Position numbers and translations under genes: made by a program. This document shows positions 1 to 64,000 of a stretch of 64,000 bases of DNA, piece after piece (position 1 is the first letter of the stretch; each line of letters starts with the position of its first letter). This DNA comes from an uncultured Solirubrobacterales bacterium. GTDB taxonomy: Bacteria; Actinomycetota; Thermoleophilia; Solirubrobacterales; 70-9. The stretch covers positions 24,344 through 88,343 of the forward strand of contig CAVSPF010000005.1 of NCBI GenBank assembly GCA_963729995.1, in the 5' to 3' direction. The notes under the pieces were generated by a model that was given only the letters and a program-made list of their open reading frames with translations, did no database searches and was not told the origin of the DNA.

Positions 1-92
1 TGCGATCTCGTCGGGGGCGCGGTCCGGCGCCGGCTCGCCCGCCGCCGGGGCGAGCGAGGAGAGGCTCCGCTTCAGCAGCGCCACGGCGCCCC

Positions 93-1691
93 TCAGAACA
101 GCGACATCCCGGGGGCGACCGGCACTTCCACCAGCTCCGGCTGCGAGGAGGCGAGGGCGGCGGCCAGCGCGTCGCGCACGTCGTCGCGCCCCTTGACCCG
201 GTGCGCCGTGACGCCGTAGCCCTCGGCGACGGAGGCGACGTCGAGCGCCGGCAGGTCGAGCCCGGGCGCCCCCTGGATCGACTCCACCTCGGCGAACCAC
301 TTGAGGATCGCGTACTCGGAGTTGCGCAGGACGAGGAAGGTGACCGGCGCCTCGTGGGCGACGGCGCTCCAGAAGGCCGTGATCGCATACTGCGCCGAGC
401 CCTCGCCGAGGATGCAGACGACCGGGCGGTCGGGCTGGGCGATCTGCACCCCGACCGCAGCGGCCAGGCCGAAGCCGAGACCGCCACCCGCCGCGAAGTA
501 ATAGCTGCCGGGCCGCGAGATGCGGAGCTGGTTGCGCAGCGCCAGGGTGCTGCCAGGCGACTCGAGCACGACGATGCCGTCCTCGGGAAAGGCCTCGGCG
601 AGGGCGGAGTGGACGGTGGAGGAGTTGAGCGGGTCGGTCGCCGGGATCTCCTGCGGCCCCATGTTGGGCTCGGGCCCCGGCCGCGAGGATTCCGGCGTCG
701 CCTCCAGCAGCGCCTCCAGGGTCAGCTTCACGTCGGCGACCAGCGCATCGCCCATCGGGGCGCGGGCGGCCTCGTCGGGATCGCTGGTGATTGCGATGAG
801 CTTCGCTCCCTCCGGGAGCAGCGGGCCGGGGATGTAGGGGTAGTAGGGGAAGACGGAGCTGCCGACGACGAGGACCAGGTCGTGATCCTCGAGCGTCTGG
901 GCGACCGGGCCGATCGCGGGCGGCAGCACACCGCGGAAGTTGGGATGGCTCTCGGGGAAGCCAACCCGCCCGCCTCCCGGCGCCGGGGTCGCCCAGACCG
1001 GCAGGCGCTGGCGCTCGGCCAGCCCGACCGCCACGTCCCAGGCGCCGCTGGCGTCGACGTCGCCGCCGACCACCATCACCGGGTTGCTCGCCGCGTCGAG
1101 CCGCTCGGCCACGCCACGGACCGCCTCGGGGTCGGCCATCGCGCGGCCGGTAACCCTCCGCGCGATCGCCTCGCGGGCGTCCGCCTCGTCGACCTCGGCC
1201 CCCCAGTCGTCCATCGGCACCGAAACGAAGACCGGGCCGCGGGGAGGAAGCGAGGCGAGGTGGGCGCCGCGCGCAAGCGCCAGCGGCACGTCCTCGGCGC
1301 GCGGCGGCTCGTAGGCCCACTTGACCAGCGGCTGCGGCATCCGAATCGCGTCGCGGTTGGTCAGGTTCGCCTGGATCGTCATCTGCGCGCGCGTCTGCTG
1401 CCCGGCGGTGATCAGCAGCGGCGAGTGGTTGGCCTGAGCGTTGAAGATCGCCCCCATCGCGTTGCCGACGCCGGGCGCGGTGTGGAGGTTGACGAGCGTC
1501 GTGCGGCCAGACGCCTGCGCGTAGCCGTCCGCCATCCCCACGACCACGGCCTCCTGGAGACCGAGGACATAGCGGAAGTCAGACGGGAAGTCGGCGAGCA
1601 TCGGCAGCTCGGTCGAACCCGGGTTGCCGAACATCGTCGTCATTCCGTGAGCGCGGAAGAGGTCGAAGCTGGCGTCGCGAACGGTCGGCAT
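93..1691 (-). CDS. Thiamine-diphosphate-dependent decarboxylase, benzoylformate-decarboxylase-like
   Basis: 532-aa ORF with the TPP-enzyme three-domain layout. N-terminal FGNPGSTELP and C-terminal ILGEGSAQY TPP-binding region. The + strand ORF 201..1712 is its antisense shadow. Confidence 0.8.
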   Translation of the reverse strand: MPTVRDASFDLFRAHGMTTMFGNPGSTELPMLADFPSDFRYVLGLQEAVVVGMADGYAQASGRTTLVNLHTAPGVGNAMGAIFNAQANHSPLLITAGQQTRAQMTIQANLTNRDAIRMPQPLVKWAYEPPRAEDVPLALARGAHLASLPPRGPVFVSVPMDDWGAEVDEADAREAIARRVTGRAMADPEAVRGVAERLDAASNPVMVVGGDVDASGAWDVAVGLAERQRLPVWATPAPGGGRVGFPESHPNFRGVLPPAIGPVAQTLEDHDLVLVVGSSVFPYYPYIPGPLLPEGAKLIAITSDPDEAARAPMGDALVADVKLTLEALLEATPESSRPGPEPNMGPQEIPATDPLNSSTVHSALAEAFPEDGIVVLESPGSTLALRNQLRISRPGSYYFAAGGGLGFGLAAAVGVQIAQPDRPVVCILGEGSAQYAITAFWSAVAHEAPVTFLVLRNSEYAILKWFAEVESIQGAPGLDLPALDVASVAEGYGVTAHRVKGRDDVRDALAAALASSQPELVEVPVAPGMSLF

Positions 1692-1806
1692 GGCCTCCGC
1701 AACCCTAGATGAACGATTCCAATTCCCGCGCCCCCGGATGACGCGCCTGGCACTTTGCGACCCTCGGCCCTAAAGCACACTGCGGGGTGCGGTCGATAGG
1801 CAATAT

Positions 1807-2505
1807 GTGTCAGGACCGAGGACCCGAATCGCCATCGTCGCTGCAGTTACCGCGATCTGCTGCCTGACTGCCACCTCAGCGAGCGCCGGCCCGGCCACCA
1901 CCCGTCTCGTCCGTGCGGCCGGGACGCTCGTCCCGATCCCGGCGGCGGTCCCCCACCAGGAAGGCAGCATGATCGACAGCCGCCTCGTTCCCGACCTGCG
2001 CTGGATCGCCGCCCACTTCCCGATCTATGTCACCGAGGGCTACTCGGGGCCGCTGCCCAACGGCGAATACGCCGGCTGCCACGGCTGCCACGTCAAGCAC
2101 TCCGACCACTACAACGGTCTCGCCGTCGACATCGTGCCGCTGCACTGGAGCGACAGATGCGACGCCAACTGGCGCGGCGTCACCCGGCTCGCCCACTGGG
2201 CCGAGCCGGTTCAGAACCAGCCGGTCCCGCCCTTCCGCTGGGTCGGTTACGAAGGCGACGCCGGCCACGGCTGCGGCAACCACCTCCATCTCTCCTGGGA
2301 ACACGCACCCGCCCCGGAATTCCAACTCGCCGAATGGGTGGATGTCTTCCCGGCCGGCCCGGAGCAGACGTCCGCGTCGCCGCAGCCCAAGCAAGCGCCG
2401 GCACCCTCGCCGTCCGAACGCAAGAGGGAACGCAGGAAGCGGACGGGACCGTCGGGCGGCATATCGCAGGCCCAGAGCGGCGGCGTCTCGGCGCTTGGCG
2501 ACTGA
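1807..2505 (+). CDS. Secreted LAS-type (peptidase M15/VanY-like) zinc D,D-peptidase-like protein
   Basis: GTG start and signal-like N-terminus (AAVTAICCLTATSASAGP). H-x6-D motif (SDHYNGLAVDI) plus HLHLS (HxH), typical of LAS metallopeptidases. Pro/Ser/Arg-rich tail. Confidence 0.6.
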   Translation: MSGPRTRIAIVAAVTAICCLTATSASAGPATTRLVRAAGTLVPIPAAVPHQEGSMIDSRLVPDLRWIAAHFPIYVTEGYSGPLPNGEYAGCHGCHVKHSDHYNGLAVDIVPLHWSDRCDANWRGVTRLAHWAEPVQNQPVPPFRWVGYEGDAGHGCGNHLHLSWEHAPAPEFQLAEWVDVFPAGPEQTSASPQPKQAPAPSPSERKRERRKRTGPSGGISQAQSGGVSALGD

Positions 2506-2559
2506 GCCGTCGCCGCGCGGGGGCCGAGGCGCCCCGCAGCCTCCGTAGGATGGGCCCCG

Positions 2560-3033
2560 ATGCGTGCCCCGATCGCGATTCTCGCCGGCGCCGTGACGAT
2601 CCTGGCCGTTGCCGGCTGTGGTGCGAGCAGCAGCCGCACGCCTGCGGCGTGCCTCGATGGAACGGGTGCCTACCTCGCCGCCCTCGGCAACGCACCCGGT
2701 GAAGTCAAGCTGAGCGACGGGGTCCCGATCGGCGACTGCCTGACGAAGAACCAGCAGGCGGGCGACCTCGCCACCGTCGGCGGCACGATGGTCGTCGCCG
2801 CGACCAAGCTCAACGCGGCGGCTCGCGCCGATCCTGGCGGCGGCGCCAATCTTCAGCTCGGCTACCTGCTCGGGGCCGCCCGGCGCGGCGCCGAGCACAC
2901 CGGCGGCGTCGATGCCGAGCTGATCCGCCGCCTCACCGCCGCCGCGCGCTACAGCCCCGCCGGCCGCCCGCTTCCCCCGCGGTTCACGCGGACCTACGGC
3001 CGGGGCTTCGATGCCGGCCATTCAGCCGGTTGA
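2560..3033 (+). CDS. Putative lipoprotein, function unknown
   Basis: N-terminal signal peptide with lipobox (LAVAGC|G). No recognisable catalytic motif. Confidence 0.55.
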   Translation: MRAPIAILAGAVTILAVAGCGASSSRTPAACLDGTGAYLAALGNAPGEVKLSDGVPIGDCLTKNQQAGDLATVGGTMVVAATKLNAAARADPGGGANLQLGYLLGAARRGAEHTGGVDAELIRRLTAAARYSPAGRPLPPRFTRTYGRGFDAGHSAG

Positions 3034-3072
3034 GCCGCCGCGCGAGAGCCCCGGCCGGCACGGCCATCCCGC

Positions 3073-3342
3073 TCACACGCTGCGCCCGCGGTAATAGGCG
3101 GCGTTGATCTCGACGTACTTCTGCCACTCCGGTGGGACCTGGTCCTCCGGGGTGATCGCGTCGACCGGGCAGGTCTCCACGCAGGCGTCGCAATCGATGC
3201 ACTCGTCCGGATCGATGTAGAGCTGCTCGTGCTGGTCGAAGTCCGGCTCGTCCTGGCTGGGGTGGATGCAGTCGACCGGGCAGACCTCGACGCAAGAGTG
3301 GTCCTTGGTCCCGATGCAAGGCTCATTGATCACGTACGCCAT
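3073..3342 (-). CDS. fdxA: 7Fe ([3Fe-4S][4Fe-4S]) ferredoxin
   Basis: MAYVINEPCIGTKDHSCVEVCPVDCIH ... CIDCDACVETCPVDAI cysteine pattern. GGAGGAAGCC precedes the ATG at 3342, so the upstream ATG at 3369 is less likely. Confidence 0.9.
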   Translation of the reverse strand: MAYVINEPCIGTKDHSCVEVCPVDCIHPSQDEPDFDQHEQLYIDPDECIDCDACVETCPVDAITPEDQVPPEWQKYVEINAAYYRGRSV

Positions 3343-3437
3343 GGCTTCCTCCGTCGGCCGCTTTTTCACATATCAGATGGACAAATTAGCAGAGGCCGCA
3401 TTTCTTTTCACAGAGTAGCTGTGTAAAACTTGGGCGA

Positions 3438-4718
3438 ATGGAGGCCTCGATGCGACCCGACCCCGACCCGTCACGGCGCTGCCGGCCGCGGCCGCGTCGG
3501 AGAGACGGGTTGCGCCCCACCGATGTCGTCGGCTCCTTCTTCGTCTGCGGGATCGGCTTTCTGCTCGCGGCTGTCGCCGCGGGCCTGGTGCAGTGGCTCG
3601 ACCCGTGGCCGCAGGGCCGCTGGCTGGCGCTGCACCTGGCGTTCGTGGGCGGCGTCTCGCAACTTGTGCTCGGTGCCAGCCAGTTCTTTGCCGGCGCCTT
3701 CCTCGCCACCGACCCACCTGCGGGGTGGCTCGTCCGCGCTCAGGTCCTCGCCTGGAACGCCGGGGCGGCCCTGCTCGCGATCGCGCTCCCGGAGCACTAC
3801 GGCACCCTGATCTGGGTCGCCGTCGGCCTGCTCCTCGGCGCTCTCCTGACCTGGGCGGCGGCGATCGCCACGATGCGGCGGCGATCGTTGCGCAGATCCC
3901 CTTGGGCAACCCGCTGGTACGTGACCAGCGCCGCCTTCTTCGGGCTCGGCATGGTTGCCGGCTCGCTGCTCGCCCGCGGCGTGCCCTGGAGCCACGGCGA
4001 CCTGCTGGGCGCTCACATGTCCCTCAATCTTGGGGGATGGTTCGGGGGCGCGATCGTCGGCACCCTGCACACGTTCTACCCGTCCCTCACGCAGACCCAG
4101 CTTCGCTTCGCGCGCCTGCAGGCCGTGACCTTCGCCGCCTGGACGGCCGGTGTTGCGGCGCTCGCGATCGGCTACGCATGGTCGCTCGAGCCCCTCGCGA
4201 TCGCCGGCTGGCTCGCCCTCTGCGTCGCCGGCCTCGTCCTGCTGGTCAACGTGGCCGCCTGCGTGCCCGCCGCGCCCCGTCCCCTTTCGCTCGCGGCCCG
4301 GATCGTCGGCGCCGCCCAGCCCTTTCTCCTCGCCGGCCTGCTGATCGCCGCTGTCGCGGCGATCAGCAGCGGTCCCGCCAATGCCCTGACCGGGTCGACC
4401 CGGACTGCCGTCGGCACCCTGCTGGTCTGCGGCTGGATCGGCCTCACGGTGCTCGGCTCGCTGCTGCACCTGCTGGCCGTCGTCGTACGGGTGCGCGACT
4501 TCTCCCGGCAGATGCCGGCTCCGCGACCGCGCTTCGACACGTTCGCCGCGGCTCTCGCGGCAGCGGGCATTGGGGCGCTCGCGCTATCCCAGCGGCTCGG
4601 CCTCGACGGTTGGGACACGCTGGCGACAATCGTGCTGCTGGCCGCCTACGCGATCCTCGCCGCCCGCATCGCGGCCCTGGCGGCACGCGTCCTGATCCAC
4701 GCGCGTCCCCGCATCTGA
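3438..4718 (+). CDS. Polytopic integral membrane protein, function unknown
   Basis: 426-aa ORF with roughly 10-12 hydrophobic Ala/Leu/Gly-rich segments and an Arg-rich N-terminus. Divergent from fdxA across a lower-GC intergenic region. Confidence 0.6.
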   Translation: MEASMRPDPDPSRRCRPRPRRRDGLRPTDVVGSFFVCGIGFLLAAVAAGLVQWLDPWPQGRWLALHLAFVGGVSQLVLGASQFFAGAFLATDPPAGWLVRAQVLAWNAGAALLAIALPEHYGTLIWVAVGLLLGALLTWAAAIATMRRRSLRRSPWATRWYVTSAAFFGLGMVAGSLLARGVPWSHGDLLGAHMSLNLGGWFGGAIVGTLHTFYPSLTQTQLRFARLQAVTFAAWTAGVAALAIGYAWSLEPLAIAGWLALCVAGLVLLVNVAACVPAAPRPLSLAARIVGAAQPFLLAGLLIAAVAAISSGPANALTGSTRTAVGTLLVCGWIGLTVLGSLLHLLAVVVRVRDFSRQMPAPRPRFDTFAAALAAAGIGALALSQRLGLDGWDTLATIVLLAAYAILAARIAALAARVLIHARPRI

Positions 4719-4883
4719 AAAGCGTCGTGAACGCTTGAAGCGAGGCGCACCGGACGGTCATGCCCGACCCACCGGCGAGTCCATTTCCGACGGTATACGT
4801 GGGTTTTCGGCCCACCGGCGGGGGACCGAGTGGCGCCCGGTCTGAATAGTCTTGCGGGCCCACGACTTCGATGGAGGCACGAC

Positions 4884-6200
4884 GTGACTGAGCAGCTCTG
4901 GGGTGGCGAGACCACCAAAGCCGTCGACAACTTTCCGATCTCTGGAGAGCGCATCCCGGTTCCCGTGATCCGCTGGTTGGGGCGGGTGAAGGCCGCGGCG
5001 GCGCGGGCCAACGGCGAGCTGGGGCGGCTCGACACCGGCCTTGCGGAGGGCATCGCGAAGGCTGGCGACGCCGTTGCGGCCGGCGAGCACGACGACCAGT
5101 TCCCGGTCGACGTCTTCCAGACCGGATCGGGCACCTCTTCGAACATGAACGCCAACGAGGTGATCGCCAACCTGGCTGGCGAGAAGGCCCACCCGAACGA
5201 TCACGTCAACATGGGGCAGTCCTCCAACGACGTCTTTCCCTCCGCCGTCCACCTGGCGGCGCTGGGCGAGGTCACCCAGACGCTGCTGCCCGCGATGGAG
5301 GGTCTGCAGGAGGCGCTGGCCGAGAAGGCCGAGCGGTTCGCCGACGTGGTCAAGGCCGGCCGCACCCACCTGATGGATGCCGTGCCGGTCACGCTGGGCC
5401 AGGAGTTCGGCGGCTACGCGGCGCAGGTGCGGCTCGGCATCCAGCGGATCGAGGGGACGCTGCGGCGCGTCGGCCAGATCCCACTGGGCGGCACCGCAAC
5501 CGGCACGGGGCTCAACACCCATCCGGAGTTTGCGGCGAAGGTGCGGGAGAAGCTCGCGGCCGAGTCCGGCCTCGAGATCTCCGCGCCGCTCGACCCCTTC
5601 GAGGCACAGGCCAACCGCGACGCCCTGGTCGAGCTGTCCGGCGCGCTCAAGGTCTACGCCGTCTCGCTCAACAAGATCGCCAACGACCTGGCGCTGATGG
5701 GCTCCGGCCCGCGCACCGGTCTGGCCGAGCTGCGCCTGCCCGAGCTCCAGAAGGGCTCCTCGATCATGCCGGGCAAGGTCAACCCCGTGATCCCCGAGGT
5801 CGTGATCCAGACCGCAGCCCAGGTGATCGGCAACGACGTCGCGATCACCGTCGCCGGCAGCCAGGGCCAGTTCGAGCTGAACGTGCGCGTGCCGCTGATC
5901 GCCCGCAACCTGCTCGACTCGATCAAGCTGCTCAGCTCGGTCTCGCGGCTGCTCAACGAGAAGTGCGTGGCGGGAATCGAGGCCAACGAGGAGATGACCG
6001 AGCGCCACGCCGAGGCGACACTTGCCGCGGCAACCGCGCTCAACCCCCACATCGGCTACGACCGCGCCGCCGAGATCGTCAAGGCGGCGGTCGAGTCGGG
6101 GCGCACGCTGCGCGAAGTGGCGATCGAGAAGGGGGTCGAGCAGGCGGTGCTCGACGAGGCGCTCGACAACCGGCGCATGGCGCGGCCGCACGACGAGTAG
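4884..6200 (+). CDS. Aspartate ammonia-lyase / class II fumarate hydratase family lyase
   Basis: Signature GSSIMPGKVNPVIPE (the PVIPEV part is more aspartase-like) and GQSSNDVFPSA. GGAGG lies 6 nt before the GTG at 4884. The ATG at 4830 is an alternative start. Confidence 0.85.
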   Translation: MTEQLWGGETTKAVDNFPISGERIPVPVIRWLGRVKAAAARANGELGRLDTGLAEGIAKAGDAVAAGEHDDQFPVDVFQTGSGTSSNMNANEVIANLAGEKAHPNDHVNMGQSSNDVFPSAVHLAALGEVTQTLLPAMEGLQEALAEKAERFADVVKAGRTHLMDAVPVTLGQEFGGYAAQVRLGIQRIEGTLRRVGQIPLGGTATGTGLNTHPEFAAKVREKLAAESGLEISAPLDPFEAQANRDALVELSGALKVYAVSLNKIANDLALMGSGPRTGLAELRLPELQKGSSIMPGKVNPVIPEVVIQTAAQVIGNDVAITVAGSQGQFELNVRVPLIARNLLDSIKLLSSVSRLLNEKCVAGIEANEEMTERHAEATLAAATALNPHIGYDRAAEIVKAAVESGRTLREVAIEKGVEQAVLDEALDNRRMARPHDE

Positions 6201-6220
6201 GGCCACCCGGCTCCTACGCG

Positions 6221-7666
6221 CTACCCCTGCAGGGTGACTAGGCGCTCCTCGGTCAGCTCGAGCACTGCGTAGGCGGGTCCCTCGCGCGTGTTGCCCGAGT
6301 CCTTGACGCCGCCGTAGGGCATCTGGTCGGCGCGGAAGGTGGGGACCTCGTTGATCAGCACGCCGCCGAACTCCAGCGCCCGCGCGGCCTCGAGCGCGCA
6401 ACCGACGTCGCGGGTGAAGACGCCGGCCTGGAGGCCGAACCGGGAGTCGTTCGCCATCCGCAGCGCCTCGGCGAAGTCGGCGTAGCGGTCGATCGTCGCC
6501 ACCGGACCGAAGATCTCCTCGCACCAGACCTTCGCCTCCCGCGGCGGGCCGGCCAGCAGCGTCGGAGCCAGGCAGCGTCCCTCGTCGACGAGCTCCCCTC
6601 CCGTGAGCAGCTCCGCCCCACCGGCCACCGCCTCGTCCACCCAGCCCTTGACGCGGTCGCGGTCGCCGGGGCTGATCAGCGGGCCGACGTCGGTCTCCGG
6701 GTCGAGTGGGTTGCCGACCCGCAGCCCCTCCGCGTTGGCGATCAGGCGCTCGGTGAAGGCGTCGGCGACGTCCTCGTGGACGAGCACCCGCTGGATCGAG
6801 ATGCAGCTCTGACCGGCGTGGGAGAAGGCATGGAGCTTCGCCCTGTCGGCCGCCGTCTCCCAATCGCCGTCGGAGTGGACGATCAGCGGCGCGTTGGAGC
6901 CCAGCTCGAGGTTGACCTTCTTGTGGGGGACGCGGCTGCGGATGCCCCAGCCGACCTTGGCCGAGCCGGTGAAGGTGATCGCGCGGCTCAGCTCGTGCTC
7001 GACGATCGCATTGCCGACCTCGGCGCCAGATCCCGGGATGACGCTCAGCCACCCCGGCGGCAGGCCCGCCTCGACCAGGATCTCGGCCAGCTTCAGCGCC
7101 GAGACCGGCGTCTGCCCCGCCGGCTTGAGGACGATCGCGTTGCCTGCGGCGATCGCCGGCCCGATCTTGTGGGCAACCAGGTTGAGCGGGAAGTTGAAGG
7201 GGCTGATCGCGCCGACCACCCCGTAGGGGACGCGCAGCATCACGCCCAGCTTGCCGGCGCCTGCTGGCGAAGCGTCCATCGGGACGGTGCCGCCGGTCAG
7301 CTTGCGGGCCTCCGTGGCGGAGAAGGTGAGGGTGTCGACGCAACGGGCCGCCTCCCCCCTTGCGGTCTTCAGCGGCTTCCCCGCCTCGGCGGCTATCGTC
7401 AGCGCCAGGTCGTCGATCCGCTCGCGGACCAGCGCCGCGGCGCGGTCGAGCACTGCGGCGCGCTCGTGCTGCGGGAAGCCGCTCGACTCGAAGGCGGCGC
7501 GAGCGCCGATCGCGGCGCGGTCGACCAGCGCGGCGTCTCCCCGCGCCACCCGGCCAACGACGGCTCCGTCGTAGGGGCTGAGCACCTCGTTCCACTCGCC
7601 CGTCTCCTCCCACTCGCCGGCGGCGAGGAGCTTGTGGTCTGCCGCCTGGACCGTCTGCGTCGCCAT
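6221..7666 (-). CDS. NAD(P)-dependent aldehyde dehydrogenase
   Basis: 481 aa with the ALDH family layout (FTGS...VG, LELGSNAP, AGQSCISIQR catalytic Cys region). Confidence 0.85.
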   Translation of the reverse strand: MATQTVQAADHKLLAAGEWEETGEWNEVLSPYDGAVVGRVARGDAALVDRAAIGARAAFESSGFPQHERAAVLDRAAALVRERIDDLALTIAAEAGKPLKTARGEAARCVDTLTFSATEARKLTGGTVPMDASPAGAGKLGVMLRVPYGVVGAISPFNFPLNLVAHKIGPAIAAGNAIVLKPAGQTPVSALKLAEILVEAGLPPGWLSVIPGSGAEVGNAIVEHELSRAITFTGSAKVGWGIRSRVPHKKVNLELGSNAPLIVHSDGDWETAADRAKLHAFSHAGQSCISIQRVLVHEDVADAFTERLIANAEGLRVGNPLDPETDVGPLISPGDRDRVKGWVDEAVAGGAELLTGGELVDEGRCLAPTLLAGPPREAKVWCEEIFGPVATIDRYADFAEALRMANDSRFGLQAGVFTRDVGCALEAARALEFGGVLINEVPTFRADQMPYGGVKDSGNTREGPAYAVLELTEERLVTLQG

Positions 7667-7753
7667 CCTGGCCTCCTCTCGGTTCGGTCTCCCAGACTAG
7701 TTCCATTTCCCGGCAGGCCGCTACTCCGAAACGACGAACCTGTTGACCGAGAC

Positions 7754-8977
7754 ATGCCGTTTCGATTCACAAGACGGCTTCCAACCGCGCGCGGCACGGT
7801 TGGCGGCGCCCTCCTGGGCGCCCTCGTCGCCATGGCGCTCCTCGCTCCCGTCGTGCGCGCGGCCGCCAGGTGGGTTGTGGTCGGCCACGGCTTCGGCCAC
7901 GGCGTCGGAATGAGCCAGTACGGCGCCTACGGCTACGCCAAGCACGGCGCGGACTACCGCTTCATTCTCGGTCACTACTACTCCGGGACCACAATCGGCA
8001 CGCTGCCCCGGCCGCGCGTCGTTCGCGTCCTGATCGACGTATCCCGCGGCGACGTGGGCTTCAGCGGGGCAGGCGACGCCTGCGGCAGGAGCCTGGCGCC
8101 GGGACACCCTTACGAGGCCCACCGAGCGGGGGGATCCGTGCTGCTGCGCAACTCCGCCGGGCGGACGCTTGCCAACTGTGGCCGCAAGCTGCGGGCGGCT
8201 GGCAATGGTCGCATCGACATCGCCGGAGCCGGGACCTATCGCGGCGCCCTGCAGGTGGTGCCGACCGACAGCGACGCCCACTCCCTCAACGCTGTCAACG
8301 CCCTCTCGGTCGACCAGTACGTCAAGGGGGTGATTCCCAATGAGATGCCGTCGTCCTGGCCGATGGCGGCACTGCGCGCCCAGGCGGTGGCAGCCCGTTC
8401 GTACGCGCTCAGCGTCCAGGTGGGCGGCAACGGCTTCGACCTCTACGACAACACGAGCAGCCAGGTCTACCGGGGGCTCGAAAGCGGGACGGCGCGCACC
8501 GACGCGGCGGCGAGCTCCACCGATGGGCAGGTCGTGATGTACGGCGGGAGCATTGCCCAGACCTACTTCTCCGCCTGCTCAGGTGGGTACACCGAGAGCG
8601 TCCAGAACGTCTTCTTCGGACCGTCGATCCCGTACCTCGTCGGCGTCCCCGACCCCTACGACTACTACTGCCCGCTGCATACCTGGACGCTGCGCTTCTC
8701 AGAGCCGCAGATCAGCGCCAAGCTGGGGAGCGACCTCAGCGGCCAGTTGAAGCAGGTGGTCGTAACCAAGCGCGGCGTCTCGCCCCGCATCGTCTGGGCG
8801 CGGCTCTACGGGACGGGCGGCGTGACGAGGATCCGCGGCGACCAGCTCGCCTCCGCGCTGGGGGCATACGACAGCTGGATGACCTTCCGCAGGGTCGTCA
8901 ACGGCCAGGTCGCCGGTGGCGGGAAACCCGAAGGAGCAGCACCGCCCGCGCCTCCCGGCGGCACCTCGCCTGGTTGA
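7754..8977 (+). CDS. SpoIID/LytB-domain protein (amidase-enhancer family), secreted
   Basis: GHGFGHGVGMSQYGAYGYA and VYRG/SACSGGYTE motifs. Signal-like N-terminus after MPFRF. The track ORF start at 6776 is an antisense extension over the ALDH gene. Confidence 0.8.
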   Translation: MPFRFTRRLPTARGTVGGALLGALVAMALLAPVVRAAARWVVVGHGFGHGVGMSQYGAYGYAKHGADYRFILGHYYSGTTIGTLPRPRVVRVLIDVSRGDVGFSGAGDACGRSLAPGHPYEAHRAGGSVLLRNSAGRTLANCGRKLRAAGNGRIDIAGAGTYRGALQVVPTDSDAHSLNAVNALSVDQYVKGVIPNEMPSSWPMAALRAQAVAARSYALSVQVGGNGFDLYDNTSSQVYRGLESGTARTDAAASSTDGQVVMYGGSIAQTYFSACSGGYTESVQNVFFGPSIPYLVGVPDPYDYYCPLHTWTLRFSEPQISAKLGSDLSGQLKQVVVTKRGVSPRIVWARLYGTGGVTRIRGDQLASALGAYDSWMTFRRVVNGQVAGGGKPEGAAPPAPPGGTSPG

Positions 8978-8986
8978 GAGCGTGTC

Positions 8987-9976
8987 TCAGCCGTCCGGGT
9001 AGGGCTGGATCGGGATGCCGTGGTCGGCCTCGCGCATTCCCAGCTCGTACGCCGCGCCCGCCGCCAGGGAGAGATGCTTCGCTGGAAGCGCTGGGCGTTC
9101 GACGGTCAGCTCGAGATCTGCCACCGAGCAGTTCACCGTGTTGTGCTCAGGCCCCTTCGGGTCCGCGTAGACCCAGCCGACGAAGTCCTTCGGGGGAGCC
9201 GAGACGCGGCCGCGAACGACGATGTCCCTGCCGGGAAGGACGAAGGAGCAGGCGGTCGGCGACTCCTCGATCGCGGCGGAACGGACCTTGCCGAAGCCGC
9301 CGAGACGGTGGGCCTCGCCATCGAGCACCAGCATCCCCGTGGGGACCCACGGCGTCGTCCACGGGCCGATCTTGATCCGGGCGGCGCCAGCGTCGAAGTA
9401 GCTGTCGGGCGAGCCCTCGAAACCCGTCCCCTCCAGCCAGACCCAGCGCTCGGCGTGCTCGCTGCCCCAGTTGTGGCCGATCATGCCCGGCCACCCCGCC
9501 AGGTCGAGCGTCTCGCCGCCGATCTCGAGGCGGCCGTCGAAGCGCGCGTTCGGATAGGGAGCAATGAACTTGGTGCGCGGCACCCGCGCCTCGTAGAGCC
9601 AGTCGGCGGGCAGGTACCTGCAGGGCTTGGCGTCGCCGGAGAAGGTGAAGTCCCAGGAGGCCTTGACGGCGTCCGTGTCGACCGCTCCCGTCGCCCTGCC
9701 GGGCCCGATCTCCGCCCGATCGACCCGGATCCACGACCCGGCCGGTGCCGAGAGCTCCGCCGCCGGCACGGTCACCTTGGTCGCGCGCGGCCCCCCGCCG
9801 TCGCGGTCGAAGAGAACGAACCAGATCGATGCGTTCGGCTCGGCTCCGGGCCGCTTGTGGACCGTATGCCGAATCCACACGCCCTGGCCCCCGCCCGGGC
9901 GGCAGGCCTTGATGTAGAAGCTCTCGTAGTGGCCGGCCTTGGCGGCGACGGCCGGGAACCGCGCGTCCTGGTTCAT
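8987..9976 (-). CDS. Conserved hypothetical protein
   Basis: Coding-like composition. Probable start is MNQDARF at 9976, with 10015 possible. No motif recognised. Confidence 0.5.
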   Translation of the reverse strand: MNQDARFPAVAAKAGHYESFYIKACRPGGGQGVWIRHTVHKRPGAEPNASIWFVLFDRDGGGPRATKVTVPAAELSAPAGSWIRVDRAEIGPGRATGAVDTDAVKASWDFTFSGDAKPCRYLPADWLYEARVPRTKFIAPYPNARFDGRLEIGGETLDLAGWPGMIGHNWGSEHAERWVWLEGTGFEGSPDSYFDAGAARIKIGPWTTPWVPTGMLVLDGEAHRLGGFGKVRSAAIEESPTACSFVLPGRDIVVRGRVSAPPKDFVGWVYADPKGPEHNTVNCSVADLELTVERPALPAKHLSLAAGAAYELGMREADHGIPIQPYPDG

Positions 9977-10036
9977 GGCTCCGGTCGATTGATGAGTTGA
10001 TGACCCTATAGGCATATCAACTCATCACTCGTCGTC

Positions 10037-11110
10037 TCAGACCTTGATCGTGATCACGTCGCCGTCCTGGACGACGTAGTCGCGCCCCTCGATGCGAAGC
10101 AGGCCCCGGTCGCGGGCGGCCACGTAGCCGCCGCATTCGACCAGTTGCTCCCAGCCGATCGCCTCCGCCTTGACAAAGGCGTCCTGGATCTCCGTGTGGA
10201 TCGTCCCCGCCGCCTCCCAGGCGGTGGCGCCGCGGTCCAGCGGGCGAGCGACCGCTTCCTTGCCCTCGCCCGCAGTGAAGAAGGTGATCAGCTCGAGCAG
10301 GTCGTAGGCGGCGCGGACGAGGCGCGCCAGGCCCGAGCCCTCGACCCCGTAGGACCCGCGCATCTCCTCGGCTTCGGCCGGATCTAGCTCGGCCAGCTCG
10401 CCCTCGATCCTGGCGCTGACCGCGACCACCCCGGCGCCGACGGTGGCGGCGTGGGAGACGACCGCCTCCGGCACCGCGGCGTCACCCTCGTCGACGTTGG
10501 CCACGTAGAGGACCGGCTTCGAGGTCAGCGCCTGGAGGTTGCGCACCGCGCCCGGGGCCGCGGCGGGGACGGGGACTGAGCGGGCCGGCCGCCCGGCAGC
10601 CAGCGCCTCGTGCACCGCCTGCAGCCAGTCGCGCTCCGCCATCGCCTCGGTGTCGCCGGACTTGGCCTGCTTGGTGACACGTTCCAACCGCCGCTCGGTC
10701 TGGTCGAAGTCCGCGAGCAGCAGCTCGGTCTCGATCGTCTCGATGTCGGCCAGCGGGTCGATCCGCCCGTCAGGGTGGGGGACCCCGGGGTCGGCGTGGC
10801 AGCGGACGACATGGCAGATCGCGTCGGTCTCGCGAATCGAGGCAAGGAACCGGTTGCCGAGCCCCTCCCCTTCCGAGGCGCCCTTGACCAGACCGGCGAT
10901 GTCGTGGAAGGAGACCGTCGCCGGCACCAGCTCCGAGCTGCCGACGGTCTCCGCCACCCGCTCCAGCCGCTCGTCGGGCACCTGCGCGATGGCAACGTTG
11001 GGCTCGATCGTCGTGAACGGGTAGTCGCCGGTCTGCGCGCCACCCTTGGTGAGTGCGTTGAAGAGCGTCGACTTACCGGCGTTGGGCAGGCCAACGATCC
11101 CGACCTTCAT
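10037..11110 (-). CDS. ychF: Ribosome-binding ATPase YchF
   Basis: MKVGIVGLPNAGKSTLFNALT G1 motif, a TGS-like C-terminus and the typical 357-aa length. Confidence 0.95.
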   Translation of the reverse strand: MKVGIVGLPNAGKSTLFNALTKGGAQTGDYPFTTIEPNVAIAQVPDERLERVAETVGSSELVPATVSFHDIAGLVKGASEGEGLGNRFLASIRETDAICHVVRCHADPGVPHPDGRIDPLADIETIETELLLADFDQTERRLERVTKQAKSGDTEAMAERDWLQAVHEALAAGRPARSVPVPAAAPGAVRNLQALTSKPVLYVANVDEGDAAVPEAVVSHAATVGAGVVAVSARIEGELAELDPAEAEEMRGSYGVEGSGLARLVRAAYDLLELITFFTAGEGKEAVARPLDRGATAWEAAGTIHTEIQDAFVKAEAIGWEQLVECGGYVAARDRGLLRIEGRDYVVQDGDVITIKV

Positions 11111-11132
11111 CGAACGCCACCTCCCCTGCGCC

Positions 11133-11627
11133 TCATAACGACAGGGGGACGATCAATCCGAGGGCGACCCCGAGCACAGCGCCGGCGAGGACGTCGGAGG
11201 GATAGTGCATCCCCAGGTAGGGACGCCCCAGGGCGAGAGCGAGGGCGACGGCGAACGCGGTCGCGGTCGCCGGGTCGACCCGGAACATCGCGGTAGCCAC
11301 CGCAAACGAGGAGAGGGCATGGGCGGAGGGGAAGCTGAGTGAGCTGGGAGCGCCGCCCAACGGCGGCAGGCCCTCGAGTACCGGGCGCGGGCGCTTCACC
11401 AGGACCTTGATCCCGTAGTTGAGGACGATCGCGACCGGCCCCAACGCCGCGCAGATCAGCCAGGCTCCGCGGTTCCCCGAGTCGAGCAGGGCGAGCACGA
11501 CCCCGAGGACGACCCAAACCGCCCCGTTGTTACCAGCCTTCCCCAACGCCTTGGCAGCTCCCTCCAAGCCAGGCGTATGCCCACGGGTTCGCATCAGGCG
11601 CAACAGCTTCAGGTCAAGAGTCTCCAT
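11133..11627 (-). CDS. PAP2-family phosphatase (membrane)
   Basis: KxxxxxxRP (KVLVKRPRP), PSAH (SFPSAHA) and the HYPSD motif. Starts at METLDL. The 395-aa track ORF extends spuriously upstream. Confidence 0.75.
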   Translation of the reverse strand: METLDLKLLRLMRTRGHTPGLEGAAKALGKAGNNGAVWVVLGVVLALLDSGNRGAWLICAALGPVAIVLNYGIKVLVKRPRPVLEGLPPLGGAPSSLSFPSAHALSSFAVATAMFRVDPATATAFAVALALALGRPYLGMHYPSDVLAGAVLGVALGLIVPLSL

Positions 11628-11666
11628 CGGCGGCGGAGGATATTGGGCGCCCCGTCCTCCGGGGTC

Positions 11667-12647
11667 ATGCAGAATCCCCCAATGCCCTTCGTCGCCGGTT
11701 ACCGGCATATCCCCGGTCATCACTGCGGCTCGACCGCGCTGCGCAACCTGCTCGCCTTCCACGGCGTCGAGATCAGCGAGGAGATGGCGTTCGGGCTCGG
11801 GGCGGGCGCCTGCTTCTACTACGTGACCATCGAGGACGCCTCGCCGACCCGCTGGTTCAACGGCCGCACCGCGCGCCTCGAGGAGACCTTCGACGAGCTG
11901 ACCGGGGCAGCTCTGGAGCTGCGTACGTTCGAGGCGGGCGAGGACGCCTGGGAGGCGGCTCGGGCCGAGGTCGACGCCGGCAACCCGGTCCTCCTCCTCA
12001 CCGACCTCTACTACCTCGACCACTACGGCAACTCGGCCCACTTCCCCGGTCACGCGGTCGTCCTCGCCGGCTACGACGAGGAGCTCGCCCACCTCTCCGA
12101 CACCGGCTTCGAGGAGCTTCAGACGACGCGCCTGGAGAGCCTCGACCGGGCGCGTCACAGCGGCCATCCCGCCTACCCGCTTCAGGGCCACATGTTCACC
12201 GCCTCGGGCACGGTCACGCCCGAGCAGCTGCGCGACGCGATCCCGGCCGCGATCGAGCGTGCCGCCCGGGCGATGGTCGAGCCCGAGTTCCGCAACTTCT
12301 CCGGCCTCGACGCCGTCCATCGCCTCGCCGAGGAGGCCGGCTCATGGCCCGAGGTCGCGGAGGACTGGCAGTGGTGCGCCCGCTTCGGCTACCAGGTGAT
12401 CGAGCGTCGCGGCACCGGCGGCGGCGCCTTCCGCCTCATGTACTCCCGCTTCCTCGAGGAGGCCGGCCGCCCCGAGGCCTCCCTTGCCGCCGACGCCGCC
12501 GCCGGCTGGTCCGACCTCGCCGGCGCCTTCCACACGGCCAGCGAGTCCGAAGAGCCCGACCCTCGCCACTGGCGCGCCATCGGCGACGCCGCCCACCGGG
12601 TGGCCGAGATGGAGCACCGCCTCTGGTACTCATTGGCCACTCCGTAG
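11667..12647 (+). CDS. BtrH-N/DUF4872-like (papain-like fold) protein
   Basis: HHCGSTALRNLLAFHGVEISEEMAFGLGAG resembles the butirosin BtrH N-terminal domain family. Start is 11667 or 11682. Confidence 0.55.
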   Translation: MQNPPMPFVAGYRHIPGHHCGSTALRNLLAFHGVEISEEMAFGLGAGACFYYVTIEDASPTRWFNGRTARLEETFDELTGAALELRTFEAGEDAWEAARAEVDAGNPVLLLTDLYYLDHYGNSAHFPGHAVVLAGYDEELAHLSDTGFEELQTTRLESLDRARHSGHPAYPLQGHMFTASGTVTPEQLRDAIPAAIERAARAMVEPEFRNFSGLDAVHRLAEEAGSWPEVAEDWQWCARFGYQVIERRGTGGGAFRLMYSRFLEEAGRPEASLAADAAAGWSDLAGAFHTASESEEPDPRHWRAIGDAAHRVAEMEHRLWYSLATP

Positions 12648-12775
12648 CCCCATCCGGTTCTCGTTGGCCACTACGTAGTAACCACCGATGATCCCGTTGG
12701 CTCGAGTGTGTACCGTTTGGAAGTGCGGGAGGCGGGGTAGTCCAAATGGAACACCGTCTCTTGGAGGAGAGTTAG

Positions 12776-15607
12776 ATGAGAAGGAAGGCAAGCCCTGCCG
12801 GGCTGCTTGTGCTCGCTGCCGCGTTTTTTGTCCTTGCGATTGCTGCGTCGCCTGCCCACGCCGCGATCTCGATCAAAAAATGGGAATCGAATACCTGCAA
12901 AACAAACGCTGACCTACCTACCGAATTCGGCGAAGCAGGGCAAGAAGTCGGATATGAATCGACGCTGCCGGCGCCTGCCGGTCAGTGCACTGAATCAACG
13001 TCGGCAAAACTCTTTACCCAGGCGGCCGGCCACCCCAACTTGGGCATCACCGACTTCAGGGTGATCACGTTTCCGGGACCGCCCACCACGGAAGCCGGGG
13101 GCTTTCCGACGGCCTTTGTCAAAGACATCGTCGTCGACACTCCCGCAGGGCTGAGCGTCAACCCAGAGGCCCTTCCCAAATGCACCATCGCACAGCTGAC
13201 GACGCTGACCTGCCCGCCCGCCTCTCTGGTGGGCACCAACTACCTGACCGTTGCGGCTCAGTCCCCGAACGAAGTCACAAAAAAATGTGAACCGACCCTT
13301 GTGCCCGGCGAATGTGCACAGGTCCGGATAGCGCTTCCGGTCTACAACGTGGTTCCCTTTGAAGGGGTGCCGTCGATGGTTGGCTTCATGACCAAAGCGG
13401 GGCCGACCTTCATCGTTGGCTCGCTGAGCCCGGTGGACCAGCACGTGACCTTCACGATCAGCAATATCCACCCGCCGTCGCCGACCAGCCCGCCTATCAT
13501 CGAGTCGCGGCTCGTCTTCAATGGGCGTGCCGGCAACGGGACCTATCTGACGACACCCAGCGACTGCGCCGGAGGTCTGGTTTCGCTGCTTCACCTCGAC
13601 TCGCAGGGCCCTCCCTACGAAGCGGAACAGACCAAAGCCGAAGCGCCCACACCTCCCAGCAGCGTGACTGACTGCGAACTGGTGCCATTCAAACCCACCA
13701 TCGCGGTCAATCCTCAGGGTGGTGCCGTCGACTCGCCCGAGGCGACCACCGTCAACGTGGGCATCCCGTTCGATCCCACGGAACCGATCGCGAACTCCTA
13801 CCTGAAGACAGCGAAAGTCACGTTGCCGGAAGGGATGGGGCTCAACCCCGCCTCCGCCAACGGCCTGGTGGCCTGCACCGATGAACAGTTCCATTACCAC
13901 ACGAACCTCCCGATCGAATGTCCCGATGCCTCGAAGATCGGCAGCGTCGAAGTGCAGACGCCCTCATTGCCGGCGGACTCGCTCGGCGGCACCGTCTATG
14001 TCGGCCAGCCGCTCAGCAACGACCCGACCACAGGCGAACAGTTCCGCATCTTCATCCACGTGATGTCGACCCGCTACGGCGTCAACGTGCGCCTGGTCGG
14101 CAAGGTGTTCCCGAACCTGAAAACGGGACAGCTCACCGCCGTCGTCGACGAAAACCCCCAGGCGACGTTCAGCTCCTTCAAGCTGCGCCTCAACGGCGGC
14201 CCAAAGGGGACGCTGACAACGCCCGGCACCTGCGGTCCGCACACAACCACAACGCAGATGACTCCCTGGTCCGGCAATCCAGACGAAAACACGCCGACCG
14301 GGTCATTCACCCTGACCAGCGACCCGAGCGGAGGAAGCTGCCCGCAAACGCTGGCCGCTCGCCCGTTCGTGCCCAGCTACACGGCTGCTTCCGACAGCGC
14401 CAATGCGGGCGCCTACAGCCCGTTCCGAGTGCACATCGGTCGTACCGACGGCCAGCAGGAGCTGAAGGCCGTCAATGTGACCCTGCCCAAGGGCCTGACC
14501 GGCAAGCTCGCCGGTATCCCCTACTGCTCCGACGCCGCCATCGCGGCGGCGGCGGCCACCAGCGGCACGGCTCAACAGGCGAGCTCCAGCTGCTCGGCGG
14601 AAAGCATGATTGGGACCACGACGACCGCCGCCGGAAGCGGAAGCGGCCCGATCAAGGTCGCCGGCAAGGCGTTCCTGGCCGGCCCGTACAAGGGGGCGCC
14701 GCTGTCGATGGCGGTGATCACTCCGGGCGTCGCCGGCCCCTACGACATCGGCACCATCGTCGTCAGGGTCGCCCTGAAGGTGAACCCCGAAACCGCTCAG
14801 GTCAACGCGGTCTCCGACACGATTCCGGATGTGTTCGGCGGAGTCAAGCTGGACATCCGCTCGATCGACGTCAACGTCGACCGCAGCAAGTTCATGCTCA
14901 ACCCGACGAACTGTGCCGCCCAGGCGACCAGCGGCACGATCAACGGGGGGGGCGGCGACCCGTCCAATCCGGCGGCGTTCAGCTCCTACCCGGTCAGCAG
15001 CCCGTATGCGGCAACCGGGTGCGACAGCCTCGGCTTCAAACCGAAGCTGCACACGCGGTTGTACGGCCCAACGACGCGGGCGAAGAACCCGCGCCTGCGG
15101 GCGATCCTGGAAGCTCGCAAAGGCGACGCAAACATCAGCCGCACGGCGCTGAACCTGCCGCATTCGGTGTTCCTCGACCAGAGCCACATCAAAACCGTGT
15201 GCACGAGGGTGCAGCTGGCATCGGGCAGCTGCCCGACGACGGCCATCTATGGCCATGCCGAAGCGAAGACGCCGCTGCTCAGCAATAAGTTGAAGGGCCC
15301 GGTCTACCTGGTGTCCTCCAACCACAAGCTGCCGGACCTGGTCGCCGACCTGCGCGGTCAGGTGAACATCCAGCTGCACGGCGTGATCAGCTCCAAGCGG
15401 GGCGGGATCAAGACCGTGTTCAACCGGCTGCCGGATGTCCCGGTGAAGAAGTTCATTCTGAACATGGACGGCGGGAAGAAGAGCCTCCTGGTCAACTCGA
15501 CGAACCTCTGCAAGGGCAAGCAGACCTCGGTGCTGAACATCAAGGCTCAAAACGGCAAGCAGGTCAAGAACAACAGGTTGCCGCTCAGGGTCACGTCCTG
15601 CCACTGA
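12776..15607 (+). CDS. Large secreted protein, function unknown
   Basis: GGAGGAG lies 6 nt before the ATG. Clear signal peptide (LLVLAAAFFVLAIAASPAHA|A). 943 aa, Thr/Pro/Gly/Ser-rich with many paired Cys. The 5' end is distinctly AT-richer than its neighbours. Confidence 0.7.
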   Translation: MRRKASPAGLLVLAAAFFVLAIAASPAHAAISIKKWESNTCKTNADLPTEFGEAGQEVGYESTLPAPAGQCTESTSAKLFTQAAGHPNLGITDFRVITFPGPPTTEAGGFPTAFVKDIVVDTPAGLSVNPEALPKCTIAQLTTLTCPPASLVGTNYLTVAAQSPNEVTKKCEPTLVPGECAQVRIALPVYNVVPFEGVPSMVGFMTKAGPTFIVGSLSPVDQHVTFTISNIHPPSPTSPPIIESRLVFNGRAGNGTYLTTPSDCAGGLVSLLHLDSQGPPYEAEQTKAEAPTPPSSVTDCELVPFKPTIAVNPQGGAVDSPEATTVNVGIPFDPTEPIANSYLKTAKVTLPEGMGLNPASANGLVACTDEQFHYHTNLPIECPDASKIGSVEVQTPSLPADSLGGTVYVGQPLSNDPTTGEQFRIFIHVMSTRYGVNVRLVGKVFPNLKTGQLTAVVDENPQATFSSFKLRLNGGPKGTLTTPGTCGPHTTTTQMTPWSGNPDENTPTGSFTLTSDPSGGSCPQTLAARPFVPSYTAASDSANAGAYSPFRVHIGRTDGQQELKAVNVTLPKGLTGKLAGIPYCSDAAIAAAAATSGTAQQASSSCSAESMIGTTTTAAGSGSGPIKVAGKAFLAGPYKGAPLSMAVITPGVAGPYDIGTIVVRVALKVNPETAQVNAVSDTIPDVFGGVKLDIRSIDVNVDRSKFMLNPTNCAAQATSGTINGGGGDPSNPAAFSSYPVSSPYAATGCDSLGFKPKLHTRLYGPTTRAKNPRLRAILEARKGDANISRTALNLPHSVFLDQSHIKTVCTRVQLASGSCPTTAIYGHAEAKTPLLSNKLKGPVYLVSSNHKLPDLVADLRGQVNIQLHGVISSKRGGIKTVFNRLPDVPVKKFILNMDGGKKSLLVNSTNLCKGKQTSVLNIKAQNGKQVKNNRLPLRVTSCH

Positions 15608-15703
15608 GATGGCGACGGCGCAGCGGGCGCTCTGCCCGCCGCGCCACAGCCGCCGCTGGGCCGGCGCCTCAGCCGGGGAGGATCTGCTCGCCTGGCTCGC
15701 GCA

Positions 15704-15931
15704 TCAGTCCGGGGGGCTGAGCGAGAAGCCGACGCGGTGCTCGCCCGAGTCGATGCGCAGGAAGGCCACCTTGCCGACGTAGACCGCGAGGACTCCGTCC
15801 TCGGTCTTCACGTCGTGCCAGCCGCCCTTCTCCACCTGCTTGCGGAGGTCCCGCAGCTCGTCGTCGGTTAGCCGCACCGAGACGACCTGACCGCCCTCGA
15901 AGCCGATCTCCACACGCCGCGCCTCCGCCAT
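15704..15931 (-). CDS. Small conserved hypothetical protein
   Basis: 75-aa ORF whose ATG overlaps the stop of the upstream epimerase gene (ATGA-type coupling). Confidence 0.5.
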   Translation of the reverse strand: MAEARRVEIGFEGGQVVSVRLTDDELRDLRKQVEKGGWHDVKTEDGVLAVYVGKVAFLRIDSGEHRVGFSLSPPD

Positions 15932-16347
15932 CAGTGCTCTCCTCTCGCCGGTTCGACGATCTCGGTCAGCACCCCGCCCGTCGAGCGCGGGTGCAGGAAG
16001 GCGACGCGGCTTTCGCGGATGCCCGCCCTCGCCTCACGGTCGATCAGCTCGATCCCGGCCGTCGCCAGCCTCTCCAGCGTCGCGTCGATGTCGTCGACGG
16101 CGTAGGCGACATGGTGCAGGCCAGGGCCCTTGCTGGAGAGGAACCTGCCGACTGGCGTATCCGGCCCGAGCGGCCGGAGCAGCTCGACGTGCCCGTCGCC
16201 GACATCGAGGAGGACCGCCTCGACCCCCTGCGACTCGACCGTCTCGCGGTAGGTCAGATTCATCTCGAAGCTCTTCTCGTAGAGGGCGATCGCGGCATCG
16301 ATGTCCTCGACGGCGACGCCAATGTGATCGATTCTGCCAAACATCAA
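15931..16347 (-). CDS. mce: Methylmalonyl-CoA epimerase (VOC/glyoxalase fold)
   Basis: IDHIGVAVEDIDAAIALYE ... HHVAYAVDDI ... FLHP, a typical epimerase pattern at the typical 138-aa size. Confidence 0.85.
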   Translation of the reverse strand: MMFGRIDHIGVAVEDIDAAIALYEKSFEMNLTYRETVESQGVEAVLLDVGDGHVELLRPLGPDTPVGRFLSSKGPGLHHVAYAVDDIDATLERLATAGIELIDREARAGIRESRVAFLHPRSTGGVLTEIVEPARGEH

Positions 16348-17180
16348 ATTCCGCCTGTGTTTCCCTTCGTCGCCGCGGGTGGCGCAGTGTATGCGTGCTC
16401 GGCGCGAAGGATCTCGGCAAGCGCGGCAACCCCAACCTGGAGTTGCTCGGGCGTCGGCTCCCTGGTGGCCAGGTGACGCTGGATCTCGCGGCCGGGGGTG
16501 TGGAACGCCTCGGCCAGGGGCGTGCCGTGGTGACGGTCGCTCCAGGCGAACAGCTCCACGGCGAGCGAAGCGCCCCCGAGTCCGACCCCGGCGCGGGCAA
16601 GCGGTCCCGGGCGCTCCACCAGACGCTCCAGCAGCACCGTGCCCCCAACCGAAAGCAGCATCATCGGCGCGATCAGGTTGGAGCCGCAGCGGTCGTGCTC
16701 CTTGGGAACCGTCGCCGGGTCGTCGATTCCCTGCTCGTAAGCGGCGATCGCCTTGTGCTCGACACCGTGGTATGCGGCGAGGTCCCGGTTCATCAGCGCC
16801 ACCATCGCCGGCACGACTCCGATCGCCTGTACGAGGCCCTCGCGCATGGCCGACATCGCCAGCTTCCTGCGCAACGCGGTGGTCGCCACCAGCGTCGCGC
16901 CAATCGCGGTGACCACGCGCCGGTCCTCGAAGGGCAAACGCGCGGCCGGCAGGCGGCGGCGCACCAGCGGCAGCACGACCAGCGCCTCGGCCAGTTTCAG
17001 TGGCCCGCGCAAGCCCGGCAGGCGGGCGGCGAGGCGAGGCGCCAACTCGGGTTTGGGACCCGAAACCACCTGGATGTCCCCGTGCCGGTCGCGCACCGCC
17101 GCGGCCCAGTGGGTCGGCCCGTGGATGAGCAGGCCATTGCGCAGCGCCATCCCGCCAAGTCTCAGCTTCTCGGAACTCAT
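16344..17180 (-). CDS. DUF1385-domain membrane protein
   Basis: GGMALRNGLLIHGP ... YHGVEHKAIAAYE motifs characteristic of DUF1385. 4-nt overlap with mce. Confidence 0.7.
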   Translation of the reverse strand: MSSEKLRLGGMALRNGLLIHGPTHWAAAVRDRHGDIQVVSGPKPELAPRLAARLPGLRGPLKLAEALVVLPLVRRRLPAARLPFEDRRVVTAIGATLVATTALRRKLAMSAMREGLVQAIGVVPAMVALMNRDLAAYHGVEHKAIAAYEQGIDDPATVPKEHDRCGSNLIAPMMLLSVGGTVLLERLVERPGPLARAGVGLGGASLAVELFAWSDRHHGTPLAEAFHTPGREIQRHLATREPTPEQLQVGVAALAEILRAEHAYTAPPAATKGNTGGI

Positions 17181-17277
17181 CGCACGGACCTTAGAGGAGG
17201 CCGGGTGTCGTCACCACGTACGACGACCGCGGTGCGCGCGGTCGTCGACTCCCCCCTGTTTCTCCCCATTTAGGGTC

Positions 17278-17312
17278 CCGGCCGGAGGCCCCCAGTCCAG
17301 GCCTCCGGCCGG
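17278..17312. other. Perfect 13-bp GC-rich hairpin in the rarA/DUF1385 intergenic region
   Basis: CCGGCCGGAGGCC - 9-nt loop - GGCCTCCGGCCGG. Confidence 0.5.
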
Positions 17313-17456
17313 TGTGTCGGCTCTCCCTGGCTCTAGCTTGGAAAGCCAAACCTGAAACACGGGATGTCAGAGGAAGTTGCGGCTGTGACTAAGAGCCCGT
17401 CTCGAAACCCCGCGTGTGCGACTGGCGAGCGCCGGACCGAGCGGGGCAAGGACGCA

Positions 17457-17492
17457 GGAGGCCGGCCAATGCCGGGAGCATTGCCGGCCTCC
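17457..17492 (-). terminator. Candidate intrinsic terminator of rarA (no U-tract)
   Basis: 14-bp stem with one bulge (GGAGGCCGGC(C)AATG / CATTGCCGGCCTCC) and a 7-nt loop, 65 nt downstream of the rarA stop. Confidence 0.45.
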
Positions 17493-17556
17493 GAGGACGC
17501 CGCACCGCGAAGTGTCCGCCGCCGCCAGGCGTGTGCGGGGGGTTTTGAGACGGGTT

Positions 17557-19002
17557 CTAAACGCCGCGAGGCTTCTTACGCAGGCGTTCGATGCGGTCTC
17601 GCAGCTCCACCTCGAAGCCACGGTCGGTCGGGGCGTAGAAATGCAGGTCTTCCAGCCCTCGAGGCATCAGCGGCTGGTCGCTCACCCCGTCCGGCTCGTC
17701 GTGCGCATAGCGGTACCCCTCGCCCCTCCCGAGCTTTCCCGCGCCCGGATAGTGGGCGTCGCGGAGGTAGTCGGGCGGTGTCTTTGCACCGTTCTCGCGA
17801 ACCTCCGCGCGGGCGGCGGCGAGTGCCTTGTAGGACGCATTCGACTTCGGCGCCAGCGCCAGGTAGACGGCGGCCTGGGCCAGGTTGAGCGCACACTCCG
17901 GCAACCCGACCCGGTCCACGGCGCGGGCGGCCGCGTCGGCGACCAGCAGGGCCTGCGGGTCGGCGTTGCCGATGTCCTCGGAGGCGAGGATGACCATGCG
18001 GCGCGCGATGAAGCGCGGGTCCTCGCCGCCCTCCAGCATCACCGCCAGGTAGTAGAGCGACGCGTCGACGTCGGAGCCGCGCGTCGCCTTGATCCAGGCC
18101 GAGATGAAGTCGTAGTGGCGGTCGCCGTCCCGGTCGTATTCGAGTGCCTTGCGCTGCAGCGCATCCTCAACCGCAGTGACGTCAACCGGCTCGCCGCTCG
18201 ACCTCTCGACGGCGCGCTCGAGGGCAGAGAGCGCAACGCGGGCGTCGCCGCCCGAGCGGTGCGCCAGCATCTCCAGCGCCTGCCCCTCAACCGGAGGCGG
18301 GTCGGCCAGGCCGTGCTCGGGATCCGAGAGCGCCCGGCGCAGCAGTCCCTCCACCTGGCCGGGCTCCAGCGGGCGAAGCTCATAGATCTGGCAGCGCGAG
18401 AGCAGGGCCGAGTTGACCTCGAAGTAGGGGTTCTCGGTCGTTGCCCCGATCAAGGTCAGCAGCCCCTCCTCGACCGCCGGCAGCAGCGCGTCCTGCTGCG
18501 CCTTGTTGAAGCGGTGGATCTCGTCGAGGAAGAGGATCGTGGGCCGCCCGCTCAGCTGCCGGCGCTCCCGCGCACGCTCGATGACCGCCCGGATCTCCGC
18601 CCGGCCCGCGTTCACGGCCGACTCCTCCTCGAACGCCCCGTCGGCATGCGTCGCGGCGATCCGCGCCAGCGTCGTCTTCCCCGACCCCGGCGGCCCGTAG
18701 AGGATCGCGCTGTGAGGGTGGCCGCTCTCGATCGCCCGCCGCAGCGCCGACCCCTCCCCCAGCACATGCTCCTGCCCGACCATCTCCTCCAGCATCCGCG
18801 GCCGCATCCGCACGGCCAACGGCGCGTCAGAAGCTGGGACGTCGACAGGGCGGGGCCCTCGTCGCTTTCGAACAGGCGGTCTTCCACTACAGCTGAGTAT
18901 GAGGGCGTCGGAGGCTGTCTCGCCAGCATGTCCATCAAGCTCCGCGATACGTGTGGATGAGGCCACGCCGGGGGTTGTCTCGCCGGTGCCTCCACCCGGC
19001 AC
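17557..19002 (-). CDS. rarA: Replication-associated recombination protein A (AAA+ ATPase)
   Basis: [48 protein letters not shown] and the MgsA C-terminal domain. The true start may lie downstream of 19002 because the N-terminal 60 aa look non-conserved. Confidence 0.9.
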
Positions 19003-19113
19003 CGCGGAGTTGTGTTTGCCCGAAGGGGCTCTCGATTACACCCACCGAAGGTGGGTGTTAGGCATCCGGCGAGACAACCCCCGGCGTGGCCTCGCAGCGC
19101 ATACAATCGCGGC

Positions 19114-20709
19114 ATGGAGACCGCCACGCAGAGCCCGCCCGCCCAGTCCACCCTCGAGTCCTTCAACCCCGCCACCGGCGAGCTCGTCGGCTCGGTCGCG
19201 ACGATCACGCCCGATCAGGTCCAGAGCGTCGTCGACGAGGTCGCCCGCATCCAGCCCGCCTGGGGCGAGCTGTCCCTCGATGATCGCGGCCACTACCTGC
19301 GCCGCGCCGCGGAGGCGCTGCTCGACGACGTCGACGAGATCGCCGAGCTGCTCGTCAGCGAGCAGGGCAAGCCGCGCGCCGAGGCCTACACGATGGAGCT
19401 GCTGCCCACCATCGATGCCCTGCACTGGTGCGCGAAGGCGGGCCCAAAGATCCTCGCCGACGAGAAGATCCGCATGACGCAGGGGTTCCTGCTCAGCAAG
19501 AAAAGCCACTTCTCCTACGAGCCGATCGGCGTCGTTGGGATCATCGCCCCCTGGAACTACCCCTGGTCGATCCCCTTCGGCGAGGTGGCGATCGCGCTGA
19601 TGGCCGGCAACGGCGTCGTCCTCAAGCCCGCCAGCCTGACCCCCCTGCTGGGCGAAGCGATTCGCCGCGTCTTCGAGAAGGGCGGGCTGCCCGAGGGACT
19701 GATCCGCGTCGTCCACGGCGGCGGCGCGGTCGGCGACGCACTCGCCAAATCCAGCGTCGGCAAGGTCTTCTTCACCGGCTCGGTCGAGGTCGGCCGCAAG
19801 GTCGGCGAGGTGTGCGCACAGCGACTGAAGGGCTCGGTGCTCGAGCTGGGTGGCAAGGACCCGATGATCGTCTGTGCCGACGCCGATCTCGGCAACGCGA
19901 TCTCCGGCGCCGTCTGGGGCGGTTTCGCCAATGCCGGGCAGACCTGCTCCGGGATCGAGCGCGTGTACGTGATGCGCGAGGTTGCCGACCGTTTCATCGA
20001 GGGTGTCGTCCGCGAGACGCAGAAGCTGCGCCTCGGCAACCCACTCGAGTGGGAGACGGAGATCGGCCCGATGACCTCCGACGGCCAGTACGAGATCGCC
20101 CGCGACCTAATCGACGACGCGATCGCATCCGGCGCGACCAAGCTCTGCGGCGGCCCCACCGAGGTCGCCGGTCTCTCCGGCAAGTTCATCGCTCCGACCG
20201 TGCTGACCGGGGTCACGCACGAGATGCGGATCATGAAGGAGGAGATCTTCGGCCCGGTGCTGCCGATCGTCGTCGTCGAGAGCGAGCAGGAGGCGATCGA
20301 CCTCGCCAACGACTCCGAGTTCGGCCTCGGCGCCTCGGTCTGGACGAAGGACCGCCAGAAGGGTGCCCGGATCGCCCGGCGGATCGAATCGGGAATGGTC
20401 TGGGTCAACGACCACTCGTTCAGCCACGGTGCCTGCCAGTGCTCCTGGGGCGGCGTCAAGGACTCCGGGGTCGGCCGCTCGCATTCCAAATTCGGCTTCT
20501 ACGAGTGCGTCAACATCAAGCTGAACGCCTGGGAGCCGGGGCTGGCGCGCGACTTCTGGTGGCACCCCTACGACCGCACTCTCGGCGAAGCGGTCCGCGC
20601 CTCGGCGAAGCTCCTCTACGGCAAGGGCGCGACGCGGACCAAGGCGCTGCGCGAGGGTGCCGGCCCGCTGCTCAAGGTCGGCGGTCGCACCATTCGCAAG
20701 CGCCGCTGA
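19114..20709 (+). CDS. NAD(P)-dependent aldehyde dehydrogenase with C-terminal extension
   Basis: METATQ start. FTGSVEVGRKV, LELGGKDP and NAGQTCSGIERV motifs. About 60 extra C-terminal residues. Confidence 0.85.
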   Translation: METATQSPPAQSTLESFNPATGELVGSVATITPDQVQSVVDEVARIQPAWGELSLDDRGHYLRRAAEALLDDVDEIAELLVSEQGKPRAEAYTMELLPTIDALHWCAKAGPKILADEKIRMTQGFLLSKKSHFSYEPIGVVGIIAPWNYPWSIPFGEVAIALMAGNGVVLKPASLTPLLGEAIRRVFEKGGLPEGLIRVVHGGGAVGDALAKSSVGKVFFTGSVEVGRKVGEVCAQRLKGSVLELGGKDPMIVCADADLGNAISGAVWGGFANAGQTCSGIERVYVMREVADRFIEGVVRETQKLRLGNPLEWETEIGPMTSDGQYEIARDLIDDAIASGATKLCGGPTEVAGLSGKFIAPTVLTGVTHEMRIMKEEIFGPVLPIVVVESEQEAIDLANDSEFGLGASVWTKDRQKGARIARRIESGMVWVNDHSFSHGACQCSWGGVKDSGVGRSHSKFGFYECVNIKLNAWEPGLARDFWWHPYDRTLGEAVRASAKLLYGKGATRTKALREGAGPLLKVGGRTIRKRR

Positions 20710-20759
20710 TCGCCCCGACGCCGCGCGCCGAGGCGATCGACCAGCCTATGGGAGGCGGC

Positions 20760-21161
20760 TCAGCCGCCTTTGATTTCGATCGTCTTCGAGGTCGCCCCCA
20801 GGCAGTTGTAGATCGTGCCGGCGGTTCCCTCGCTGACGGGCTTGACCACGGCAAAGATCTTGAACGGCGGTCCCCCCTTGAAGCGCAGGTCTTCCGGATT
20901 GACTTTCCAGTGGCCCTGTGCGTCGGACGTATCCCGGCCGAGCACACCGTGGCCCTTCTGCTTCAGCACCACCTTGCGGTCGCCGACGCATCCCGGATTC
21001 GAGGACTTGACCTGGCCGAAGTAGCCGTAGGCGCTGATCGCCGCACTCGTCGGAATGTTGACCGTCCTGGTCGCGCCGGCGGGCACAGCCGCCGCCGCCG
21101 CCACGACAGACGCGGCGGCCAAAGTCGCGAGGCCAGCCTTTGCTCGATTCCCTCTGCTCAC
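20760..21161 (-). CDS. Small secreted protein, function unknown
   Basis: 133 aa with a signal-like Ala-rich N-terminus and two Cys. Good coding appearance. Confidence 0.5.
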   Translation of the reverse strand: MSRGNRAKAGLATLAAASVVAAAAAVPAGATRTVNIPTSAAISAYGYFGQVKSSNPGCVGDRKVVLKQKGHGVLGRDTSDAQGHWKVNPEDLRFKGGPPFKIFAVVKPVSEGTAGTIYNCLGATSKTIEIKGG

Positions 21162-21220
21162 TCGATCCTCCCTTTTCGGTACCAGACTGTGGGCAGCCTA
21201 GACGGTTCACAATCCCCGAT

Positions 21221-21949
21221 GTGAACTCAGTCCAGGAGACAGGCGAGCCGGCGCTGGCGGTCGCCGCGCTGCGCCGCGATTTCGGCGAACGAACCGCCCT
21301 GGACGGGATCGACCTCTCTCTGGCGCAGGGCGAGTCGCTGGTCGTGCTCGGCCCCAACGGGGCGGGGAAGACGACGCTGCTGCGCATCCTCGCCACGCTG
21401 CTGCGACCGAGCGCGGGCGAGGTCCGGGTCCTGGGCGCGTCGCTCCCCGGCGAAGCCTGGAAGGTGCGCGGCCGGATCGGCTTCCTTGCTCATGAGCCAC
21501 TGCTGTACCGGGATCTCAGCGGGCGCGAGAACCTGCGCTTCCACGCCCGGCTGCACGGCCTCCCCGCCGAGCAGGCCGAGCGGCGAATCGCCACGCTGCT
21601 CGCCGCGGTGGGGATGGAGCGGCGCGGGGACGACCGGATAGTCGAGCTCTCGGCGGGGATGCGGCAGAGGCTCGCGATCTGTCGTGCGGTCCTGCACGAA
21701 CCCGGGCTGCTGCTGCTCGACGAGCCGGACTCCAGCCTCGACGCGGAGGGCCGCGAGCTGGCCAGGGAGGTGATCTCCGCCGATGCGGATCGCTCCCGCG
21801 TCCTCGTCACCCATGACGCCGAGCGTGCCCTCCCGGACGCCGATCGGGCGATCGTGCTGGCCCCCGATGGCAGGGTCGCTCGCGACTGCGCGGCCGGCGC
21901 CCTCGATCCAGCCGAGGCCCGCGCGGCAGCCGCGGGGGCGGCGACGTGA
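21221..21949 (+). CDS. ccmA: Heme-exporter ABC ATP-binding protein CcmA-like
   Basis: Walker A GPNGAGKTTLLR, signature LSAGMRQRL and Walker B LLLLDEP. A GTG start at 21221 is assumed. Followed by ccmB and ccmC. Confidence 0.8.
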   Translation: MNSVQETGEPALAVAALRRDFGERTALDGIDLSLAQGESLVVLGPNGAGKTTLLRILATLLRPSAGEVRVLGASLPGEAWKVRGRIGFLAHEPLLYRDLSGRENLRFHARLHGLPAEQAERRIATLLAAVGMERRGDDRIVELSAGMRQRLAICRAVLHEPGLLLLDEPDSSLDAEGRELAREVISADADRSRVLVTHDAERALPDADRAIVLAPDGRVARDCAAGALDPAEARAAAAGAAT

Positions 21950-22626
21950 CGCCGTCCCGCACCGCCTTTGGCGCCATCCTCGGCAAGGACCTGCGCGCGG
22001 AGCTGCGCACGCTCCAGTCGCTGCCCGCGATGGTGCTCTTCGCGGTGACCACCTTCGTCATCTTCCGCTTCGGGCTCGACCGCACCAGCCTTTCGGGGAG
22101 CCTCGCGGCGGGTGTGCTGTGGGCCACCCTGCTGTTTGCCGCGCTGCTCGCCATCAACCGCCTCTTCGTCGCCGAGCGGCAGGAGGGGGGCTTCGACGCG
22201 ATCCGGCTCGCCCCGATCGACCGCACCGTGCTGTTCGCCGCCAAGGCGGCGGCGCTGCTCCTCTACCTGCTCGTGCTCGAGCTGGTCGTCGTACCGCTGT
22301 TCGCCGTCTTCTTCCTCGACTCCGCCGCCGCCCTGGCGCCGCTCACCGCCGTGCTGCTCCTTGCCGATCTCGGCCTCGCCGCCACGGGCACGCTGATCTC
22401 CTCGATGGCGGTCAACTCTCGCGCTCGCGACCTGCTCGCCCCGCTCGTCCTGCTGCCGCTGGTCGTGCCGCTGATGATCGCCGCGACCGGCGCCAGCGAG
22501 CCGCTGCTGGCCGTGGGCGGTCCCGGTTACCACCGCTTCGTCACCTGGCTGGCGGTCCTCGGCCTATACGATTTGATCTTCCTCCTCGTCGGATACGCGG
22601 TGTTCGACTTCCTGCTGGAGGACTGA
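21946..22626 (+). CDS. ccmB: Heme exporter permease CcmB
   Basis: 226-aa protein with 6 TM segments, a 4-nt overlap with ccmA, and its position in the ccm operon. Confidence 0.8.
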   Translation: MTPSRTAFGAILGKDLRAELRTLQSLPAMVLFAVTTFVIFRFGLDRTSLSGSLAAGVLWATLLFAALLAINRLFVAERQEGGFDAIRLAPIDRTVLFAAKAAALLLYLLVLELVVVPLFAVFFLDSAAALAPLTAVLLLADLGLAATGTLISSMAVNSRARDLLAPLVLLPLVVPLMIAATGASEPLLAVGGPGYHRFVTWLAVLGLYDLIFLLVGYAVFDFLLED

Positions 22627-22654
22627 GCGGGTCCCACGTCAACCGCGGAGAGGC

Positions 22655-23374
22655 ATGTACGGCAAAGGACTGAGAACCCTCTCGATCGCGACCATCGCGG
22701 CGCTCGCCGTGGCGCTCTCGCTTGTCTTCTTCTACGCGCCGCTCGACGCCGACCAGGGGTTCATCCAGAAGATCTTCTACCTGCACGTGCCGCTCGCGAT
22801 CACGGCTCTGCTCGGGTTCATCGCCGGCGGCGCCTTCGCGATCGCGCACCTGCGCAGCGGCGACCGCCGCTGGGACGCCTACTCCTACGTCTGCATCCAC
22901 CTCTCGGTGATCTTCGGTGTCGGAGTGCTCGTCACCGGCTCGATCTGGGCGAAGGCCTCGTGGGGCCACTGGTGGGTCTGGAACGAGCCGACCCTGGTCA
23001 GCTTTCTGATCGTCTTCCTCCTCTACGCGACCTACTATCCCTTCCGCTACGCAATCGAGGACCCCGAGCGCCAGGCCCGCTACGCCTCGGTCTTCGCGGT
23101 CGCAGCCGGCGCCTTCGTGCCGCTCAACTTCATCGCCGTGCGCCTCTCCCAGAGCCTCGTCCACCCGCGCGTCTTCGCCACCGCGAACGGCGGCCTGCCC
23201 GGCTCGATGCTGCTGACGTTCCTCGCCTGCCTGCTGGCGATGGGACTGCTCTGGGTGACCCTGGTGAAGTTCGAGCTGACCGCGAAGAGCGCCTCGGGGC
23301 AGCTGAAGCGGCTGCGCCGCGCCCTCGACGCCCCGCCGCGGGGCACGTCCCGCGTGGCGCCGGAGGTGAGCTAG
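22655..23374 (+). CDS. ccmC: Heme exporter protein CcmC
   Basis: WGHWWVWNEP tryptophan-rich (WGxxWxWD-type) motif and conserved His residues in the flanking loops. Confidence 0.85.
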   Translation: MYGKGLRTLSIATIAALAVALSLVFFYAPLDADQGFIQKIFYLHVPLAITALLGFIAGGAFAIAHLRSGDRRWDAYSYVCIHLSVIFGVGVLVTGSIWAKASWGHWWVWNEPTLVSFLIVFLLYATYYPFRYAIEDPERQARYASVFAVAAGAFVPLNFIAVRLSQSLVHPRVFATANGGLPGSMLLTFLACLLAMGLLWVTLVKFELTAKSASGQLKRLRRALDAPPRGTSRVAPEVS

Positions 23375-23385
23375 TGGTCCCACTG

Positions 23386-23601
23386 ATGCCCAGCGCCCTG
23401 CTCGCGAGCGCGCCCGCGCTTCCGCTCGACGAGGCGGGCCGCTACGTCGCCGGCGCCTATATCGTCTTCCTCGTGCTGATCATCGTCTACGTGGCGATCA
23501 TGGCCGCGAAGCTCCAGCGCATCGAGCGGGAGCTGCGCGAGCTCGCGACCTTCGCCGAGCAGCGCGACGCCGGGCGGGAGCGGGTGACCGCCGATGTCTG
23601 A
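23386..23601 (+). CDS. CcmD-like small single-TM protein (tentative)
   Basis: 71 aa with one TM (YVAGAYIVFLVLIIVYVAIMAA) and a charged tail. Lies between ccmC and hemA, with its stop overlapping the hemA start. Confidence 0.4.
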   Translation: MPSALLASAPALPLDEAGRYVAGAYIVFLVLIIVYVAIMAAKLQRIERELRELATFAEQRDAGRERVTADV

Positions 23602-24931
23602 GCTGCTGGCGCTCGGCGTCTCCCATAAGACCGCGCCGCTGGAGCTGCGCGAGCGGCTCTCGCTGACCGAGGGTCGCGCGGTCGGAGCCCTGCATGAGCT
23701 GACCGCCGCCGACGGGATTCACGAGGCGGCGGCGATCTCGACCTGCAACCGCACCGAGCTGTACCTGGTCGTGTCCGACCCTGTCGCCGCCGAGTCGACG
23801 GCCCTGGGCGTGCTGACCCGCCAGGCGGAGATCCGCCCTACGGAACTGCTCAGCCACCTCTACTCACTGCGCTCCGGCGCGGCCGCGCGCCAACTTTTCC
23901 GGGTCACCGCCGGTCTCGACTCGATGATCGTCGGCGAGGCGGAGATCCAGGGCCAGGTGAAGCGCGCCTACGAGCTGGCGCTGGTCGAGGGCGGCACCGG
24001 TCCGATCCTGAATCGCCTGTTCCGCGGCGCCCTCGCCGCCGGCGGGCGCGTCCGCCAGGAAACCGCGATCGGCGAGAAGGGGCTCTCGATTCCCTCGGTG
24101 GCGGTCGAGCTGGCGAGGCGCACCCTCGGCGACCTCGCCGAGCGGCGGGTGCTGGTGATCGGCGCCGGCGAGACCGCCGAGCTGGTCGCCCGGGCGCTGG
24201 TCGCCCGCGGCGTCGCCACCGTGTTCGTCGCCAATCGCCACTACGACCGGGCGATCGGCCTCGCCCAACGCTACGGCGGCACCGCGGTCCGCTTCGACGA
24301 GCTGCCCGAGCAGCTCGGGCCCGCCGACATCGTCGTCTCCGCCACCAACTCGCCGCACCACATAGTCGGGAGCGACGAGCTCCGCCACGTGGTCAAGAGC
24401 CGCAACGGCCGGCCCCTGGTTCTCGTCGACATCGCGGTGCCACGCGACATCGATCCGGCCTGCCGTGAGATCCCCGGTGTCAGCCTCCACGACATCGATG
24501 ACGTGCAGCAGATCGTCGAGCGCAATGCCAGCGGACGCGAGGCGGAGGCGCGGCTGGCGGAACCGATCCTGGCCGCTGAGCTGGATCGCTTCGAACGCTG
24601 GCTCGCCTCCCTCGAGGTGGTGCCGACGATCGCCTCGCTGCGCGGGCGCGCCGACGAGGTGGTGCGCCGTGTCCTCGCCGAGAACGATGGCCGCTGGGAG
24701 ACGCTCAGCGAGGCCGACCGCGAGCGCCTCGAGGCGATGGCCAGGACGATCGCCTCTCGTCTCCTGCATGACCCGACCCTGCGGATGAAGCGTGCAGCCG
24801 GCAGCGACGACGCCTATCTCTACGTGAGTGCCCTGCGTGAGCTGTTCGGCCTCGACGCGGAGACGGAGCCGGAGGCCGGGGGGAAGGCCGAAGTCACCGA
24901 GCTGCGCCGCAAGGGCCGAGAGTCCGCCTGA
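23594..24931 (+). CDS. hemA: Glutamyl-tRNA reductase
   Basis: LGVSHKTAPLELRE, STCNRTELY and the GAGETAELVARAL NADP fold. Confidence 0.9.
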   Translation: MSELLALGVSHKTAPLELRERLSLTEGRAVGALHELTAADGIHEAAAISTCNRTELYLVVSDPVAAESTALGVLTRQAEIRPTELLSHLYSLRSGAAARQLFRVTAGLDSMIVGEAEIQGQVKRAYELALVEGGTGPILNRLFRGALAAGGRVRQETAIGEKGLSIPSVAVELARRTLGDLAERRVLVIGAGETAELVARALVARGVATVFVANRHYDRAIGLAQRYGGTAVRFDELPEQLGPADIVVSATNSPHHIVGSDELRHVVKSRNGRPLVLVDIAVPRDIDPACREIPGVSLHDIDDVQQIVERNASGREAEARLAEPILAAELDRFERWLASLEVVPTIASLRGRADEVVRRVLAENDGRWETLSEADRERLEAMARTIASRLLHDPTLRMKRAAGSDDAYLYVSALRELFGLDAETEPEAGGKAEVTELRRKGRESA

Positions 24932-24939
24932 GGCGACGC

Positions 24940-25833
24940 GTGGCAACCCTTCGAATTGCCACCCGCGGCAGCGCGCTCGCCCTCGCCCAGTCACGCCAGG
25001 TTGCCGAACGACTGGGAGGGGCGGAGCTGGTCGAGGTGTCCTCCGACGGCGAGCCCGGCGACAAGGCGCGCTTCGTGCGCGGGGTGGAGCGGGCGCTGCT
25101 GCGTGGCGAGGCCGAGATCGGCGTCCACTCGGCCAAGGACCTCCCCGCCGATATGCCCGACGGCCTGGTGATCGCCGCCGTCCCGGCGAGGGAGGACCCA
25201 GCCGACGCCTGGATCGGGGTCGGCGCCTCGCTCGACGAGGTCCCCGAGGGGGCCCGTGTCGGCACCGCCAGCCTGCGCCGCCGCGCCCAGCTCCTCGCCG
25301 CCCGGCCGGACCTGCGCGTCGAGGAGCTGCACGGCAACGTCGACACGCGGCTGCGGCGGCTCGCCGAGGGCGCCCTGGACGCGATCGTGCTCGCCGTCGC
25401 CGGGCTGCGGCGGCTGGATCGCGCGGGGGAGATCTCCTTCCCGATTCCCACCGATCGGATGACCCCGGCGCCGGGCCAGGGCGCACTGGTCCTGCAGGGC
25501 CGAGGGGGGGACGAGGCGAGCGCCGCCGCTGCCGCCGGGATCGGCGACGAGACCAGCCTGCGAGAGCTGACTGCGGAGCGGGCCGCGGTCGCCGTGCTCG
25601 AGGCGACCTGCGCCTCCCCGATCGGCATCCACGCCCGGATCGACGGCGACCGGATCGCCGTCGACGCCTTCGTTGGCCTGCCCGACGGCAGCGAGTGGAT
25701 CCGCGACCGAGTCGAGGCCGAGGCCGAGCAGCCGGCAGCGGCCGGGGCCCTCCTCGCCGAGCGTCTCCTGACCGCGGGCGCCCGCGACATACTCAGCCGT
25801 GCAGAGGGCTGGAGCGAACGTGTCCGACTTTGA
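24940..25833 (+). CDS. hemC: Hydroxymethylbilane synthase (porphobilinogen deaminase)
   Basis: LRIATRGSALALAQ, RGNVDTRL-like (HGNVDTRL) and PAPGQGAL motifs. GTG start. Confidence 0.9.
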   Translation: MATLRIATRGSALALAQSRQVAERLGGAELVEVSSDGEPGDKARFVRGVERALLRGEAEIGVHSAKDLPADMPDGLVIAAVPAREDPADAWIGVGASLDEVPEGARVGTASLRRRAQLLAARPDLRVEELHGNVDTRLRRLAEGALDAIVLAVAGLRRLDRAGEISFPIPTDRMTPAPGQGALVLQGRGGDEASAAAAAGIGDETSLRELTAERAAVAVLEATCASPIGIHARIDGDRIAVDAFVGLPDGSEWIRDRVEAEAEQPAAAGALLAERLLTAGARDILSRAEGWSERVRL

Positions 25834-25881
25834 CCTTGCCATAGCGTGGTCAAAGTCGGTTGCGCTTCCCGGAGGCGAGAC

Positions 25882-27435
25882 GTGAGCGCACGCCCGGGAG
25901 TCGTCTACCTGGTCGGCGCCGGGCCCGGCGATCCCGGGCTGATGACGGTTCGCTCGCTCAAGCTGATCGCCTCCGCGGACGCAATCTTCTTCGACCGCCT
26001 GATCCCACCCGGCGCCCTGGACGGCGCTCGCGACGACGCCGACCTGGTCTACGTCGGCAAGCAGCCGGCCGACGGGCCGAAAGCGTCCGCGTATCGGCCG
26101 AGATCGGGCCACCGGCAGCGGTCCTCGGTTCCGCAGGAGGGGATCAACGATCGGCTGGTCGAAGCGGCGCAGGCCGGGCGAAGCGTCGTCCGCCTCAAGG
26201 GAGGCGACCCGTTCGTCTTCGGCCGCGGCGGCGAGGAGGGCGAAGCGCTGCGTGCCGCCGGGATCGAGTTCGAGGTCGTGCCCGGCATCACCGCCGGGGT
26301 GGCGGCAACCGCCTACGCAGGGATCCCGGTCACCCACCGCGAGGACGCCTCCGCAGTGGCCTTCGTCACCGGGCATGAGGACCCCGAGAAGGACGAGACC
26401 GTCCTGGACTGGGAGGCGCTGGCTCGCTTCCCGGGAACCCTCGTCTTCTACATGGGGGTCAGGCAACTGGCGGACAACGCCGCGGCGTTGATCGACGCGG
26501 GACGCGACCCCGACGAGCCAGCTGCGGCGGTCGAGCGGGGCACCTGGGCCGACCAGCGCACGGTGGTCGCCACCCTGGGCACTCTGGCGGAGGCGGTCGA
26601 GCGGGAGGGAGTCGGCGCACCGGCGGCGATCGTCGTCGGCGCCGTGGTCAAGCGCCGCGAGTCGCTTGCCTGGCTGGAGCGCCGCCCTCTGCATGGGCAG
26701 CGGGTCGTCGTCACCCGCGCCCGCGCCCAGGCCAGCGGGCTCGCCGCCACGCTTCGCACCCTCGGCGCCGACGTCGTCGAGCTGCCGGCGATCCGGATCG
26801 AAGCGCGGATCGACAGCGACGAGGTCCGCCGTGCGGTCGACTCGATCCACACCTACGCGCTGGTCTGCCTGACGAGTCCCAACGGAGCGGGGCTGCTCTT
26901 CGACGCGCTGGGCAAGGCGGGTCTGGACGCGCGCGCCCTGGCCGGCGCCACCGTCGCCGCAATCGGGCCGGGGACCGCCCGGGCTCTGACGGCACGGGGC
27001 ATTGCCCCGGACGTCGTCCCGGAGCGCTTCGTCGCCGAGGCCCTGGTCGAGGCCCTGGCCAAGGTCGATGTCGCGGGCCGCCCGGTGCTGATCGCCCGCG
27101 CCGCAGAGGCACGCGACGTGCTGCCCGAGGCACTGCGCGAGCGCGGCGCCGAGGTCGATGTCGTCGCCCTCTACGAGACCGTGCAGGAGGAGCCCGAGCC
27201 GGAGGCCGTCGAGGCCGCGCAGGGCGCCGATTACGTCACCTTCACCTCATCGTCGACGGTTCGCAACCTGACCGACGCGCTCGGCGAGCGCTTTCCCGCC
27301 CGGGCGCGCGTGGTCTCGATCGGCCCGGTCACCAGCGCGGCGGCGCGGGCCGCCGGTCTCGAGGTCCACGTCGAGGCCGAGCGGCACGACGTCGACGGCC
27401 TTCTCGAGGCGCTGCTGAACGACGCGGCGGGATGA
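25882..27435 (+). CDS. Bifunctional uroporphyrinogen-III C-methyltransferase / uroporphyrinogen-III synthase
   Basis: VYLVGAGPGDPGL and VVRLKGGDPFVFGRGGEE (CobA/SUMT) followed by a HemD-like C-terminal half. GGAGG lies 6 nt before the GTG at 25882. Confidence 0.85.
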   Translation: MSARPGVVYLVGAGPGDPGLMTVRSLKLIASADAIFFDRLIPPGALDGARDDADLVYVGKQPADGPKASAYRPRSGHRQRSSVPQEGINDRLVEAAQAGRSVVRLKGGDPFVFGRGGEEGEALRAAGIEFEVVPGITAGVAATAYAGIPVTHREDASAVAFVTGHEDPEKDETVLDWEALARFPGTLVFYMGVRQLADNAAALIDAGRDPDEPAAAVERGTWADQRTVVATLGTLAEAVEREGVGAPAAIVVGAVVKRRESLAWLERRPLHGQRVVVTRARAQASGLAATLRTLGADVVELPAIRIEARIDSDEVRRAVDSIHTYALVCLTSPNGAGLLFDALGKAGLDARALAGATVAAIGPGTARALTARGIAPDVVPERFVAEALVEALAKVDVAGRPVLIARAAEARDVLPEALRERGAEVDVVALYETVQEEPEPEAVEAAQGADYVTFTSSSTVRNLTDALGERFPARARVVSIGPVTSAAARAAGLEVHVEAERHDVDGLLEALLNDAAG

Positions 27436-28145
27436 GCTTCGGCACACCTCACAGGCACTATCGCGTCACGGACTCGACGAACACGCGCGCAAAGGAGCTG
27501 GCCGTGGCGGGGGCGCCGCACGGGACCGTCGTCACCGCCGGCGAGCAGAGCGCGGGCCGCGGGCGCCAGGGACGCAGCTGGACGGCGCCCGCCGGCAAGG
27601 CGCTCCTCTACTCGGCGATCCTGCGCCCCCTCGACGAGCGCCACCTGCTGCTGCCGCTCGCCGTCCCCCTCGCCGTCTGCGAGGCCGCCGAGGAGCTCGA
27701 GCCGGGCCTCAAATGCCGGATCAAGTGGCCGAACGACGTCTGGGTGGGGGAACGCAAGCTCGCCGGGGTGCTGATCGAGGCGAAGCCACAGGAGGGGTGG
27801 GCCGTGATCGGCGCCGGCCTCAACCTCTCCATCGCTCCCGAGGAGCTCCCGCCCGACCTCCGTGACACGGCGATTTCCATCCTTGGCGCGCTCGAGGGGA
27901 GTCGGGAGTCGCCTCGCCAGGCAGCCGCGGCACTGAACCGCCGTCTCGACCGTTGGGTCGCCGCGGAACGCGAGGACATTCTCGTCGCCTGGCGGGCGCG
28001 CGACGCGCTGCGCGGGCGCCAGGTCTCGTGGGAGGGAGGATCGGGAGTCGCCGATGGGATCAGCGACGCTGGGAACCTACTCGTCCTCGGCGCCGGCGGC
28101 GAGCAGTTCGTCCTCGGCGCCGGAGAGGTCCACCTCCGCACCTGA
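27432..28145 (+). CDS. birA: Biotin-[acetyl-CoA-carboxylase] ligase
   Basis: GRGRQGRSWTAPAGKALLYS and KWPNDVW motifs. ATGA overlap with the preceding gene. Confidence 0.85.
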   Translation: MSFGTPHRHYRVTDSTNTRAKELAVAGAPHGTVVTAGEQSAGRGRQGRSWTAPAGKALLYSAILRPLDERHLLLPLAVPLAVCEAAEELEPGLKCRIKWPNDVWVGERKLAGVLIEAKPQEGWAVIGAGLNLSIAPEELPPDLRDTAISILGALEGSRESPRQAAAALNRRLDRWVAAEREDILVAWRARDALRGRQVSWEGGSGVADGISDAGNLLVLGAGGEQFVLGAGEVHLRT

Positions 28146-30698
28146 CCCATTCTCGGCGGCTTCCGCCGCGTCCTGCTGGGCGTCCTGCTCACGCTCCTCG
28201 ATCGCCTCGGCGACAGCGCCGTCCTCTTCCCCCGCAGCGCCGTTCTCCTCGGCATGCGCGGCTGCGGCCGCCGCGGCCCCGTCCTTGCCATCCTCGTCCT
28301 GCTTGGACCGTTTGCGCTTGCGCCGTCGCTTGCCGCCTTTCGGGAAGTTCCGCAGCAGCTCCCGGGCGGTCGCCGAGGGCTTGCGGGCCATCCGCATCCG
28401 CGCCCCCCGCAGCACCTCTTCGCCTTCGGGGGTGTGGGACACCACCGCGGCCAGCAGTGCCACCGCCAGCCGCCGGTCCTGTTTGCGCGCCGCGTGGACC
28501 AGCCGCCGCGCGTTGCGCCCGTGCGCCCGCCCCGAGGAGTTGACGAGCAGGCCCAGCAGCCGCTTTGTCTCCGGCCAGCGCTGCACCGCGTACTCTTCGT
28601 GCAGCTCACGGGTGTAGGAGGCGAGCCGCCAGACCCACGCCTGCGCCTGGTCCCGGCGGCCAATCCGTTTGTCGACCAGCGCCTGCAGCAGCGTTTTCGT
28701 CCCGGCCCGCTTGTCGTCGCGGCTCCAGCTCCCGACGATTTCGATCGCGTCGTCGAAGGCGTCGGGGTCGTGCAGCTCGGTGACCTCCGCCAGCGCTTTC
28801 AGCCGCAGCTGCGAGTTGCGGTTGCGCTGCACGCAGGTCAGCAGGAAACGGCGGCGCAGCTCCTTGGTTTGGTCGTTCTGGAGCATCGCCCGCGCTCGCC
28901 GCCAGTTCTGTGGGTTGACCCGCGCGCCGGCGAGCGCCGCCCAGGCATGCTGCTCCGGGTAGTCGAGGTTCTCGACTGCGATCCGCCACATCTCCCGTTC
29001 GAGCACCTGCATGCGGCGTTCCTCGTTGTCGGAGACCGGCACAACCCGGCGCTCGACCCGCACCCGGCGGCCGCGGCCGCGCCGAACCGGGCCGACCACG
29101 ATTGCCCCGCCGCGGTAGACGTCGCGGTCGAGCAGGCTGTGCAGGGTGACGATCGTCTCGTCGTGAGTGGTCGCCGGATGGACGAAATCGATCACGAGGC
29201 CCGCCTCCTTGCCCGGTGCGCGGCGCGTGACCCGTCCGACCCGTTGCTGGTACACCCGTCGCGAGGCGGTCGGCGCCAGGTGCATGCAGATCGTCGCCCG
29301 TGGCGAGTTCCAGCCCTCGGCCAGCAGCATCGCGTTGCAGAGCACGTCGACCTCGCCGCGCTCGAAGGCGGCGAGGATCTCGGCCAGTTGCCGCTTCGGC
29401 GTCTCGCCGGAGACCGCGCGAGCGACGATTCCCGCGTTCTGCAGCGCTTTGGCGACGTTCTTTGCGTGCTGGACACCAGCCGTGTAGATGACCCCTGGAA
29501 CTTTGCTGAAGCGGGTCTTGTAGAGGTCGGCAATCGCCACGTTGAACGGCTCCTGGTCGAGGAGTGCGGCCAGCTCCTCCTGGTCGAAGTCCTGGTCGAC
29601 CTCGCCTTTGCGGAGCGGCACCTTGGCGATCGTCCGCACCCCCGGCCCAGGCGGGATGCGCATGCAGCGAAGGGGTGAGATCACGCCGCGCCGCGCGGCT
29701 TGAGCGAGGTCGAAGCGCGAGGTCTGGGTCGGGAAGAGGTCGGCGACGTGGCGCGCTATCAGCGCCCCGGTTGCGGTCATCCCGATGAATACGGGGCCGC
29801 TCCAGGCCCGGATGCAGGCGCTGGTTTTCTCGCCCAGCGCCGTGTGGGCCTCGTCGCAGATTACGATCGAATAGGCGTCGGAGATGCGCTTGTAGTTGCG
29901 GACGAACCACTGGTAGGTCTCGACCGTGACCGGCCCGTCGGGATCGTCGCGCCCATCGAGCAGCGGCGGGCGCAACCTCTCCTTGTAGCCACGGTCCGAG
30001 ATCTCTCCGATGAACTGGTCGACCAGGTTGCGACGGTGGGTGAGGATCAGGGTGCCGCCGGTGCGGGATGCGTCGACGAAGCCGACCGCCGCCACGGTCT
30101 TGCCCGCGCCGGTCGCATGCTCGAACCAGAAGCGGCGGGAAGCGCCGGGATCCTCGAGCGCCTCGGGGGGCGCCTCCTTGTCGTCCTCGCCCGGCTCCTC
30201 CTCCCAGTCCTGGGGCTCCTCGTCGGGCGCCAGCTCGGCGTCCTCGTCGGCGTCCTCGCCCTCGCCCTCGTCCGGCGCCACCGCCACCGCCTCCTCGTCC
30301 ACCGAGCCCCGGCCGTCGACGGAGGGAGGTTCGATGCCGTTTTCGGCGGCGGTCTGCTGCTCCGAGATCAGCTCGGTAAGCGTGCCCGAGAGAGCGTCGA
30401 CCTGGTGCGGGTTGAGCTCGGCTCCGTCGCGCAGCTTCGGCGGCTCGTCGGCAAGCAGCCGCTCCAGCCCGAGGAGCAGCGAGAAGTCGCGCCGCCACTG
30501 GATCGACGGATGCTCGGCCCCACCGTCGAGCTCCTTCAGCGCCGCGTCGAGAGCTCGCCTGCGAGCCGTCCCCGGCGCCAGCGCCTTGGGCTTCTCGCCG
30601 TCGAGCAGGAGCGGCTCGCGCGCAAACGTGGCCGCGCGCTCGATATCGGCGCTAGAGGGAACTGCCACCGGCGTGGCAACTTCGCTGGTCTTGGCCAT
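28077..30698 (-). CDS. SF2 DEAD/DEAH-box (ResIII-type) helicase with long N- and C-terminal extensions
   Basis: Motif I ATGAGKT, motif II ICDEAH, motif III GMTAT and motif VI QRVGRVTRR. Acidic low-complexity tracts. The C-terminal acidic tail overlaps the birA 3' end. Confidence 0.8.
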   Translation of the reverse strand: MAKTSEVATPVAVPSSADIERAATFAREPLLLDGEKPKALAPGTARRRALDAALKELDGGAEHPSIQWRRDFSLLLGLERLLADEPPKLRDGAELNPHQVDALSGTLTELISEQQTAAENGIEPPSVDGRGSVDEEAVAVAPDEGEGEDADEDAELAPDEEPQDWEEEPGEDDKEAPPEALEDPGASRRFWFEHATGAGKTVAAVGFVDASRTGGTLILTHRRNLVDQFIGEISDRGYKERLRPPLLDGRDDPDGPVTVETYQWFVRNYKRISDAYSIVICDEAHTALGEKTSACIRAWSGPVFIGMTATGALIARHVADLFPTQTSRFDLAQAARRGVISPLRCMRIPPGPGVRTIAKVPLRKGEVDQDFDQEELAALLDQEPFNVAIADLYKTRFSKVPGVIYTAGVQHAKNVAKALQNAGIVARAVSGETPKRQLAEILAAFERGEVDVLCNAMLLAEGWNSPRATICMHLAPTASRRVYQQRVGRVTRRAPGKEAGLVIDFVHPATTHDETIVTLHSLLDRDVYRGGAIVVGPVRRGRGRRVRVERRVVPVSDNEERRMQVLEREMWRIAVENLDYPEQHAWAALAGARVNPQNWRRARAMLQNDQTKELRRRFLLTCVQRNRNSQLRLKALAEVTELHDPDAFDDAIEIVGSWSRDDKRAGTKTLLQALVDKRIGRRDQAQAWVWRLASYTRELHEEYAVQRWPETKRLLGLLVNSSGRAHGRNARRLVHAARKQDRRLAVALLAAVVSHTPEGEEVLRGARMRMARKPSATARELLRNFPKGGKRRRKRKRSKQDEDGKDGAAAAAAAHAEENGAAGEEDGAVAEAIEEREQDAQQDAAEAAENGSGAEVDLSGAEDELLAAGAEDE

Positions 30699-30849
30699 GA
30701 AGGCTTATGGGTCTCGTTCCCCGCAGCGACGCGAAACGTGCGGCAGGGAAAACTTGGACGAGGATGCCGGGAATTCGCTTTCTCCTCTCCCGGCGATCTC
30801 AAACGGCCCGCATACGAGCGAACCGAACGGACGTATTGTAATCATCGAG

Positions 30850-31434
30850 ATGACGCTGCTGCGGCGACGCCTCGCGATTGCCTCGGCCCTGGCAGCGGGG
30901 CTGGCGCTTGCGGTGGCCGGCTGCGGCTCCTCGGTGGGCGGCGACTACGGCGGAAAGCATCCCGATTACGCGAAGGCGCTGGCGGGGTCGCCGCGTCCTC
31001 TTGCCGCCCTCCACGCCCAGTCGGACCGGCTGCTGCCCGGTGGCACAGGCGCATATGGGAAACGGCTCGCGGCGCTCAGAGGCTACCCGGTGGTTGTCAA
31101 CGTCTGGGCCTCCTGGTGCGGCCCCTGCCGCTTCGAGTTCCCCGTCTTCCAGCGGCTCGCCGCCCGCTACGGCACGCGGGTCGCCTTCCTCGGCGTCAAC
31201 AGCCAGGACTCCAATGACGCGGCCCGCACCTTCCTGGGCGAGGAGCCGGTTCCCTATCCCAGCTACGCCGACCCCCACCGGCAGGTCGCGGAAGGCATCG
31301 GCGCCGGCCTCGGCCTGCCCGACACCGCCTTCTACGACCGCCACGGCAAGCTGGTCTACCTGAAGCGGGGCCCCTACGCGAATTCCGCTTCGCTGCTGGC
31401 CGATGTCCAGCGCTACGCGCTGAAGGGCGGATAA
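30850..31434 (+). CDS. TlpA/ResA-like thiol:disulfide oxidoreductase lipoprotein
   Basis: Lipobox LAVAGC and the thioredoxin motif WASWCGPC. The upstream part of track ORF 30010.. is antisense to the helicase. Confidence 0.8.
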   Translation: MTLLRRRLAIASALAAGLALAVAGCGSSVGGDYGGKHPDYAKALAGSPRPLAALHAQSDRLLPGGTGAYGKRLAALRGYPVVVNVWASWCGPCRFEFPVFQRLAARYGTRVAFLGVNSQDSNDAARTFLGEEPVPYPSYADPHRQVAEGIGAGLGLPDTAFYDRHGKLVYLKRGPYANSASLLADVQRYALKGG

Positions 31435-31441
31435 TCGGCTC

Positions 31442-31921
31442 ATGGACACCTTCGTCGTCCTCGCCCTGATCGGCATCGCGCTGCTGCTGGCCGAGCTGCT
31501 GCTCTCGACCGGTGGCGTGCTCGCCGTGCTCGGGGCGGCCGGCCTGATCGCCGGCGGCGTCCTCGCCCTCGGCGCCGAAGGCGGCGCCCCCGACTGGGTC
31601 GGCCCCGCCCTGATCACCTTCGGCGTGCTCTCCGGCGCCAGCTTCCTCTTCATCACCCGCAAGGTGATCGCCGCCCACCGCGAGGAGCCCGTCCGCACCG
31701 GCTACGAGGAGCTGACCGGGGCGCTCGCCGAGGCGCGCACCTCGCTTGATCCGGAGGGGCAGGTGTGGATCGAGGGAGCGCTGTGGCGGGCGCGTCTGGC
31801 GGGCGACGGGGCGCCGCTGCGCCCGGGGGATAGAGTCAGGGTCGAGGCGGTCGACGGGCTCACCCTGGTGGTCCGGCCCGAGCCGCCATCCGACGCCCAG
31901 GCTGAGGAAGGAGCAGGCTGA
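31442..31921 (+). CDS. NfeD-family membrane protein
   Basis: N-terminal TM helices plus a C-terminal OB-like domain ([13 protein letters not shown]). Immediately upstream of the SPFH gene. Confidence 0.75.
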
Positions 31922-32751
31922 TGGCAGCAGCGATCGTGGTGCTGGTAGTCCTGGCGATCTTCGCGGTGATCGCCCTCGGGTCCTCCGTGCGGATCCTGCG
32001 CGAGTACGAACGGGCGGTCGTCTTCCGGCTGGGGCGGCTGATCGACCAGAAGGGGCCGGGCCTGATCCTGCTGATCCCGCTGGTCGACCGCATGGTGCGG
32101 GTCGACCTGCGCACGGTGACGCTCAACATCCCGCCGCAGGAGGTGATCACCCGCGACAACGTGCCCGCGGGCGTCAACGCGGTCGCCTACTTCCGCGTGG
32201 TCGACGCCATCCGGGCGGTGGTCGAGGTCGAAAACTTCCTGCTCGCCACCTCGCAGATCTCGCAGACGGCGCTGCGCTCGGTGCTGGGCAAGGCGGAGTT
32301 CGACCAGCTCCTCTCCGAGCGCGAGCGGCTCAACGAAGAGCTGCAGAAGATCATCGACGAGTCGACCGAGCCGTGGGGCGTCAAGGTGACCGCGGTCGAG
32401 ATCAAGGACGTAGAAATCCCCGAGCAGATGCAGCGCGCGATCGCCCGTCAGGCGGAGGCCGAGCGCGAGCGGCGCGCCAAGATCATCAACTCCGAGGGCG
32501 AGTACCAGGCGGCGCAGAAGCTCACCGACGCCGCCGACATCATCAGCACCAACCCGGCCTCGCTCCAGCTCCGCTACCTGCAGACGCTGCTGGAAATCGG
32601 CAGCAACCAGAACACGACCGTCGTCTTCCCACTGCCGCTGGACATGATCGAACCCTTCTTGGGCGGCAGCGGTCCGAATCCAAGACCGCCCAAACCGCCC
32701 AAATCGCCGCCCAAGCCCCCCGCCGAAGACCTTCCCCCCTCACAGTCCTGA
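31921..32751 (+). CDS. SPFH/Band-7 (stomatin-like) protein
   Basis: [32 protein letters not shown] and coiled [11 protein letters not shown]. Pro-rich tail. Confidence 0.9.
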
Positions 32752-33800
32752 GCTCGCCCGAGATCCGCATCGACCAGCTGACCGGGCTGCGGACGATCCT
32801 CGCGCCCGGCCGGTCCGAGCGCCCGGAGGGCTTCCGGCCGGCGGCGAGCGAACCGAGAGACGCGGGGGAGTGCCCGCTCTGCGAGGGCCGCGAGGACCGC
32901 ACCCCGCCCGAGGTCTACGCGGTACGGCCGGCGGGCGGTGCGCCCAACACCCCGGGCTGGACAAGCCGCGTGGTGCCGAACCTCTACCCGGCGCTGGCGG
33001 CAGAGGGCGACGAGCTCGACGGGCCGCCCGAAGACGAGGCCGGCGCGTTCGCCAGCGCCGGCGATCCACTGCTGGAGTCGCGGCGGGCGGGCGATCCCGA
33101 TCTCTTCGGCTTGCGCCCCGCGGTCGGAGGACACGAGGTGATCGTCAACGCCCCCGAGCACGTCACCGCGATGGCGGAGCTGAGCGAGGAGCGCTTCGCC
33201 GGGGCGATCGCGACATGGCGCGAGCGGATGCGTGCTCACTCCGATGCCTCCTACGTCCAGATGGTCGTCAACGAGGGCCCGAGTGCCGGCGCCTCGCTCC
33301 CCCACACGCACGGACAGCTGTACGCGCTTCCCTTCGTTCCCGCGGCGGTGGCGCGCGAGCGGGAACGGTTTGGCGCCTACCGCGAACGCACCGGCGGCGG
33401 CAGCCTGCTCAGCGACATCCTGGTCGAGGAGGTGCGCCGCCGTGAGCGCCTCGTCGCAATCGACGACGAGGCGGCGCTGGTCTGCCCCTGGGCTTCGCGC
33501 TCGCCCTACGAGCTGCGCGTCCTGCCACGCCGTGAGGCCGCACGCTTCGAGGAGGATGTGGCAGGCGCCGCGATGGTCCGCACCGCGCTGGGCGCCCTGG
33601 CCGAGCGCTTCGGCGCCCCGCCCGACCTCAATCTCTGGGTCCGCACCGCGCCTCACGGCACCGAGCACTTCCACTGGCACATCGACATCGCCCCCCGCCT
33701 CACCGTCAGAGCCGCCTTCGAGCTGGGCACCGGCGTCGACATCAACGTCTACCCGCCGGAGCGTGCCGCGGCGGACCTCCGCGAAGCCCTCGGCGCCTGA
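32748..33800 (+). CDS. galT: Galactose-1-phosphate uridylyltransferase
   Basis: CPLCEGRE zinc motif and [11 protein letters not shown] (HxHxQ active site). No ATG or GTG near the conserved N-terminus, so the start is uncertain (CTG at 32748 or a nearby codon). Confidence 0.8.
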
Positions 33801-33884
33801 GGTCGCGCGCCACCCCGAGCTGCAACGCCTTTGCCCCCTGCTGGGGGGCAAACTCGATGCAGCTCACCGCAGTAGGGTGCGCTG

Positions 33885-34511
33885 ATGCCGCCGAACCCGC
33901 GCCCCATCCCCCGTTTCATCGCCGACTCGACGCAGGAGGGGATACCGCACGGGCGCTTCGCCGAGCGACTGAGCGACGAGTTCCGAGGGGCATGCGAGGG
34001 GATCGACGACCTCCCCGACGGAGTGGAGCTCCCAGCCGAGGTCGACTGGTTCCCAGAGCGCGCCTGGGCTGGCCGGGTCTGGGTTCCATGCACCGCGCGT
34101 GCCGCGGGGGCCGCCGGGGCGCTGGAGCTCTTCGGCCATGTTTCCTACGTCCAGCCGGTGGACGGCGAGCCGGCCGATTTCCGCGCCATGGCCGATTTCA
34201 CCGACGTGCTCGCCGAGGACAACCCCGACTGGCGGATCGACCTCAACGACGACGTGATCGGCCGCTGGCGTGGGGAGGACGGGCGCGCCGGAGACGTCAC
34301 GCTCGTCTGGGGCCGGCCCCTCGTGCGCGGCGCCGTCGCCGCCACCGCCGAGCTGGAGACGGAGACCGTCGACCAGGAGGCGGTCTCCAACGAGCGCTTC
34401 ACCCTGATCGCCCTCGACGCCCTGAAGGGATACGGCGACGACATCTTCATGGAGGTCAAGCTGTGGAGCCATCGCGCCCAAGAGCTGGCCTCCGAGAGCC
34501 TCTACGCTTAG
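33885..34511 (+). CDS. Hypothetical acidic protein
   Basis: 208-aa ORF with coding-like composition and no recognisable motif. Last chromosomal gene before the split tRNA. Confidence 0.5.
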   Translation: MPPNPRPIPRFIADSTQEGIPHGRFAERLSDEFRGACEGIDDLPDGVELPAEVDWFPERAWAGRVWVPCTARAAGAAGALELFGHVSYVQPVDGEPADFRAMADFTDVLAEDNPDWRIDLNDDVIGRWRGEDGRAGDVTLVWGRPLVRGAVAATAELETETVDQEAVSNERFTLIALDALKGYGDDIFMEVKLWSHRAQELASESLYA

Positions 34512-34553
34512 CCGCACCGCCCCGGCGGCGGTCGACATTGCGGCGCTGAGGAG

Positions 34554-34595
34554 TGCCCCGAGCAGGATTCGAACCTGCGGCCTACTCCTTAGGAG
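34554..34595 (-). pseudogene. 3' half of the resident tRNA-Arg(CCT), from anticodon loop to the discriminator base
   Basis: The reverse complement reads CTCCTAAGGAGTAGGCCGCAGGTTCGAATCCTGCTCGGGGCA. It joins the 5' half at 45106..45147 into a perfect 74-nt cloverleaf. Confidence 0.9.
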
Positions 34596-35235
34596 CGTCA
34601 GTTTGTCAAGTCCTGAACTGGCTTGAAATCCCGAAAGTGGCTTGCCAATGCGGTTTCGAAGAAAGACGCCAACGGCCGCCAGGGCGTCAGAGGGCAGATT
34701 TGTCCCAACCTTTGTTCCAACCCGGAGGCGCGATAATCGAGGCCATTGCCCCGGTAGCTCAGCTGGAAAGAGCGGCCGCCTCCTAAGCGGCAGGTCGCCG
34801 GTTCGAATCCGGCCCGGGGCACTCTTGTATCCATCGCTTTGTAGAACTCGGTCCAATTCCGATCGGGCCCAAAGACGGTGGCTCGGCTCCACCCGCGCCT
34901 CAGACGTAGGTCGAGGCGCAGGTGCTGTTTCGAGTGACTTGACACTTCTCTAAACACCCGACTTAGCACGGATATCCGCACAATCTCTTGGGGCGCCATC
35001 GGGCCGCTGGTTGCGGTCAGCTGCCCAGTTGTGGACTTGGCCACGAGCTGAGGCTCTGGCCAACAGGAGGAAGGTTTTGTCTCTTGTGGAAACCACGCCG
35101 TTTCCCTACAGTTACGGATTCCCGCAGGGGTTGCAGGGACGCAAAGGCCCTACTGGGCCTAGGGAAAGCAACAGGGATAGAAGGACCTCTCAACACAGAG
35201 AGAAGGGATCTGTGCGCAATTCCGCAAGGGATTGG
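34586..35235 (+). repeat. Left copy of the 650-bp perfect inverted repeat (core + arm with tRNA-Arg)
   Basis: It is the reverse complement of 42556..43205. Every block I compared is identical, and the ORF translations spanning the repeat are identical. Confidence 0.9.
34748..34821 (+). tRNA. tRNA-Arg(CCT), element-borne copy 1
   Basis: GCCCCGG TA GCTC AGCTGGAAA GAGC G GCCGC CTCCTAA GCGGC AGGTC GCCGG TTCGAAT CCGGC CCGGGGC A. All four stems pair perfectly. No encoded CCA. Confidence 0.92.
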
Positions 35236-35536
35236 ATCCCAGGCCGGCTAAAGCGAGTAGCCAAGGGTCACGCAAAGAGAGCAACGCGCTCTCGCCGACC
35301 CGAGATCCTTGAAAACCGAATCTTTGCGGCACCTGGCCTCCCCGCCCGCGGGGGCCTTGCTCCTTCCTGCCTGCATCTCGATGCCCGTCGGTTGGCTTTC
35401 GGGCCACAAACAGATGGCACCGGCAGCGAGCCCTGCAAGCCCTTGCGGGGCTCCTTGCGGCCCCTCCCTTCGGGTCGGGGTTCCGGGCTCACTGTCCGGC
35501 GCCCTCACAAGCCAACCGACCCGACCTCCCTACAGC

Positions 35537-35690
35537 TCGACAGGTTGGAACAAAAGGGAGTTGGAACGGATTGCCTATGAAGGTGAGAGAGACAGGCACC
35601 GATCACCACGGCAATGAGCTTCCCGATGGCATCTCCGCCACCACCCGCAAGGCCGACGGCGTCATCGTTGGGTCGTCGCCTGCCACCTGC
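35537..35690 (+). pseudogene. Decayed 5' fragment of a second integrase gene
   Basis: Homologous to the reverse complement of the int 5' region (about 44860..45006). Nearly identical over 35583..35670. A 10-nt length difference and a stop (..LEQKGVGTDCL*) break the frame. Confidence 0.75.
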
Positions 35691-35832
35691 GCAAGAGCCT
35701 TGTCCCCACTGCTTCTGCCTGACGGCCGGCCCGCCGTGGTTGGGTGGTGAGGGACCAGAAAAAGAAGCATCCAGGTCGGCAGCTCTGCTGCCGACTGCCG
35801 CCATTATCGGGGGGGTGTGGACGCCGGCGACG

Positions 35833-35891
35833 CCGGGGTCAAGGCCCTTCGGCCCCTGCGGGGCGGCCCTTCGGGCCGGCCTTGACCCCGG
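35833..35891. other. Compound GC-rich hairpin (14-bp outer stem enclosing two small hairpins)
   Basis: CCGGGGTCAAGGCC ... GGCCTTGACCCCGG with internal GCCCC-TGC-GGGGC and GGCCC-TTC-GGGCC. Confidence 0.6.
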
Positions 35892-36018
35892 CTTGTCGGC
35901 GACCGGGCTATAGATAGGTGGCTCAAGGGTTCGTTCTTGTCGACGCCCACCCGCTATCGAGTCCGCCTTGGGCCACCCCGCAATCTGTTTGCGCGAAGCG
36001 CTGGGGCTAGACAAGGGC

Positions 36019-37023
36019 CTACACAGGGTGTCCCTGGTTAGCACTGCGAAGTCCTGGGCGAGCAGACAAAAAGCGCCGGTAGCGCTCCTTCTGCCAAGGG
36101 CTTGGGTCGGCGTCCACCGCCGCGCGCACCTTGACCGGCAACCCCTCGTCGGTCCGCATCGCCAGCGGCGCCAGAAGGCGCCACGCCGCGAGCGCAGCTT
36201 CCTCACCGCGGTGGGCGAGGGAGTAGAGGACGTGGGCGGCGTAGTCGGCGAGCTGTAGGCCGGCGTCCTCATCTGATCGGGGTGTGCGGAGGCCACCGGA
36301 CAAGATTCGATCAGTCGCGACCCGTTTCTCTTCACCGATCCCGTTTCGCCGGTAGAAAGGGTGATCTGCGGGCCACTCTCCCGGAACGACGAGTTCGGTG
36401 CGGGTGTCGGCGGCGAAAATCGGCCCCACGACGTCGCGTAGGGCTTCGCCGGCCTTGCCGGGGTTCGCGCCCTCCCGCGGATCGACAGCGATGTCGAAGC
36501 TCCAGCTCTCCGCGGGTGGAAGCAGCGTCGTGTAGCCGATTGCGCCTGCCGAGAGCGCCCGGGCCAGAAGCCAGGGCATCAGGACCGCGTACTGAAAGAA
36601 GTCGGGTGCTGAAATGTGACGTTGGTTGTGAAAGCGGGTGCGCAGCCGCGCGATCGCCGCGCTTTTGCTCGGGTCGCCGGCCGCTGTCTTTGAAGCCGCG
36701 GCGGACCGCTCGAACTCGGCGACCTGGGCGGCGCGATGCGCACGCTGCGCCTTGGGGCCGAAGATCTCCGAGTCGCTGATGATGCCAACGAGGCGTAGGT
36801 CCGCGTCGACGAAGAACCCCGCGACCTCGAGCAACTGCCCCTCGTCCATTTCGCCTGCCTTGAGCTCACGGGGCATCTCCCAGTCGTGCCTTTTTTCGGC
36901 GACGAATTCCTCGACGGCGGCGACCTTGGAGTCCGGATAGACGACTGCCGCCACTACGCAGAGTGCGAGCGGAGAGGCGCTCTTGAAGCTGAACTGACCG
37001 GCCTCATCAATGCGGATCTTCAC
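36019..37023 (-). CDS. DUF3800-family protein
   Basis: N-terminal KIRIDEAGQ (the DUF3800 I-D-E-S/A-G motif) and C-terminal GLQLADYAAHVLY motif. GTG start. Confidence 0.65.
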   Translation of the reverse strand: MKIRIDEAGQFSFKSASPLALCVVAAVVYPDSKVAAVEEFVAEKRHDWEMPRELKAGEMDEGQLLEVAGFFVDADLRLVGIISDSEIFGPKAQRAHRAAQVAEFERSAAASKTAAGDPSKSAAIARLRTRFHNQRHISAPDFFQYAVLMPWLLARALSAGAIGYTTLLPPAESWSFDIAVDPREGANPGKAGEALRDVVGPIFAADTRTELVVPGEWPADHPFYRRNGIGEEKRVATDRILSGGLRTPRSDEDAGLQLADYAAHVLYSLAHRGEEAALAAWRLLAPLAMRTDEGLPVKVRAAVDADPSPWQKERYRRFLSARPGLRSANQGHPV

Positions 37024-37096
37024 CAGCCGATGATTACAGCGGACCCTCTGCTGGTGGCACCCGTCGGGCGTCCGTTCATCGTGCCATCTTCAGGAC

Positions 37097-38272
37097 ATGA
37101 GCAACGATCTCTTCGGTCTTGAGCGCTCCGGCTTCGCGGCCCAAGTGATGGAGTTGGCGAGGGCCGAGCGACCCTCGCGGCGCGAGGGCGAGCGACTCTT
37201 CGGTGAGCTGTTGGGCCGGATTGAGACGGCGCCGCCCGATCGCTTCGGCGAACTCTTCGCGTCCCCGGCCGTGCTGCGCTACCTGACCGAACACCTCATT
37301 AACGGTTATCTGCGCTTCCCGCTCGACGTCGGTTGGGCTCCGAAGAGCGCGCGCAGCTTCATCCGCGTGCGCGCGCTCAGCGCGCTCGGGCGCTACCCGA
37401 ACGCCAACGTCACCTGCCATCGCGGCGCCTACCGTATTCACCGCGGACGGCCTTACTTGGTCAGCGAGATCTCGCCCCGCGAGGAGGTGAAGTGGAGCTA
37501 TGGCTCAGAGCTCGCCGACTGGTCGCGCCAGGAGGTGCGAATGGCTACGGCGATCTCCTGCGCGGAGTCGGGCGGCTTCAACGCCTATATCAGCTCGAGC
37601 GCTTTCGACCTCCCCGACGAGGTTCTCGCCTGTGCCGAGCGTCGCACAGATCGCGTCGACTTCGCCCTGGAGTGCGCCGTGTTGGTCAGCGAAGCCTGGA
37701 ATCGATCCGCCATCAGTCGCGGTTACTCGACCCAGACCGCAGCCCCTGTCTTCGAGTTCGCCGACTACCGCGACCACATCGCCGGGGCACGGCGGCTCTT
37801 TGCCGGCTTTCGGGTCTCCAGCCCCCTGCTCCTGCGAACCGCTGGCCACTACCTGAAGGCGTCGATGCTGTGGGCGACTGACGGCTTCCGCGAAGACGCC
37901 CTCGCCAACCTGCTCTTCGCCCTCGAAGGGTGCATGCTGCTCTTTCAAGAGGGCAACGGCGCCCAGACTGAGCGGCTCGACCGTCCCCTGCTCACCGAGA
38001 TCTTCCGGCGCACCTACTTGCATGGAGAGAGCACCATGCACTTCGTCGAAGAGGGCCTCGGCTGGGGAGCGCGCCGCGCGCAGATCATCCATCCCCAACT
38101 CGCAACCGAGAACGGCTGGAAGCCGCTGATCTTCGGCGAGGATTACTACCTCTTCGACAAGATGGTGCGTGCCCTGCTCACCTACCTGATCAGCGGGCGC
38201 AGCTTCGAGGACTACGAGTTGGCCGAAGGATCGTCGCGGTTCGAAGCGGGGTGTTCACCGCCAGACCATTGA
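37097..38272 (+). CDS. Hypothetical protein with an alpha-helical C-terminal region carrying an Rx4H (HEPN-like) motif
   Basis: 391 aa. GWGARRAQIIHPQL fits Rx4-6H. No other motif recognised. Convergent with the four-gene operon. Confidence 0.5.
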   Translation: MSNDLFGLERSGFAAQVMELARAERPSRREGERLFGELLGRIETAPPDRFGELFASPAVLRYLTEHLINGYLRFPLDVGWAPKSARSFIRVRALSALGRYPNANVTCHRGAYRIHRGRPYLVSEISPREEVKWSYGSELADWSRQEVRMATAISCAESGGFNAYISSSAFDLPDEVLACAERRTDRVDFALECAVLVSEAWNRSAISRGYSTQTAAPVFEFADYRDHIAGARRLFAGFRVSSPLLLRTAGHYLKASMLWATDGFREDALANLLFALEGCMLLFQEGNGAQTERLDRPLLTEIFRRTYLHGESTMHFVEEGLGWGARRAQIIHPQLATENGWKPLIFGEDYYLFDKMVRALLTYLISGRSFEDYELAEGSSRFEAGCSPPDH

Positions 38273-38288
38273 CCCGGTAGGCCGACCG

Positions 38289-38954
38289 TCACGCTCGCTC
38301 CCACAGAACTGCCTCTACTTCACCTCCACACCGGCGCCGCTCGACCCGAATCGTCAGATCTGTAATATCGGGAATGCCACGTTCGACCGCTAGCTCAATG
38401 ATGGCGCTTTTGCCGCGGGCTCGCCGACGCTCCTCGAACGGATAGTCAGCCACTGGTAGAAACGTCTTTGATCCACGGGGTTGGGGCTTGTAGAGGGTAC
38501 TTCCTGAGTTAATAGGTGACAGCCGCACACGCTTAAGATGGCGCTGTAGTAGAAGATCAGTATCGACGTGAAGAACATCATGTGACTGATCTCGGTACGC
38601 ATTGGCTCCTAGTAGCGTCTCAAGATGAGGTTCGTCGAGCCAGAAAAATACTCGAGAGTTGAGCACATCAAGCCACTCCTCCAACGTCATATCCGTAAGA
38701 CATTGGCGAAGGGACTTCTCGCGCAATGGGATTTGATCCCGTACGATCGCCTCCCCGTACTCCCCGTGGCACAGGGGAACCGATAAAGGCCTACGCTGCC
38801 GAAGAATCGCCGAGCGTACGGGATCCTTAACCTCGTACAAGTCGATTAGAGCATGGGTAGACAACAGGCCATGCCGCTTGATGCTCTCCCACGAACCCTG
38901 TTGGGCCATGTGGTAAAGCGTCGGGTAATGGCGCACGATGTCAGCAGGATCCAT
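38289..38954 (-). CDS. DarT-like / ART-fold protein (putative ADP-ribosyltransferase; resembles what I recall as DUF7002)
   Basis: Order of motifs: TLYHMAQQGSWESIKRHGLLS (a [FY]H..-type NAD-site His), RVFFWLD, and SAIIELAVERGIP (candidate catalytic Glu). This matches the H / aromatic / E arrangement of DarT. The ATG at 38954 lies 2 nt after the upstream stop. The track uses a TTG at 38963. Confidence 0.5.
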   Translation of the reverse strand: MDPADIVRHYPTLYHMAQQGSWESIKRHGLLSTHALIDLYEVKDPVRSAILRQRRPLSVPLCHGEYGEAIVRDQIPLREKSLRQCLTDMTLEEWLDVLNSRVFFWLDEPHLETLLGANAYRDQSHDVLHVDTDLLLQRHLKRVRLSPINSGSTLYKPQPRGSKTFLPVADYPFEERRRARGKSAIIELAVERGIPDITDLTIRVERRRCGGEVEAVLWERA

Positions 38955-38956
38955 GG

Positions 38957-40564
38957 CTACCAAGCGCGTCGGTCGATCACGCTTCGGACGTGAAAGCGAG
39001 TTGATATCAACGAGACGGGAGCCGCCGCTACACGCTCAACCTCCTCGATAAAGCGAATAGTTTTGGGGGTGAGCTGATCGAAGCGGCGGGCCTGCCGATT
39101 CCTAACGTCGAGATAGTCGACAAAGGTGAGTGCGATGTCGGTTGCGCCATTGATCTCGGAAGCTTTTCGAAGTAGCTCCCAATCGAACTCTCCGACGCGC
39201 CGCTGCTTTTTCGACACCGATCCTTTCTCCACCCGGCGAAGCTCGCCATACGGGATCTTTGAGCGACGGGAAATCTCTCTCCAGTTGGTGCCCTGAGACA
39301 TCCAACCTGAGGTTTTACCTTTAGCCGTAGGGCTCTGTACCCGAATGGGATAAGTACGACAGACGACTATGACTCGGCGCACTCGACTCGGCGAGATGCC
39401 CATCTCAGCGAGACAACCGCTTGCCGTAGTGTCACGGGACGTGACGTGTGGATAGTGGCCGTGGTAATGGCTTAGGCCAGTGCCCTGCGTACCCTCAACC
39501 AGAACGCGGTCTCCGCGAGCGTAGGCATCGACGAGAATCTCATGGGCAGGCGCAATGAATGGCTTTAGTGGAGCGACGTCGCGCGCAAGCCGCATGTCGG
39601 CGCCTCGCTCGAGAATACGACGCGCAGTCGCTGCACCCACGCCTTGCCCAGTTGAGCCGATGTCCTTCACCAAGCCACCCTCAGCCTCGACGTCCGCACC
39701 GCTAATAATCATTGCTTGGGGGTCGATATGAAGTCTTCCGTGCTCCACACCGCAGGCCGCAATCTCGTCAAAGAGGACATCCACATTCAGCACCGCGCCA
39801 GGCCCAATCAGAATCGGCGCCTCGCTAGTAAGCGTTGCCGATGGAAGAAGACGATGGGTAAGCGTTTCGTCGCGTGGCACCTTATGGCCGGCGTTTGGAC
39901 CGCCAACCCGGCAAAGCAAATCGTACTCTGCTCCGATCGCGTAGGCGACATTACCCTTTCCCTCGCTGCCATATTGACCTCCAACGATGACATCCACGAG
40001 GGCACCCGGATCGCGGGCATTTAGACCGAGGTAGCTCGCTGCACGGACCTCGACGTCTTTCTTGGTGTTTTTGCCAGTATCAATGACGATATCGGCGTCG
40101 TGTTCCAACTCCGGAACTCTTCGCTCCGTCGGATCAGCGAGAACCTCGGCATAGCTCGCACGCTCCTTAAATCGTTGCCTTGGCCGCCTCCGATATCGCT
40201 GCTCCAACACCTCCCGCGGCGCGGTGAGGTGGACATGGACGACCTGACTCGGAAATCCATGTCTTAAGGCGTCAATTTGCTCAACAACCCGCGCCGAATC
40301 TATGACCACGACTTTATGTTCGTCCAACGCCGCAATCTGTGGTATGAAGTTCTCGGCCACCCACTTGCCGTTAGTTGCTTTGTCTAAGCGGGTTCCGAAG
40401 CGCTGCATCGCTCCGCGCTCCCGAGGTACTTCGCCGGCTGCCAGCCTTTCAAGGAGAGCGCTCGTCTTTAGATGGACCGCGTCAAAGCGCGCTTCGAGTC
40501 GGCTCGCGAGGGTCGTCTTACCAGCAGAAACAGGCCCCGATAGCACGACCACAACTCGGGCCAT
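38957..40564 (-). CDS. Fusion of a P-loop NMP-kinase-like domain and an adenylosuccinate-synthetase (PurA) homolog
   Basis: N-terminal Walker A LSGPVSAGKTTL. The C-terminal half aligns motif by motif with PurA: GGQYGSEGKGN (PurA GTQWGDEGKGK), GGPNAGHK (GGHNAGHT), IGSTGQGVGAA (IGTTGRGIGPA), EGTQGTGLSHYHGHYPHVTSRDTTASG ([27 protein letters not shown]). Confidence 0.8.
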   Translation of the reverse strand: MARVVVVLSGPVSAGKTTLASRLEARFDAVHLKTSALLERLAAGEVPRERGAMQRFGTRLDKATNGKWVAENFIPQIAALDEHKVVVIDSARVVEQIDALRHGFPSQVVHVHLTAPREVLEQRYRRRPRQRFKERASYAEVLADPTERRVPELEHDADIVIDTGKNTKKDVEVRAASYLGLNARDPGALVDVIVGGQYGSEGKGNVAYAIGAEYDLLCRVGGPNAGHKVPRDETLTHRLLPSATLTSEAPILIGPGAVLNVDVLFDEIAACGVEHGRLHIDPQAMIISGADVEAEGGLVKDIGSTGQGVGAATARRILERGADMRLARDVAPLKPFIAPAHEILVDAYARGDRVLVEGTQGTGLSHYHGHYPHVTSRDTTASGCLAEMGISPSRVRRVIVVCRTYPIRVQSPTAKGKTSGWMSQGTNWREISRRSKIPYGELRRVEKGSVSKKQRRVGEFDWELLRKASEINGATDIALTFVDYLDVRNRQARRFDQLTPKTIRFIEEVERVAAAPVSLISTRFHVRSVIDRRAW

Positions 40565-40568
40565 CGGA

Positions 40569-41948
40569 CTAAACGTCGAGCCTCAGCTCATCGCCGGCAG
40601 GATTAGCAACCTCCTCGATTGGCTTCCCAGGAGGTACGTAGACCTTCACCGGAGTGCCATTTCGCGTAAGCGTTTCCTCGATAATCTCTCGAATGACAAG
40701 CCAACGGCCGCCAGCCTGACCGGCTCCTAGTCGAGGCATGTGAATTGCTGCGCCTTGGTCTTTCGCAAAGTGAGCCACTGTCAGTAACGCGTCGCGGACG
40801 GCGGCATAGCGAATACGGGGCCGTGCGGAGGGTCCGTAGCCATGCTGGCCGACAATCGTGGCTACATATAGGCCGCTACCAACGTCTGTTATATGGGCGT
40901 CGCCTAACCGGAGGCCGCCGTGGTGTGTCTGTGCCCACACTCGGAAGTCATCCTGTGCCTCCGGATACTCCCGCCGTAACGCTCGAGCGAACTCGCCTCC
41001 CCAATTTGGCGTCTTATCATTTACCAAGTGCACAATCACTCGTGCTCCTGACCCGTGCGGCTTAGTGGCGTCACCGTGTACCACAGTAGGCTCGATGTCG
41101 GGAACCGATCGTACTCCGTGAGGCTGCAGTAAGCCGAGCACGCGCGGAAAACGCTGTCCTGGAAATGGCGGCGTACCTACGGCTTGAACCAGGAGATCGC
41201 GAAGGCGATCAGACCAGTCTTCCCGGTCCTTTGCAGTAAAGCCCACAGCAGTGCACTCCGAGAGCACCGAACCGGCGGGCCGCCGTTCACCCCGTGAGAT
41301 GGGCGGCCTCCATGCTCGCGATGGAACCGTATAGTCAATTCGAAATGGCGACGCAGCCGACAGTGGATCGACATGGGCCGCGGCAAACATCGCGACAGGG
41401 TAGGTCGCTAGCTTCGTCGCTCGACGCAAAAGTACCTCCGTAGAGACACCATACGCCTCACGCAGTTCCAGGAGATGCTCTATCTGCGACGGGCCCTCCC
41501 GTAACGCGGGAAGGGTGTCCGCCGGCATCAGAAACTCAGCAGCGATTATGTTGCAGAGAAGCTCAAGCTGCCAACCGTCTGGCGGGTCGGCCGCTGGATT
41601 ATTGCGATAGCGAGAGACTCTCGCGACATCTGGGAAGAGGGTATGCGCCAACTCATGGGCGAGGGAAAAGCGGACGCGATACTTGGGCCGCGTCGGGTTG
41701 TACTCAATTACGAGTTTCCGACCGATCGGAAGCGTCCGCGCATCCAGTAGTTCGTCCTTGGGGACCACCTCAATCCCCAGAATCTCCGCCAACTCGAGAG
41801 GATCAAACGGCGGACCTTCCCAGCCTTTCTCGACGGCACCAAAGACAACGTCTTGTGCTGCCTTTTCGGCAGCTTCAATGGGATCACGATCCCGCGCGAA
41901 ATCGAGGACGGATTCATTGGTCCAATAAGCCGACATCTCGAAGATCAC
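40569..41948 (-). CDS. Fusion of an ImmA/IrrE-type zinc metallopeptidase and a macrodomain (DarG/TARG1-like)
   Basis: HEXXH in RFSLAHELAHTLF with ImmA-like context. The C-terminus has GDATKP..RVIVHLVNDKTPNWGGEFARAL..YPEA and IHMPRLGAGQAGGRW, which are macrodomain motifs. GGAGG lies 5 nt before the GTG at 41948. The track uses a TTG at 41960. Confidence 0.75.
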   Translation of the reverse strand: MIFEMSAYWTNESVLDFARDRDPIEAAEKAAQDVVFGAVEKGWEGPPFDPLELAEILGIEVVPKDELLDARTLPIGRKLVIEYNPTRPKYRVRFSLAHELAHTLFPDVARVSRYRNNPAADPPDGWQLELLCNIIAAEFLMPADTLPALREGPSQIEHLLELREAYGVSTEVLLRRATKLATYPVAMFAAAHVDPLSAASPFRIDYTVPSRAWRPPISRGERRPAGSVLSECTAVGFTAKDREDWSDRLRDLLVQAVGTPPFPGQRFPRVLGLLQPHGVRSVPDIEPTVVHGDATKPHGSGARVIVHLVNDKTPNWGGEFARALRREYPEAQDDFRVWAQTHHGGLRLGDAHITDVGSGLYVATIVGQHGYGPSARPRIRYAAVRDALLTVAHFAKDQGAAIHMPRLGAGQAGGRWLVIREIIEETLTRNGTPVKVYVPPGKPIEEVANPAGDELRLDV

Positions 41949-41965
41949 TCTAGCCTCCAAAGAGG

Positions 41966-42319
41966 CTATATCGATGGAGCGGAGTGGCTCAGACCCTGCA
42001 AGCTGCCAAGGAGGAGCCAGGCAAACTCCATTGTCGCCCGCAAATGGCCTCTACAGCCATCCCACGCTGGCTCAGAGGGCAATCCATCGAGCAAGGCGAC
42101 CACGTTGTCCAGCCCAAGCTTTAACGCCTGCCGGTCCTTGTTGTGCGATCGCTCAACTACAGCCGCCGTTAGAAGGAACAATTCCTTGGCCGAGGGAATC
42201 TCGCCTCGGGCGACGCGGCTCGCAATTCGCCCCGAAGCCCGCGCCACATGCTCGGTTACGGTCGCTTCGGACGGCGTCGTCATGAAAGCGAGACGTTCGT
42301 TGGGAACAAGTGAGGACAC
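41966..42319 (-). CDS. Small hypothetical protein, first gene of the operon
   Basis: 117-aa ORF (GTG start, no clear SD). Its stop lies 17 nt before the next start. It occupies the position an ImmR-type partner would take, but I see no HTH motif. Confidence 0.4.
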   Translation of the reverse strand: MSSLVPNERLAFMTTPSEATVTEHVARASGRIASRVARGEIPSAKELFLLTAAVVERSHNKDRQALKLGLDNVVALLDGLPSEPAWDGCRGHLRATMEFAWLLLGSLQGLSHSAPSI

Positions 42320-42483
42320 CCGTGCAGGGCTTTTGTCTCAGCCGCAAGCATGCAGCGGGGCCACAAAGGATTCGAGTGCCATTCCGGGAACTGCAATCAA
42401 CGGCGCATCCTGAGATCAGCTCAGGCTGAGTTCCAATCGAGAAGTTCCCCCGTGTTACCTGAGCCCGGTGAGCAACACGGTGC

Positions 42484-42512
42484 TTGACAGAGTGTGTGCA
42501 TTTCGGTACTAT
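42484..42512 (+). promoter_or_regulatory. Near-consensus sigma70/SigA-type promoter pointing into the right inverted repeat
   Basis: TTGACA (42484..42489), a 17-nt spacer, then TACTAT (42507..42512, fits TAnnnT). It lies in the AT-richer region divergent from the operon. Confidence 0.5.
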
Positions 42513-42555
42513 CAGTTTCCATTGCACTGTCACTATTCACTCCGTTGCCACTCAC

Positions 42556-43205
42556 CCAATCCCTTGCGGAATTGCGCACAGATCCCTTCTCTCTGTGTTG
42601 AGAGGTCCTTCTATCCCTGTTGCTTTCCCTAGGCCCAGTAGGGCCTTTGCGTCCCTGCAACCCCTGCGGGAATCCGTAACTGTAGGGAAACGGCGTGGTT
42701 TCCACAAGAGACAAAACCTTCCTCCTGTTGGCCAGAGCCTCAGCTCGTGGCCAAGTCCACAACTGGGCAGCTGACCGCAACCAGCGGCCCGATGGCGCCC
42801 CAAGAGATTGTGCGGATATCCGTGCTAAGTCGGGTGTTTAGAGAAGTGTCAAGTCACTCGAAACAGCACCTGCGCCTCGACCTACGTCTGAGGCGCGGGT
42901 GGAGCCGAGCCACCGTCTTTGGGCCCGATCGGAATTGGACCGAGTTCTACAAAGCGATGGATACAAGAGTGCCCCGGGCCGGATTCGAACCGGCGACCTG
43001 CCGCTTAGGAGGCGGCCGCTCTTTCCAGCTGAGCTACCGGGGCAATGGCCTCGATTATCGCGCCTCCGGGTTGGAACAAAGGTTGGGACAAATCTGCCCT
43101 CTGACGCCCTGGCGGCCGTTGGCGTCTTTCTTCGAAACCGCATTGGCAAGCCACTTTCGGGATTTCAAGCCAGTTCAGGACTTGACAAACTGACGCTCCT
43201 AAGGA
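42556..43205 (-). repeat. Right copy of the 650-bp perfect inverted repeat
   Basis: Reverse complement of 34586..35235 (coordinates sum to 77791). Ends with the core CTCCTAAGGA at 43196..43205. Confidence 0.9.
42970..43043 (-). tRNA. tRNA-Arg(CCT), element-borne copy 2
   Basis: Identical to the copy at 34748..34821, in inverted orientation. Confidence 0.92.
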
Positions 43206-43317
43206 ACCCTTCGTAGCGCGACAGCGGGCGAACGGTTACCTCCCTCAAAGCCACTCGTAGAGCCGAATTAGGCTGATCGAGAGTGGAGCAGATCCGCCGC
43301 TTGTTCGACAGGTTGGA
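43196..43317 (+). repeat. Left copy of the 122-bp perfect inverted repeat (core + integrase-proximal arm + first 35 nt of int)
   Basis: Checked base by base against the reverse complement of 44994..45115 and found identical. With the adjacent 650-bp repeat it forms an intact attP-like junction in inverted orientation. Confidence 0.9.
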
Positions 43318-44993
43318 CCGACTGGAGAGTCGCCAGCGCGAGCGCTCGGAGAGCGATCAGCACCCGGCCAAGAACCTATGGCTACGGACGCCGAAACGGG
43401 CGACGGCGCCGCTGAAAGGCAGCCTGATGCTGGGGGGATTAGGCCGGAACAGCGGGATGCCGCTCTGGCTCTCGAGCCCTGCGTCTTCGGGCTTGACGCT
43501 CGCCCTCTTTAGCGGCACGAGCCCGCCGCCGACTCTGGGCCTCCCGCTGAGGGCCCTCTCGCTCGTCGGGCTTGAATGGATTCTGTTCGACTCCGAGCCG
43601 AGCCCGCCGACACTCGTCCTCGATCTCAAACGGCGGCTGGCCGAAGTAGCGGGCGATCAGGTGGCTGTAGTAACGCTGCAGGGTCTCGATGTCGTGTGCC
43701 GCCCACCCGGCAAGCAAGTGCAGGTTCATTCCGTGGGGTCCCATCACCAGGGTTGAGTGAAGGGCCATCGAAATTGCCGTATGGCGACAGTCGTAAAAGG
43801 TCATTCTGTGGAGCCCGACGGGTGCGTCCGGCGCTTGCGCCGCGGCGGTCCGGGCCGGAATCCACACTCTTTTGACCCACTGGTTGTAGTTGTTCTTTGT
43901 CCACGCCAGCGGTACCGGTTCGCCCCCATCCTCTGGCGTCACCCATATAGGCCCTTCGTCACCAAGGGCCTGAAAGACCAAACCATTCTGCGGCTGAGGC
44001 CCGAAGCGATCCTCCAGCGCTTCGCGGTAGACGGCGATGCGATCCCAGGCGTTGGGGAGAACGAGGGCGACGTGCGCCCCCGTCTTCAAGCCTGGGATGA
44101 CTTCCGGATCGCCCTGGCGCGCCCGCTGCAGCTCGACCGTCCCGATCCCGGCGCTTGGGTCTGGCGGGGCAAACAGATTTTCCCAGGCGGCCGACAGACG
44201 CCATTCGGATGGTCGCGAGGCGATGGTGTAGCCCATCGCTGCCACTAAGGCGGCATCGCGGAGCGGCAACAGATCATCACGCGCTGGACGAGCCAGCACC
44301 GCCTCGATGATCCGCTCCAAGCCGATCGCATCAGCGGCGTAGGCGAGGCGCGATTTGCTCTGCTTGGGAAGCTGGATCAGTCCCGACAGCTCCACGGTAA
44401 GAGCGTTTGGGTGCCGGCGCCTTCCCCAGCGCATGACGGCTCGAAACAGTTTCAGGATTTCTCGTCGCTTTGATTGCTTCAAACCGTCGGCGATCAGTTC
44501 ATCCTGAAAGCGGACAAGAGTCGCGGGGTCCGCTGAAATTCGATCAAGTCGTGTTCGTCCGATTGGTCGCGGCTCGATCTCCTTCGCCCAAAATTTGGCC
44601 GACCTCTCGTGGTATTCCTGGCTCACTTCCGGTCCGTGGTTCACGATCCACTCGCGGAGAAGATCGTTCGGAGTCATGGCGCAGGCCGGGTCGACTCTGA
44701 CCACCGCGCCGTCGACCTTGACCGCTTCGCGGGCTTCCGCGAGGAAGGTGACCGCCGCCTCCAACGCTCGATCCAACGAGCCCAGCTTGCGCTCCGAGAA
44801 CGAACGGCTCGGATGACGCCTGATCCCGTTGTGGTCCTCCTCCCACCAGCGACTCCGGTAGCCGACGATGACGCCGTCGGCCTTGCGGGTGGTGGCGGAA
44901 ATGCCATCGGGAAGCTCATTGCCGTGGTGATCGGTGCCTGTCTCTCTCACCTCCAAAGCCATCCGTTCCAGCCCCTTTTGTCCCAACCTCTGT

Positions 44994-45147
<154 letters not shown>

Positions 45148-45272
45148 AGGCAACGCAGATTATTCCGCTGCCGGGTCGGGGGGCTTGGGCGGCGGCGTGC
45201 TGAGGAGCGAGGGCGGTGCGCGCCACCCCTCCGTTCCCCCCGCGCCCAATTTCAGCCTTTACAGTCATACAC

Positions 45273-46715
45273 ATGCAGGCCAATTCCACGGGTGCGCCGG
45301 CACGGCACGGCAGGCGGACGAAGATCATCGCCACGGTCGGGCCCGCGAGCTGGGACGTCGATCTCCTCGACCAGCTGATCGACGCCGGCGCCGACGTCCT
45401 CCGCCTCAACTTCTCCCATGCCGACCGCGACCGCCATGCGCGGACGGTCGAGTCGATTCGCGCAGCCGCCGAGCGGTCCGGGCGCGAGGTTGCGGTGCTC
45501 GGCGACCTGCCGGGGCCGAAGCTGCGGATCGGCGAGCTGCGCGACGACGTCGCCGAGCTGGAGACCGGGATGCACGTGAAGCTGACGCCGCAGGCGGTCG
45601 CGGGCGACGCGACGACGATCCCGGTCGACTGGCCGGGCGTCACCTCCCTGCACGAGAACGAGCTGGTCTTCCTGGCCGACGGGGCAATCCGCCTGCGGGT
45701 GCGGGCGCCCGAGGACGGTGGCGTCGACTGCGAGGTCGAGGTGGGGGGGACGCTGTCCTCTCACAAGGGGATGAACGTTCCGGGCATCGCCGGGTTGCCC
45801 ACCACCGACCACGACCTCAACTGGGTCGAGTTTGCAGTGGAGCAGGGGATCGACCTGCTGGCCGTCTCGTTCGTCTCCACGGCGGCGGACCTCGAGCCGG
45901 TGGCCGAGCGGCTGCGCGCGCTGGGCTCCGACATCCCGCTGATCGCCAAGATCGAGAAGCAGCAGGCGGCCGAGAACGCCGACGAGATCGTCCGTGCGGC
46001 GACCGGCGGGATCATGGTCGCCCGCGGCGATCTCGGGATCGAGCTGCCGCTGGCGCAGGTGCCGGTGGTGCAGAAGCGATTGATCCGCACCGCGGGCAAA
46101 CGGTCGAAGCCGGTGATCACCGCCACCCAGATGCTGGCCTCGATGGTCACCGAGCGACGCCCGACCCGCGCCGAGGTGACCGACGTCGCCAACGCGATCT
46201 ATGACGGCACCGACGCGGTGATGCTCTCCGAGGAGACCGCGGTCGGCCGCCACCCGATCGAGTCGGTGCGGGTGATGGATCAGATCGCCCGCGCGACCGA
46301 GCCGGACCTCCCGTATGCGGAGTGGCTGTTCACCCGCACCGACCAGGCGTCCCATGACGTCGCGGACTCGGTCGCCCAGGGCGCGGTCGGGGCGGTTTAC
46401 CGGCTGGGCCTGGCGGCGCTGGTCGTGCCGACCACCAGCGGGCGCACCGCGCGCCTCGTCTCCGCCCATCGTCCCGAGGTGCCGGTGCTGGCGATCTCGC
46501 CCCGGATCGAGACCGTGCGCCGCCTCAATCTCCTCTTCGGCGTGACCGCCGCCCTCAGCGAGCAGGTGACCGAGGTCCATGGCCTGCTCGACGACTGCGC
46601 CGCCCTCGCCGCCCGCCACGGCGTGGCGAAATCCGGCGACCTGATCGCGATCACCGCCGGCCTCCCCGAGCAGGAGCTGGGCACCAACCTCTTCGAGGTC
46701 CACCGCGTGCCCTGA
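45273..46715 (+). CDS. pyk: Pyruvate kinase
   Basis: RRTKIIATVGPAS, LRLNFSHA, GDLPGPKLR and MVARGDLGIE motifs. Confidence 0.9.
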   Translation: MQANSTGAPARHGRRTKIIATVGPASWDVDLLDQLIDAGADVLRLNFSHADRDRHARTVESIRAAAERSGREVAVLGDLPGPKLRIGELRDDVAELETGMHVKLTPQAVAGDATTIPVDWPGVTSLHENELVFLADGAIRLRVRAPEDGGVDCEVEVGGTLSSHKGMNVPGIAGLPTTDHDLNWVEFAVEQGIDLLAVSFVSTAADLEPVAERLRALGSDIPLIAKIEKQQAAENADEIVRAATGGIMVARGDLGIELPLAQVPVVQKRLIRTAGKRSKPVITATQMLASMVTERRPTRAEVTDVANAIYDGTDAVMLSEETAVGRHPIESVRVMDQIARATEPDLPYAEWLFTRTDQASHDVADSVAQGAVGAVYRLGLAALVVPTTSGRTARLVSAHRPEVPVLAISPRIETVRRLNLLFGVTAALSEQVTEVHGLLDDCAALAARHGVAKSGDLIAITAGLPEQELGTNLFEVHRVP

Positions 46716-46757
46716 GCCGCGCGGCGGCCCCGAGCCGCCGACCGACTGCCCGCCTGA

Positions 46758-47408
46758 TCAGCGCCTGATGGCGATGTTGAAGTCGACGGTCCCGAGCGTC
46801 CCCATCAGGCGCAGCCACAGCGGCAGGTACATCTCGGTGCCTCGAGCGGCGGAGATTTCGCCCAGGTCGAGCACCGAGCCAGGGGGCCAGCCGAAGCTTT
46901 CCAGCAGCGTCGTGACCTGCGATCTTGCCTCCTCGTTGTTTCCGCAGACGAAGATGTTGTGATCGCCGGGGACGCGGCTCGGCTCGACCATCAGCCGGGC
47001 GTTGACTGTGTTGAGGGCCTTGACGACCTTCGTGTCCGGGAAGGCCGCCTGGATCCTCTCCCCAAGGCTGTCGTCGTTGCAGACGGCGAGGGTCGGCGGC
47101 ATCCCCCGCGAGAAGTCGAGCGGGTTGGCGACGTCCACCAACGTCTTCCCGGCGAGGTTCTCGGCGCCGGCGGCGGTGAGGGCGTCAAGCGATGCCTCTC
47201 CGGCGGTGCAGTTGAAGACGAGCTCGGCGGCGGAGGCCGCGTCAGCGAAGGTCCCGCCCCTGGCGGCGCCACCGACGTCTTCCAGCCACCCGCGCAGCGG
47301 CTCGCTGCCGGCCGATCGCGATCCCATCGTCACCTCATGCCCGAGCTCGACCAGCTTCGTCGCGATCGTCCTTCCAACCGTTCCCGTTCCCAAGACCCCG
47401 ATCTTCAT
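46758..47408 (-). CDS. NAD(P)-binding oxidoreductase (NADPH-dependent F420 reductase / ProC-like family)
   Basis: MKIGVLGTGTVGRTIATKL Rossmann motif. 216-aa size and overall pattern resemble NpdG-type reductases. Confidence 0.7.
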   Translation of the reverse strand: MKIGVLGTGTVGRTIATKLVELGHEVTMGSRSAGSEPLRGWLEDVGGAARGGTFADAASAAELVFNCTAGEASLDALTAAGAENLAGKTLVDVANPLDFSRGMPPTLAVCNDDSLGERIQAAFPDTKVVKALNTVNARLMVEPSRVPGDHNIFVCGNNEEARSQVTTLLESFGWPPGSVLDLGEISAARGTEMYLPLWLRLMGTLGTVDFNIAIRR

Positions 47409-47600
47409 CTCGACCTCCTTGTTCGCCGAAAACCAGCAACTCAGGCTACGTCTCTTCGGAGAGTGGCTATGGCTGACGTGCCGGAAGTTGACTACCTATG
47501 TGGTAGTCAAACGCCGGCACGCCCGTCGGTGGCTGACGCAACTCTCGCCTGGCCGCCGTGTCTGGGAAGGTAGACCTCGCAAGCGAGCGAAGGAGCGGTA

Positions 47601-49283
47601 ATGATGTTTTCCAGTCGGCCCAGGAAGCTCGAGCGCTGGGCGTTCCCGGCATTCGTGGTCGTGGCCCTGGCGATGGCCGCGCCGGCATCCGCCGCGCGCG
47701 ATGCCTACGTCGCCAACGCCGGCAGCGGCACCGTCACGGTCATCGACACGGGCTCCAACGCAGCGGTGGGGACGATCCCGGTGGGGGCCGGCCCCCACAA
47801 CGTCGCGATCACCCCCGACGGGCGGTTCGCCTACGTCACCAACGAAACCGACGGCACCGTCGCGGTCATCTCCACCGCAACCAACGCCGTGGTCGGGGCG
47901 CCGATCGCGATCGGCGCGGGCTCCAAGCCGCGCGGCATCGCCATCTCCCCCGACGGGCAGACCGCCTGGGTCGCCGACTTCGGCAACGGCACGGCCACCG
48001 TCATTGCCACCGCGACCAACTCGGTCGTCGGCGCGCCGGTCAAAGTCGGGGGAGAACCTGACGGCATCGCCATCTCCCCCGACGGCGCCGCCGCCCTGGT
48101 CGCCCAGAAGGGTGGCGACGTCTCGATCGTCAATACCGCCAGCCGCGCCGTGACCGGCACGGTCACCGACCCGCTGGGGCCCTCGCAGATCGCGGTCGGC
48201 CCGCGCGGCGCGCGGGCCTATGTCACCAACAGCAAATCCGGAGCCAACTCGGTGACCGCGTTCAATCCCGCCAACGGGCAGGCCGGCGCGCCGATCGCGG
48301 TCGGCGCCGAACCGTCCGGCATCGCGATCGGGCCGAGCGGCAGGTTCGCCTACGCCGCCGGCTCCGGCGACGGCACGCTGACCCCGATCGACACCGCCAC
48401 GAACGCCACCGGCACGGTCATCACGGGCTTCAACGGCCCCCAGGGCGTCGCGGTCAACCCGAGCGGCTTGCAGGCCTACGTCGCCAACAAGACCGGCGGC
48501 ACCGTCACCGCGCTCAATACGGCCACCAACGTCCTCTCCGCTTCGATCCCGGCCGGGCAAGAACCGACCGGCATCGCGATCGTCCCCGACCAGTCGCCGG
48601 TCGCCTCCTTCCTGGTCACACCGCAGAAGCGGATCGCGGGGCGCAAGCTCACCTTCCACGGTGGCGCCTCCAGGGACCCCGACGGCACGATCGCCACCTA
48701 CGCCTGGGCATTCGGCGACGGCAAGCGCGCGTTGGGCCCGCAGGCGACCCGCACGCACACCTACCGGTCGCCCGGCACCTACACCGTCACCCTCACGGTC
48801 ACCGACAACGAAGGTTGCTCGACCGCACTCGTCTACACCGGGCAGACCGCCTCCTGCAGCGGCTCCACCCTGGCGCGCGCCACCGGCACCATCGTCGTCG
48901 TCGACAACAGGGGGCCCGAACTCAACCTCGCCGGTGGCACGAGGCAGCGCCTCCGCGGGCGGCTCAACGTCTTCGCCCAGTGCCCGCAGGAGGCATGCAC
49001 GGTCAGCGCCAGCGGCGTGGCCGTGATGACCACTCTGCGAGGGAGCGGGCCGGTGTCCCGGCAGCGGCGGATCGGCTCGGCGAGTGCGTCGCTCGCGGCG
49101 GGCCAGTGGGGCAGGCTGAGCTTGCGCGTGGGGCCCGGCGCCCGGCGCGCGATCCTGCGGGCGCTGCGCAGCGGCGGTGCGGCGAACGCCCAGGTGGCCG
49201 TCATCGCCGCTGACTCGAGCGGCCTCAAGACCCGCCGCACGCGCTACATCAAGCTGGTCAGGCCCAGGGCCCACCATCCTTGA
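47601..49283 (+). CDS. Secreted YVTN-type beta-propeller repeat protein with a PKD domain
   Basis: AGGAG RBS and a signal peptide. About eight ~40-aa repeats (AYVAN/AYVTN..GTV.VI.TATN.VVG.I.VG..P.GIAISPDG). The PKD-like segment is FGDG...HTYRSPGTYTVTLTVTDNEG. Confidence 0.8.
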   Translation: MMFSSRPRKLERWAFPAFVVVALAMAAPASAARDAYVANAGSGTVTVIDTGSNAAVGTIPVGAGPHNVAITPDGRFAYVTNETDGTVAVISTATNAVVGAPIAIGAGSKPRGIAISPDGQTAWVADFGNGTATVIATATNSVVGAPVKVGGEPDGIAISPDGAAALVAQKGGDVSIVNTASRAVTGTVTDPLGPSQIAVGPRGARAYVTNSKSGANSVTAFNPANGQAGAPIAVGAEPSGIAIGPSGRFAYAAGSGDGTLTPIDTATNATGTVITGFNGPQGVAVNPSGLQAYVANKTGGTVTALNTATNVLSASIPAGQEPTGIAIVPDQSPVASFLVTPQKRIAGRKLTFHGGASRDPDGTIATYAWAFGDGKRALGPQATRTHTYRSPGTYTVTLTVTDNEGCSTALVYTGQTASCSGSTLARATGTIVVVDNRGPELNLAGGTRQRLRGRLNVFAQCPQEACTVSASGVAVMTTLRGSGPVSRQRRIGSASASLAAGQWGRLSLRVGPGARRAILRALRSGGAANAQVAVIAADSSGLKTRRTRYIKLVRPRAHHP

Positions 49284-49668
49284 GGACACGCCGAGAACGC
49301 CGAGGTTGCGATCGAGGCCCGGCGCTGGGCTTCCTGTTCCCTATGGCAACTGCTTTCTGCCCTCTCCTCACCGGCTGAGCAGAAGAGACGTCAGCGTGAG
49401 TTCCGCGTCGTTGAGTCGCCCGCCCTCGTGGTGTAGCCGATCGAGATCAGGAGCACATTGATCGTTCGGATGTGGATTCGCCACCCACTGCATCATCCCG
49501 ACGGCATAGCGCCCGACCCGCAGCTGGAACTCCAGATCCCGCTGTCCGAGCTGCACAAGGGGGTTGCCGAGGATTGGACGATTATTTGGTGAGAGCGGCG
49601 CTCACCTTAACCTACGATGCAGCAGGCAAGCTCAGGCGCCGCTGACCCAGGGAGAGGAAAGAAGTTCT

Positions 49669-50079
49669 GTGACGATCGTGACCGTGGCGCCTGACGACCC
49701 TCCCATGAAGCGGTCCGTAACGGTCTGGTTGAGCGAGTTCGCCTTCGAAGCGCTTGCCGGGGATGAGGGGAAGGGCTCCGCGCACGTCGCGGCAAGGCTC
49801 GCGCGAGCCATCCGCTGCTATCTGCACGACCGGGACCCTGGAAAGGCTGGCTGGCCATATCCAGCTTTTCTGCGCGACAGACCGGTTGGCGAGGGGGTGG
49901 AGCTGAAGCTGAGCATCAACGACGACCTGTGGCGCTCACTCGAGGACGAGGCCGGCAGGCAGGATGTCTCGACACAGCAGATGGTCGAGCACGCAGCGCT
50001 CTACTTCGCGGCGGAGGTGAATGCCGGGCGCATTACGGAGCGCATCCTCGACGATCTTGACGATGACGACGACCCCTGA
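49669..50079 (+). CDS. Hypothetical protein, paralog of 52191..52535
   Basis: GGAGAGGAAAG lies upstream of the GTG at 49669 (the ATG at 49705 is an alternative). Shared segments: GWPYPAFLRD..VELKLSI..LWRSLEDEAGRQDVSTQQMVEHAALYF versus GWPPIGIPRF..VTVELSV..IQAALEREARRHQVPVRQVLEHAVFVY. Acidic tail. Confidence 0.55.
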   Translation: MTIVTVAPDDPPMKRSVTVWLSEFAFEALAGDEGKGSAHVAARLARAIRCYLHDRDPGKAGWPYPAFLRDRPVGEGVELKLSINDDLWRSLEDEAGRQDVSTQQMVEHAALYFAAEVNAGRITERILDDLDDDDDP

Positions 50080-50112
50080 GAGGGGACGAGACGACCCTGA
50101 GGGGACGCGAGC

Positions 50113-51204
50113 CTAGTGACCTGAGTCGTTGATCCGCTGGCAGTAGGAGGCGAGGCTGTCGAGGATCTCGTCTGCGCTCTTGTGCCAGACATAGGGCTTG
50201 GGTTCGTCGTTCCAGTTGGCGATCCAGGTGCGGATCGAGGCGACGAGGTCGCGGACCGAGCGATGGGAGCCGCGCTTGATCCACTTCGTGGTCAGCTCGG
50301 CGAACCAGCGCTCGACGAGGTTCAGCCAGGAGCTGTAGGTGGGTGTGAAGTGCAAGGTGAAGCGCGGGTGGCGCTGCAGCCAGCGCTGGATCGAGGGCGT
50401 CTTATGGGTCGAGGAGTTGTCGAGCACGACATGGACGTCGAGGCCCTCTGGCACCGAGTGCTCGATCAGGTTGAGGAACCGGCGGAACTCATCGGCGCGA
50501 TGCCTGGGAGTCATCTCGGCGATCACCTGACCGGAGGCGAGGTCGAGCGCGGCGTAGAGGTTCGTGGTGCCGTTGCGCACGTAGTCGTGGGTGTGGCGCT
50601 CGGGCACGCCCGGCATCAGTGGCAGGATCGGCGAGGAGCGCTCGAGGGCCTGGATCTGGGACTTCTCATCGACGCAGAGCACCACCGCCGCCTCGGGCGG
50701 GTTGAGGTAGAGCCCGACGATGTCTCTCACCTTGTCGACGAACTGCGGGTCGGGCGAGAGCTTGAAGTGCTCGGCGCGGTGGGGCTTCAGCCCGAAGGCG
50801 CGCCAGATCCGGCTGATCGCGGTCTGGCTCATCCCGGTGGCGGCTGCCATTTGGCGGGTCGACCAGTGGGTCGCGTTGGAGGGCTGCTCCTCCAGCGTCT
50901 TGACGATCACTCGCTCGACGTCCTCGTCGGTGATCTGCCGTGGCTTGCCCGGGCGCGGCTCGTCGTGCAGGCCGTCGAGGCCGCGCTTGGCGAAGCGTCC
51001 TCTCCAGCGCCCCACCGTCTGTGTGCTGCAGCCCAGCCGAGCCGCGATCTCCTTGCTTTGCTCGCCGTCGGCCGCCGCCAACACGATCCGGCAGCGCAGC
51101 GCCAGAGCCTGGGCGCTCTTCGGGCGCCTGGCCCAGCGCTCGAGCACCTCTCGCTCCTCCTCGCTGAGCTCGACATCCACACGTCGGGGCATGAGGCCTC
51201 CCAT
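50113..51204 (-). CDS. IS630-family DDE transposase
   Basis: N-terminal HTH regions (SKEIAARLGCSTQTVGRWRGRF) and a DDE domain (VLCVDEKSQIQAL, VLDNSSTHKT, TPTYSSWLNLVERWF). The stop codon TAG uses the flanking TA. Confidence 0.9.
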   Translation of the reverse strand: MGGLMPRRVDVELSEEEREVLERWARRPKSAQALALRCRIVLAAADGEQSKEIAARLGCSTQTVGRWRGRFAKRGLDGLHDEPRPGKPRQITDEDVERVIVKTLEEQPSNATHWSTRQMAAATGMSQTAISRIWRAFGLKPHRAEHFKLSPDPQFVDKVRDIVGLYLNPPEAAVVLCVDEKSQIQALERSSPILPLMPGVPERHTHDYVRNGTTNLYAALDLASGQVIAEMTPRHRADEFRRFLNLIEHSVPEGLDVHVVLDNSSTHKTPSIQRWLQRHPRFTLHFTPTYSSWLNLVERWFAELTTKWIKRGSHRSVRDLVASIRTWIANWNDEPKPYVWHKSADEILDSLASYCQRINDSGH

Positions 51205-51272
51205 CGTCGCTTGCGATGGCGACGACTTCGACGGCGATGGAGATATGCCTGTGAACTAACGACTCAGGTCAC
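50116..51272 (-). mobile_element. IS630-family insertion sequence (1157 bp) with a TA target-site duplication
   Basis: Perfect 18-bp terminal match CTAGTGACCTGAGTCGTT (50113..50130) with its reverse complement (51258..51275). The flanking TA dinucleotides at 50114-15 and 51273-74 are typical of IS630/Tc1. Confidence 0.85.
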
Positions 51273-51976
51273 TAGGCGGCGGGTGGCGCCGCCACCACGG
51301 GGGCGGCGCCGAGCGCGACCAGGTTCGTCCGCAGGGTGCGCCGGCCTCTGTGGTGGAGCCCGTGGACCGAGCTCTCGGTCTTGCCGAGCGCATCCGCGAT
51401 CTCCACCGGCGAGAGGCCAACGATGTGCCTCAGGACCAGCACCTCGCGTTGGTCCTCGGGCAGTTGCTCGAGGGCCTGGCGCAGGTCCCGCCCGCGCTCC
51501 TTGCTGACCTGGCGCTGACCGGCGTCGGCGACCCGCACGTCCTCGGTCGGGATGGCCCGCCTCGCCCGCATGTGGTCCAGGGCCGCGTTGCGAGCGACCC
51601 GCAGGATCCAGGCGGTGAAGGGGACCTCCCTCTGCTCGTATTTCCCGATCGCCGTGATCAGCTTGGCGAAGACGTTCTGGGTGATGTCCTCGGCCTCGTG
51701 CTCGTCGTGTACGAAGCTGTTCACGAAGCGCAGCACGTCCGGCGCATAGCGGACGTAGAGGAAGTGCAGGCCCTCCATGTCTCCCTGCTTGGCGCGCCGC
51801 ACGGCCTTTTGGACGAGCTGGCTGTCTGGGCGCTGCTCCGTTTCAGCGGAGCGGTCACCTGCATTTTGGTCTTCCTCCGCAGCTAACGGCTGGCTGGGTC
51901 CCTGCGACACTTCCGAGTTCCTTCCCGTGGACGTGGGGGCTCGTGACTTCCGAGTCGGGTCTGTGTCTTTCCCCAA
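51272..51976 (-). CDS. ECF-type RNA polymerase sigma-70 family factor
   Basis: Region 2 (EDITQNVFAKL..., FTAWILRVARNAALDHMR) and region 4 (LPEDQREVLVLRHIVGLSPVEIADALGKTESSVHGLHHRGRRTL). Long hydrophilic N-terminal extension, so the start is uncertain. Confidence 0.85.
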   Translation of the reverse strand: MGKDTDPTRKSRAPTSTGRNSEVSQGPSQPLAAEEDQNAGDRSAETEQRPDSQLVQKAVRRAKQGDMEGLHFLYVRYAPDVLRFVNSFVHDEHEAEDITQNVFAKLITAIGKYEQREVPFTAWILRVARNAALDHMRARRAIPTEDVRVADAGQRQVSKERGRDLRQALEQLPEDQREVLVLRHIVGLSPVEIADALGKTESSVHGLHHRGRRTLRTNLVALGAAPVVAAPPAA

Positions 51977-52190
51977 ATGACTCGCAAAGTGCAGCGAGTG
52001 GGCCTGTGAGGATTAGGGCTTCCTAAGTCCTTGTCAATGCCAAATATTCGTCCAAAGTTCCGTCTGACGCTCAAGTCACTGCAATTGCATAGCTATTGCA
52101 CAGATATTTGGGGGGAACTTTGGAGGATTTTCGGGCAAGAAGTGAAAATCTTGAGGGCCATCGGATAGTTGTTAGTGCCGGGAGCCACCG

Positions 52191-52535
52191 GTGAGAGTCG
52201 CACTCGGCACATTTGCGCGCTCGGGAATCGAGGCCCGTTTCGGGACCGACGTCCCCGCGGGGGCGCAGGCGGCCCTGCTGCACTACACCCGTCGGCTGAT
52301 GTCGGGCTGGCCGCCGATCGGCATCCCACGGTTTATCAGCGGCCGAGCCTCCGGCGAGGAGGAAGTCACGGTCGAGCTCTCGGTCAGCCCGGAGATACAG
52401 GCCGCCCTGGAACGTGAGGCCCGCAGGCACCAGGTGCCCGTGCGTCAGGTTCTGGAGCACGCCGTGTTCGTCTACCTGGCGGACCTGGACTCCGCCTCCG
52501 AGGCGGATCGGACGCACGGCGCGCCCGTGGCGTAG
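52191..52535 (+). CDS. Hypothetical protein, paralog of 49669..50079
   Basis: See 49669..50079. Divergent from the sigma factor gene. Confidence 0.5.
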   Translation: MRVALGTFARSGIEARFGTDVPAGAQAALLHYTRRLMSGWPPIGIPRFISGRASGEEEVTVELSVSPEIQAALEREARRHQVPVRQVLEHAVFVYLADLDSASEADRTHGAPVA

Positions 52536-52645
52536 GCACCCGGTAGGAAAGCCGGCCTGACCTGGGCCGCCACCCTCGGCTGAGTGCGAAGGTTGAGGCT
52601 TGTTGGGATATTTCGACACTGCATGCTCGTCGGAATATCCCGTCA

Positions 52646-52918
52646 TTGCTACAGTGTCGGATTATGCCGACAGACCACAACAAGCCTGACTCCAAGGGCC
52701 CGTTCCGGATCTACACCCCTGCTTCGCTGGGGGATGCGATCCGCCACTACCGGACAGAGGCCGGTTTGACACAGGCGCAGCTCGCGGAGATGGCCGGGCT
52801 GCAGCGGAGCTACCTCTCCGAGCTGGAGAGCGGAAAGGAGACCGAGCAGCTGAAGCGGGTCCTGCGAGTGCTGCGACAGCTTGGGGTGCGAATGACGCTC
52901 GATGAGGCGGATTGGTAG
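52646..52918 (+). CDS. XRE-family helix-turn-helix protein (HipB-like, orphan)
   Basis: LTQAQLAEMAGLQRSYLSELESGKE HTH motif. Alternative start at 52664. Confidence 0.7.
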   Translation: MLQCRIMPTDHNKPDSKGPFRIYTPASLGDAIRHYRTEAGLTQAQLAEMAGLQRSYLSELESGKETEQLKRVLRVLRQLGVRMTLDEADW

Positions 52919-53114
52919 TGGGGCTCAAGCGCGAGAGGATGCACGGCAGTCAACGCCGCTGACTTGCCAGCGAACTCCAGGCCCGAACTCCAACACGAGT
53001 CCGCCGGGAGTGATCAGCTCCCAATTCGGAGGATCGTCATCTGCCTCGCGCGTAGCGGGCCTCACATCGAGCGCAGAACATTTGCAGGCGAGATATCCAG
53101 GGCGCCGGAGCCCG

Positions 53115-53477
53115 TCAAGCCGAAACGACCAGCTCCCGCTTCGGTGTCCGCCGCAACTTTGGGTTGGGCGCCTCATCCTGAAAGCCGTAGACAAGATGAG
53201 TATCGAGTGCCTTGGCGAGCTTGCGCATGGTCGCGAAGCTGAAGCGGTGTTGGCCGCTCTCCAGGCGGGAGACCACCGAATGGCTCGTCCCCATCCTCTC
53301 GGCCAGCTCCTGCTGCGTGAGGCCGAGCTGCATTCGCTTGCGGATCACCAGCCGAGCGAACTCCTCATAGGGCAGCTGCTCCTCCAGGGCCGCCCTGTAT
53401 GCGGCGCTCTTGCGCGCATACTTCTCCATGCTCTCGGCATGGGAAGCCCCGATTGGCGAGTGTTCTTTACGAGCCAT
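53115..53477 (-). CDS. XRE-family HTH antitoxin (HigA-like)
   Basis: LTQQELAERMGTSHSVVSRLESGQH. Lies 68 nt downstream of the Gp49-like toxin gene on the same strand. Confidence 0.75.
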   Translation of the reverse strand: MARKEHSPIGASHAESMEKYARKSAAYRAALEEQLPYEEFARLVIRKRMQLGLTQQELAERMGTSHSVVSRLESGQHRFSFATMRKLAKALDTHLVYGFQDEAPNPKLRRTPKRELVVSA

Positions 53478-53545
53478 TTCCGTCCGATCCCGTTGCCAGC
53501 CTCATCGGCACCTTAGCAAAACTGCTAAAGCCATCGGACGGAATT

Positions 53546-53995
53546 TCAGGGCGCGTCGCTACCCGCCGCCCGAGGCGGGACTCGCTTGTCCGCATCCATC
53601 CGCTCCTTGAAGTCGCGCCAGCGCCGCTTGGCAATTTCGATCTCCGCCTTTGGAACCGCGCCGGTCGTCTTGCGGATCATGTGCAGCAGGACGAACAGAT
53701 TGCCCGATCGTTGGTAGAGGATGCGGTAGTGCGCCCGCCCGTAATGGCAGCGAAGCTCGCGCAGCGGCCCGTAGATCTGCGACGTGTGGGGAAACGGCAA
53801 CGGCGGGTCGTCGTTGGCGAGTCCGTTCAGCCGGTCGATCTGAAGGTCCATCGTCATCCGCTTGGTGGCTGCCGCTTCAACCTCGCGTGCGCTCGGATTC
53901 TTCTTCCGCGGCTCGACCGGGAACTCGCGGTCGAGGAACTCCGTGACGGGTTCGGCGCCGCTGGCGGCTCGGTAATAGATGGCCTGCGTAGCCAC
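53546..53995 (-). CDS. RelE/ParE-superfamily toxin, phage Gp49/HigB-like
   Basis: LRELRCHYGRAHYRILYQRSGNLFVLLHMIRKTTGAVPKAEIEIAKRRWRDF matches the Gp49-like (COG4679-type) pattern. Confidence 0.7.
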   Translation of the reverse strand: MATQAIYYRAASGAEPVTEFLDREFPVEPRKKNPSAREVEAAATKRMTMDLQIDRLNGLANDDPPLPFPHTSQIYGPLRELRCHYGRAHYRILYQRSGNLFVLLHMIRKTTGAVPKAEIEIAKRRWRDFKERMDADKRVPPRAAGSDAP

Positions 53996-54413
53996 GAGCC
54001 GACACTATCCACGGTCGCCGACAGCGAATCGCCAACCCCACGCGGCTGTGGCGGAGCTGGTAGACGCGCAGCGAACCCCCGGGCCCGAACTCCAAGACGA
54101 CGCCGTCGAGCGCCAGCTGGCGCAGCTCGCAACGTAGGAAGAACGGCGGAGAGTGCGCGTTTCGCTTGCGGGCTGCTGGCGATCGTCCGATGCGGCTGGG
54201 AGAGTGGCCCTGGAGGGACTCCCGCGATGACGATGCCGTTGGCGATATCCCTGTTCGCCTGGATCGGGTTGCTGCCGGGCCTGGTGGTTGCGCTGCGGCT
54301 GCGCAGGGCGGCCGCCTCAGGCCCCGCCGCGCAGGCGCCCGCCGCGATGGTTGGAAATTCGGCCCACTCGTGCCAGCGGGGCCGGGTCAGGCGCGTTCCC
54401 TGTGAGGCGACCC

Positions 54414-56015
54414 ATGTCGACTCACGACGCGCTAGAGACAGAATCGGCCACGCTTCGGGGGGACGCTCGAAGCGGCACTGAGCCGTCCGGCTCGGTCGAG
54501 TCGGCACGGGCCGCCGCCACTCGGCGCCCGGAACGGTTTCCGGGACTGAGAGCGGCGCCGCGCCGGCCCGCTGCCGCCGACCCGGTCGCCAAGGACGATT
54601 CGACAGCGTCCTCGGCCTCTCGCGATGCCGACTCGACCGCGGCCTCAGCCTCCCGCGACGCCGTCTACCGCAGGCTGCTTGCCGCTGCCGACCTGATCGC
54701 CGCGACGGCCGCGTTCGTCCTGGCCATCCCGGTCCTCGGTCACGACTCGCTTGGACTCGGGGCGGTGGTCGTGATCGCGATGGTCATCCCCGTCTGCAAG
54801 CTGGCGGGCCTCTACGACCGCGACCATCACCTGCTTCGCAAGACGACGCTCGACGAGGCCCCGACGCTGTTCTACGTGGCCACCCTCTACACCCTGCTGG
54901 CGTTCTTGGCCGGCGAGAACATCGTCGACGGGACCTTCGGCCGCTACCAGGCACTGGCCTTCTGGGGGCTCATGTTCGTCTTGATGCTGGCGATGCGCAC
55001 CCTGGCCAGGTGCTTGGCGGGTGCGCTGGTGGACGACGAGCGGTGCGTGATCCTCGGCAATGCAGACGCGGCCCACTGGCTCTCCACCAAGTTGGAGCGC
55101 AGCCTGGGGAAAAAGGTGCGGGTGGTGGGCCGCATCCCGCTCAGCTCCGACGACATGAGCCGCAACGAGCTGCCGCTGCTGGGCCGCTTCGACGCGCTCG
55201 AGCATCTGCTCGCCGAGCACAGCGTGGACCGGGCGCTGATCGCGCCCGGACGCGGCGAGAGCGACCTCCGCCTGCTCGACGCGATCCGGGTCGTCAAGCG
55301 CCTCGGCGTGCGCGTCAGCGTCCTGCCGCGGCTCTTCGAGGTGGTGGGTTCGGCCTACGAGTTCGATGAAGTCGAGGGCGCGACGCTGCTGGGAGTGCGC
55401 CGCCACGGCCTCTCTCGATCCTCGTGGATGATCAAGCGCAGCTTCGACCTCGCCGGCACCCTGCTCGGCTTGCTGCTTATCGCTCCCCTTCTGGCGATGA
55501 TCGCCATCGCGATCAAGCTCGACTCGCGCGGCCCGGTCTTCTTCCGCCAGCGCCGGGTCGGCCGCGACGACCGGGTCTTCGAGATCTACAAGTTCCGCAC
55601 CATGGCCGACGGCGCCGACGCCCAGCGCGCGGCGCTCGCCAACCGCAACGAGGCCGGTGGAGGCCTCTTCAAGATCGAGGACGACCCGCGGATCACTCGC
55701 GTCGGCCGGTTCCTGCGGCACACCTCGCTGGACGAGCTTCCCCAGCTGCTGAACGTCCTCCGCGGCGACATGTCCTTGGTCGGCCCCCGCCCCCTCGTGG
55801 TCAACGAGGACTGTCTGATCGAGGGCCATCAGCGCCAGCGGCTCCTGGTGCCCCCCGGCGTCACCGGCCTCTGGCAGATCTTCGGCTCCGCCCGCATCCC
55901 GCTGAACGAGATGGTCAAGATCGACTACCTCTACGGCGCCAACTGGTCCCTCTGGCTGGACATGAAGATCCTCCTGCGGACGGTGCCGTTCGTCCTGGGG
56001 CAGAGGGGCCTCTAG
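54414..56015 (+). CDS. Polyprenyl-phosphate sugar phosphotransferase (WbaP/EpsB-type priming transferase)
   Basis: N-terminal TM segments. [41 protein letters not shown] and [21 protein letters not shown] motifs. Confidence 0.85.
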
Positions 56016-56147
56016 GTCTATGGCAGAACGAAAGCCAGTCGCGGTCTGTGCCACTGTTGACGCGCGGCAGCCGTTGCCACCCGCTCGGATGTCACACCCC
56101 AGCTCGGCCTTCCAACATGGCGATCTGCGAGCTACGTCATCACGACA

Positions 56148-56981
56148 GTGGTGTGTCATGCGAAGAGCGGCAAGCCGCGCAGCGCCCGATCGGAGCGACT
56201 CCTGACGCGCCTGGACATCGCGCCAGCCCTCGGTGTCGACTGTTTCGCGGGCGATCTCGACATCGCGGCCACCGCAGTCGTAGAGCGCGCACTATCGGGG
56301 GACGGCGGGTACGCCTGCCTGGGCAACGTCCACTCACTCGTGTCCGGTGTGCACGATCCCGCGCTGCGTCGCGCACTCGACGATGCGTGGGCCGTGTTCC
56401 CGGATGGCGCTCCTATTGCCTGGCTGCAGCGTCGCGAAGGCGCCGGTAGTGCGGCCCGCGTAGCCGGGCCAGACCTCATGGCGCGGGTGTTCGATGTCGG
56501 TCAAGCGGACGGGCTCCGCCACTACCTCTACGGCTCGACGGCTCCCGTGCTCGAGGGTATGACTCGCCGACTGGGCGACTCGTTCCCGGATGCGACCATC
56601 TGCGGCATGGCCTTCGATGTCGATGCGCGCGGCATGGCCTTCGATGTCGATGCGCCCGAGGCTACACTCAGCGCAGAGGCCATCAAGTCGGCCAAACCGC
56701 AAGTCGTCTGGTGTGGCCTCGGAGTGCCCAAGCAGGAGCTGTGGATGCGGCGCCACGCGCCGAGCCTCGCCCCAGCGCTCGTGGTCGGGGTGGGCGCAGC
56801 CTTCGACTTTATTGCAGGCAACAAGCACCGCGCGCCGAAGGCGATGCAGAGGCTCGGCCTCGAGTGGCTCTACCGTCTCGCGGCGGAGCCCCGCCGGCTG
56901 AGTGGCCGCTACCTGCGGACGAACAGCGAGTTTCTCGCCCTTCTCGGCTGGGAGCTTCTGCAGCACCGGGGTGGCACGTGA
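56148..56981 (+). CDS. WecB/TagA/CpsF-family glycosyltransferase
   Basis: FPDGAPIAW, LYGS, GLGVPKQELW, GVGAAFDFIAGNKHRAP and GLEWLYRLAAEPRR motifs. Contains an in-frame 27-bp tandem duplication. Confidence 0.8.
   Translation: MVCHAKSGKPRSARSERLLTRLDIAPALGVDCFAGDLDIAATAVVERALSGDGGYACLGNVHSLVSGVHDPALRRALDDAWAVFPDGAPIAWLQRREGAGSAARVAGPDLMARVFDVGQADGLRHYLYGSTAPVLEGMTRRLGDSFPDATICGMAFDVDARGMAFDVDAPEATLSAEAIKSAKPQVVWCGLGVPKQELWMRRHAPSLAPALVVGVGAAFDFIAGNKHRAPKAMQRLGLEWLYRLAAEPRRLSGRYLRTNSEFLALLGWELLQHRGGT
56604..56657 (+). repeat. 27-bp tandem duplication (2 copies, 1 mismatch) inside the TagA-family gene
   Basis: GGCATGGCCTTCGATGTCGATGCGCGC / GGCATGGCCTTCGATGTCGATGCGCCC, encoding GMAFDVDAR-GMAFDVDAP. 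Confidence 0.9.
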
Positions 56982-57014
56982 TTCGAGAAGCGGTGACCCC
57001 CGACCGAGCCTCAA
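56650..57014 (+). repeat. 365-bp direct repeat, copy 1 (3' third of the TagA-family gene plus the first 37 nt of the GT4 gene)
   Basis: Matches 58387..58751 at a constant offset of 1737. The translations of both copies are identical. Confidence 0.85.
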
Positions 57015-57064
57015 AGGGGAGGGGATTGGGCCGTGCCCTGGCCCCGACCTCTCGAACCGTCTAA
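56978..57064 (+). pseudogene. Truncated 5' fragment of the GT4 glycosyltransferase gene
   Basis: VIREAVTPDRAS is identical to the start of 58715..59962. It then diverges and stops after 28 codons. Confidence 0.6.
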
Positions 57065-57066
57065 AA

Positions 57067-57948
57067 ATGACCCTCGCGAGAAGACTCGACCTAGCGGGCC
57101 TCCAGAAACCTCGACAGTACCTAGATCGACGACTGTGGGACCTCGAGCGGTTCGGCCTGACGCCGAAAAAGATCGCACTCCGCTTTCACGGGTCACCGGC
57201 TCCGCCGGTGGTATTCACGTCAATCCCAAAGGCCGGCACCCATCTAACGGAGCGCCTTCTGTGCCTCCATCCCCACTACTACCGGACGATCGTCTCCACG
57301 ATCTCATCTCCCAAACTCCTAACTCAACACGCCGCGTCCTTGTCCAACGGCCAGCTTATCTGCGCGCATGTACAGTACTCCGACGCTGTTGACCGTATGC
57401 TTCGCGAACATGGGATCAAATTGATATTCAGCATCCGAGACCCGCGCGATATCTTGGTCTCCCGAGCTCACTATATCTACAACTCTCGCGACCATTACCT
57501 TCATGACCTGGCCCTCCGTTATCCCAACCTATGTGATCGAATAGCAGTCCTGATCGAAGGAGAGCCCAACTCACGACTGGTGCCATATCGCGAGGTTTTA
57601 CGCGGCTTCGCCGGCTGGCTCTCGCGCGACGTCATCGTCGTCCGATTCGAGGACCTCATTGATCGGCACCGTCGACCACAAGTCGTCGCGGAAGTCTTTG
57701 AGGACCTCGGAGCCCCTGTCGATAGGTCTGAAAGTGAGAGGATCGCCGCGTCGACCGCGTCCGCCGCGAGCCCGACCTTCAGACGCGGCAAGGCCGGAGA
57801 GTGGAGGCAAGTCTTCGACGAGCGAGTGCACAGGCTCTTCCACGAAGCCGTTGGCGACATGCTCCCTGCGCTCGGTTACCAAGATGCGGACACTATGTGT
57901 ATCGAGACACCGTCCCAGCCTACGGATAACCGTAGAGGAAATCCGTAG
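57067..57948 (+). CDS. Sulfotransferase-family protein
   Basis: 5'-PSB-like loop SIPKAGTHLTE and 3'-PB-like FSIRDPRDILVSRAHY. Clearly lower GC than its surroundings. Confidence 0.7.
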   Translation: MTLARRLDLAGLQKPRQYLDRRLWDLERFGLTPKKIALRFHGSPAPPVVFTSIPKAGTHLTERLLCLHPHYYRTIVSTISSPKLLTQHAASLSNGQLICAHVQYSDAVDRMLREHGIKLIFSIRDPRDILVSRAHYIYNSRDHYLHDLALRYPNLCDRIAVLIEGEPNSRLVPYREVLRGFAGWLSRDVIVVRFEDLIDRHRRPQVVAEVFEDLGAPVDRSESERIAASTASAASPTFRRGKAGEWRQVFDERVHRLFHEAVGDMLPALGYQDADTMCIETPSQPTDNRRGNP

Positions 57949-58085
57949 CGGTACGGACCAGACCCTGAATCGGTCCACCTCGCATGCGACTCCTCAATAT
58001 GTTCTGTTGGTTTGGTTGCCCGCGGCAAGAGACCTTTTGTCATACTATGTCGACGCATGTCGAGATATCATTACTGGCCGTTGGG

Positions 58086-58237
58086 GCCGGCGTTTGATTT
58101 TCCATGCCGGTGTGATCCAGCGGGCACCGAAGTGGATCCAGAGAATAGGCTTGGAGGGGATGTACCGACTTATGTCAGAACCGCTCCGCTCTTGGCATCG
58201 CTATTTTTGCTTAATTCGCTCTACTGACACTTCTTAG
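58086..58237 (+). pseudogene. Diverged C-terminal remnant of another WecB/TagA-family gene
   Basis: GRRLIFHAGVIQRAPKWIQRIGLEGMYRLMSEPLRSWHRYF parallels FDFIAGNKHRAPKAMQRLGLEWLYRLAAEPRRLSGRYL. Low GC and no N-terminal part. Confidence 0.6.
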
Positions 58238-58386
58238 TGCCCAATTTATACGTTTGTGGTGTCCAGATCCGCAGACTACTACTACCATTGATCCAACAGA
58301 TGGAACTCCGGGGTAGTAGTCGAGTCCCCTGAAGATCATGCAGAACTTCCAGAGGCACCTCAGGCAACTACCCGTTACGGCCTCCA

Positions 58387-58751
58387 ATGCGCCCGAGGCT
58401 ACACTCAGCGCAGAGGCCATCAAGTCGGCCAAACCGCAAGTCGTCTGGTGTGGCCTCGGAGTGCCCAAGCAGGAGCTGTGGATGCGGCGCCACGCGCCGA
58501 GCCTCGCCCCAGCGCTCGTGGTCGGGGTGGGCGCAGCCTTCGACTTTATTGCAGGCAACAAGCACCGCGCGCCGAAGGCGATGCAGAGGCTCGGCCTCGA
58601 GTGGCTCTACCGTCTCGCGGCGGAGCCCCGCCGGCTGAGTGGCCGCTACCTGCGGACGAACAGCGAGTTTCTCGCCCTTCTCGGCTGGGAGCTTCTGCAG
58701 CACCGGGGTGGCACGTGATTCGAGAAGCGGTGACCCCCGACCGAGCCTCAA
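58387..58751 (+). repeat. 365-bp direct repeat, copy 2 (an orphan TagA 3' third, 58387..58718, fused upstream to unrelated low-GC DNA)
   Basis: See 56650..57014. The 126-aa track ORF 58338..58718 is only the duplicated C-terminus with a fortuitous start. Confidence 0.85.
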
Positions 58752-59962
58752 GGAAGGAGAGGATCGCGGACCTGCGTGTCGCATTCGTGCACAACCTATA
58801 CCGCTCCGCGCAGCCCAGTGGCGAGAACATGGCCGTCAAGCTCGAGGTCGAGCTTGTCCGCGATGCCAGCTGTGAAGTGTTCCTCTACGAGCGCTCCAGT
58901 GACGAGATCGCCGCATTCTCGCCGGCGAAGAAAGCAGCACTTCCGGCCCGCGTCGTCTGGTCGCGAGAAGACCAAACCCGCCTCGGTGCTTTCCTCGACC
59001 AGACGCGCCCAGATGTCGTCCACGTCCACAATACCTTTCCGCTCATCAGCCCCGCGGCCATCCGCGTCGCTGCCGCGCGCGGGCTTCCGGTCGTCGCGAC
59101 GCTCCACAACTTTCGCACTCTGTGCGTCAACTCTCATTTGTTCCGAGACGGGCAACCATGCGAAATCTGCGTCGGACGCAGCCCGTGGCCTGGCGTCGTA
59201 CACCGCTGTTACCGCGGGTCGTTCGCGGCGAGCGTGCCGATCGCCACTTCGATCGCCCTTCATCGGCTGCGCGGCACATGGTCGCGGGACGTCGCGAGGT
59301 TCATCGCCCTCTCGCGCTTCGCTCGGGAGCGCTTCGTGGCGGGCGGGCTGTCGGAGGAGCGCATCGACGTGCTCCCCAACTTCGTCGCCCGGCCGCGCGT
59401 GCCTCGCAGCGGGCTGGGTGAGTACTTCCTATATCTCGGGAGGATCGATTTCGAGAAGGGGCTCGATCTCCTGGCGTCCGCATGGTCGAGCGAGATGGGT
59501 CGCCTGCTCGTCGTGGGAGACGGTCCGAGCCGGGCGAGTATTGAATCCACCATTCGACGTCACGGTGACTCCGTGACATTTCTGGGGAGCCAGCCTCACG
59601 ACCGGAGCATGGAGATCCTCGCCAAGGCCCGCGCGCTGATCATGCCGTCACGGGTCTACGAGGGCTGTCCCGTGGCACTCGCCGAGGCCTACGCGCGCAG
59701 CGTGCCGGTCATCGGCCCGCGACACGGCGCGTTCGTGGAGTACATCGAGGACGACGAGACAGGGCGGCTGTTCAATCCAGGGGACCCCGTGCATCTGGGC
59801 GAGTGCATCCGCGCGCTTCAGAGTTCGCAGACGGCTGCGCGGATGGGCGAGAAGGCTCACGGGCTGTTTGAGCAAACGTTTACCCCAGAACGGCACCGCG
59901 CACGGCTACTCGAGATCTACCGTCGCGTCTCGGCGGACGGGCAACGCGCCCCAGCGCGGTGA
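58715..59962 (+). CDS. GT4-family (GT-B fold) glycosyltransferase
   Basis: The GTG start overlaps the TagA-copy stop (GTGA). FLYLGRIDFEKG, VGDGP, and SRVYEGCPVALAEAYARSVPVIG...ETGRLF (EX7E region). Confidence 0.8.
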   Translation: MIREAVTPDRASRKERIADLRVAFVHNLYRSAQPSGENMAVKLEVELVRDASCEVFLYERSSDEIAAFSPAKKAALPARVVWSREDQTRLGAFLDQTRPDVVHVHNTFPLISPAAIRVAAARGLPVVATLHNFRTLCVNSHLFRDGQPCEICVGRSPWPGVVHRCYRGSFAASVPIATSIALHRLRGTWSRDVARFIALSRFARERFVAGGLSEERIDVLPNFVARPRVPRSGLGEYFLYLGRIDFEKGLDLLASAWSSEMGRLLVVGDGPSRASIESTIRRHGDSVTFLGSQPHDRSMEILAKARALIMPSRVYEGCPVALAEAYARSVPVIGPRHGAFVEYIEDDETGRLFNPGDPVHLGECIRALQSSQTAARMGEKAHGLFEQTFTPERHRARLLEIYRRVSADGQRAPAR

Positions 59963-59984
59963 CGGATGTGGTCGGGCGTGCAGC

Positions 59985-60020
59985 GTCGTGAGCGAACTTG
60001 GCGCGGTTCTTCGCCTGCGG
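59985..60020 (+). repeat. 36-nt direct repeat, copy 1 (1 mismatch versus 62493..62528)
   Basis: GTCGTGAGCGAACTTGGCGCGG(T/C)TCTTCGCCTGCGG. Confidence 0.85.
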
Positions 60021-61853
60021 TCAGCAGACGGACGAGAACCCTGAGTCGAGGTCGTTGTCGGCCTCAAGCCACTGTTCTGTGGTGATGTACGCCCAGCCGC
60101 CGGTCGAGCTGCTCCAAACGAACGGGCGCGCCTGACAACCGAGGTAGTAAGTATTGTGCCAGAAGCGATTGCCCTTGCTCGTGTAGTAGCTTGGGTCACC
60201 GATGGTCTCGATAAGTCCGGTAACGCCGCGACCGCGCCTCGCCGTGATCATGTTGTCGTGCACCAAGAAGTTAGTGAGGTTGGGAGACGCGGTGGGCCGC
60301 GGGCGCTGCGTGCCGCCGATCCCGTTGAAGTTGTCCACGAGCACGTTGCCGTACACCGAGACGTCCGCCGAGTTTTCGTTCAGAATCCCCGCTCCGAGCA
60401 GCCAGACCGGTTCCGAGACAAAGAAACCGTTCCCGCGGATCCAGTTGTTTCGGACCACTGCATCGGAGCTGGCCTCCACTATCACACCCTCGGCGTCGTT
60501 GTCGTTGACCCGGTTCTTCTCGATGAGGACGTCGGTTGTCCCCGTGTCAGTCCAGATCCCCGAGCCGTAGTTATCGTGGATGTAGTTTTCGCGGATCGTG
60601 AGGTGCGTGGTGAGACACCACTTCATCCCGCCCGCTTCCCAGCCGGGCGCATAGCCCGCGTAGTTGTTGAACGCGACCTCGTTGCCTTCTACCAGATCGT
60701 TGACGCGGGTTTCCCCTCCGCTCGCGATGCCGATCTGGCCGTTGTCGTGCACGTAGTTGTTTCGCACGACGCCGTCGCGATCGACCAAGATACCAGTCCC
60801 GTGATTAAGGCGAACGTCGTTGCCCTGGACCGTCCAACTCCAGTCGTTGCCCTGGATGCCGTTCCCGGCGAACTTTTCGATCGTCAGTCCGCTGACTAGG
60901 CCTCCACCGTGACCTTCGCGGCCGCGGCCGATGAGGGCCGTTGGGGTGACCGCCGCTTCGACCGTGTGCGTTCTTGGATTGTCCGCGATGAATATGGTGT
61001 CTTTCGGGTAGTCGAAGTAGAACTCGCCGTGACCGAGCTCGGCGAGGCTCATCACGCGTCGCAGTGGGCGGTCGTCGAAGTACACGTCGTCGGGTCGGCG
61101 GCAGCCGGGGTATTCCGGCTTGCACCTTCCGGGGCCGACCGCCCCTTCCTGCGTCTGTCCGGTCGCCGCCCAGAACGGGCCCGACTGCGTAAATTGGTCG
61201 ATAATCCGCGCCCCACTCAACGTTGCTCCCGGTTCGCCAATGAGGCTGTCTTCGGGCTTGAGGTAAATGGGTGCCGGGAGCCGATAGATCCCCGAAGCGA
61301 GGCAAAAGGTCGTACCCGGCGGGCGTGCAGCGACCTGGTTCGGGAGTTCCGCATCGGGATGGAGTTCCACGGACATCGGGGTGGTCGTGCAGCTGCTCCG
61401 CGCCGGATCAGGAGCAGGGTCGGAAGTAGGGTTCGACACAGGGTCGGAGGCAGGGTTATGAGCAGGGTCTGGAGCAGGGCTCGGGTCGGTAACGATCACC
61501 AGAGTCGCGCGTTTGGCGGTGCGCGAGCGGCCCCATCTGAGGTGTCGTGTACCTCGCGCGTGACTACGCGGGCGGGGCGGAAGAAGAGGAACGCGGACAT
61601 GTAACAAGCCGCGTACCGCCTTCCTGCGGACGAGACTGAGCCTGAGAGGGCGTCGGTAGTTGTGTGCGCGCAGATAGGCCGCGCGTATCTCAGTGGGCTG
61701 TAGTCCACGCAACCTAAAGAAGAGAGTCCCCCGCTCGTGCTTAGTGGGCCTGAACGAGTATTTTGCTGCGTGGGCGGCACCCATTGGCGAGAGCAGGCAT
61801 CCAAGCGCAACCGCTACAGCAAGAAGCGTGGGACGTGGCCCGATTCGTATCAT
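60021..61853 (-). CDS. Secreted right-handed parallel beta-helix repeat protein (pectate-lyase/NosD-like fold)
   Basis: Signal peptide (AVAVALGCLLSPMGAAHA), a Pro/Asp/Ser linker, and repeated ..N.I..N...GI.. turns (NNYVHDNGQIGIA, ENYIHDNYGSGIW, VRNNWIRGNGF). Confidence 0.75.
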   Translation of the reverse strand: MIRIGPRPTLLAVAVALGCLLSPMGAAHAAKYSFRPTKHERGTLFFRLRGLQPTEIRAAYLRAHNYRRPLRLSLVRRKAVRGLLHVRVPLLPPRPRSHARGTRHLRWGRSRTAKRATLVIVTDPSPAPDPAHNPASDPVSNPTSDPAPDPARSSCTTTPMSVELHPDAELPNQVAARPPGTTFCLASGIYRLPAPIYLKPEDSLIGEPGATLSGARIIDQFTQSGPFWAATGQTQEGAVGPGRCKPEYPGCRRPDDVYFDDRPLRRVMSLAELGHGEFYFDYPKDTIFIADNPRTHTVEAAVTPTALIGRGREGHGGGLVSGLTIEKFAGNGIQGNDWSWTVQGNDVRLNHGTGILVDRDGVVRNNYVHDNGQIGIASGGETRVNDLVEGNEVAFNNYAGYAPGWEAGGMKWCLTTHLTIRENYIHDNYGSGIWTDTGTTDVLIEKNRVNDNDAEGVIVEASSDAVVRNNWIRGNGFFVSEPVWLLGAGILNENSADVSVYGNVLVDNFNGIGGTQRPRPTASPNLTNFLVHDNMITARRGRGVTGLIETIGDPSYYTSKGNRFWHNTYYLGCQARPFVWSSSTGGWAYITTEQWLEADNDLDSGFSSVC

Positions 61854-62130
61854 CCGATCTATTGTCGACAGGAGCGACCAGACCCTTGACTGCCTAATAG
61901 TGCTTTGTTAGCTCAACGGTAGGGTTCGCCCTACCCGCGGCGAACTCCCTCGCGACGATCGTTCTACGCGAGGAGGGCATGAGTCGGCGGTGCCCTGGCG
62001 GATTCGGACCCGCGTGAGAAGCTCGAGGCGCCCTCGACGGTGCGCGAGCGCCTGGAGGAGTTCGGGCGCGAGATGACTGAGCCTGAATCCACCGACTCCA
62101 TGCGCCGCCTCACCCGCCACGGGCCGCCGC

Positions 62131-62220
62131 TGGACGCAGCACCTCTCCGCCCGCTGGCCCTGGCAAGAAAACTTCATCGAGGCGCTTGAGCGGATCCGTG
62201 CCTTGCCCGCAGCTGCCTGA
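62131..62220 (+). pseudogene. Possible C-terminal remnant of a DDE transposase (IS1380-like), tentative
   Basis: The frame reads ..HLSARWPWQENFIEALERIRALPAAA*, resembling my recollection of the ..LP..WPW...F...L.R.RALP transposase C-terminus. Upstream frames are broken. Confidence 0.3.
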
Positions 62221-62492
62221 TTAGCCTTCCGGTCTCGCCACCGCCCGCTGATTCACTCGGCCTGACCGGGCTGCCCGAAGTCGGTTGCCCGACTGCCGCG
62301 AGCACCCGCCCGCGCTCCCGCGCTGAGCCGACCGGTCCACGGCCGGCGGTTTTCGCCACTCACACGGTGAGGAGCGGCGGTTCCCTTATCGCTGACGGTG
62401 AATCGGTGGATTCAGGCCGAGATGGAGGACCCATTTTTGACAATTTCTCGTTCAGGTGTCGACGTCGGGGCCACTGCAAATGGCGACACTCA

Positions 62493-62528
62493 GTCGTGAG
62501 CGAACTTGGCGCGGCTCTTCGCCTGCGG
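62493..62528 (+). repeat. 36-nt direct repeat, copy 2
   Basis: See 59985..60020. Confidence 0.85.
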
Positions 62529-62741
62529 CTTGATAGACGGGCGAGAACTCAGGGGCAATGTCGCGCTGGCCCACCGTGACGGCGACGCGGAAGACGCTCA
62601 CACTTGATCGAACCCTGCGTGGCGTCCTGGCTGGCCGGCGCTGGGGCCGCAGAGTCCGACCACGCTTTATTCAATTGAAATCAAGGGTTGCGCGCCTACC
62701 GGTGGCTGAGGGTTAAAATGTGGTCTAAATGAGCTAAGTTC

Positions 62742-63563
62742 TTAGCGATCCGGCAGGCCGTCGATCCAGCGTCGGTCAGATTCATACCCGCAGCGAATGA
62801 GGGCTTCTCCTCCGAATTTGTCGAATGCCTCTCCAGCGTCACGTGTGAACCACGTACGCCAGTCTCCGGCTACTCCCTTTCGCAGAAAGGACCTCTGGTC
62901 TTCTGCGCCGGGGGCACGCCCTGAAACAGCACGAAAGGAGTTGCGTTCGACAATTTGAGGCAAGACAGGGTCGGCGACGCTTAGTTTGAGGTGCTCTCGG
63001 ATTTGCCGGAGTTCCTCGACCGGCTGTTCGAGGAGATCCTCATAACGTACGACGTGCACTCCGGGTCTCGACATCCAGTCTTCGAGGTGCTCCGGCCACG
63101 GACGGAAAGCCGAGTCGCGATGTCGCGGCAGAATACCACCCAAGGGCCGCTCCGCAAGGCTTTCGATGAAGGTTGGCAAGTTGCCGCGAACATCAGCAAC
63201 GTCGTAGCCCTTACCGAGCACAAATGCCAGGTATCTGTCGATCCTCGACGCGCGCCACCTCGCCGGGCTTTGGAGCTCTCGCACGTGATGGAAATACAAA
63301 GAAACGACTACATCCCTGCCGTCGCGTAAGACGTAGAGCGCTGGTCGGTATCTCGGATGGTAGGACCAGTGCTGGTGCAGCACTGACGGATCCTTTACGT
63401 ACCCGCTCAAGCTCATGAGATCGTGTGTCAAGTTCATTACCCATGTCCCGCCCGACTTCGGGAACTCGCTTATGTAAGCGTCGCCGTGACGGAAACCCCG
63501 CTCATAGGATTTTTCTTTGAGATTCTTACGAAGTGCCTCTAGGATGACTGCTGGGTTCTGCAC
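62742..63563 (-). CDS. Sulfotransferase-family protein
   Basis: 5'-PSB loop EFPKSGGTWVMNL, 3'-PB YVLRDGRDVVVSLYFH, and a C-terminal FLRKGVAGDWR. Lower GC. Confidence 0.75.
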   Translation of the reverse strand: MQNPAVILEALRKNLKEKSYERGFRHGDAYISEFPKSGGTWVMNLTHDLMSLSGYVKDPSVLHQHWSYHPRYRPALYVLRDGRDVVVSLYFHHVRELQSPARWRASRIDRYLAFVLGKGYDVADVRGNLPTFIESLAERPLGGILPRHRDSAFRPWPEHLEDWMSRPGVHVVRYEDLLEQPVEELRQIREHLKLSVADPVLPQIVERNSFRAVSGRAPGAEDQRSFLRKGVAGDWRTWFTRDAGEAFDKFGGEALIRCGYESDRRWIDGLPDR

Positions 63564-63569
63564 TGGCTC

Positions 63570-64000
63570 CTACCTGTCGCCTGCGAGAGTTCGAACCATC
63601 AGTGATAGCGGAGCAGGAACCTCCTCGCATTTTCGGTTTCGTCGCTTAAGCTGAGAATTGTATTCACTCCACCAAATCGCGACACCGATCCAGCCCGCAA
63701 TCGCCAAGCCAATGGCGGCTCCAAGCGCAGCGCCGACTAGAGCACCGGCTACGCCCGCGACAAGTGTGATCGGAGCGATGATCACGCGGGCGCGAAGGCT
63801 CGCGGTTGCGGCTTGAAAGGCGCGAAGCGCCGTCCATGGACCCATTTCTGCTCCCCAGGCGGCTGTTGCTAGCGCAACCGGAACCAGCAGAGGACTGGCC
63901 TCGCGCCAGTTGGCGTGCAAGAGCCACTGACCGGCGCTGTCAGGCAGGACCGCCAGAACCATTCCCCATGCCAGTGCGACGGCCGTCGCGGAAACTGAAA
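63570..64000 (-). CDS. Polytopic membrane protein, C-terminal part (5' end beyond the window); possibly a polysaccharide flippase/polymerase-type protein
   Basis: The reading frame stays open to position 64000. It has Ala/Gly/Leu-rich TM segments and a basic tail. The function is guessed only from cluster context. Confidence 0.45.
   Translation of the reverse strand, partial: SVSATAVALAWGMVLAVLPDSAGQWLLHANWREASPLLVPVALATAAWGAEMGPWTALRAFQAATASLRARVIIAPITLVAGVAGALVGAALGAAIGLAIAGWIGVAIWWSEYNSQLKRRNRKCEEVPAPLSLMVRTLAGDR

What the first reader, a model, noticed from the sequence alone, without database searches (positions are those of the whole stretch)
34586..43205. Perfect 650-bp inverted repeats, each containing a tRNA gene, bracket the 7.3-kb cargo segment
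- 34586..35235 and 42556..43205 are reverse complements. Coordinates sum to 77791, and I found no mismatch in the blocks compared.
- Each repeat starts at the recombination core and contains tRNA-Arg(CCT) plus 414 bp of non-coding DNA.
- Identity stops abruptly at ..GGGATTGG.
- Perfect identity implies a very recent duplication or ongoing gene conversion.
- The enclosed segment 35236..42555 could invert by homologous recombination, or by the integrase acting on the inverted cores.
- An inverted duplication of an attachment-site arm is not what simple integration or tandem integration produces.
Basis: seen in the sequence. Interest (0 to 1): 0.7.

Follow-up and report, generated by a model that had tools for sequence, protein, structure and literature searches.

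The report
Island with two mirrored attachment sites
The 650-bp mirrored repeats are real: they are two copies of the docking region of a 10.5-kb mobile island that splits the host's arginine tRNA gene and brings its own replacement, and related islands show that the repeats are kept alike over time and that the cargo between them has flipped.

Summary
Observation confirmed: 34586-35235 and 42556-43205 are 650 nt, 100% complementary, each with a tRNA-Arg(CCT). The repeat is part of a larger structure. A second perfect inverted repeat (43196-43317 / 44994-45115, 122 nt) flanks a 507-aa tyrosine recombinase and overlaps the first by a 10-nt core, CTCCTAAGGA. That core occurs three times. Deleting 34596-45115 rebuilds a host tRNA-Arg(CCT), so a 10.5-kb island sits in its anticodon loop. 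Neither junction restores the tRNA, and the island supplies its own. The island therefore holds two inverted copies of one ~762-bp attachment region: one split by integration, one intact inside. A 130-bp integrase remnant (35537-35671) suggests the inner copy comes from a second, head-to-head element. Seven related sequences from Solirubrobacterales MAGs and metagenomes show the layout in whole or part, two complete end to end. Arms are 96-100% alike within six of these elements (91% over the 76 nt visible in a seventh) but 72-94% between elements, so the duplication is old and homogenised. Cargo ends are flipped in one of four relatives. Whether the integrase or homologous recombination does this is unresolved. 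The tRNA-replacing strategy is known from actinophages; the mirrored attachment region appears undescribed. No reads were available for this genome.

The parts
34554..34595 (-). 3' half of the split host tRNA-Arg(CCT), tRNA positions 33-74. The last 10 nt are core copy 1.
   Evidence: 100% match to the rebuilt tRNA. ARAGORN finds a 75-nt tRNA only after 34596-45115 is removed.
34586..35235 (.). IR1 left arm: core copy 1 (34586-34595), a 152-nt spacer, the island's own tRNA, then 413 nt with no recognised feature.
   Evidence: 650 nt, 100% complementary to 42556-43205.
34701..34721 (-). Pair of GTTGGRACA motifs, candidate arm-type integrase-binding sites, about 106-135 nt from the core.
   Evidence: 9 motif hits in the window against 0.41 expected; 7 lie in the island: three pairs at matching distances on both sides of the core, plus one at 35544 in the integrase remnant. 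The same pairs occur in the single-copy relative L009.
34748..34822 (+). Island-borne tRNA-Arg(CCT), copy 1. It is 84% identical to the host tRNA.
   Evidence: ARAGORN; Rfam tRNA at 70.7 bits; pairwise alignment.
35236..35536 (.). About 300 nt of unique DNA between IR1 and the integrase remnant.
   Evidence: No match in any related locus.
35537..35671 (+). 13-mer TCGACAGGTTGGA, an arm-type motif, and the first ~30 codons of an integrase gene (95% identical to 44862-44961). Read as the remnant of a second element copy.
   Evidence: Inverted pair I3. 13-mer found at 35537, 43305 and 44994. The alignment is colinear from the 13-mer onward only.
36019..38272 (.). Two ORFs of unknown function: 36019-37023 (-), 334 aa, and 37097-38272 (+), 391 aa.
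   Evidence: No hit in Pfam, NCBIfam, PADLOC, PHROGs or PDB sequences.
38289..41960 (-). Cargo operon at 58% G+C. DUF7002 protein (38289-38963). Kinase fused to an adenylosuccinate-synthetase/PurZ-like domain, 535 aa (38957-40564). M78 peptidase fused to a macro domain, 463 aa (40569-41960).
   Evidence: Pfam, NCBIfam, PADLOC (CapP, RmrA, DarG-like) and PHROGs hits. G+C profile.
42556..43205 (.). IR1 right arm. It holds the island tRNA-Arg(CCT) copy 2 (42969-43043, minus strand) and a motif pair at 43070-43090.
43196..43205 (+). Core copy 2, the internal one, inverted relative to copies 1 and 3. It has the tRNA arm on one side and the integrase arm on the other, so it is an intact inverted attP-like junction.
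   Evidence: Exactly three CTCCTAAGG sites in the window. Junction sequences compared.
43196..43317 (.). IR2 left arm: core plus 112 nt of the integrase-side arm. It ends at TCGACAGGTTGGA, just inside the first arm-type motif, so this copy lacks that side's motif pair.
   Evidence: 122 nt, 100% complementary to 44994-45115; boundary and motifs.
43439..44962 (-). Integrase, 507 aa, a divergent tyrosine recombinase.
   Evidence: AlphaFold2 model, pLDDT 82. Foldseek top hits are Tn1549 Int, Cre/Tre, XerH and lambda Int, probability 1.0. PHROG phrog_1 integrase, E 5.6e-16. Invariant R250, K293, R393, H394, H423, Y432. No Pfam, NCBIfam or PDB-sequence hit.
44979..44999 (-). Arm-type motif pair just upstream of the integrase start codon.
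44994..45115 (.). IR2 right arm, including core copy 3 (45106-45115).
45106..45147 (-). 5' half of the split host tRNA-Arg(CCT), tRNA positions 1-42.
   Evidence: 100% match; rebuilt tRNA.

Best explanation
**What it is.** The 650-bp repeats are the tRNA-bearing arm of the attachment region of a 10,520-bp integrative island (34596-45115). The island is driven by a divergent tyrosine recombinase and sits in the anticodon loop of the host tRNA-Arg(CCT).

**Integration.** Recombination uses a core of only 8-10 nt (CTCCTAAG[GA]). Neither junction rebuilds the tRNA, and the island supplies its own tRNA-Arg(CCT).

**Two attachment regions.** The island holds two inverted copies of one ~762-bp region (tRNA arm, core, 112 nt of the integrase arm).
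- One copy was split by integration and now forms the island's two ends.
- The other lies intact between the integrase gene and the cargo.

**Origin (inferred).** The inner copy plus the cargo are what remains of a second, head-to-head copy of the element that lost its integrase. A 130-bp remnant of that gene survives.

**Maintenance (partly shown).** Recombination between the two copies keeps them nearly identical by gene conversion and occasionally flips the cargo. Homologous recombination is the simpler agent. The integrase acting on the inverted cores would give the same product.

**Shown:** anatomy, split tRNA, recombinase fold, recurrence in relatives, co-evolution of the arms, flipped cargo ends between relatives.

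**Inferred:** recombinase activity, the agent of inversion and homogenisation, the origin from a second copy.
For: **Anatomy**
- IR1 is 650 nt and IR2 is 122 nt, both 100%, overlapping by the 10-nt core.
- There are exactly three cores; the middle one is inverted.
- In-silico excision rebuilds a 75-nt tRNA-Arg(CCT). No tRNA is detected at either junction.
- The only tRNAs in the window are the island's two.
- Island G+C is 58-66% against about 70% in the flanks.

**Recombinase**
- Tyrosine-recombinase fold, conserved catalytic-type residues and a PHROG integrase hit.
- Arm-type motif pairs lie symmetrically on both sides of the core.

**Second copy**
- The integrase remnant and the internal arm share the 13-mer TCGACAGGTTGGA as a direct repeat.
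- Together they rebuild one contiguous arm-integrase region.

**Recurrence**
- Complete copies of the layout: L091 (8,067 bp) and L093 (9,320 bp). Excision in silico rebuilds the tRNA in both.
- Partial views: L001, L037, L036, L089 and L092.
- These come from different samples, different assemblers and apparently both long- and short-read data.

**Co-evolution of the arms**
- Within elements: 96-100% (IR1 100, 100, 99.6, 99.4, 98.9; IR2 100, 100, 99.2, 99.2, 96.7, 95.9; 91% over the 76 nt visible in L089).
- Between elements: 72-94% for the short arm, 80% for the outer long arm, and unalignable for the inner long arm.
- IR1 length differs between elements: 378, 478, 547 and 650 nt.

**Inversion**
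- Cargo ends in L037 are reversed relative to L001, L091 and L093.

**Single-copy relatives**
- L009 and L020 have one attachment region, a split tRNA and their own tRNA.
Against: - No reads were available, so neither both orientations nor excised circles were seen for this genome.
- The 100% identity could be slightly inflated by assembly polishing.
- The integrase remnant occurs only in the window, so the second-copy origin rests on one locus. It also needs an unobserved inverted 13-mer in the ancestor.
- Nothing separates integrase-driven from RecA-driven inversion.
- The integrase segment has the same orientation in all eight elements. If the integrase acted freely on inverted cores, that segment should flip too.
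- The split tRNA is on the opposite strand relative to the conserved left flank compared with about 30 relatives. The model does not explain this.
Confidence: 0.7

Rival explanations
1. The mirrored second attachment site is a selected design, not a relic. It would let the integrase invert or swap the tRNA-flanked cargo module between islands (a natural form of recombinase-mediated cassette exchange). Alternatively it would work like the yeast 2-micron plasmid's repeats after excision, or toggle which core carries the integrase-side arm sites.
For: - The layout persists across eight diverged elements with the same junction.
- Integrase modules that are 92-96% identical in DNA carry unrelated cargo: hypothetical genes, CHAT+HNH, CBASS, DUF7002+PurZ-like.
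- The module boundaries coincide with the cores.
- One cargo flip is seen among four relatives.
Against: - No replication gene or any other gene is shared between cargos.
- The short arms decay in some elements (96.7, 95.9, 91%), as expected for neutral repeats under length-dependent gene conversion.
- The internal site lacks one pair of arm-type motifs.
- The integrase segment was never found flipped.
Confidence: 0.17
2. The repeats result from a very recent duplication in this genome only.
For: The arms are 100% identical over 650 and 122 nt.
Against: - The same duplication, with the same end point at GGTTGGA, occurs in every relative inspected at that junction (L001, L037, L036, L089); the relatives' integrase genes are 87-90% identical in DNA to the window's.
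- Their arms differ from the window's by 6-28%.
Confidence: 0.03
3. The repeats are an assembly artefact: a fold-back chimera, a collapsed repeat, or a mis-join at a repeat.
For: - No reads could be checked.
- The orientation of the tRNA relative to the left flank is atypical, and the right flank (pyruvate kinase) is not syntenic with relatives.
- Contig L092 ends with a hairpin-like path.
Against: - Unique, different DNA lies outside and between the arms, which is not a fold-back.
- Excision in silico gives a perfect tRNA.
- The same layout is present in seven other assemblies from JGI, ENA and Logan.
- An independent Logan contig, 100% identical to the cargo, stops 30 nt into the arm, as expected for a true two-context repeat.
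Confidence: 0.04
4. Two separate mobile units with terminal inverted repeats lie side by side and move like transposons. One would be a 1.9-kb integrase unit (43196-45115), the other an 8.6-kb non-autonomous cargo unit (34586-43205). A variant of this idea: the mirrored copies pair in a single-stranded circle to form the attachment site, as in CTX phage.
For: - Each unit is bounded by inverted cores and perfect inverted repeats.
- Short contigs of about 1.8-2.2 kb hold just the integrase unit.
Against: - All three junctions are the legitimate products of one conservative attP x attB exchange plus an intact attP.
- Single-copy relatives integrate as ordinary circles would.
- A unit bounded by inverted cores cannot arise from integration of a circle.
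- The short contigs are explained by assembly graphs breaking at repeats.
- No rolling-circle or relaxase gene is present.
Confidence: 0.05

Closest known systems
tRNA-dependent lysogeny of actinobacteriophages (Fionnbharth and Cluster K4/L phages; Guerrero-Bustamante and Hatfull 2024, PMC10865867)
   Same: - A tyrosine integrase targets a site inside a host tRNA gene.
- The common core is only about 10 bp, so no functional tRNA is rebuilt.
[quoted passage not shown]
- Pairs of arm-type sites flank the core, and the host is an actinobacterium.
   Different: - This is a small island of 8-10.5 kb with no phage genes. It has no relative in phage, plasmid or viral collections.
- The integrase family is unrelated at sequence level.
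- The attachment region with its tRNA is duplicated in inverted orientation, which that paper's abstract and discussion do not describe.
- Whether the island tRNA is essential was not tested.
Yeast 2-micron plasmid: Flp recombinase with FRT sites inside two 599-bp perfect inverted repeats (own knowledge)
   Same: - After excision the island would be a circle with two long, near-perfect inverted repeats.
- Each repeat would contain the target of an element-encoded tyrosine recombinase.
- The repeats would divide the circle into two unique segments that can flip.
   Different: - No replication origin or replication gene is recognisable.
- No excised circle was observed.
- One repeat copy lacks part of the site.
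- Copy-number amplification is pure speculation here.
Invertible-segment systems with tyrosine recombinases (R64 shufflon/Rci, fimS/FimB-FimE) (own knowledge)
   Same: A tyrosine recombinase gene lies next to DNA segments bounded by inverted copies of its crossover site.
   Different: - Those systems use short repeats (9-31 bp) and switch gene expression.
- Here the repeats are 122 and 650 bp, are copies of an integration site, and no expression switch is evident.
Concerted evolution of long inverted repeats by gene conversion (plastid inverted repeats, tufA/tufB) (own knowledge)
   Same: - Arms are far more alike within a genome than between genomes.
- Repeat boundaries shift: 378, 478, 547 and 650 nt.
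- Longer repeats are more uniform than short ones.
   Different: This occurs inside a small mobile island and involves its recombination site.
Engineered cassette exchange between inverted attP sites (e.g. MiMIC in Drosophila, PMC4379497; own knowledge of the design)
   Same: A cassette is bracketed by two inverted copies of an integrase attachment site.
   Different: That is an artificial system using a serine integrase. No exchange has been demonstrated here.

Membership tests
Tyrosine recombinase / integrase superfamily | Two-domain core-binding plus catalytic fold | tested here: met
   AlphaFold2 model with pLDDT 82.4. Foldseek against the PDB gives Tn1549 Int, Cre/Tre, XerH and lambda Int at probability 1.0, E 6e-6 to 4e-4.
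Tyrosine recombinase / integrase superfamily | Catalytic R-K-H-R-H/W-Y residues | tested here: inconclusive
   Invariant R250 (RPSEW), K293 (GLKTG), R393-H394 (CRHT), H423 and Y432 (RYYxH) in 33 homologues. The first histidine position appears to be Y390. Residues were assigned by motif, not by structural superposition.
Tyrosine recombinase / integrase superfamily | Match to curated sequence models (Pfam PF00589, NCBIfam) | tested here: not met
   No Pfam hit even at E<=10, no NCBIfam hit, and no PDB sequence hit with a 33-sequence profile. PHROG phrog_1 'integrase' does match at E 5.6e-16.
tRNA-dependent lysogeny type integration | Short (~10 bp) common core inside a host tRNA gene | tested here: met
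   The core is 10 nt in the window, 9 in L091, 8 in L093, and 10-11 in L009 and L020.
tRNA-dependent lysogeny type integration | No functional tRNA rebuilt at either junction | tested here: met
   ARAGORN and Rfam find no tRNA at 34554-34595 or 45106-45147. A tRNA appears only after in-silico excision.
tRNA-dependent lysogeny type integration | [quoted passage not shown] | tested here: met
   tRNA-Arg(CCT) at 34748-34822 and 42969-43043, with the same anticodon.
tRNA-dependent lysogeny type integration | Element tRNA is required for survival of the host | not testable with these tools
   Needs genetics. It is also unknown whether the genome has another tRNA-Arg(CCT) outside the window.
tRNA-dependent lysogeny type integration | Element is a temperate phage | tested here: not met
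   No structural or lysis genes by PHROGs. No relative of the integrase in the phage, plasmid or viral-contig collections.
2-micron-like flip-flop circle | Two long inverted repeats, each holding the recombinase target | tested here: met
   Two copies of the 762-bp a'-core-b region, one split by integration. The inner copy lacks one arm-motif pair.
2-micron-like flip-flop circle | Both inversion isomers exist | tested here: inconclusive
   Cargo is flipped in L037 relative to L001, L091 and L093. This is between genomes, not within one population. The integrase segment was never seen flipped.
2-micron-like flip-flop circle | Autonomous replication and amplification | tested here: not met
   No replication gene is recognised, and no gene is shared between cargos.
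Transposon or IS with terminal inverted repeats | Transposase and target-site duplication unrelated to a recombination core | tested here: not met
   The only mobility gene is a tyrosine recombinase. The 'duplication' is the tRNA anticodon-loop core shared with the internal site.
Folded single-strand attachment site (CTX phage, integron attC) | Single-stranded replicative or transfer form | not testable with these tools
   No rolling-circle replication or relaxase gene was found. The arms are 1.7 and 7.3 kb apart rather than adjacent.

The most novel reading that the evidence does not exclude
The inverted second attachment site is a maintained functional feature of this island lineage. It would turn the tRNA-flanked cargo into a module that the integrase can flip or exchange between islands, a natural counterpart of recombinase-mediated cassette exchange. 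That would explain why near-identical integrase modules carry unrelated defence-type cargo.
Probability: 0.17. Interest if true: 0.8.

Novelty: new variant of a known kind. Interest (0 to 1): 0.6.

Why it matters
- **Beyond phages.** It extends the 'split the tRNA and bring your own' integration strategy, described in 2024 for actinophages, to small non-phage islands in uncultured soil Actinomycetota. Their recombinase family is invisible to Pfam and NCBIfam.
- **Missed by annotation.** Islands of this kind would be missed by tools that look for a rebuilt tRNA plus a displaced fragment.
- **The mirrored attachment region.** It gives a natural case of long inverted repeats inside a mobile element that co-evolve, shift their boundaries and flip their contents. 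It could be used to test whether a lambda-like integrase can drive inversion or cassette exchange.
- **Cargo.** The cargos are defence-type (CBASS, a CHAT protease, a kinase-PurZ-like fusion with a macro-domain protease). The lineage is therefore a compact vehicle for such genes.

Tried and rejected
- **Exact-pattern scan.** A 22-nt piece of the integrase-side arm found nothing in metagenome contigs. The protein-guided scan then found only distant relatives without the repeats.
- **Other collections.** Viral contigs, the phage collection and the plasmid collection hold no relative.
- **Integrase annotation.** Pfam, NCBIfam, PADLOC and PDB sequence searches gave nothing for the integrase. The fold had to be predicted.
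- **IR1 content.** Rfam found nothing in the 413 nt after the tRNA, and the promoter and terminator scans were at chance level.
- **tRNA orientation.** I fetched pyruvate-kinase neighbourhoods in three relatives to explain the odd tRNA orientation. They share only the kinase gene with the window, so this stays unresolved.
- **Source contig.** Look-ups by exact protein (483-aa P0360 and the 507-aa integrase) failed. Cluster listings show it is a 99,984-bp NCBI/ENA record.
- **Models rejected.**
  - Wrong-orientation attP x attL/attR exchange would give a'-core-a or b'-core-b junctions, which are absent.
  - Integration into the island's own tRNA is ruled out because both copies are intact.
  - A fold-back palindrome is ruled out because the arms are not adjacent.

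Full report
**1. The observation**

- The two arms, 34586-35235 and 42556-43205, are 650 nt and 100% complementary (0 mismatches).
- Each holds a tRNA-Arg(CCT), at 34748-34822 (+) and 42969-43043 (-). Rfam scores both at 70.7 bits.
- Identity stops at GGGATTGG.
- The window is about 70% G+C, while 34-45 kb drops to 58-66%.

**2. The larger structure**

- A whole-window repeat search shows a second perfect inverted repeat, 43196-43317 / 44994-45115, 122 nt.
- This second repeat flanks a 507-aa ORF (43439-44962, minus strand). It overlaps the first repeat by 10 nt, CTCCTAAGGA.
- That core occurs exactly three times: at 34586-95 and 45106-15 in one orientation and at 43196-205 in the other.
- Left of the first core lies the 3' half of a tRNA-Arg(CCT). 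Right of the third lies its 5' half.
- Removing 34596-45115 gives a perfect 75-nt tRNA-Arg(CCT) on the minus strand.
- So a 10,520-bp island is inserted in the anticodon loop.
- Neither junction is a tRNA. The island carries its own tRNA-Arg(CCT), 84% identical to the host's.
- The internal core has the tRNA arm on one side and the integrase arm on the other. It is therefore an intact attP-type junction in inverted orientation.
- Read as a circle, the island has two mirrored copies of one 762-bp attachment region. Integration split one of them.

**3. The recombinase**

- The ORF has no Pfam, NCBIfam or PADLOC hit. A 33-sequence profile finds nothing in PDB sequences.
- Several lines nevertheless identify it as a tyrosine recombinase:
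  - It carries RPSEW, GLKTG, CRHT, GWxxH and RYYxH motifs, invariant in homologues.
  - It matches PHROG phrog_1 'integrase' at E 5.6e-16.
  - Its AlphaFold2 model (pLDDT 82) matches Tn1549 Int, Cre, XerH and lambda Int at probability 1.0.
- The family is small: 120 clusters at E<=1e-3 among 1.84 billion representatives.
- It is found in Solirubrobacterales and other Thermoleophilia MAGs.
- Pairs of GTTGGRACA motifs sit about 106-135 nt from the core on both arms. There are 9 hits against 0.41 expected. The same pairs occur in a single-copy relative.
- These are probably arm-type binding sites, as in lambda-like integrases.
- The internal copy of the integrase arm ends at GGTTGGA, inside the first motif. 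It therefore lacks that pair.

**4. Relatives**

The window's left flank is syntenic in about 30 related loci. In those loci the same tRNA-Arg(CCT) is followed by a family integrase, so this is a hot spot.

The family uses two strategies:
- Some members rebuild the tRNA through 44-48-nt identity blocks (L013, L024, L064).
- Others split it with an 8-11-nt core and carry their own tRNA. L020 and L009 have a single attachment region, and excision in silico rebuilds the tRNA in L020.

The mirrored layout is confined to integrases at least 86% identical to the window's. In the table, IR1 is the long repeat and IR2 the short one.

| Locus | Source | IR1 | IR2 | Notes |
|---|---|---|---|---|
| L091 | JGI, 319-kb contig | 378 nt, 100% | 122 nt, 95.9% | complete, 8,067 bp, tRNA rebuilt in silico |
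| L093 | ENA | 547 nt, 99.6% | 122 nt, 100% | complete, 9,320 bp, CBASS cargo |
| L001 | 1.25-Mb MAG contig | 99.4% (cut by locus end) | 99.2% | partial |
| L037 | JGI | 98.9% (cut by contig end) | 99.2% | partial |
| L036 | JGI | not visible | 96.7% | partial |
| L089 | Logan | not visible | 90.8% over 76 nt | partial |
| L092 | JGI | not visible | 96.6% | partial |

The junction between the spacer after the integrase and the inverted arm is the same in every relative inspected at sequence level (L001, L037, L036, L089). The duplication is therefore ancestral to the clade.

**5. The arms co-evolve**

- Short arms are 97-100% alike within the four elements compared (95.9-100% across the six with a full 122-nt repeat; table above), but 72-94% alike between elements.
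- The outer 330 nt of the long arm is 80% alike between the window and L001 or L037.
- The inner part of the long arm cannot be aligned between them (45%), although the two copies in the window are identical.
- IR1 length differs between elements: 378, 478, 547 and 650 nt.
- This is the signature of continuing homogenisation with moving boundaries, not of a recent event.
- Short arms are less uniform than long ones. That fits length-dependent gene conversion better than strict selection.

**6. The enclosed segment flips**

- L001, L091 and L093 share homologous cargo ends in one orientation relative to the integrase.
- In L037 both ends are exchanged and reversed.
- The middle of the cargo is unrelated in every element, and no cargo protein of the window occurs in any of the 89 loci held at that point.
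- The integrase segment has the same orientation in all eight elements.

**7. Origin**

- A segment at 35537-35671 repeats the 13-mer TCGACAGGTTGGA, an arm motif and the first ~30 integrase codons at 95% identity.
- The alignment shows homology starting exactly at the 13-mer. The internal arm copy ends with the same 13-mer in direct orientation.
- Thus 35537-43317 is one circular permutation of a second element copy: integrase stub, cargo, tRNA arm, core, integrase arm.
- It lies head to head inside a minimal first copy.
- How it got there is not resolved. Options include insertion at, or inversion between, inverted 13-mers.

**8. Artefact check**

- Unique DNA lies outside and between the arms, and excision in silico is exact.
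- Seven other assemblies show the layout.
- An independent Logan contig (L090, run ERR12035932) is 100% identical to 35639-42585. It begins 30 nt inside the right arm, as expected where a k=31 graph branches at a true repeat (the value of k is my inference).
- Reads themselves could not be examined.

**9. Comparison with known systems**

- The integration strategy matches tRNA-dependent lysogeny of actinophages: a ~10-bp core, a tRNA that is not rebuilt, a phage tRNA that complements, and arm-site pairs (PMC10865867).
- Unlike those phages, this is a small non-phage island.
- The mirrored attachment region has its nearest analogue in the 2-micron plasmid's FRT-bearing inverted repeats (own knowledge). 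No replication function is present here.
- Four literature searches found no description of an integrative island with an inverted attP copy.

**10. Open points**

- In the window the split tRNA lies on the strand opposite to that in all relatives with the same left flank.
- The right flank is pyruvate kinase, whose neighbourhood differs in three relatives.
- The tRNA plus 60 nt upstream is bracketed by a ~15-nt direct repeat. It also has the same ATAATC box as the island-borne tRNAs.
- I could not explain this.

**Verdict.** This is a new variant of a known kind. Interest 0.6.

Noticed in passing
window 34512-34553 and 45148-45215; L001, L010, L012, L022 around 9780-9850: The split host tRNA is on the minus strand, with its 3' end 42 nt after the left-flank gene's stop. 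In about 30 related loci the same tRNA is on the plus strand, 10-27 nt after that stop. The tRNA plus 60 nt upstream is bracketed by a ~15-nt direct repeat, CTCCTCAGC(A)CGCCGC. It also has an ATAATC box like every island-borne tRNA. The 'host' tRNA here may itself be a relocated or domesticated copy.
   Followed up: partly
window 45216-46715; L086-L088: The right flank is pyruvate kinase. In three relatives (83-86% DNA identity) its neighbours are conserved among themselves (P450, ALO, Ala-racemase-like, ECH, DUF4442) but absent from the window. The window genome is therefore rearranged at this point.
   Followed up: partly
window 38289-41960 (-): A cargo operon of a DUF7002 protein, a 535-aa kinase fused to an adenylosuccinate-synthetase/PurZ-like domain, and a 463-aa M78 peptidase (CapP/IrrE-like) fused to a macro (DarG-like) domain. 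The kinase-synthetase fusion, at about 535 aa, has thousands of homologues in actinobacterial MAGs. It looks like a defence or nucleotide-modifying module.
   Followed up: partly
L093 12367-16900; L001 17136-20913; contig of P0004: Sister islands carry other defence-type cargo: CBASS (two SMODS, S_4TM, HORMA, Cap8, AAA) in L093, a CHAT protease plus an HNH nuclease in L001, and a Shedu SduA_C protein on the P0004 contig.
   Followed up: no
L003 7925/8856/9809; L021 3272/4448/9811; L006, L008, L020, L032: Arrays of two or three direct copies of the tRNA 5' half plus core, 0.9-5 kb apart, lie upstream of the integrase. This suggests serial integrations or miniature elements that carry the 5' half.
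   Followed up: no
L013, L024, L064, L026, L031, L041, L057-L062: The same integrase family also targets tRNA-Ile(GAT), Arg(ACG), Arg(TCT), Arg(CCG) and Gly(CCC). Some members rebuild the tRNA through 44-48-nt identity blocks. Both the rebuilding and the replacing strategies therefore exist in one family.
   Followed up: partly
L092 3386-3533: This short-read contig leaves the distal arm through the core into 26 nt of the reverse complement of the tRNA 5' half, a hairpin-like path. It is probably a graph-traversal artefact at the inverted repeat. The sister sample's 319-kb contig (L091) shows the normal junction.
   Followed up: no
window 50111-51277: An IS630/DDE_3-type transposase gene (50113-51204, minus strand) is bounded by 32-nt inverted repeats at 50111-50142 and 51246-51277.
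   Followed up: no
window 56650-56949 and 58387-58686: A perfect 300-nt direct repeat, 1737 nt apart, lies in a low-G+C stretch (59-60%).
   Followed up: no
window 47601-49283: A gene for a beta-propeller (YNCE/NHL-like) plus PKD-domain protein, with internal 126-294-nt periodic repeats.
   Followed up: no

Follow-up and report, generated by a model that had tools for sequence, protein, structure and literature searches.

The window, that is the whole stretch of 64,000 nucleotides analysed here, carries on its minus strand at 38289-42319 a block of four tightly packed open reading frames (ORFs), A, B, C and D. In the ORF listing these extend over 41966-42319 (A, 117 aa), 40569-41960 (B), 38957-40564 (C, 535 aa) and 38289-38963 (D). 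The original prediction used shorter starts for B and D, and these are the better ones: the GTG at 41948, with GGAGG 5-6 nt ahead of it, gives a 459-aa B product that is the same in independent gene calls, and the ATG at 38954 gives a 221-aa D product identical to P0121. With these starts the spacers recompute as 17 nt (A-B), 4 nt (B-C) and 2 nt (C-D), in agreement with the 2-17 nt first given. The block had also been described as low in GC, which holds for the operon as a whole (58.2%, with D at 55.1%) against its left (70.3%) and right (68%) flanks; over single 60-nt lines the value runs from 45% to 73%, and the 48-55% lines that were quoted do occur but understate the mean. The features of the block and of the element that carries it are as follows.

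41966..42319, minus strand: ORF A, 117 aa, upstream of B; present among the gene calls of an independent assembly
40569..41948, minus strand: gene B, 459 aa, ImmA/IrrE (M78) zinc peptidase fused to an ALC1/SCO6735-class macrodomain (HMMs, PDB matches)
41418..41783, minus strand: M78 peptidase domain of B (Pfam Peptidase_M78, E 1.4e-14)
40614..41084, minus strand: macrodomain of B (residue-level alignment to 2afc/2fg1)
38957..40564, minus strand: gene C, 535 aa, fusion of a P-loop nucleotide-kinase-like domain with a PurZ-like adenylosuccinate-synthetase homolog (HMMs, structure matches)
40136..40552, minus strand: kinase domain of C (AAA_33, E 1e-10)
38966..39997, minus strand: PurZ-like domain of C (Adenylsucc_synt, E 1e-51)
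38289..38954, minus strand: gene D, 221 aa, DUF7002 protein of predicted ADP-ribosyltransferase fold (Pfam DUF7002, E 4.6e-67)
34588..45115, no strand: integrated island of ~10.5 kb, with direct copies of the core CTTAGGAG at both ends
34553..34587, minus strand: 3' half of the split host tRNA-Arg(CCT) gene, its 5' half lying at 45108-45147
43439..45028, minus strand: island integrase, a divergent tyrosine recombinase (phrog_1 integrase, E 6.2e-16)
42969..43043, minus strand: intact island-borne tRNA-Arg(CCT) (ARAGORN)
34748-34822, plus strand: second, identical island copy of tRNA-Arg(CCT) (ARAGORN)

The block had been proposed to be cargo of a tRNA-integrated element, and this was borne out. 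The island splits the host tRNA-Arg(CCT) gene at the anticodon loop, its 8-bp core being directly repeated at 34588-34595 and 45108-45115, and joining the two halves in silico yields an intact tRNA-Arg(cct) in ARAGORN. The integrase has no match in Pfam at E 0.1. Both intact tRNA copies of the island lie within a perfect inverted repeat of 650 nt (34586-35235 and 42556-43205).

Hundreds to thousands of homologs of B, C and D occur in the same order elsewhere, and these are therefore real genes rather than chance ORFs; the B family has 1100 matches, and more than 120 homologs of C, at 55-81% identity, span the whole fusion. The order B-C-D is kept in ~56 of ~80 assessable loci (~70%), with C-D lacking B in ~10 of 80. 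C and D, 2 nt apart here, abut or overlap in annotated plasmids, whereas B and D are never adjacent in the loci examined, C always lying between them. The conserved unit is thus the B-C-D trio, with C-D as its core. Conservation of all four genes had been expected, but this did not extend to ORF A, which recurs only as one similar ORF in the nearest relative (L089); A has no match in any family library searched and no tblastn match across 84 loci, and is lineage-specific and outside the conserved cassette. That the genes stand together by chance, or are a decaying remnant with no joint function, is already disfavoured and very improbable. Three loci do have only a C-terminal fragment of C beside D, and the window copy is without the deoxynucleoside kinase (dNK) gene of its closest relatives, but more than 60 loci, from at least 9 bacterial and 2 archaeal phyla, have the genes in collinear order at 40-80% protein identity, the catalytic residues are invariant in each of B, C and D, and all three ORFs are intact here.

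Gene B proved, as predicted, to be an ImmA/IrrE peptidase fused to a macrodomain. Its HEXXH motif (H98-E99-x-x-H102) lies at 41643-41657. The macrodomain is weak in Pfam and matches the solved macrodomains BT1257 (E 1e-28) and SCO6735 (E 4e-25) in the PDB; it belongs to the SCO6735/ALC1-like class, with SCO6735 as its closest solved relative. By alignment, Gln368 (40845-40847) is the equivalent of the essential Gln85 in SCO6735, and B macrodomains keep the GQHG glutamine, VND motif and G-x-G loop. Since the H, E and H of HEXXH and this SCO6735-type catalytic Gln are each conserved in at least 98% of 112 family members, B looks active. No helix-turn-helix (HTH) substrate for its ImmA domain is conserved. 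In PADLOC, B matches capP (2e-16) and DarG (4e-6), and against the NCBIfam DarG model it scores 22.9 bits (E 4.5e-5), the cut-off being 250.

Gene D is confidently modelled as an ADP-ribosyltransferase (ART) fold, as had been proposed for this 221-aa protein. The AF2 model has a pLDDT of 93.9, and its top PDB match in Foldseek is DarT1 with NAD (8baq; E 6.4e-4, probability 1.0); the best 50 PDB matches listed are all ART folds, with cholera and pertussis toxins, DarTG, Tpt1 and Scabin following DarT1. His15 (38910-38912) and Glu187 (38394-38396) are invariant or near-invariant, and the homologs share a complete, unvarying set of putative catalytic residues. The likeness to DarT is at the level of fold only (TM 0.42-0.44): cholera toxin scores nearly as high as DarT1, and Tpt1/KptA superposes with the lowest rmsd. 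D is found alone in ~11 loci, some in apparently housekeeping surroundings, and so need not be toxic or defence-specific.

These two genes had suggested a pairing in the style of DarT/DarG, of which the ART fold and the macrodomain stand while the pairing itself is doubtful. As a full explanation, D would be a toxin that ADP-ribosylates DNA or RNA, the B macrodomain its enzymatic antitoxin, which the ImmA protease switch would release, and C an add-on that only modulates nucleotide supply. The rank of DarT1 among the structural matches of D, the placing of the B macrodomain in the ALC1-like class, which includes DarG and TARG1, the weak DarG-model matches and the joint presence of B and D in ~70% of loci are all consistent with this. 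SCO6735 strips DarT-made thymidine-ADP-ribose off DNA and rescues cells from DarT (PMC9411070). Against it, D has no match to any DarT/DUF4433 model in Pfam, PADLOC or NCBIfam and no sequence-level match to solved DarT structures, B falls far below the DarG cut-off, and on both counts DarTG membership failed. Linkage is tightest for C-D and not for B-D, with C always between B and D, and the presence of D without B in ~10 C-D and ~11 solo loci argues against an obligate toxin. We regard this explanation as unlikely.

Gene C had been read as a P-loop kinase fused to a full-length PurA homolog; both domains are present, but the PurA part is of the short archaeal/PurZ type, with an Asp to Ser exchange. 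The kinase carries a Walker A motif, GPVSAGKT, at 40514-40537, and matches the PHROG dNMP kinase (1.8e-5); its only PDB matches are weak, generic ones to NMP/APS kinases. PurZ is the enzyme of some viruses for the unusual DNA base 2-aminoadenine, and the trio includes a cellular cousin of it. The PurZ-like domain matches P. horikoshii PurA (9e-54) and PurZ (1e-27); C scored 190.9 bits against the NCBIfam PurZ cut-off of 300, and membership of PurZ proper failed. Ser200 (39965-39967) stands in place of the PurA catalytic Asp13 in 118/118 and 59/59 C homologs, an exchange that is the PurZ hallmark (100% of 147 phage PurZ, Asp13 being 99% conserved in PurA; PMC12884076, PMC8515928). In a neighbour-joining tree with two true PurA sequences, C and phage PurZ formed a clade excluding P. 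horikoshii PurA in 100/100 bootstraps. The signature and the grouping in this limited tree point to (d)GMP rather than IMP chemistry. The other catalytic residues, K16, N38, H41, T129, Q224, T239, R305 and D333, are retained in C homologs. The aspartate-binding loop is unlike that of PurA and PurZ, the R303 position being occupied by K or R and the R304 position by Q, K or R, so that the amino-acid substrate may be other than aspartate.

The layout of C, an N-terminal P-loop kinase with a C-terminal nucleotide-modifying enzyme, is that of the anti-phage dCTP deaminase, and C residues 4-171 align with the kinase part of the PADLOC dCTPase model (E 6e-8). The cassette fails the membership test for AvcD/DcdV. 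An effector of that type, in which C alone depletes or corrupts guanine (deoxy)nucleotides during infection while D and B do no more than control it, for instance through reversible ADP-ribosylation of C, would also suit the (d)GMP substrate implied by the PurZ signature, the dNK gene of relatives and the presence of C in every system-type locus. It seems improbable to us: D is conserved as tightly as C, with its putative catalytic residues, and occurs without C as well; pool depletion would further need a dGTP pyrophosphatase, since PurZ-type chemistry uses dGMP, and none is linked; and no precedent was found for control of such enzymes by ADP-ribosylation.

The family is present, sporadically, in ~450 GTDB species (~0.24%), on plasmids, in integrative islands and in variable defence islands; Agrobacterium fabrum pAt1D132a and a Burkholderia thailandensis plasmid are among its carriers. 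The genes around it vary greatly and include many for defence, a qualitative survey giving Kiwa, Abi_C, Mrr, restriction-modification (RM) genes, ThsB, AbiEii, Bil, PD-Lambda-1, PycTM, a Gabija-like AAA+UvrD pair, VapBC, integrases and transposases. No named system with the B-C-D combination was found in PADLOC 2.0, in NCBIfam or by full-text searches of the literature, as the original prediction had supposed. On the best reading, 38289-41948 holds a single copy of a cassette, so far undescribed, that is widespread and moves horizontally.

Carriage by plasmids and integrative islands would also fit a pathway that benefits the element or the cell by means other than immunity, making or repairing a modified purine or an ADP-ribose-linked nucleotide; examples would be partial 2-aminoadenine in the element's own DNA against host restriction, or Tpt1-like NAD/ADP-ribose and nucleic-acid-end repair. 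The dNK, kinase and PurZ-like enzyme look like a dedicated line to dZTP, which most polymerases accept (PMC8342488), and both the lowest-rmsd match of D to Tpt1/KptA and the apparently housekeeping contexts of solo D genes are in keeping with such a pathway. Set against these are the absence of the partners DatZ, MazZ and DpoZ, the sporadic distribution and the defence-rich neighbourhoods. Phages are the known users of Z DNA, yet none of 50,697 phage genomes has D, and modules of the ImmA and macro kinds are usual in conflict systems. We consider this pathway unlikely. The cassette most probably serves as a conflict system (anti-phage or abortive infection) and rides as cargo on defence islands, plasmids and integrative elements.

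The analysis established what the domains are, that their catalytic residues are conserved, how the genes are linked, how widely they are spread and where in genomes they lie. On these grounds we give a probability of about 0.45 to a so far undescribed conflict system in which conversion of guanine nucleotides is coupled to NAD-dependent ADP-ribosylation, its activities, substrates, order of events and defence phenotype being predicted as follows. C would act on guanine (deoxy)nucleotides in the manner of PurZ, converting (d)GMP, aspartate and NTP to N6-succino-2-amino-(d)AMP, and its fused kinase, with the extra dNK of some relatives, would feed or extend this step; G nucleotides would be drained and/or 2-aminopurine nucleotides made. 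D would draw on NAD+ for an ADP-ribosylation in the same pathway, its target being a purine-type base of nucleotides or DNA or something else. The B macrodomain would take off this mark, shielding the host, until the ImmA-type peptidase is switched by an infection or damage signal.

Accessories of the cassette are likewise nucleotide-centred: the dNK gene follows D in 9 close relatives, and one variant of B bears a DprA/SLOG domain and adjoins a phosphoribosyltransferase gene.

Four tightly packed minus-strand ORFs had been proposed to form an undescribed defence or toxin-antitoxin operon. All four are present in the ORF list, separated by gaps of 17, 4 and 2 nt when better-supported starts are used; these are a GTG at 41948 for gene B, with GGAGG ahead of it, and an ATG at 38954 for gene D, and independent gene calls gave the same positions. 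In order of transcription the ORFs are:

41966-42319, minus strand, ORF A, 117 residues
40569-41948, minus strand, gene B, 459 residues, ImmA/IrrE-type (M78) peptidase with a macrodomain
38957-40564, minus strand, gene C, 535 residues, P-loop kinase with a PurZ-like domain
38289-38954, minus strand, gene D, 221 residues, DUF7002 protein

Pfam searches, matches to solved structures and a structural model of D upheld the domain assignments made for B, C and D. The unit, however, proved to be three genes (B-C-D) with a two-gene core (C-D) rather than four. ORF A has no HTH and no match in any family library searched, has no homolog in the first 84 loci, and is recognisably similar to one ORF only, in L089, the nearest relative of this locus. 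It was considered as a missing ImmR-like substrate and on these grounds was rejected as a conserved component. The GC content of the block is 58.2% (55.1% for D), against 70.3% in the left and 68% in the right flank; 60-nt lines of 48-55% GC, on which the original prediction drew, do exist (range 45-73%) but understate the block mean. Sites found in a promoter and terminator scan of 38000-43100 were no commoner than in shuffled sequence.

The linkage of the three genes is widely conserved. A pattern and tblastn scan of one genome per GTDB species found a DUF7002 relative in 450 genomes. Eighty of these loci represent, among bacteria, the Actinomycetota, Acidobacteriota, Verrucomicrobiota, Planctomycetota, Chloroflexota, Gemmatimonadota, Myxococcota, Binatota and Alpha-, Beta- and other Proteobacteria, and, among archaea, the Nitrososphaerota and Bathyarchaeia. 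A DUF7002 profile run against 1.84 billion representatives retrieved 1991 clusters (50% identity) with E<=1e-3, of which 566 reach E<=1e-30. No DUF7002 protein was found in 50,697 phage genomes and the fusion of a kinase with a PurZ domain occurs in no phage of the collection searched, and the idea that the cassette is phage-derived was rejected for these reasons. Conserved linkage of the PurA-like gene with macrodomain and DUF7002 genes, for which a neighbourhood survey had been suggested as a check, is seen in these loci, in the architectures listed here.

Gene architectures at assessable loci, with four misclassified rows corrected by hand
B-C-D, collinear: ~56 loci, of which 9, the closest relatives of the window copy, add a deoxynucleoside-kinase (dNK) gene directly after D
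C-D without B: ~10 loci, in Bradyrhizobium, Aminobacter, Sorangium, Corallococcus and Lentzea and on plasmids of Agrobacterium fabrum and Burkholderia thailandensis
D with a fragment of C only: 3 loci
D alone: ~11 loci, with no macrodomain partner

B is therefore best described as a frequent addition to C-D, while dNK, phosphoribosyltransferase and SLOG accessories come and go. The window copy has no dNK gene and is followed directly after D by a convergent gene. The two A. fabrum and B. thailandensis plasmid genes are annotated merely as 'adenylosuccinate synthetase' and 'hypothetical protein'. Where the dNK gene (PF01712) is present it overlaps the end of the DUF7002 gene (10296-10862 in locus L004 and 4198-4764 in L089; also in L005, L006, L008 and L010-L012). 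At L013, L030 and L009 (just upstream of position 6001) a C-terminal fragment of C lies by an intact DUF7002 gene, which suggests that C is decaying while D is kept. Solo DUF7002 genes, with no B or C nearby, are found at L057, L076, L081, L078, L082 and L042; by eye, some follow ftsY- or recO/era-like genes (Alphaproteobacteria) or a large polymerase-like gene (Rubrobacteraceae).

The N-terminal part of C (residues 5-143) resembles P-loop nucleotide kinases (AAA_33, E 1e-10, and a PHROG dNMP kinase match, with generic matches only in the PDB), and the PADLOC dCTPase model aligns through its positions 155-326 to residues 4-171 (E 5.9e-8). Residues 190-533 form a homolog of short-form adenylosuccinate synthetases (Adenylsucc_synt, E 1e-51; P. 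horikoshii PurA, 9e-54; phage PurZ, 1e-27). The kinase fusion and the PurA homology foreseen for this protein were therefore borne out, but its C-terminal domain is of the short form, not full-length, and is PurZ-like: the phosphate loop, GGQYGSEGKG, places Ser (Ser200) where PurA has its catalytic Asp13. This Ser is invariant, both across 118/118 homologs and across the 59/59 linked genes of the loci retrieved. Asp13 is 99% conserved in true PurA, and its replacement by Ser is the hallmark of PurZ, found in 100% of 147 phage PurZ (PMC12884076; PMC8515928). PurZ joins dGMP and aspartate, with ATP, to give N6-succino-2-amino-2'-deoxyadenylate (PMC8342488). C thus shares with phage PurZ and PurZ0 a short PurA fold and this substitution throughout, and its homologs keep the remaining PurA catalytic set (K16, N38, H41, T129, Q224, T239, R305 and D333).

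In other respects C stands apart from the phage enzymes. It is cellular and plasmid-borne and is fused to a kinase, whereas phage genomes encode only a stand-alone PurZ domain, 26-36% identical to C; its Asp-binding loop is altered; and it scores 190.9 bits against the NCBIfam PurZ model (NF038379, amino_Aden_PurZ), below the cut-off of 300. The best model for C is that of archaeal PurA (PRK04293), at 286 against a cut-off of 368. Its linked genes are those for DUF7002 and the ImmA-macrodomain protein, not DatZ, MazZ or DpoZ; none of the Z-genome genes DatZ, MazZ/DutZ and DpoZ occurs in the window or the loci examined, and some relatives have dNK instead. One PurZ paper lists just four archaeal Ser/Gly sequences close to PurZ, with no word on kinases. 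A neighbour-joining tree was built from 17 cellular domains, 7 phage PurZ/PurZ0 and two true PurA, those of P. horikoshii and E. coli, the latter serving solely as the outgroup and for residue numbering. The cellular C domains are monophyletic in this tree (100/100) and form a separate sister clade to phage PurZ. C and phage PurZ/PurZ0 together exclude P. horikoshii PurA in 100/100 bootstraps, a placement that we treat as suggestive because true PurA is thinly sampled, by two sequences.

An N-terminal P-loop kinase joined to a C-terminal nucleotide-modifying enzyme, encoded in defence islands, is also the arrangement of AvcD/DcdV, and one main rival explanation is that C alone forms an AvcD-like effector. 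Compared with AvcD/DcdV, the catalytic domain of C is PurZ-like (Adenylsucc_synt) with no dCMP/dCTP deaminase domain, its partner is a protein of the ADP-ribosyltransferase fold, and no AvcI RNA is known here.

This partner, D, matches DUF7002 in Pfam (E 4.6e-67) and nothing in NCBIfam or PADLOC at E 0.1, nor in PHROGs. An AlphaFold2 model based on a 103-sequence alignment reached a pLDDT of 93.9 and a pTM of 0.89; a single-sequence run (pLDDT 36.6) was discarded. In a Foldseek search of the PDB the best 50 matches of the model were all ADP-ribosyltransferase (ART) folds, headed by E. coli DarT1 with NAD (8baq; E 6.4e-4, probability 1.0, TM 0.42/0.44) and followed by cholera toxin A1, a Thermosipho DarTG fusion, pertussis toxin S1, Tpt1/KptA and Scabin. 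A search of viral models (BFVD) turned up weak matches only, to ADP-ribosyltransferase, Tpt1 and DarT entries. From the model and its PDB matches we conclude that D is an ART-fold protein. Invariant or near-invariant residues are the YHMA motif (His15), GLLST, R55, R72-D73-Q74, N99, F103-F104-W105, Y120, the PINSGST loop, R160 and E187, and conserved His15, F103-F104-W105 and Glu187 fit the putative ART pattern that had been read from the order of the YH, FFW and E motifs. The description 'DarT-like' stands as regards the fold and the top rank of DarT1, but not at the sequence level: there is no DarT/DUF4433 match, and we draw no sequence link to DarT since the DUF7002 alignment profile gave only noise, and no DarT, against PDB sequences. 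Longer DUF7002 proteins scanned for fusions carried DUF6998 and TPR domains only.

DarT1, Scabin/ScARP and the pierisin class are ART folds that modify the guanine 2-amino group in DNA or mononucleotides. DarT1 and Scabin are among the structural matches of D, and a PurZ-type product would likewise carry a 2-amino group; D has no sequence relationship to these enzymes, however, and the lead comes from fold ranking and chemistry.

B matches Peptidase_M78 in Pfam (E 1.4e-14), with a sub-threshold match only to Macro, and in PADLOC matches capP (E 2.4e-16) and, also strongly, RmrA, with a partial match to DarG. Its C-terminal 160 residues match the solved structures of BT1257 (1e-28), SCO6735 (4e-25) and the ALC1/CHD1L macrodomain (2e-8). 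Conservation across 112 family members is 98% or higher for the HEXXH motif, for Gln368 (the catalytic-Gln equivalent) and for the diphosphate-binding loop, so that both halves of B look catalytically competent, as judged by these residues.

DarTG systems pair an ART toxin with an ALC1-class macrodomain. An ART-fold protein is encoded here with a macrodomain of that class, and a DarTG-like toxin-antitoxin pair with an accessory is another of the main rivals. SCO6735, the nearest solved relative of the macrodomain, reverses DarT action: this ALC1-class hydrolase strips DNA of the thymidine-ADP-ribose that DarT makes, and it rescues cells from DarT (PMC9411070). Yet D belongs to a separate family, with DUF7002 its sole Pfam match. 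The macrodomain of B is of the SCO6735/BT1257 subclass, with Gln for the catalytic Lys of DarG (Gln85 in SCO6735, where DarG and TARG1 have lysine; PMC9411070); it is joined to an ImmA peptidase rather than to DarG's DarT-binding domain, and B scores 22.9 bits against the NCBIfam antitoxin_DarG model, for which the cut-off is 250. C always lies between B and D, which are never adjacent in the loci examined. The toxin-antitoxin pairing of D with the macrodomain also finds no support in the phyletic pattern, given the ~10 loci that lack B and the ~11 with D alone.

The intact HEXXH motif, the capP and RmrA matches and the position of B at the head of a defence-type operon are shared with ImmA/IrrE switches (ImmR/ImmA, CapH/CapP of CBASS and RmrA-type antitoxins). 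Unlike ImmR/ImmA and CapH/CapP, B has no conserved HTH repressor partner beside it and no conserved upstream gene in the loci examined, and the macrodomain fused to its peptidase is joined in one variant by a DprA/SLOG domain. These features suggest that B is controlled by a ligand or by ADP-ribose rather than by a simple repressor-cleavage circuit. The variant, P0314, from a JGI metagenome contig (3300056388), has the DprA/SLOG domain (PF02481, E 7.6e-45) N-terminal to its M78-macrodomain part, and its locus runs phosphoribosyltransferase gene, B variant, then C and D. In other defence systems, SLOG domains sense nucleotide ligands.

A scan of 150 neighbouring ORFs from 47 loci against Pfam and PADLOC revealed no single conserved neighbour of the cassette. 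Matches included RM methylases, type I restriction enzymes, ThsB, KwaA/KwaB, PD-Lambda-1, AbiEii, Bil components, CapP, RmrA, PIN domains, transposases, ParB, ArdC and SSB. Among single loci, one cassette adjoins Kiwa (KwaA/KwaB) and Abi_C, another adjoins Mrr and a DNA methylase, another lies by an AAA-ATPase/UvrD pair, a metallophosphoesterase, an integrase and VapBC, and a transposase, a PDDEXK nuclease and an integrase occur close to another. At L089 the neighbours are a PycTM-domain gene, which may form a Pycsar-type pair with the 298-aa gene upstream of it, and a separate HTH/Peptidase_M78 pair (5772-7153 and 7791-9057). In this qualitative sample such neighbourhoods have the character of mobile elements and of defence islands with variable content.

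The cassette is most like a hybrid of DarTG, AvcD/DcdV and ImmA/CapP-type switches, while lacking defining features of each. As had been expected, PADLOC returned no complete known system (D unmatched, C matched through its kinase domain only, B in part), from a database, PADLOC-DB 2.0 (2023), that has no model for D or for a PurZ-like domain. A full-text literature search, which covered few subscription papers, found no description of DUF7002 or of an adenylosuccinate-synthetase-type enzyme in a defence system. The proposal of an undescribed conflict system is a reasonable one, with its unit, its toxin-antitoxin pairing and its PurA assignment revised. The reading we favour is a core of two enzymes that act on purine nucleotides and NAD+, because C-D is the tightest and most general link, all three proteins keep their catalytic residues and the accessories are nucleotide-centred. 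C would carry out PurZ-type chemistry on (d)GMP, with the fused kinase feeding or extending this step; in the same pathway, D would transfer ADP-ribose to a purine-type base, whether on nucleotides or on DNA, or to some other target; and the macrodomain of B would reverse the mark made by D, under the control of its ImmA-type peptidase. This mechanism is a hypothesis, and what goes beyond domain identity, residue conservation, linkage and context is inferred.

A bolder joint reading, which we consider unlikely as a whole, is that cells too use PurZ chemistry. The kinase-PurZ-like protein, maybe helped by the linked dNK and host PurB, would produce succino-2-aminoadenylate or 2-aminoadenine deoxynucleotides that serve in immunity as a weapon or a signal; DUF7002 would be a new ART that marks 2-amino purines (G or Z), either in nucleotides or in DNA under replication; and the ImmA-macrodomain protein would be a reversible safety catch. 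If so, the family would be the cellular sister of phage PurZ and might even be the source from which it evolved.

The cassette is assembled from known conflict-system parts. It belongs to a large family in bacteria and archaea, located in defence islands, with what may be a cellular sister clade of phage PurZ. Were it a working defence system, it would bring a new enzymatic logic to prokaryotic immunity, PurZ-type purine amination/succinylation with ADP-ribosylation, would provide the first function for DUF7002, whose clusters at 50% identity number ~2000, and would place a large cellular clade next to phage PurZ, with a bearing on the origin of the phage 2-aminoadenine (Z-DNA) pathway. The idea is directly testable thanks to tractable carriers, on plasmids in Agrobacterium, Rhizobium, Burkholderia thailandensis and Ralstonia and in the genomes of Sorangium, Corallococcus, Actinoplanes and Nocardioides.

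The block had been described as cargo of a tRNA-integrated element. This is correct, and its boundaries are now set by a split tRNA-Arg and direct core repeats:

34588-45115, the island
34748-34822, plus strand, and 42969-43043, minus strand, identical intact tRNA-Arg(CCT) copies (ARAGORN)
34586-35235 and 42556-43205, arms of a 650-nt perfect inverted repeat, holding the two intact copies
45147-45108 and 34587-34553, minus strand, 5' and 3' halves of a third, slightly different tRNA-Arg(CCT), outside the repeat arms
34588 and 45108, direct repeat of the 8-bp anticodon-loop core CTTAGGAG
43439-45028, island integrase (phrog_1, E 6e-16)

The split halves, joined in silico, are called as an intact tRNA. 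Together with the core repeat and the intact copies, they indicate an island of ~10.5 kb inserted in the anticodon loop of the host tRNA-Arg, with its own replacement tRNA aboard. The third main rival is that the cassette is a modification or repair pathway serving the element.

The L087 contig, assembled independently from the short reads of another run, matches window positions 35639-42585 at 100% identity and stops 30 nt into the repeat arm. The integrase is bracketed by a 122-nt perfect inverted repeat (43196-43317 and 44994-45115), and an intact attP-like junction, with its core CTCCTAAG at 43196, lies between this repeat and the 650-nt one. The 5' end of the integrase is present in two short copies, at 43283-43317 (plus strand) and, 95% identical, at 35572-35671. 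The repeat structure has two possible explanations: related elements integrated in nested or inverted fashion, or the assembly entangled the integrated and excised forms. Two further cargo ORFs, at 36019-37023 (minus strand, 334 aa) and 37097-38272 (plus strand, 391 aa), match nothing in Pfam, NCBIfam, PADLOC or PHROGs; the L087 contig has both among its called genes, and they may be another cargo module. Beyond the island, GC content falls to 59-64%, against a background of ~70%, at 13001-14000, 52001-54000, 57001-59000 and 60001-64000, which may be further horizontally acquired segments.

Follow-up and report, generated by a model that had tools for sequence, protein, structure and literature searches.

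The window analysed here, a 64,000-nucleotide stretch of DNA from an uncultured Solirubrobacterales bacterium, holds an operon of three genes on its minus strand. The first gene encodes a 463-aa protein with an M78 metallopeptidase domain at its N terminus and a macrodomain behind it (hereafter M78–macro). The second encodes a 535-aa protein in which an NMP-kinase-like domain and a PurA-like domain are fused, and the third and last encodes a protein of the family DUF7002, the subject of this article. The genes and domains are as follows.

41331..41960, minus strand: M78 (ImmA/IrrE/CapP-like) zinc-metallopeptidase domain with the motif HELAH (Pfam Peptidase_M78, E=1.4e-14)
40569..41105, minus strand: macrodomain of the ALC1-like SCO6735/BT1257 subclass, a candidate ADP-ribose eraser (PDB matches)
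40010..40564, minus strand: N-terminal P-loop NMP-kinase-like domain (Pfam AAA_33, E=1e-10; also AAA_18 and AAA_17)
38957..40009, minus strand: PurA-family ligase domain with a PurZ-type P-loop, QYGSEGKG (Pfam Adenylsucc_synt, E=1e-51)
38289..38954, minus strand: DUF7002 protein gene, 221 aa (Pfam PF22531, E=4.4e-67; AlphaFold2 model, Foldseek, hhalign)

The DUF7002 reading frame runs from an ATG at 38954-38952 to a stop at 38291-38289. The TAG of the PurA-like frame lies at 38959-38957, and two bases, 38956-38955, separate it from this ATG, exactly the 2-nt spacing of the original prediction. That prediction also had DUF7002 as the operon's final gene, and so it is: the next ORF (37097-38272, plus strand) is convergent, the two stop codons lying 16 nt apart. 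Its guess that the protein was possibly DUF7002 proved correct as well, with a Pfam score of 225.9 bits, where the gathering cut-off is 27 bits, over model positions 1-194 of 195. The protein contains LYHMAQQGSWESIKRHGLLS at residues 13-32, VFFWLD at residues 102-107 and IELAV at residues 186-190, so that every motif on which the reading had been built (LYH and what follows it, VFFWLD, IELAV) is there in the 221-aa translation. There are 681 homologues in a 90%-clustered database and 1,984 clusters at 50% identity, and the same operon, with an identical DUF7002 gene, is present in one independent assembly. This is a real gene, far beyond a chance ORF. A scan for promoters and terminators was uninformative, and the isoelectric point of the protein fits a DNA or a protein target alike.

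Linkage and residue invariance were counted over 80 genome loci with DUF7002. DUF7002 is linked most closely to the kinase–PurA-like gene, which lies directly upstream in 64 of the 80; the two genes, separated by that 2-nt gap in the window, overlap in other genomes. The M78–macro gene is found in 47 of the loci and the full three-gene order also in 47/80; this order recurs in many phyla of bacteria and in some archaea. At least 17 two-gene loci, one of them a clean plasmid module, lack the macro domain, and so do the solo ones: in at least seven loci with ample flanks DUF7002 stands alone, two of these directly after ftsY or dnaE. Such solo copies keep the full active site. Rhizobial and Burkholderia plasmid homologues adjoin genes annotated as adenylosuccinate synthetase, and the closest relatives carry a dNK-like fourth gene, of which no remnant was found in the window. 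The flanks of the 80 loci gave no NUDIX box, and no conserved downstream receptor or effector gene was found in the cassette. The ~455-aa convergent protein of an alphaproteobacterial variant had no match in Pfam, NCBIfam or the PDB.

In the window, the cassette sits on a low-GC island at a tRNA-Arg with an integrase-like gene. We considered other ORFs as possible parts of it, namely one of 117 aa at 41966-42319, which precedes the M78 gene, and the island ORFs 36019-37023 and 37097-38272, and set them aside as not conserved with the cassette. In other genomes the neighbours include Kiwa, TIR, DUF4231, an EAD1-trypsin protein, transposases and integrases; among 50,697 phage genomes there were no DUF7002 homologues. 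We propose that the cassette is a horizontally mobile three-gene unit.

The original prediction saw in DUF7002 a divergent DarT-like protein of the ADP-ribosyltransferase (ART) fold and named it the probable effector of the operon. The AlphaFold2 model (pLDDT 93.9, pTM 0.90) is indeed of an ART fold, not the non-ART fold that would speak against the claim. Searched against the PDB with Foldseek, it returned ART folds throughout ranks 1-49, with DarT1 (8baq, E=9e-4) at the top, followed by cholera, LT and pertussis toxins, DarTG (7omu), Tpt1/KptA and Rhs ART toxins; the first match outside the fold had a probability of 0.01. The similarity to DarT is modest (TM 0.42-0.45, rmsd ~8-9 Å). The lowest rmsd among the matches belongs to Tpt1/KptA (4-5 Å, at a TM of ~0.3), and the BFVD viral fold library yielded weak ART-type matches. 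The model thus supports a split β-sheet ART core for the DUF7002 protein, with TM-scores to solved ARTs of only 0.3-0.45, all below 0.5.

Sequence searches were slower to give up the relationship. A profile search with the DUF7002 sequence matched no chain in the PDB, ART or other, none of 54 DUF7002 members matched the DarT Pfam model (PF14487) even at E<=10, and neither PADLOC nor NCBIfam gave a DarT match, PADLOC having no model for this ART at all. Profile–profile alignment of DUF7002 and DarT with hhalign gave a probability of 27.6% with narrow profiles; with profiles broadened to 257 DUF7002 and 47 DarT sequences it gave 92.5% (P=4.8e-7), against P>=0.047 for the controls (one reversed and 21 column-shuffled). 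The confident part of this alignment is its N-terminal 34 columns, and the remaining equivalences are of low confidence. In its extended form it is collinear, pairing YH with YH, G29 with G23, QRR approximately with QRR, VFFW with VPFY, S..N.G with S..N.G and E187 with E165, and so it recovers, in order, the motif equivalences first proposed by eye (LYH/IYH, VFFW/VPFY, IELAV/AEFLV), those beyond the N terminus at low confidence. Structure comparison and profile–profile alignment together support DarT as the nearest characterized relative of DUF7002. Of the claim for a DarT-like effector, the fold and the kinship to DarT therefore stand; the role of effector is not established.

The candidate catalytic residues of DUF7002 lie as follows.

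38910..38912, minus strand: His15 codon, motif I (LYH) on strand β1, aligned with the His of DarT IYH
38790..38792, minus strand: Arg55 codon, in RQRRP, candidate equivalent of the DarT catalytic Arg
38640..38648, minus strand: Phe103-Phe104-Trp105 codons, motif II aromatic strand, the invariant FFW
38502..38519, minus strand: Ser146-Pro-Ile-Asn149-Ser-Gly151 codons, the SPINSG loop, aligned with DarT SLSNAG
38394..38396, minus strand: Glu187 codon, motif III (IELAV), invariant candidate catalytic Glu, aligned with DarT E165

The three ART motifs map to strands of the model, His15 on 12-18, Phe103-Phe104-Trp105 on 101-105 and Glu187 at the opening of 187-191. His15 and Arg55 are invariant in 54 homologues and in the 80 genome loci; hhalign places the former at DarT H9 (Meiothermus numbering) and the latter, in the low-confidence region, at R49, one residue off the invariant R50 of KQRRL. 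The catalytic Arg of DarT is R51 in DarT2 and R52 in DarT1, and the catalytic Glu is E160 or E152. V102FFW105 aligns with V67PFY70, which puts Trp105 opposite the Tyr of the H-Y-E triad (DarT PFYF). In the SPINSG loop, P147, I148, N149 and G151 are invariant among the 54 homologues, and S146, N149 and G151 pair with S122, N125 and G127 of DarT, where N125 is nearly invariant. Glu187 pairs with the invariant E165 of DarT AEFLV, which corresponds to E160 of Thermus aquaticus DarT; E160A is an inactive DarT mutant (PMC9411070). Whatever the gene context, H15, G29, R55, R72, D73, FFW, N149, G151, R160 and E187 are invariant in 80/80 loci, and residues 146-165, the substrate-loop region, are nearly so. 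DarT has nothing that corresponds to a ~40-residue insert (residues 59-98), which carries a further invariant R72-D73-Q74. We propose, on the strength of these alignments, that DUF7002 keeps a complete DarT-like residue set: His15, Arg55, Phe-Phe-Trp105, Asn149 and Glu187.

The ligase domain of the neighbouring gene matches archaeal PurA (2d7u, E=9e-54) and PurZ (7odx, E=1e-27) in the PDB, and scores under every NCBIfam equivalog cut-off, PurZ and PurA included. The P-loop of phage PurZ is QYGSTGKG, against QWGDEGKG in PurA (PMC8515928, PMC12884076); the cassette's QYGSEGKG has the Ser, which replaces PurA Asp13 in 60 of 61 cassette homologues, although overall the domain is closest to short archaeal PurA. 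It differs from phage PurZ in being encoded by the host or a mobile element, in its fusion to an NMP-kinase-like domain and in having no DatZ or MazZ partners, and from PurZ and PurA in an altered aspartate loop (GSVSKKQRR vs GTVTGRRRR). The kinase domain, whose Walker A motif reads GPVSAGKT, has weak PDB matches to APS, adenylate, cytidylate and guanylate kinases and, within the PADLOC dCTP-deaminase model, matches the kinase portion (E=6e-8). Like that kinase–dCTP deaminase (PDLC02373), the fusion joins an N-terminal nucleotide-kinase-like domain to a nucleotide-converting enzyme; unlike it, the enzyme is a PurA/PurZ-type ligase, not a deaminase, and an ART and a macrodomain stand alongside. 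The fusion of NMP-kinase-like domain and PurZ-type ligase, with an architecture that parallels that of a defence protein, may be counted as a second credible effector in the operon.

In the first gene, the M78 domain matches PADLOC models for CapP (E=2.4e-16) and RmrA and, in the PDB, IrrE (E=3e-4), and its HExxH is retained in 41 of 46 cassette homologues. The macrodomain resembles BT1257 (2afc, E=2e-29) and SCO6735 (5e3b, E=6e-26), with matches to this class spanning E=1e-29 to 1e-26, and more distantly ALC1 (E=5e-9); DarG models match it weakly. It keeps the equivalents of SCO6735 H24, N27 and Q85, and all of 47 cassette macro domains have the Gln that corresponds to catalytic Q85. It differs from SCO6735 in sitting behind an M78 metalloprotease and a linker domain of ~90 aa, and in having Gly at K34 and K89, the DNA-positioning lysines. 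Macrodomains of the SCO6735 class strip DarT-made dT-ADPr and rescue cells from DarT, prefer DNA-linked over protein-linked ADP-ribose and, in the case of SCO6735, also inhibit DarT through binding (PMC9411070).

Set beside DarTG, which is to our knowledge the sole well-understood bacterial system that counters phages through DNA ADP-ribosylation, the cassette is at once familiar and strange. What is shared with DarT1/DarT2 (PF14487; 8baq, 7omu-7omy) is the ART fold, with the top structural match and profile homology; the motif order of YH, QRR, aromatic strand, S..N.G and the Glu strand (A/I)E(F/L)(L/A)V; an ALC1-like macrodomain in the same operon; and a setting in mobile elements and defence islands. 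DUF7002 differs in giving no match to the DarT HMM, in a TM of only ~0.4, in the ~40-aa insert with its invariant R-D-Q and in having Trp for the Tyr of H-Y-E. The cassette macrodomain, in its turn, is of the SCO6735 type (Gln, not the Lys of DarG) and fused to an M78 protease, its gene is separated from the ART by the PurA-like gene and dispensable in many loci, and neither a DarG macrodomain nor a NADAR antitoxin gene was found adjoining DUF7002. Lastly, the cassette has an obligate-looking kinase–PurZ-like partner that is not known from any DarTG system.

We found no paper that names DUF7002 in the literature searched. A 2025 survey of Legionella ARTs in BMC Genomics, however, describes a family, Lmac_3114, that is almost certainly the same one, equated here by described motifs, neighbour and taxon range (PMC12522546). 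There it is placed in the H-Y-E clade as distantly homologous to DarT, with the motifs Hxx / FFW / xxE, an adenylosuccinate synthetase neighbour in 60% of cases, sometimes an AAA domain and a NUDIX-containing variant; NAD docked at a non-standard position, and RNA 2′-phosphotransferase was among the closest relatives. DUF7002 has the corresponding YHM, an invariant FFW and IIE, its PurA-like neighbour at 64/80 compares with the 60% reported there, and the taxon range described is similar, with rhizobia and Burkholderia included. Since the survey already predicts what is apparently the same family to be DarT-like, our fold call is not new, and the original prediction's view that the sequence is otherwise akin to nothing nameable with confidence is outdated. 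The survey's accessible text makes no mention of DUF7002, the M78–macro gene, the PurZ-type Ser or the defence-island setting. Elsewhere in the literature searched, nothing linked PurA or adenylosuccinate with defence, and neither the full cassette nor the PurZ signature was found.

Our preferred reading, drawn from the fold, the homology, the conserved residues and the linkage of the genes, is that DUF7002 is a divergent DarT-related ART of the H-Y-E clade, acting in a reversible DarTG-type module coupled to purine-nucleotide chemistry; we put its probability at about 0.6. In such a module the DUF7002 protein would bind NAD+ and transfer ADP-ribose, most likely to a nucleobase, be it part of a single-stranded nucleic acid or of a free nucleotide of guanine or thymine. 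The kinase–PurZ-type ligase, encoded just upstream and probably translationally coupled with DUF7002, would, with its Ser for Asp13, presumably act on (deoxy)guanylate pools, and the SCO6735-class macrodomain and ImmA/CapP-type metalloprotease of the first gene would serve as off-switch or trigger. An anti-phage or toxin module is plausible, and the cassette probably serves phage defence or addiction; toxicity, like the choice of effector, is something we infer. The loci with DUF7002 alone argue against a constitutively toxic enzyme in need of a dedicated antidote, and solo copies beside ftsY or dnaE are not what one would expect of an unguarded DarT-type toxin.

The tightness with which DUF7002 keeps company with the kinase–PurA-like gene (64/80, with the short gap or overlap already described) lends itself to another explanation, in which DUF7002 is a regulator that reversibly ADP-ribosylates this neighbour, or some other protein, and the macrodomain removes the mark. 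The control of nitrogenase by DraT/DraG is a precedent. The true antiviral or toxic activity would then be that of the PurZ-like enzyme, draining or converting the guanine (deoxy)nucleotide pool, as the layout shared with the kinase–dCTP deaminase defence protein (that PADLOC match of E=6e-8) might suggest. The near invariance of residues 146-165 is also more in keeping with a partner or target that is itself conserved than with one caught in an arms race, and the macrodomain lacks the DNA-positioning lysines of SCO6735. But DarT and Tpt1/KptA, to which DUF7002 comes closest in structure and profile, are nucleic-acid ARTs, the SCO6735 class favours DNA-linked ADP-ribose (PMC9411070) and solo DUF7002 genes retain their full active site with no PurA-like partner to act upon. 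We regard a regulator as unlikely. Quite unlikely, in our judgement, is a small-molecule pathway, in which the ART would modify a free purine nucleotide, much as ScARP acts on guanine nucleotides, or the PurZ-like product, to give a signal or antimetabolite that the macrodomain degrades. The partners do resemble enzymes of free nucleotides (NMP-kinase-like, PurZ-type ligase and, in the closest relatives, the dNK-like fourth gene), pierisin/ScARP-group ARTs offer a precedent in modifying free guanosine and cytidine nucleotides (PMC12945103), and the atypical NAD docking reported in the survey (PMC12522546) hints at unusual chemistry; against this stand the solo copies and the lack of a conserved downstream receptor or effector gene in the cassette.

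It is also conceivable, if very improbable, that DUF7002 is not a transferase but an NAD+ glycohydrolase, a Tpt1/KptA-like 2′-phosphotransferase or a silent NAD- or ADP-ribose-binding module. Tpt1/KptA, an ART-fold enzyme of nucleic acids, gave the lowest Foldseek rmsd, no solved ART reaches a TM of 0.5, and the survey reports both 2′-phosphotransferase kinship and non-standard NAD docking (PMC12522546). The residues tell against it. Tpt1 uses an Arg-His-Arg-Arg tetrad, with an Arg just before the β1 His and no catalytic Glu. DUF7002 has Tyr-His (Y14-H15), in its family consensus as in the window protein and in DarT, and an invariant Glu187 at the β5 position by which transferases of the H-Y-E and R-S-E clades are recognized; its profile similarity, too, points to DarT. 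And an operon that encodes an eraser macrodomain is easiest to understand if ADP-ribose becomes covalently attached to a target.

The value of the work lies in the anatomy of the system, the fold assignment having been predicted in 2025. If the DarT-related reading is right, there is another DarT-like lineage, deeply diverged and widespread, with ~2,000 clusters at 50% identity and members in many phyla of bacteria and in some archaea, and it is tied both to a PurZ-type purine enzyme and to a macrodomain class that erases ADP-ribose from DNA. Orphan macrodomains of the SCO6735 type would gain a natural transferase partner, and PurZ-like chemistry its first cellular context. More speculatively, and with a low chance of being right, the host PurZ-type ligase–NMP-kinase-like fusion and the DarT-like ART may form the core pair of a previously unrecognized antiviral or addiction module. 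Chemistry known so far only from phages that build 2-aminoadenine (Z) DNA would there be turned against invaders: (deoxy)guanylate pools would be converted or drained, the ART would mark guanine or thymine in DNA or nucleotide, and the M78–macro protein would serve as a safety catch that can be reset. Archaeal copies of the cassette could, in that case, be the cellular stock behind the recruitment of PurZ by phages. Compact and easy to clone, the three-gene cassette is well suited to the study of how ADP-ribosylation and the manipulation of nucleotide pools cooperate.

The gene that the original prediction had put forward as a divergent DarT-like effector is a real minus-strand ORF, with its ATG at 38954, its stop at 38291-38289 and a product of 221 residues in which every motif string quoted is present: LYHMAQQGSWESIKRHGLLS (residues 13-32), VFFWLD (102-107) and IELAV (186-190). 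Its start lies exactly where it was said to lie, two bases beyond the PurA-like stop (TAG, 38959-38957). It is also, as claimed, the last gene of a minus-strand operon, because the ORF downstream, 37097-38272 (+), is convergent with it. The operon is tightly packed, with intergenic gaps of 4 and 2 nt, and is found in identical form in an independent short-read assembly.

The operon in the window
40569-41960 (-): first gene, M78-macro, 463 aa, operon start
38957-40564 (-): second gene, kinase-PurA-like, 535 aa, 4-nt gap after the first gene
38957-40009 (-): PurA-like ligase domain of the second gene, P-loop codons near 39970-39993
38289-38954 (-): third gene, DUF7002, 221 aa, 2-nt gap after the second gene

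The guess that this might be DUF7002 was right. The protein is a full-length member of that Pfam family (E=4.4e-67), which has 681 homologues in a 90%-clustered database and 1,984 clusters at 50% identity. By sequence it falls in no other known family: PDB profile search, PADLOC and NCBIfam gave none, and Pfam searched with 54 members at E<=10 returned DUF7002 alone. The description "otherwise unrelated" is out of date: a 2025 survey of Legionella ARTs had already made the DarT-like call for what appears to be this family (PMC12522546).

Structure and profiles, by contrast with sequence alone, point to relatives. An AlphaFold2 model of the protein, built with 54 homologues (pLDDT 93.9, pTM 0.90), retrieved nothing but ADP-ribosyltransferase folds in the first 49 PDB places of a Foldseek search. 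The top match was E. coli DarT1 (8baq, E=9e-4), followed by the cholera, heat-labile and pertussis toxins and then by the DarTG fusion 7omu, Thermus DarT, Tpt1/KptA and Rhs ART toxins. With modest TM-scores to these structures (0.3-0.45), DUF7002 is a distant relative and no close copy. For profile comparison we took bona fide DarT genes from plasmids, each adjoining a macro-domain (DarG-type) gene, and enlarged the set by database search. Narrow profiles gave an hhalign probability of just 27.6%; a 257-sequence DUF7002 profile against a 47-sequence DarT profile gave 92.5% (P=4.8e-7) over the N-terminal 34 columns, the best P among one reversed and 21 column-shuffled DarT profiles being 0.047. 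The extended alignment is collinear over the whole protein, with low confidence beyond the N terminus, and it recovers the three motif correspondences originally proposed and two more.

DUF7002 residues and their DarT counterparts (Meiothermus numbering)
Y14-H15: DarT Y8-H9
G29: DarT G23
R55 of 'QRRP': one residue off the invariant DarT Arg of 'QRRL' (catalytic R51 in DarT2, R52 in DarT1)
V102-F-F-W105: DarT V67-P-F-Y70, Y70 being the Tyr of the H-Y-E triad
S146..N149.G151: DarT S122..N125.G127
E187: DarT E165, the catalytic Glu (E160 in T. aquaticus DarT)

In the model the aligned residues lie where they would be expected, on beta strands 12-18, 101-105 and 187-191. H15, G29, R55, R72, D73, F103, F104, W105, N149, G151, R160 and E187 are invariant in 80/80 genomes from many phyla, the best 80 of 334, so that what is predicted from sequence to be a DarT-like catalytic constellation is intact and strongly conserved. 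A bona fide DarT-family protein of 444 aa from a Klebsiella plasmid (L008, 1968-3302) reads FAYHFTHIDNLEGIIKNGLLSTN; its 'GLLST' pentapeptide, invariant in DUF7002, is a small further pointer to the relationship at the N terminus. DUF7002 differs from DarT in an insert of about 40 residues (59-98) carrying an additional invariant R-D-Q, in a Trp at the motif-II Tyr position and in its failure to match the DarT HMM, which makes it a DarT-related ART-fold enzyme of its own family rather than a DarT. The fold and the homology are, on the model and the profiles together, very probably correct.

The first gene begins with an M78 metalloprotease domain of ImmA/IrrE/CapP type, with HELAH. Its last domain is a macrodomain, with matches to BT1257 and SCO6735 (E=1e-29 to 1e-26) and to ALC1 (E=5e-9). 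Thymidine-ADP-ribose that DarT has made on DNA is efficiently removed by SCO6735, which also rescues DarT-exposed cells and, by binding, inhibits DarT itself (PMC9411070). With residues counted on chain 5e3b, the window macrodomain keeps the counterparts of SCO6735 H24, N27 and essential Q85, the Gln being invariant in 47/47 cassette macrodomains, whereas glycines replace the DNA-positioning lysines K34 and K89.

The second gene fuses an NMP-kinase-like P-loop domain to a PurA-family ligase; the former also matches the PADLOC dCTP-deaminase model in its kinase part (E=6e-8). Closest to the ligase are PurA of the short archaeal type (E=9e-54) and PurZ, and its score falls under every NCBIfam equivalog cut-off. 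Its P-loop reads QYGSEGKG, as against QWGDEGKG in canonical PurA and QYGSTGKG in phage PurZ (7odx). The reported hallmark of PurZ is a Ser replacing the catalytic Asp13 that 99% of PurA sequences keep (PMC8515928, PMC12884076), and Ser occupies this position in 60/61 cassette homologues. Judged by this signature, the ligase would be a PurZ-type enzyme encoded by a cell and joined to a kinase, a type hitherto a phage hallmark for 2-aminoadenine DNA synthesis. In published PurZ trees, four sequences from archaea, termed 'PurZ-related', carry Ser or Gly in place of Asp13 and branch basal to phage PurZ (PMC12884076).

Scanning one genome per species, we found a relative in 334 genomes and analyzed the best 80. 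The complete ordered cassette, M78-macro / kinase-PurA-like / DUF7002, was present at 47/80 loci, the last two genes only at 17/80 and DUF7002 alone at 16/80. DUF7002 is tightly linked to a kinase-PurZ-type enzyme and frequently to an SCO6735-class eraser fused with a CapP/ImmA-type protease. Bacterial hosts of the full cassette are Actinomycetota, Acidobacteriota, Verrucomicrobiota, Planctomycetota, Gemmatimonadota and Alphaproteobacteria; archaeal ones are Nitrososphaerota, Bathyarchaeia and Nitrosopumilus (loci L046, L068, L070 and L072). A clean two-gene module lies on a Burkholderia plasmid between a transposase and an integrase, and 50,697 phage genomes held no homologue. About nine of the 16 solo copies are on contigs too short to judge, and at least seven have ample flanks. 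Two with the full catalytic set directly follow housekeeping genes, ftsY with a 4-nt overlap in an alphaproteobacterial MAG (L061, 6983-7672) and dnaE in Rubrobacter marinus (L089, 6986-7615), which hints that some members of the family serve in housekeeping or DNA metabolism.

Two variants carry a further gene. Among alphaproteobacteria, a conserved gene converges on the kinase-PurA-like and DUF7002 pair from behind, as seen in Bradyrhizobium, Aminobacter, Microvirga and on an Agrobacterium plasmid. Its product of about 455 aa is 56% identical across genera and matches nothing in Pfam, NCBIfam or the PDB; it may stand in for the M78-macro gene. The closest Solirubrobacterales cassettes have a fourth gene overlapping or abutting the DUF7002 end, a dNK-family deoxynucleoside kinase that is absent from the window and points to deoxynucleotide chemistry.

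Additional genes in cassettes of other genomes (positions within each locus)
About 455-aa convergent protein: L073 7681-9054 (-); L096 7507-8865 (-); also L045, L074, L086
dNK-like gene, just downstream of DUF7002: L001 8669-9271; L005 8666-9234; also L015, L016, L018, L019, L021, L022, L088

The window cassette lies in a 7.3-kb island of 55-66% GC within surroundings of 70-72%, adjoining tRNA-Arg and an integrase-like gene. Elsewhere its neighbors include Kiwa, TIR, DUF4231 and EAD1-trypsin genes, recombinases and transposases. The setting is mobile and defense-like, typical of mobile defense loci. The island lies between the arms of a perfect 650-nt inverted repeat, and an independent 6,947-nt contig spans the interior only, ending at the repeats; the arrangement may reflect a genuine inverted duplication, a segment able to invert, or else an assembly join.

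Repeats and other ORFs in and next to the island
34586-35235 / 42556-43205: perfect 650-nt inverted repeat
34748-34822 (+) and 42969-43043 (-): tRNA-Arg(CCT), one per 650-nt arm
43196-43317 / 44994-45115: perfect 122-nt inverted repeat, bracketing the integrase-like ORF
43439-45028 (-): integrase-like ORF, no Pfam or NCBIfam match
35572-35671 / 44862-44961: 100-nt, 95% inverted copy, within the island, of a stretch that overlaps the ORF 43439-45028 start
36019-37023 (-): ORF, 334 aa
37097-38272 (+): ORF, 391 aa

The last two ORFs match nothing in Pfam, PADLOC or NCBIfam and have no counterpart beside the cassette in the 80 other genomes. Both recur in an independent contig (L097), and they may be an unrelated pair, of cargo or of defense genes.

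How, then, might the cassette work? The explanation we favor, at a probability of about 0.6, is that DUF7002 would attach ADP-ribose from NAD+ to a nucleobase, be it in ssDNA, in RNA or in a guanine or thymine nucleotide in free form; the macrodomain would take the adduct off, the M78 domain would tie this off-switch to a trigger, and the kinase-PurZ-like enzyme would manipulate (deoxy)guanylate pools during the same response. Its parts are not equally secure. That DUF7002 is a genuine transferase is a probable prediction. A disfavored third alternative, an ART fold acting as an NADase or in the manner of Tpt1, is opposed by its Tyr-His motif and invariant beta5 Glu. A nucleobase acceptor is about an even bet, and it is doubtful that the ART is the cassette's sole effector. 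The main rival, by analogy with DraT/DraG, would make the PurZ-like enzyme the effector and the ART-macro pair its reversible regulator; behind it comes a joint small-molecule pathway of the ART and the kinase-PurZ-like enzyme. A simple DarTG-like toxin is itself weakened as a reading because the macro gene is optional, its macrodomain lacks the DNA-positioning lysines, solo copies adjoin housekeeping genes and, as the 2025 survey reported, NAD docked in a non-standard position (PMC12522546).

That survey defines an 'Lmac_3114' family, distantly homologous to DarT and assigned to the H-Y-E clade, with motifs Hxx / FFW / xxE, DNA as likely substrate and an adenylosuccinate synthetase in 60% of neighborhoods, sometimes with AAA and NUDIX domains (PMC12522546). 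Compared by description, its motifs, neighbor and host range agree with those of DUF7002, whose hosts include rhizobial and Burkholderia plasmids with a neighbor annotated 'adenylosuccinate synthetase'. The DarT-like fold call is accordingly not new. In the literature we searched there was no mention of DUF7002 by name, of a first gene of M78-macro type, of the eraser's SCO6735-class identity, of a ligase with the PurZ-type Ser, of archaeal copies or of a defense-island setting. We therefore rate the DUF7002 protein as belonging to an already predicted family, and its cassette as an ART-plus-eraser (DarTG-type) variant.
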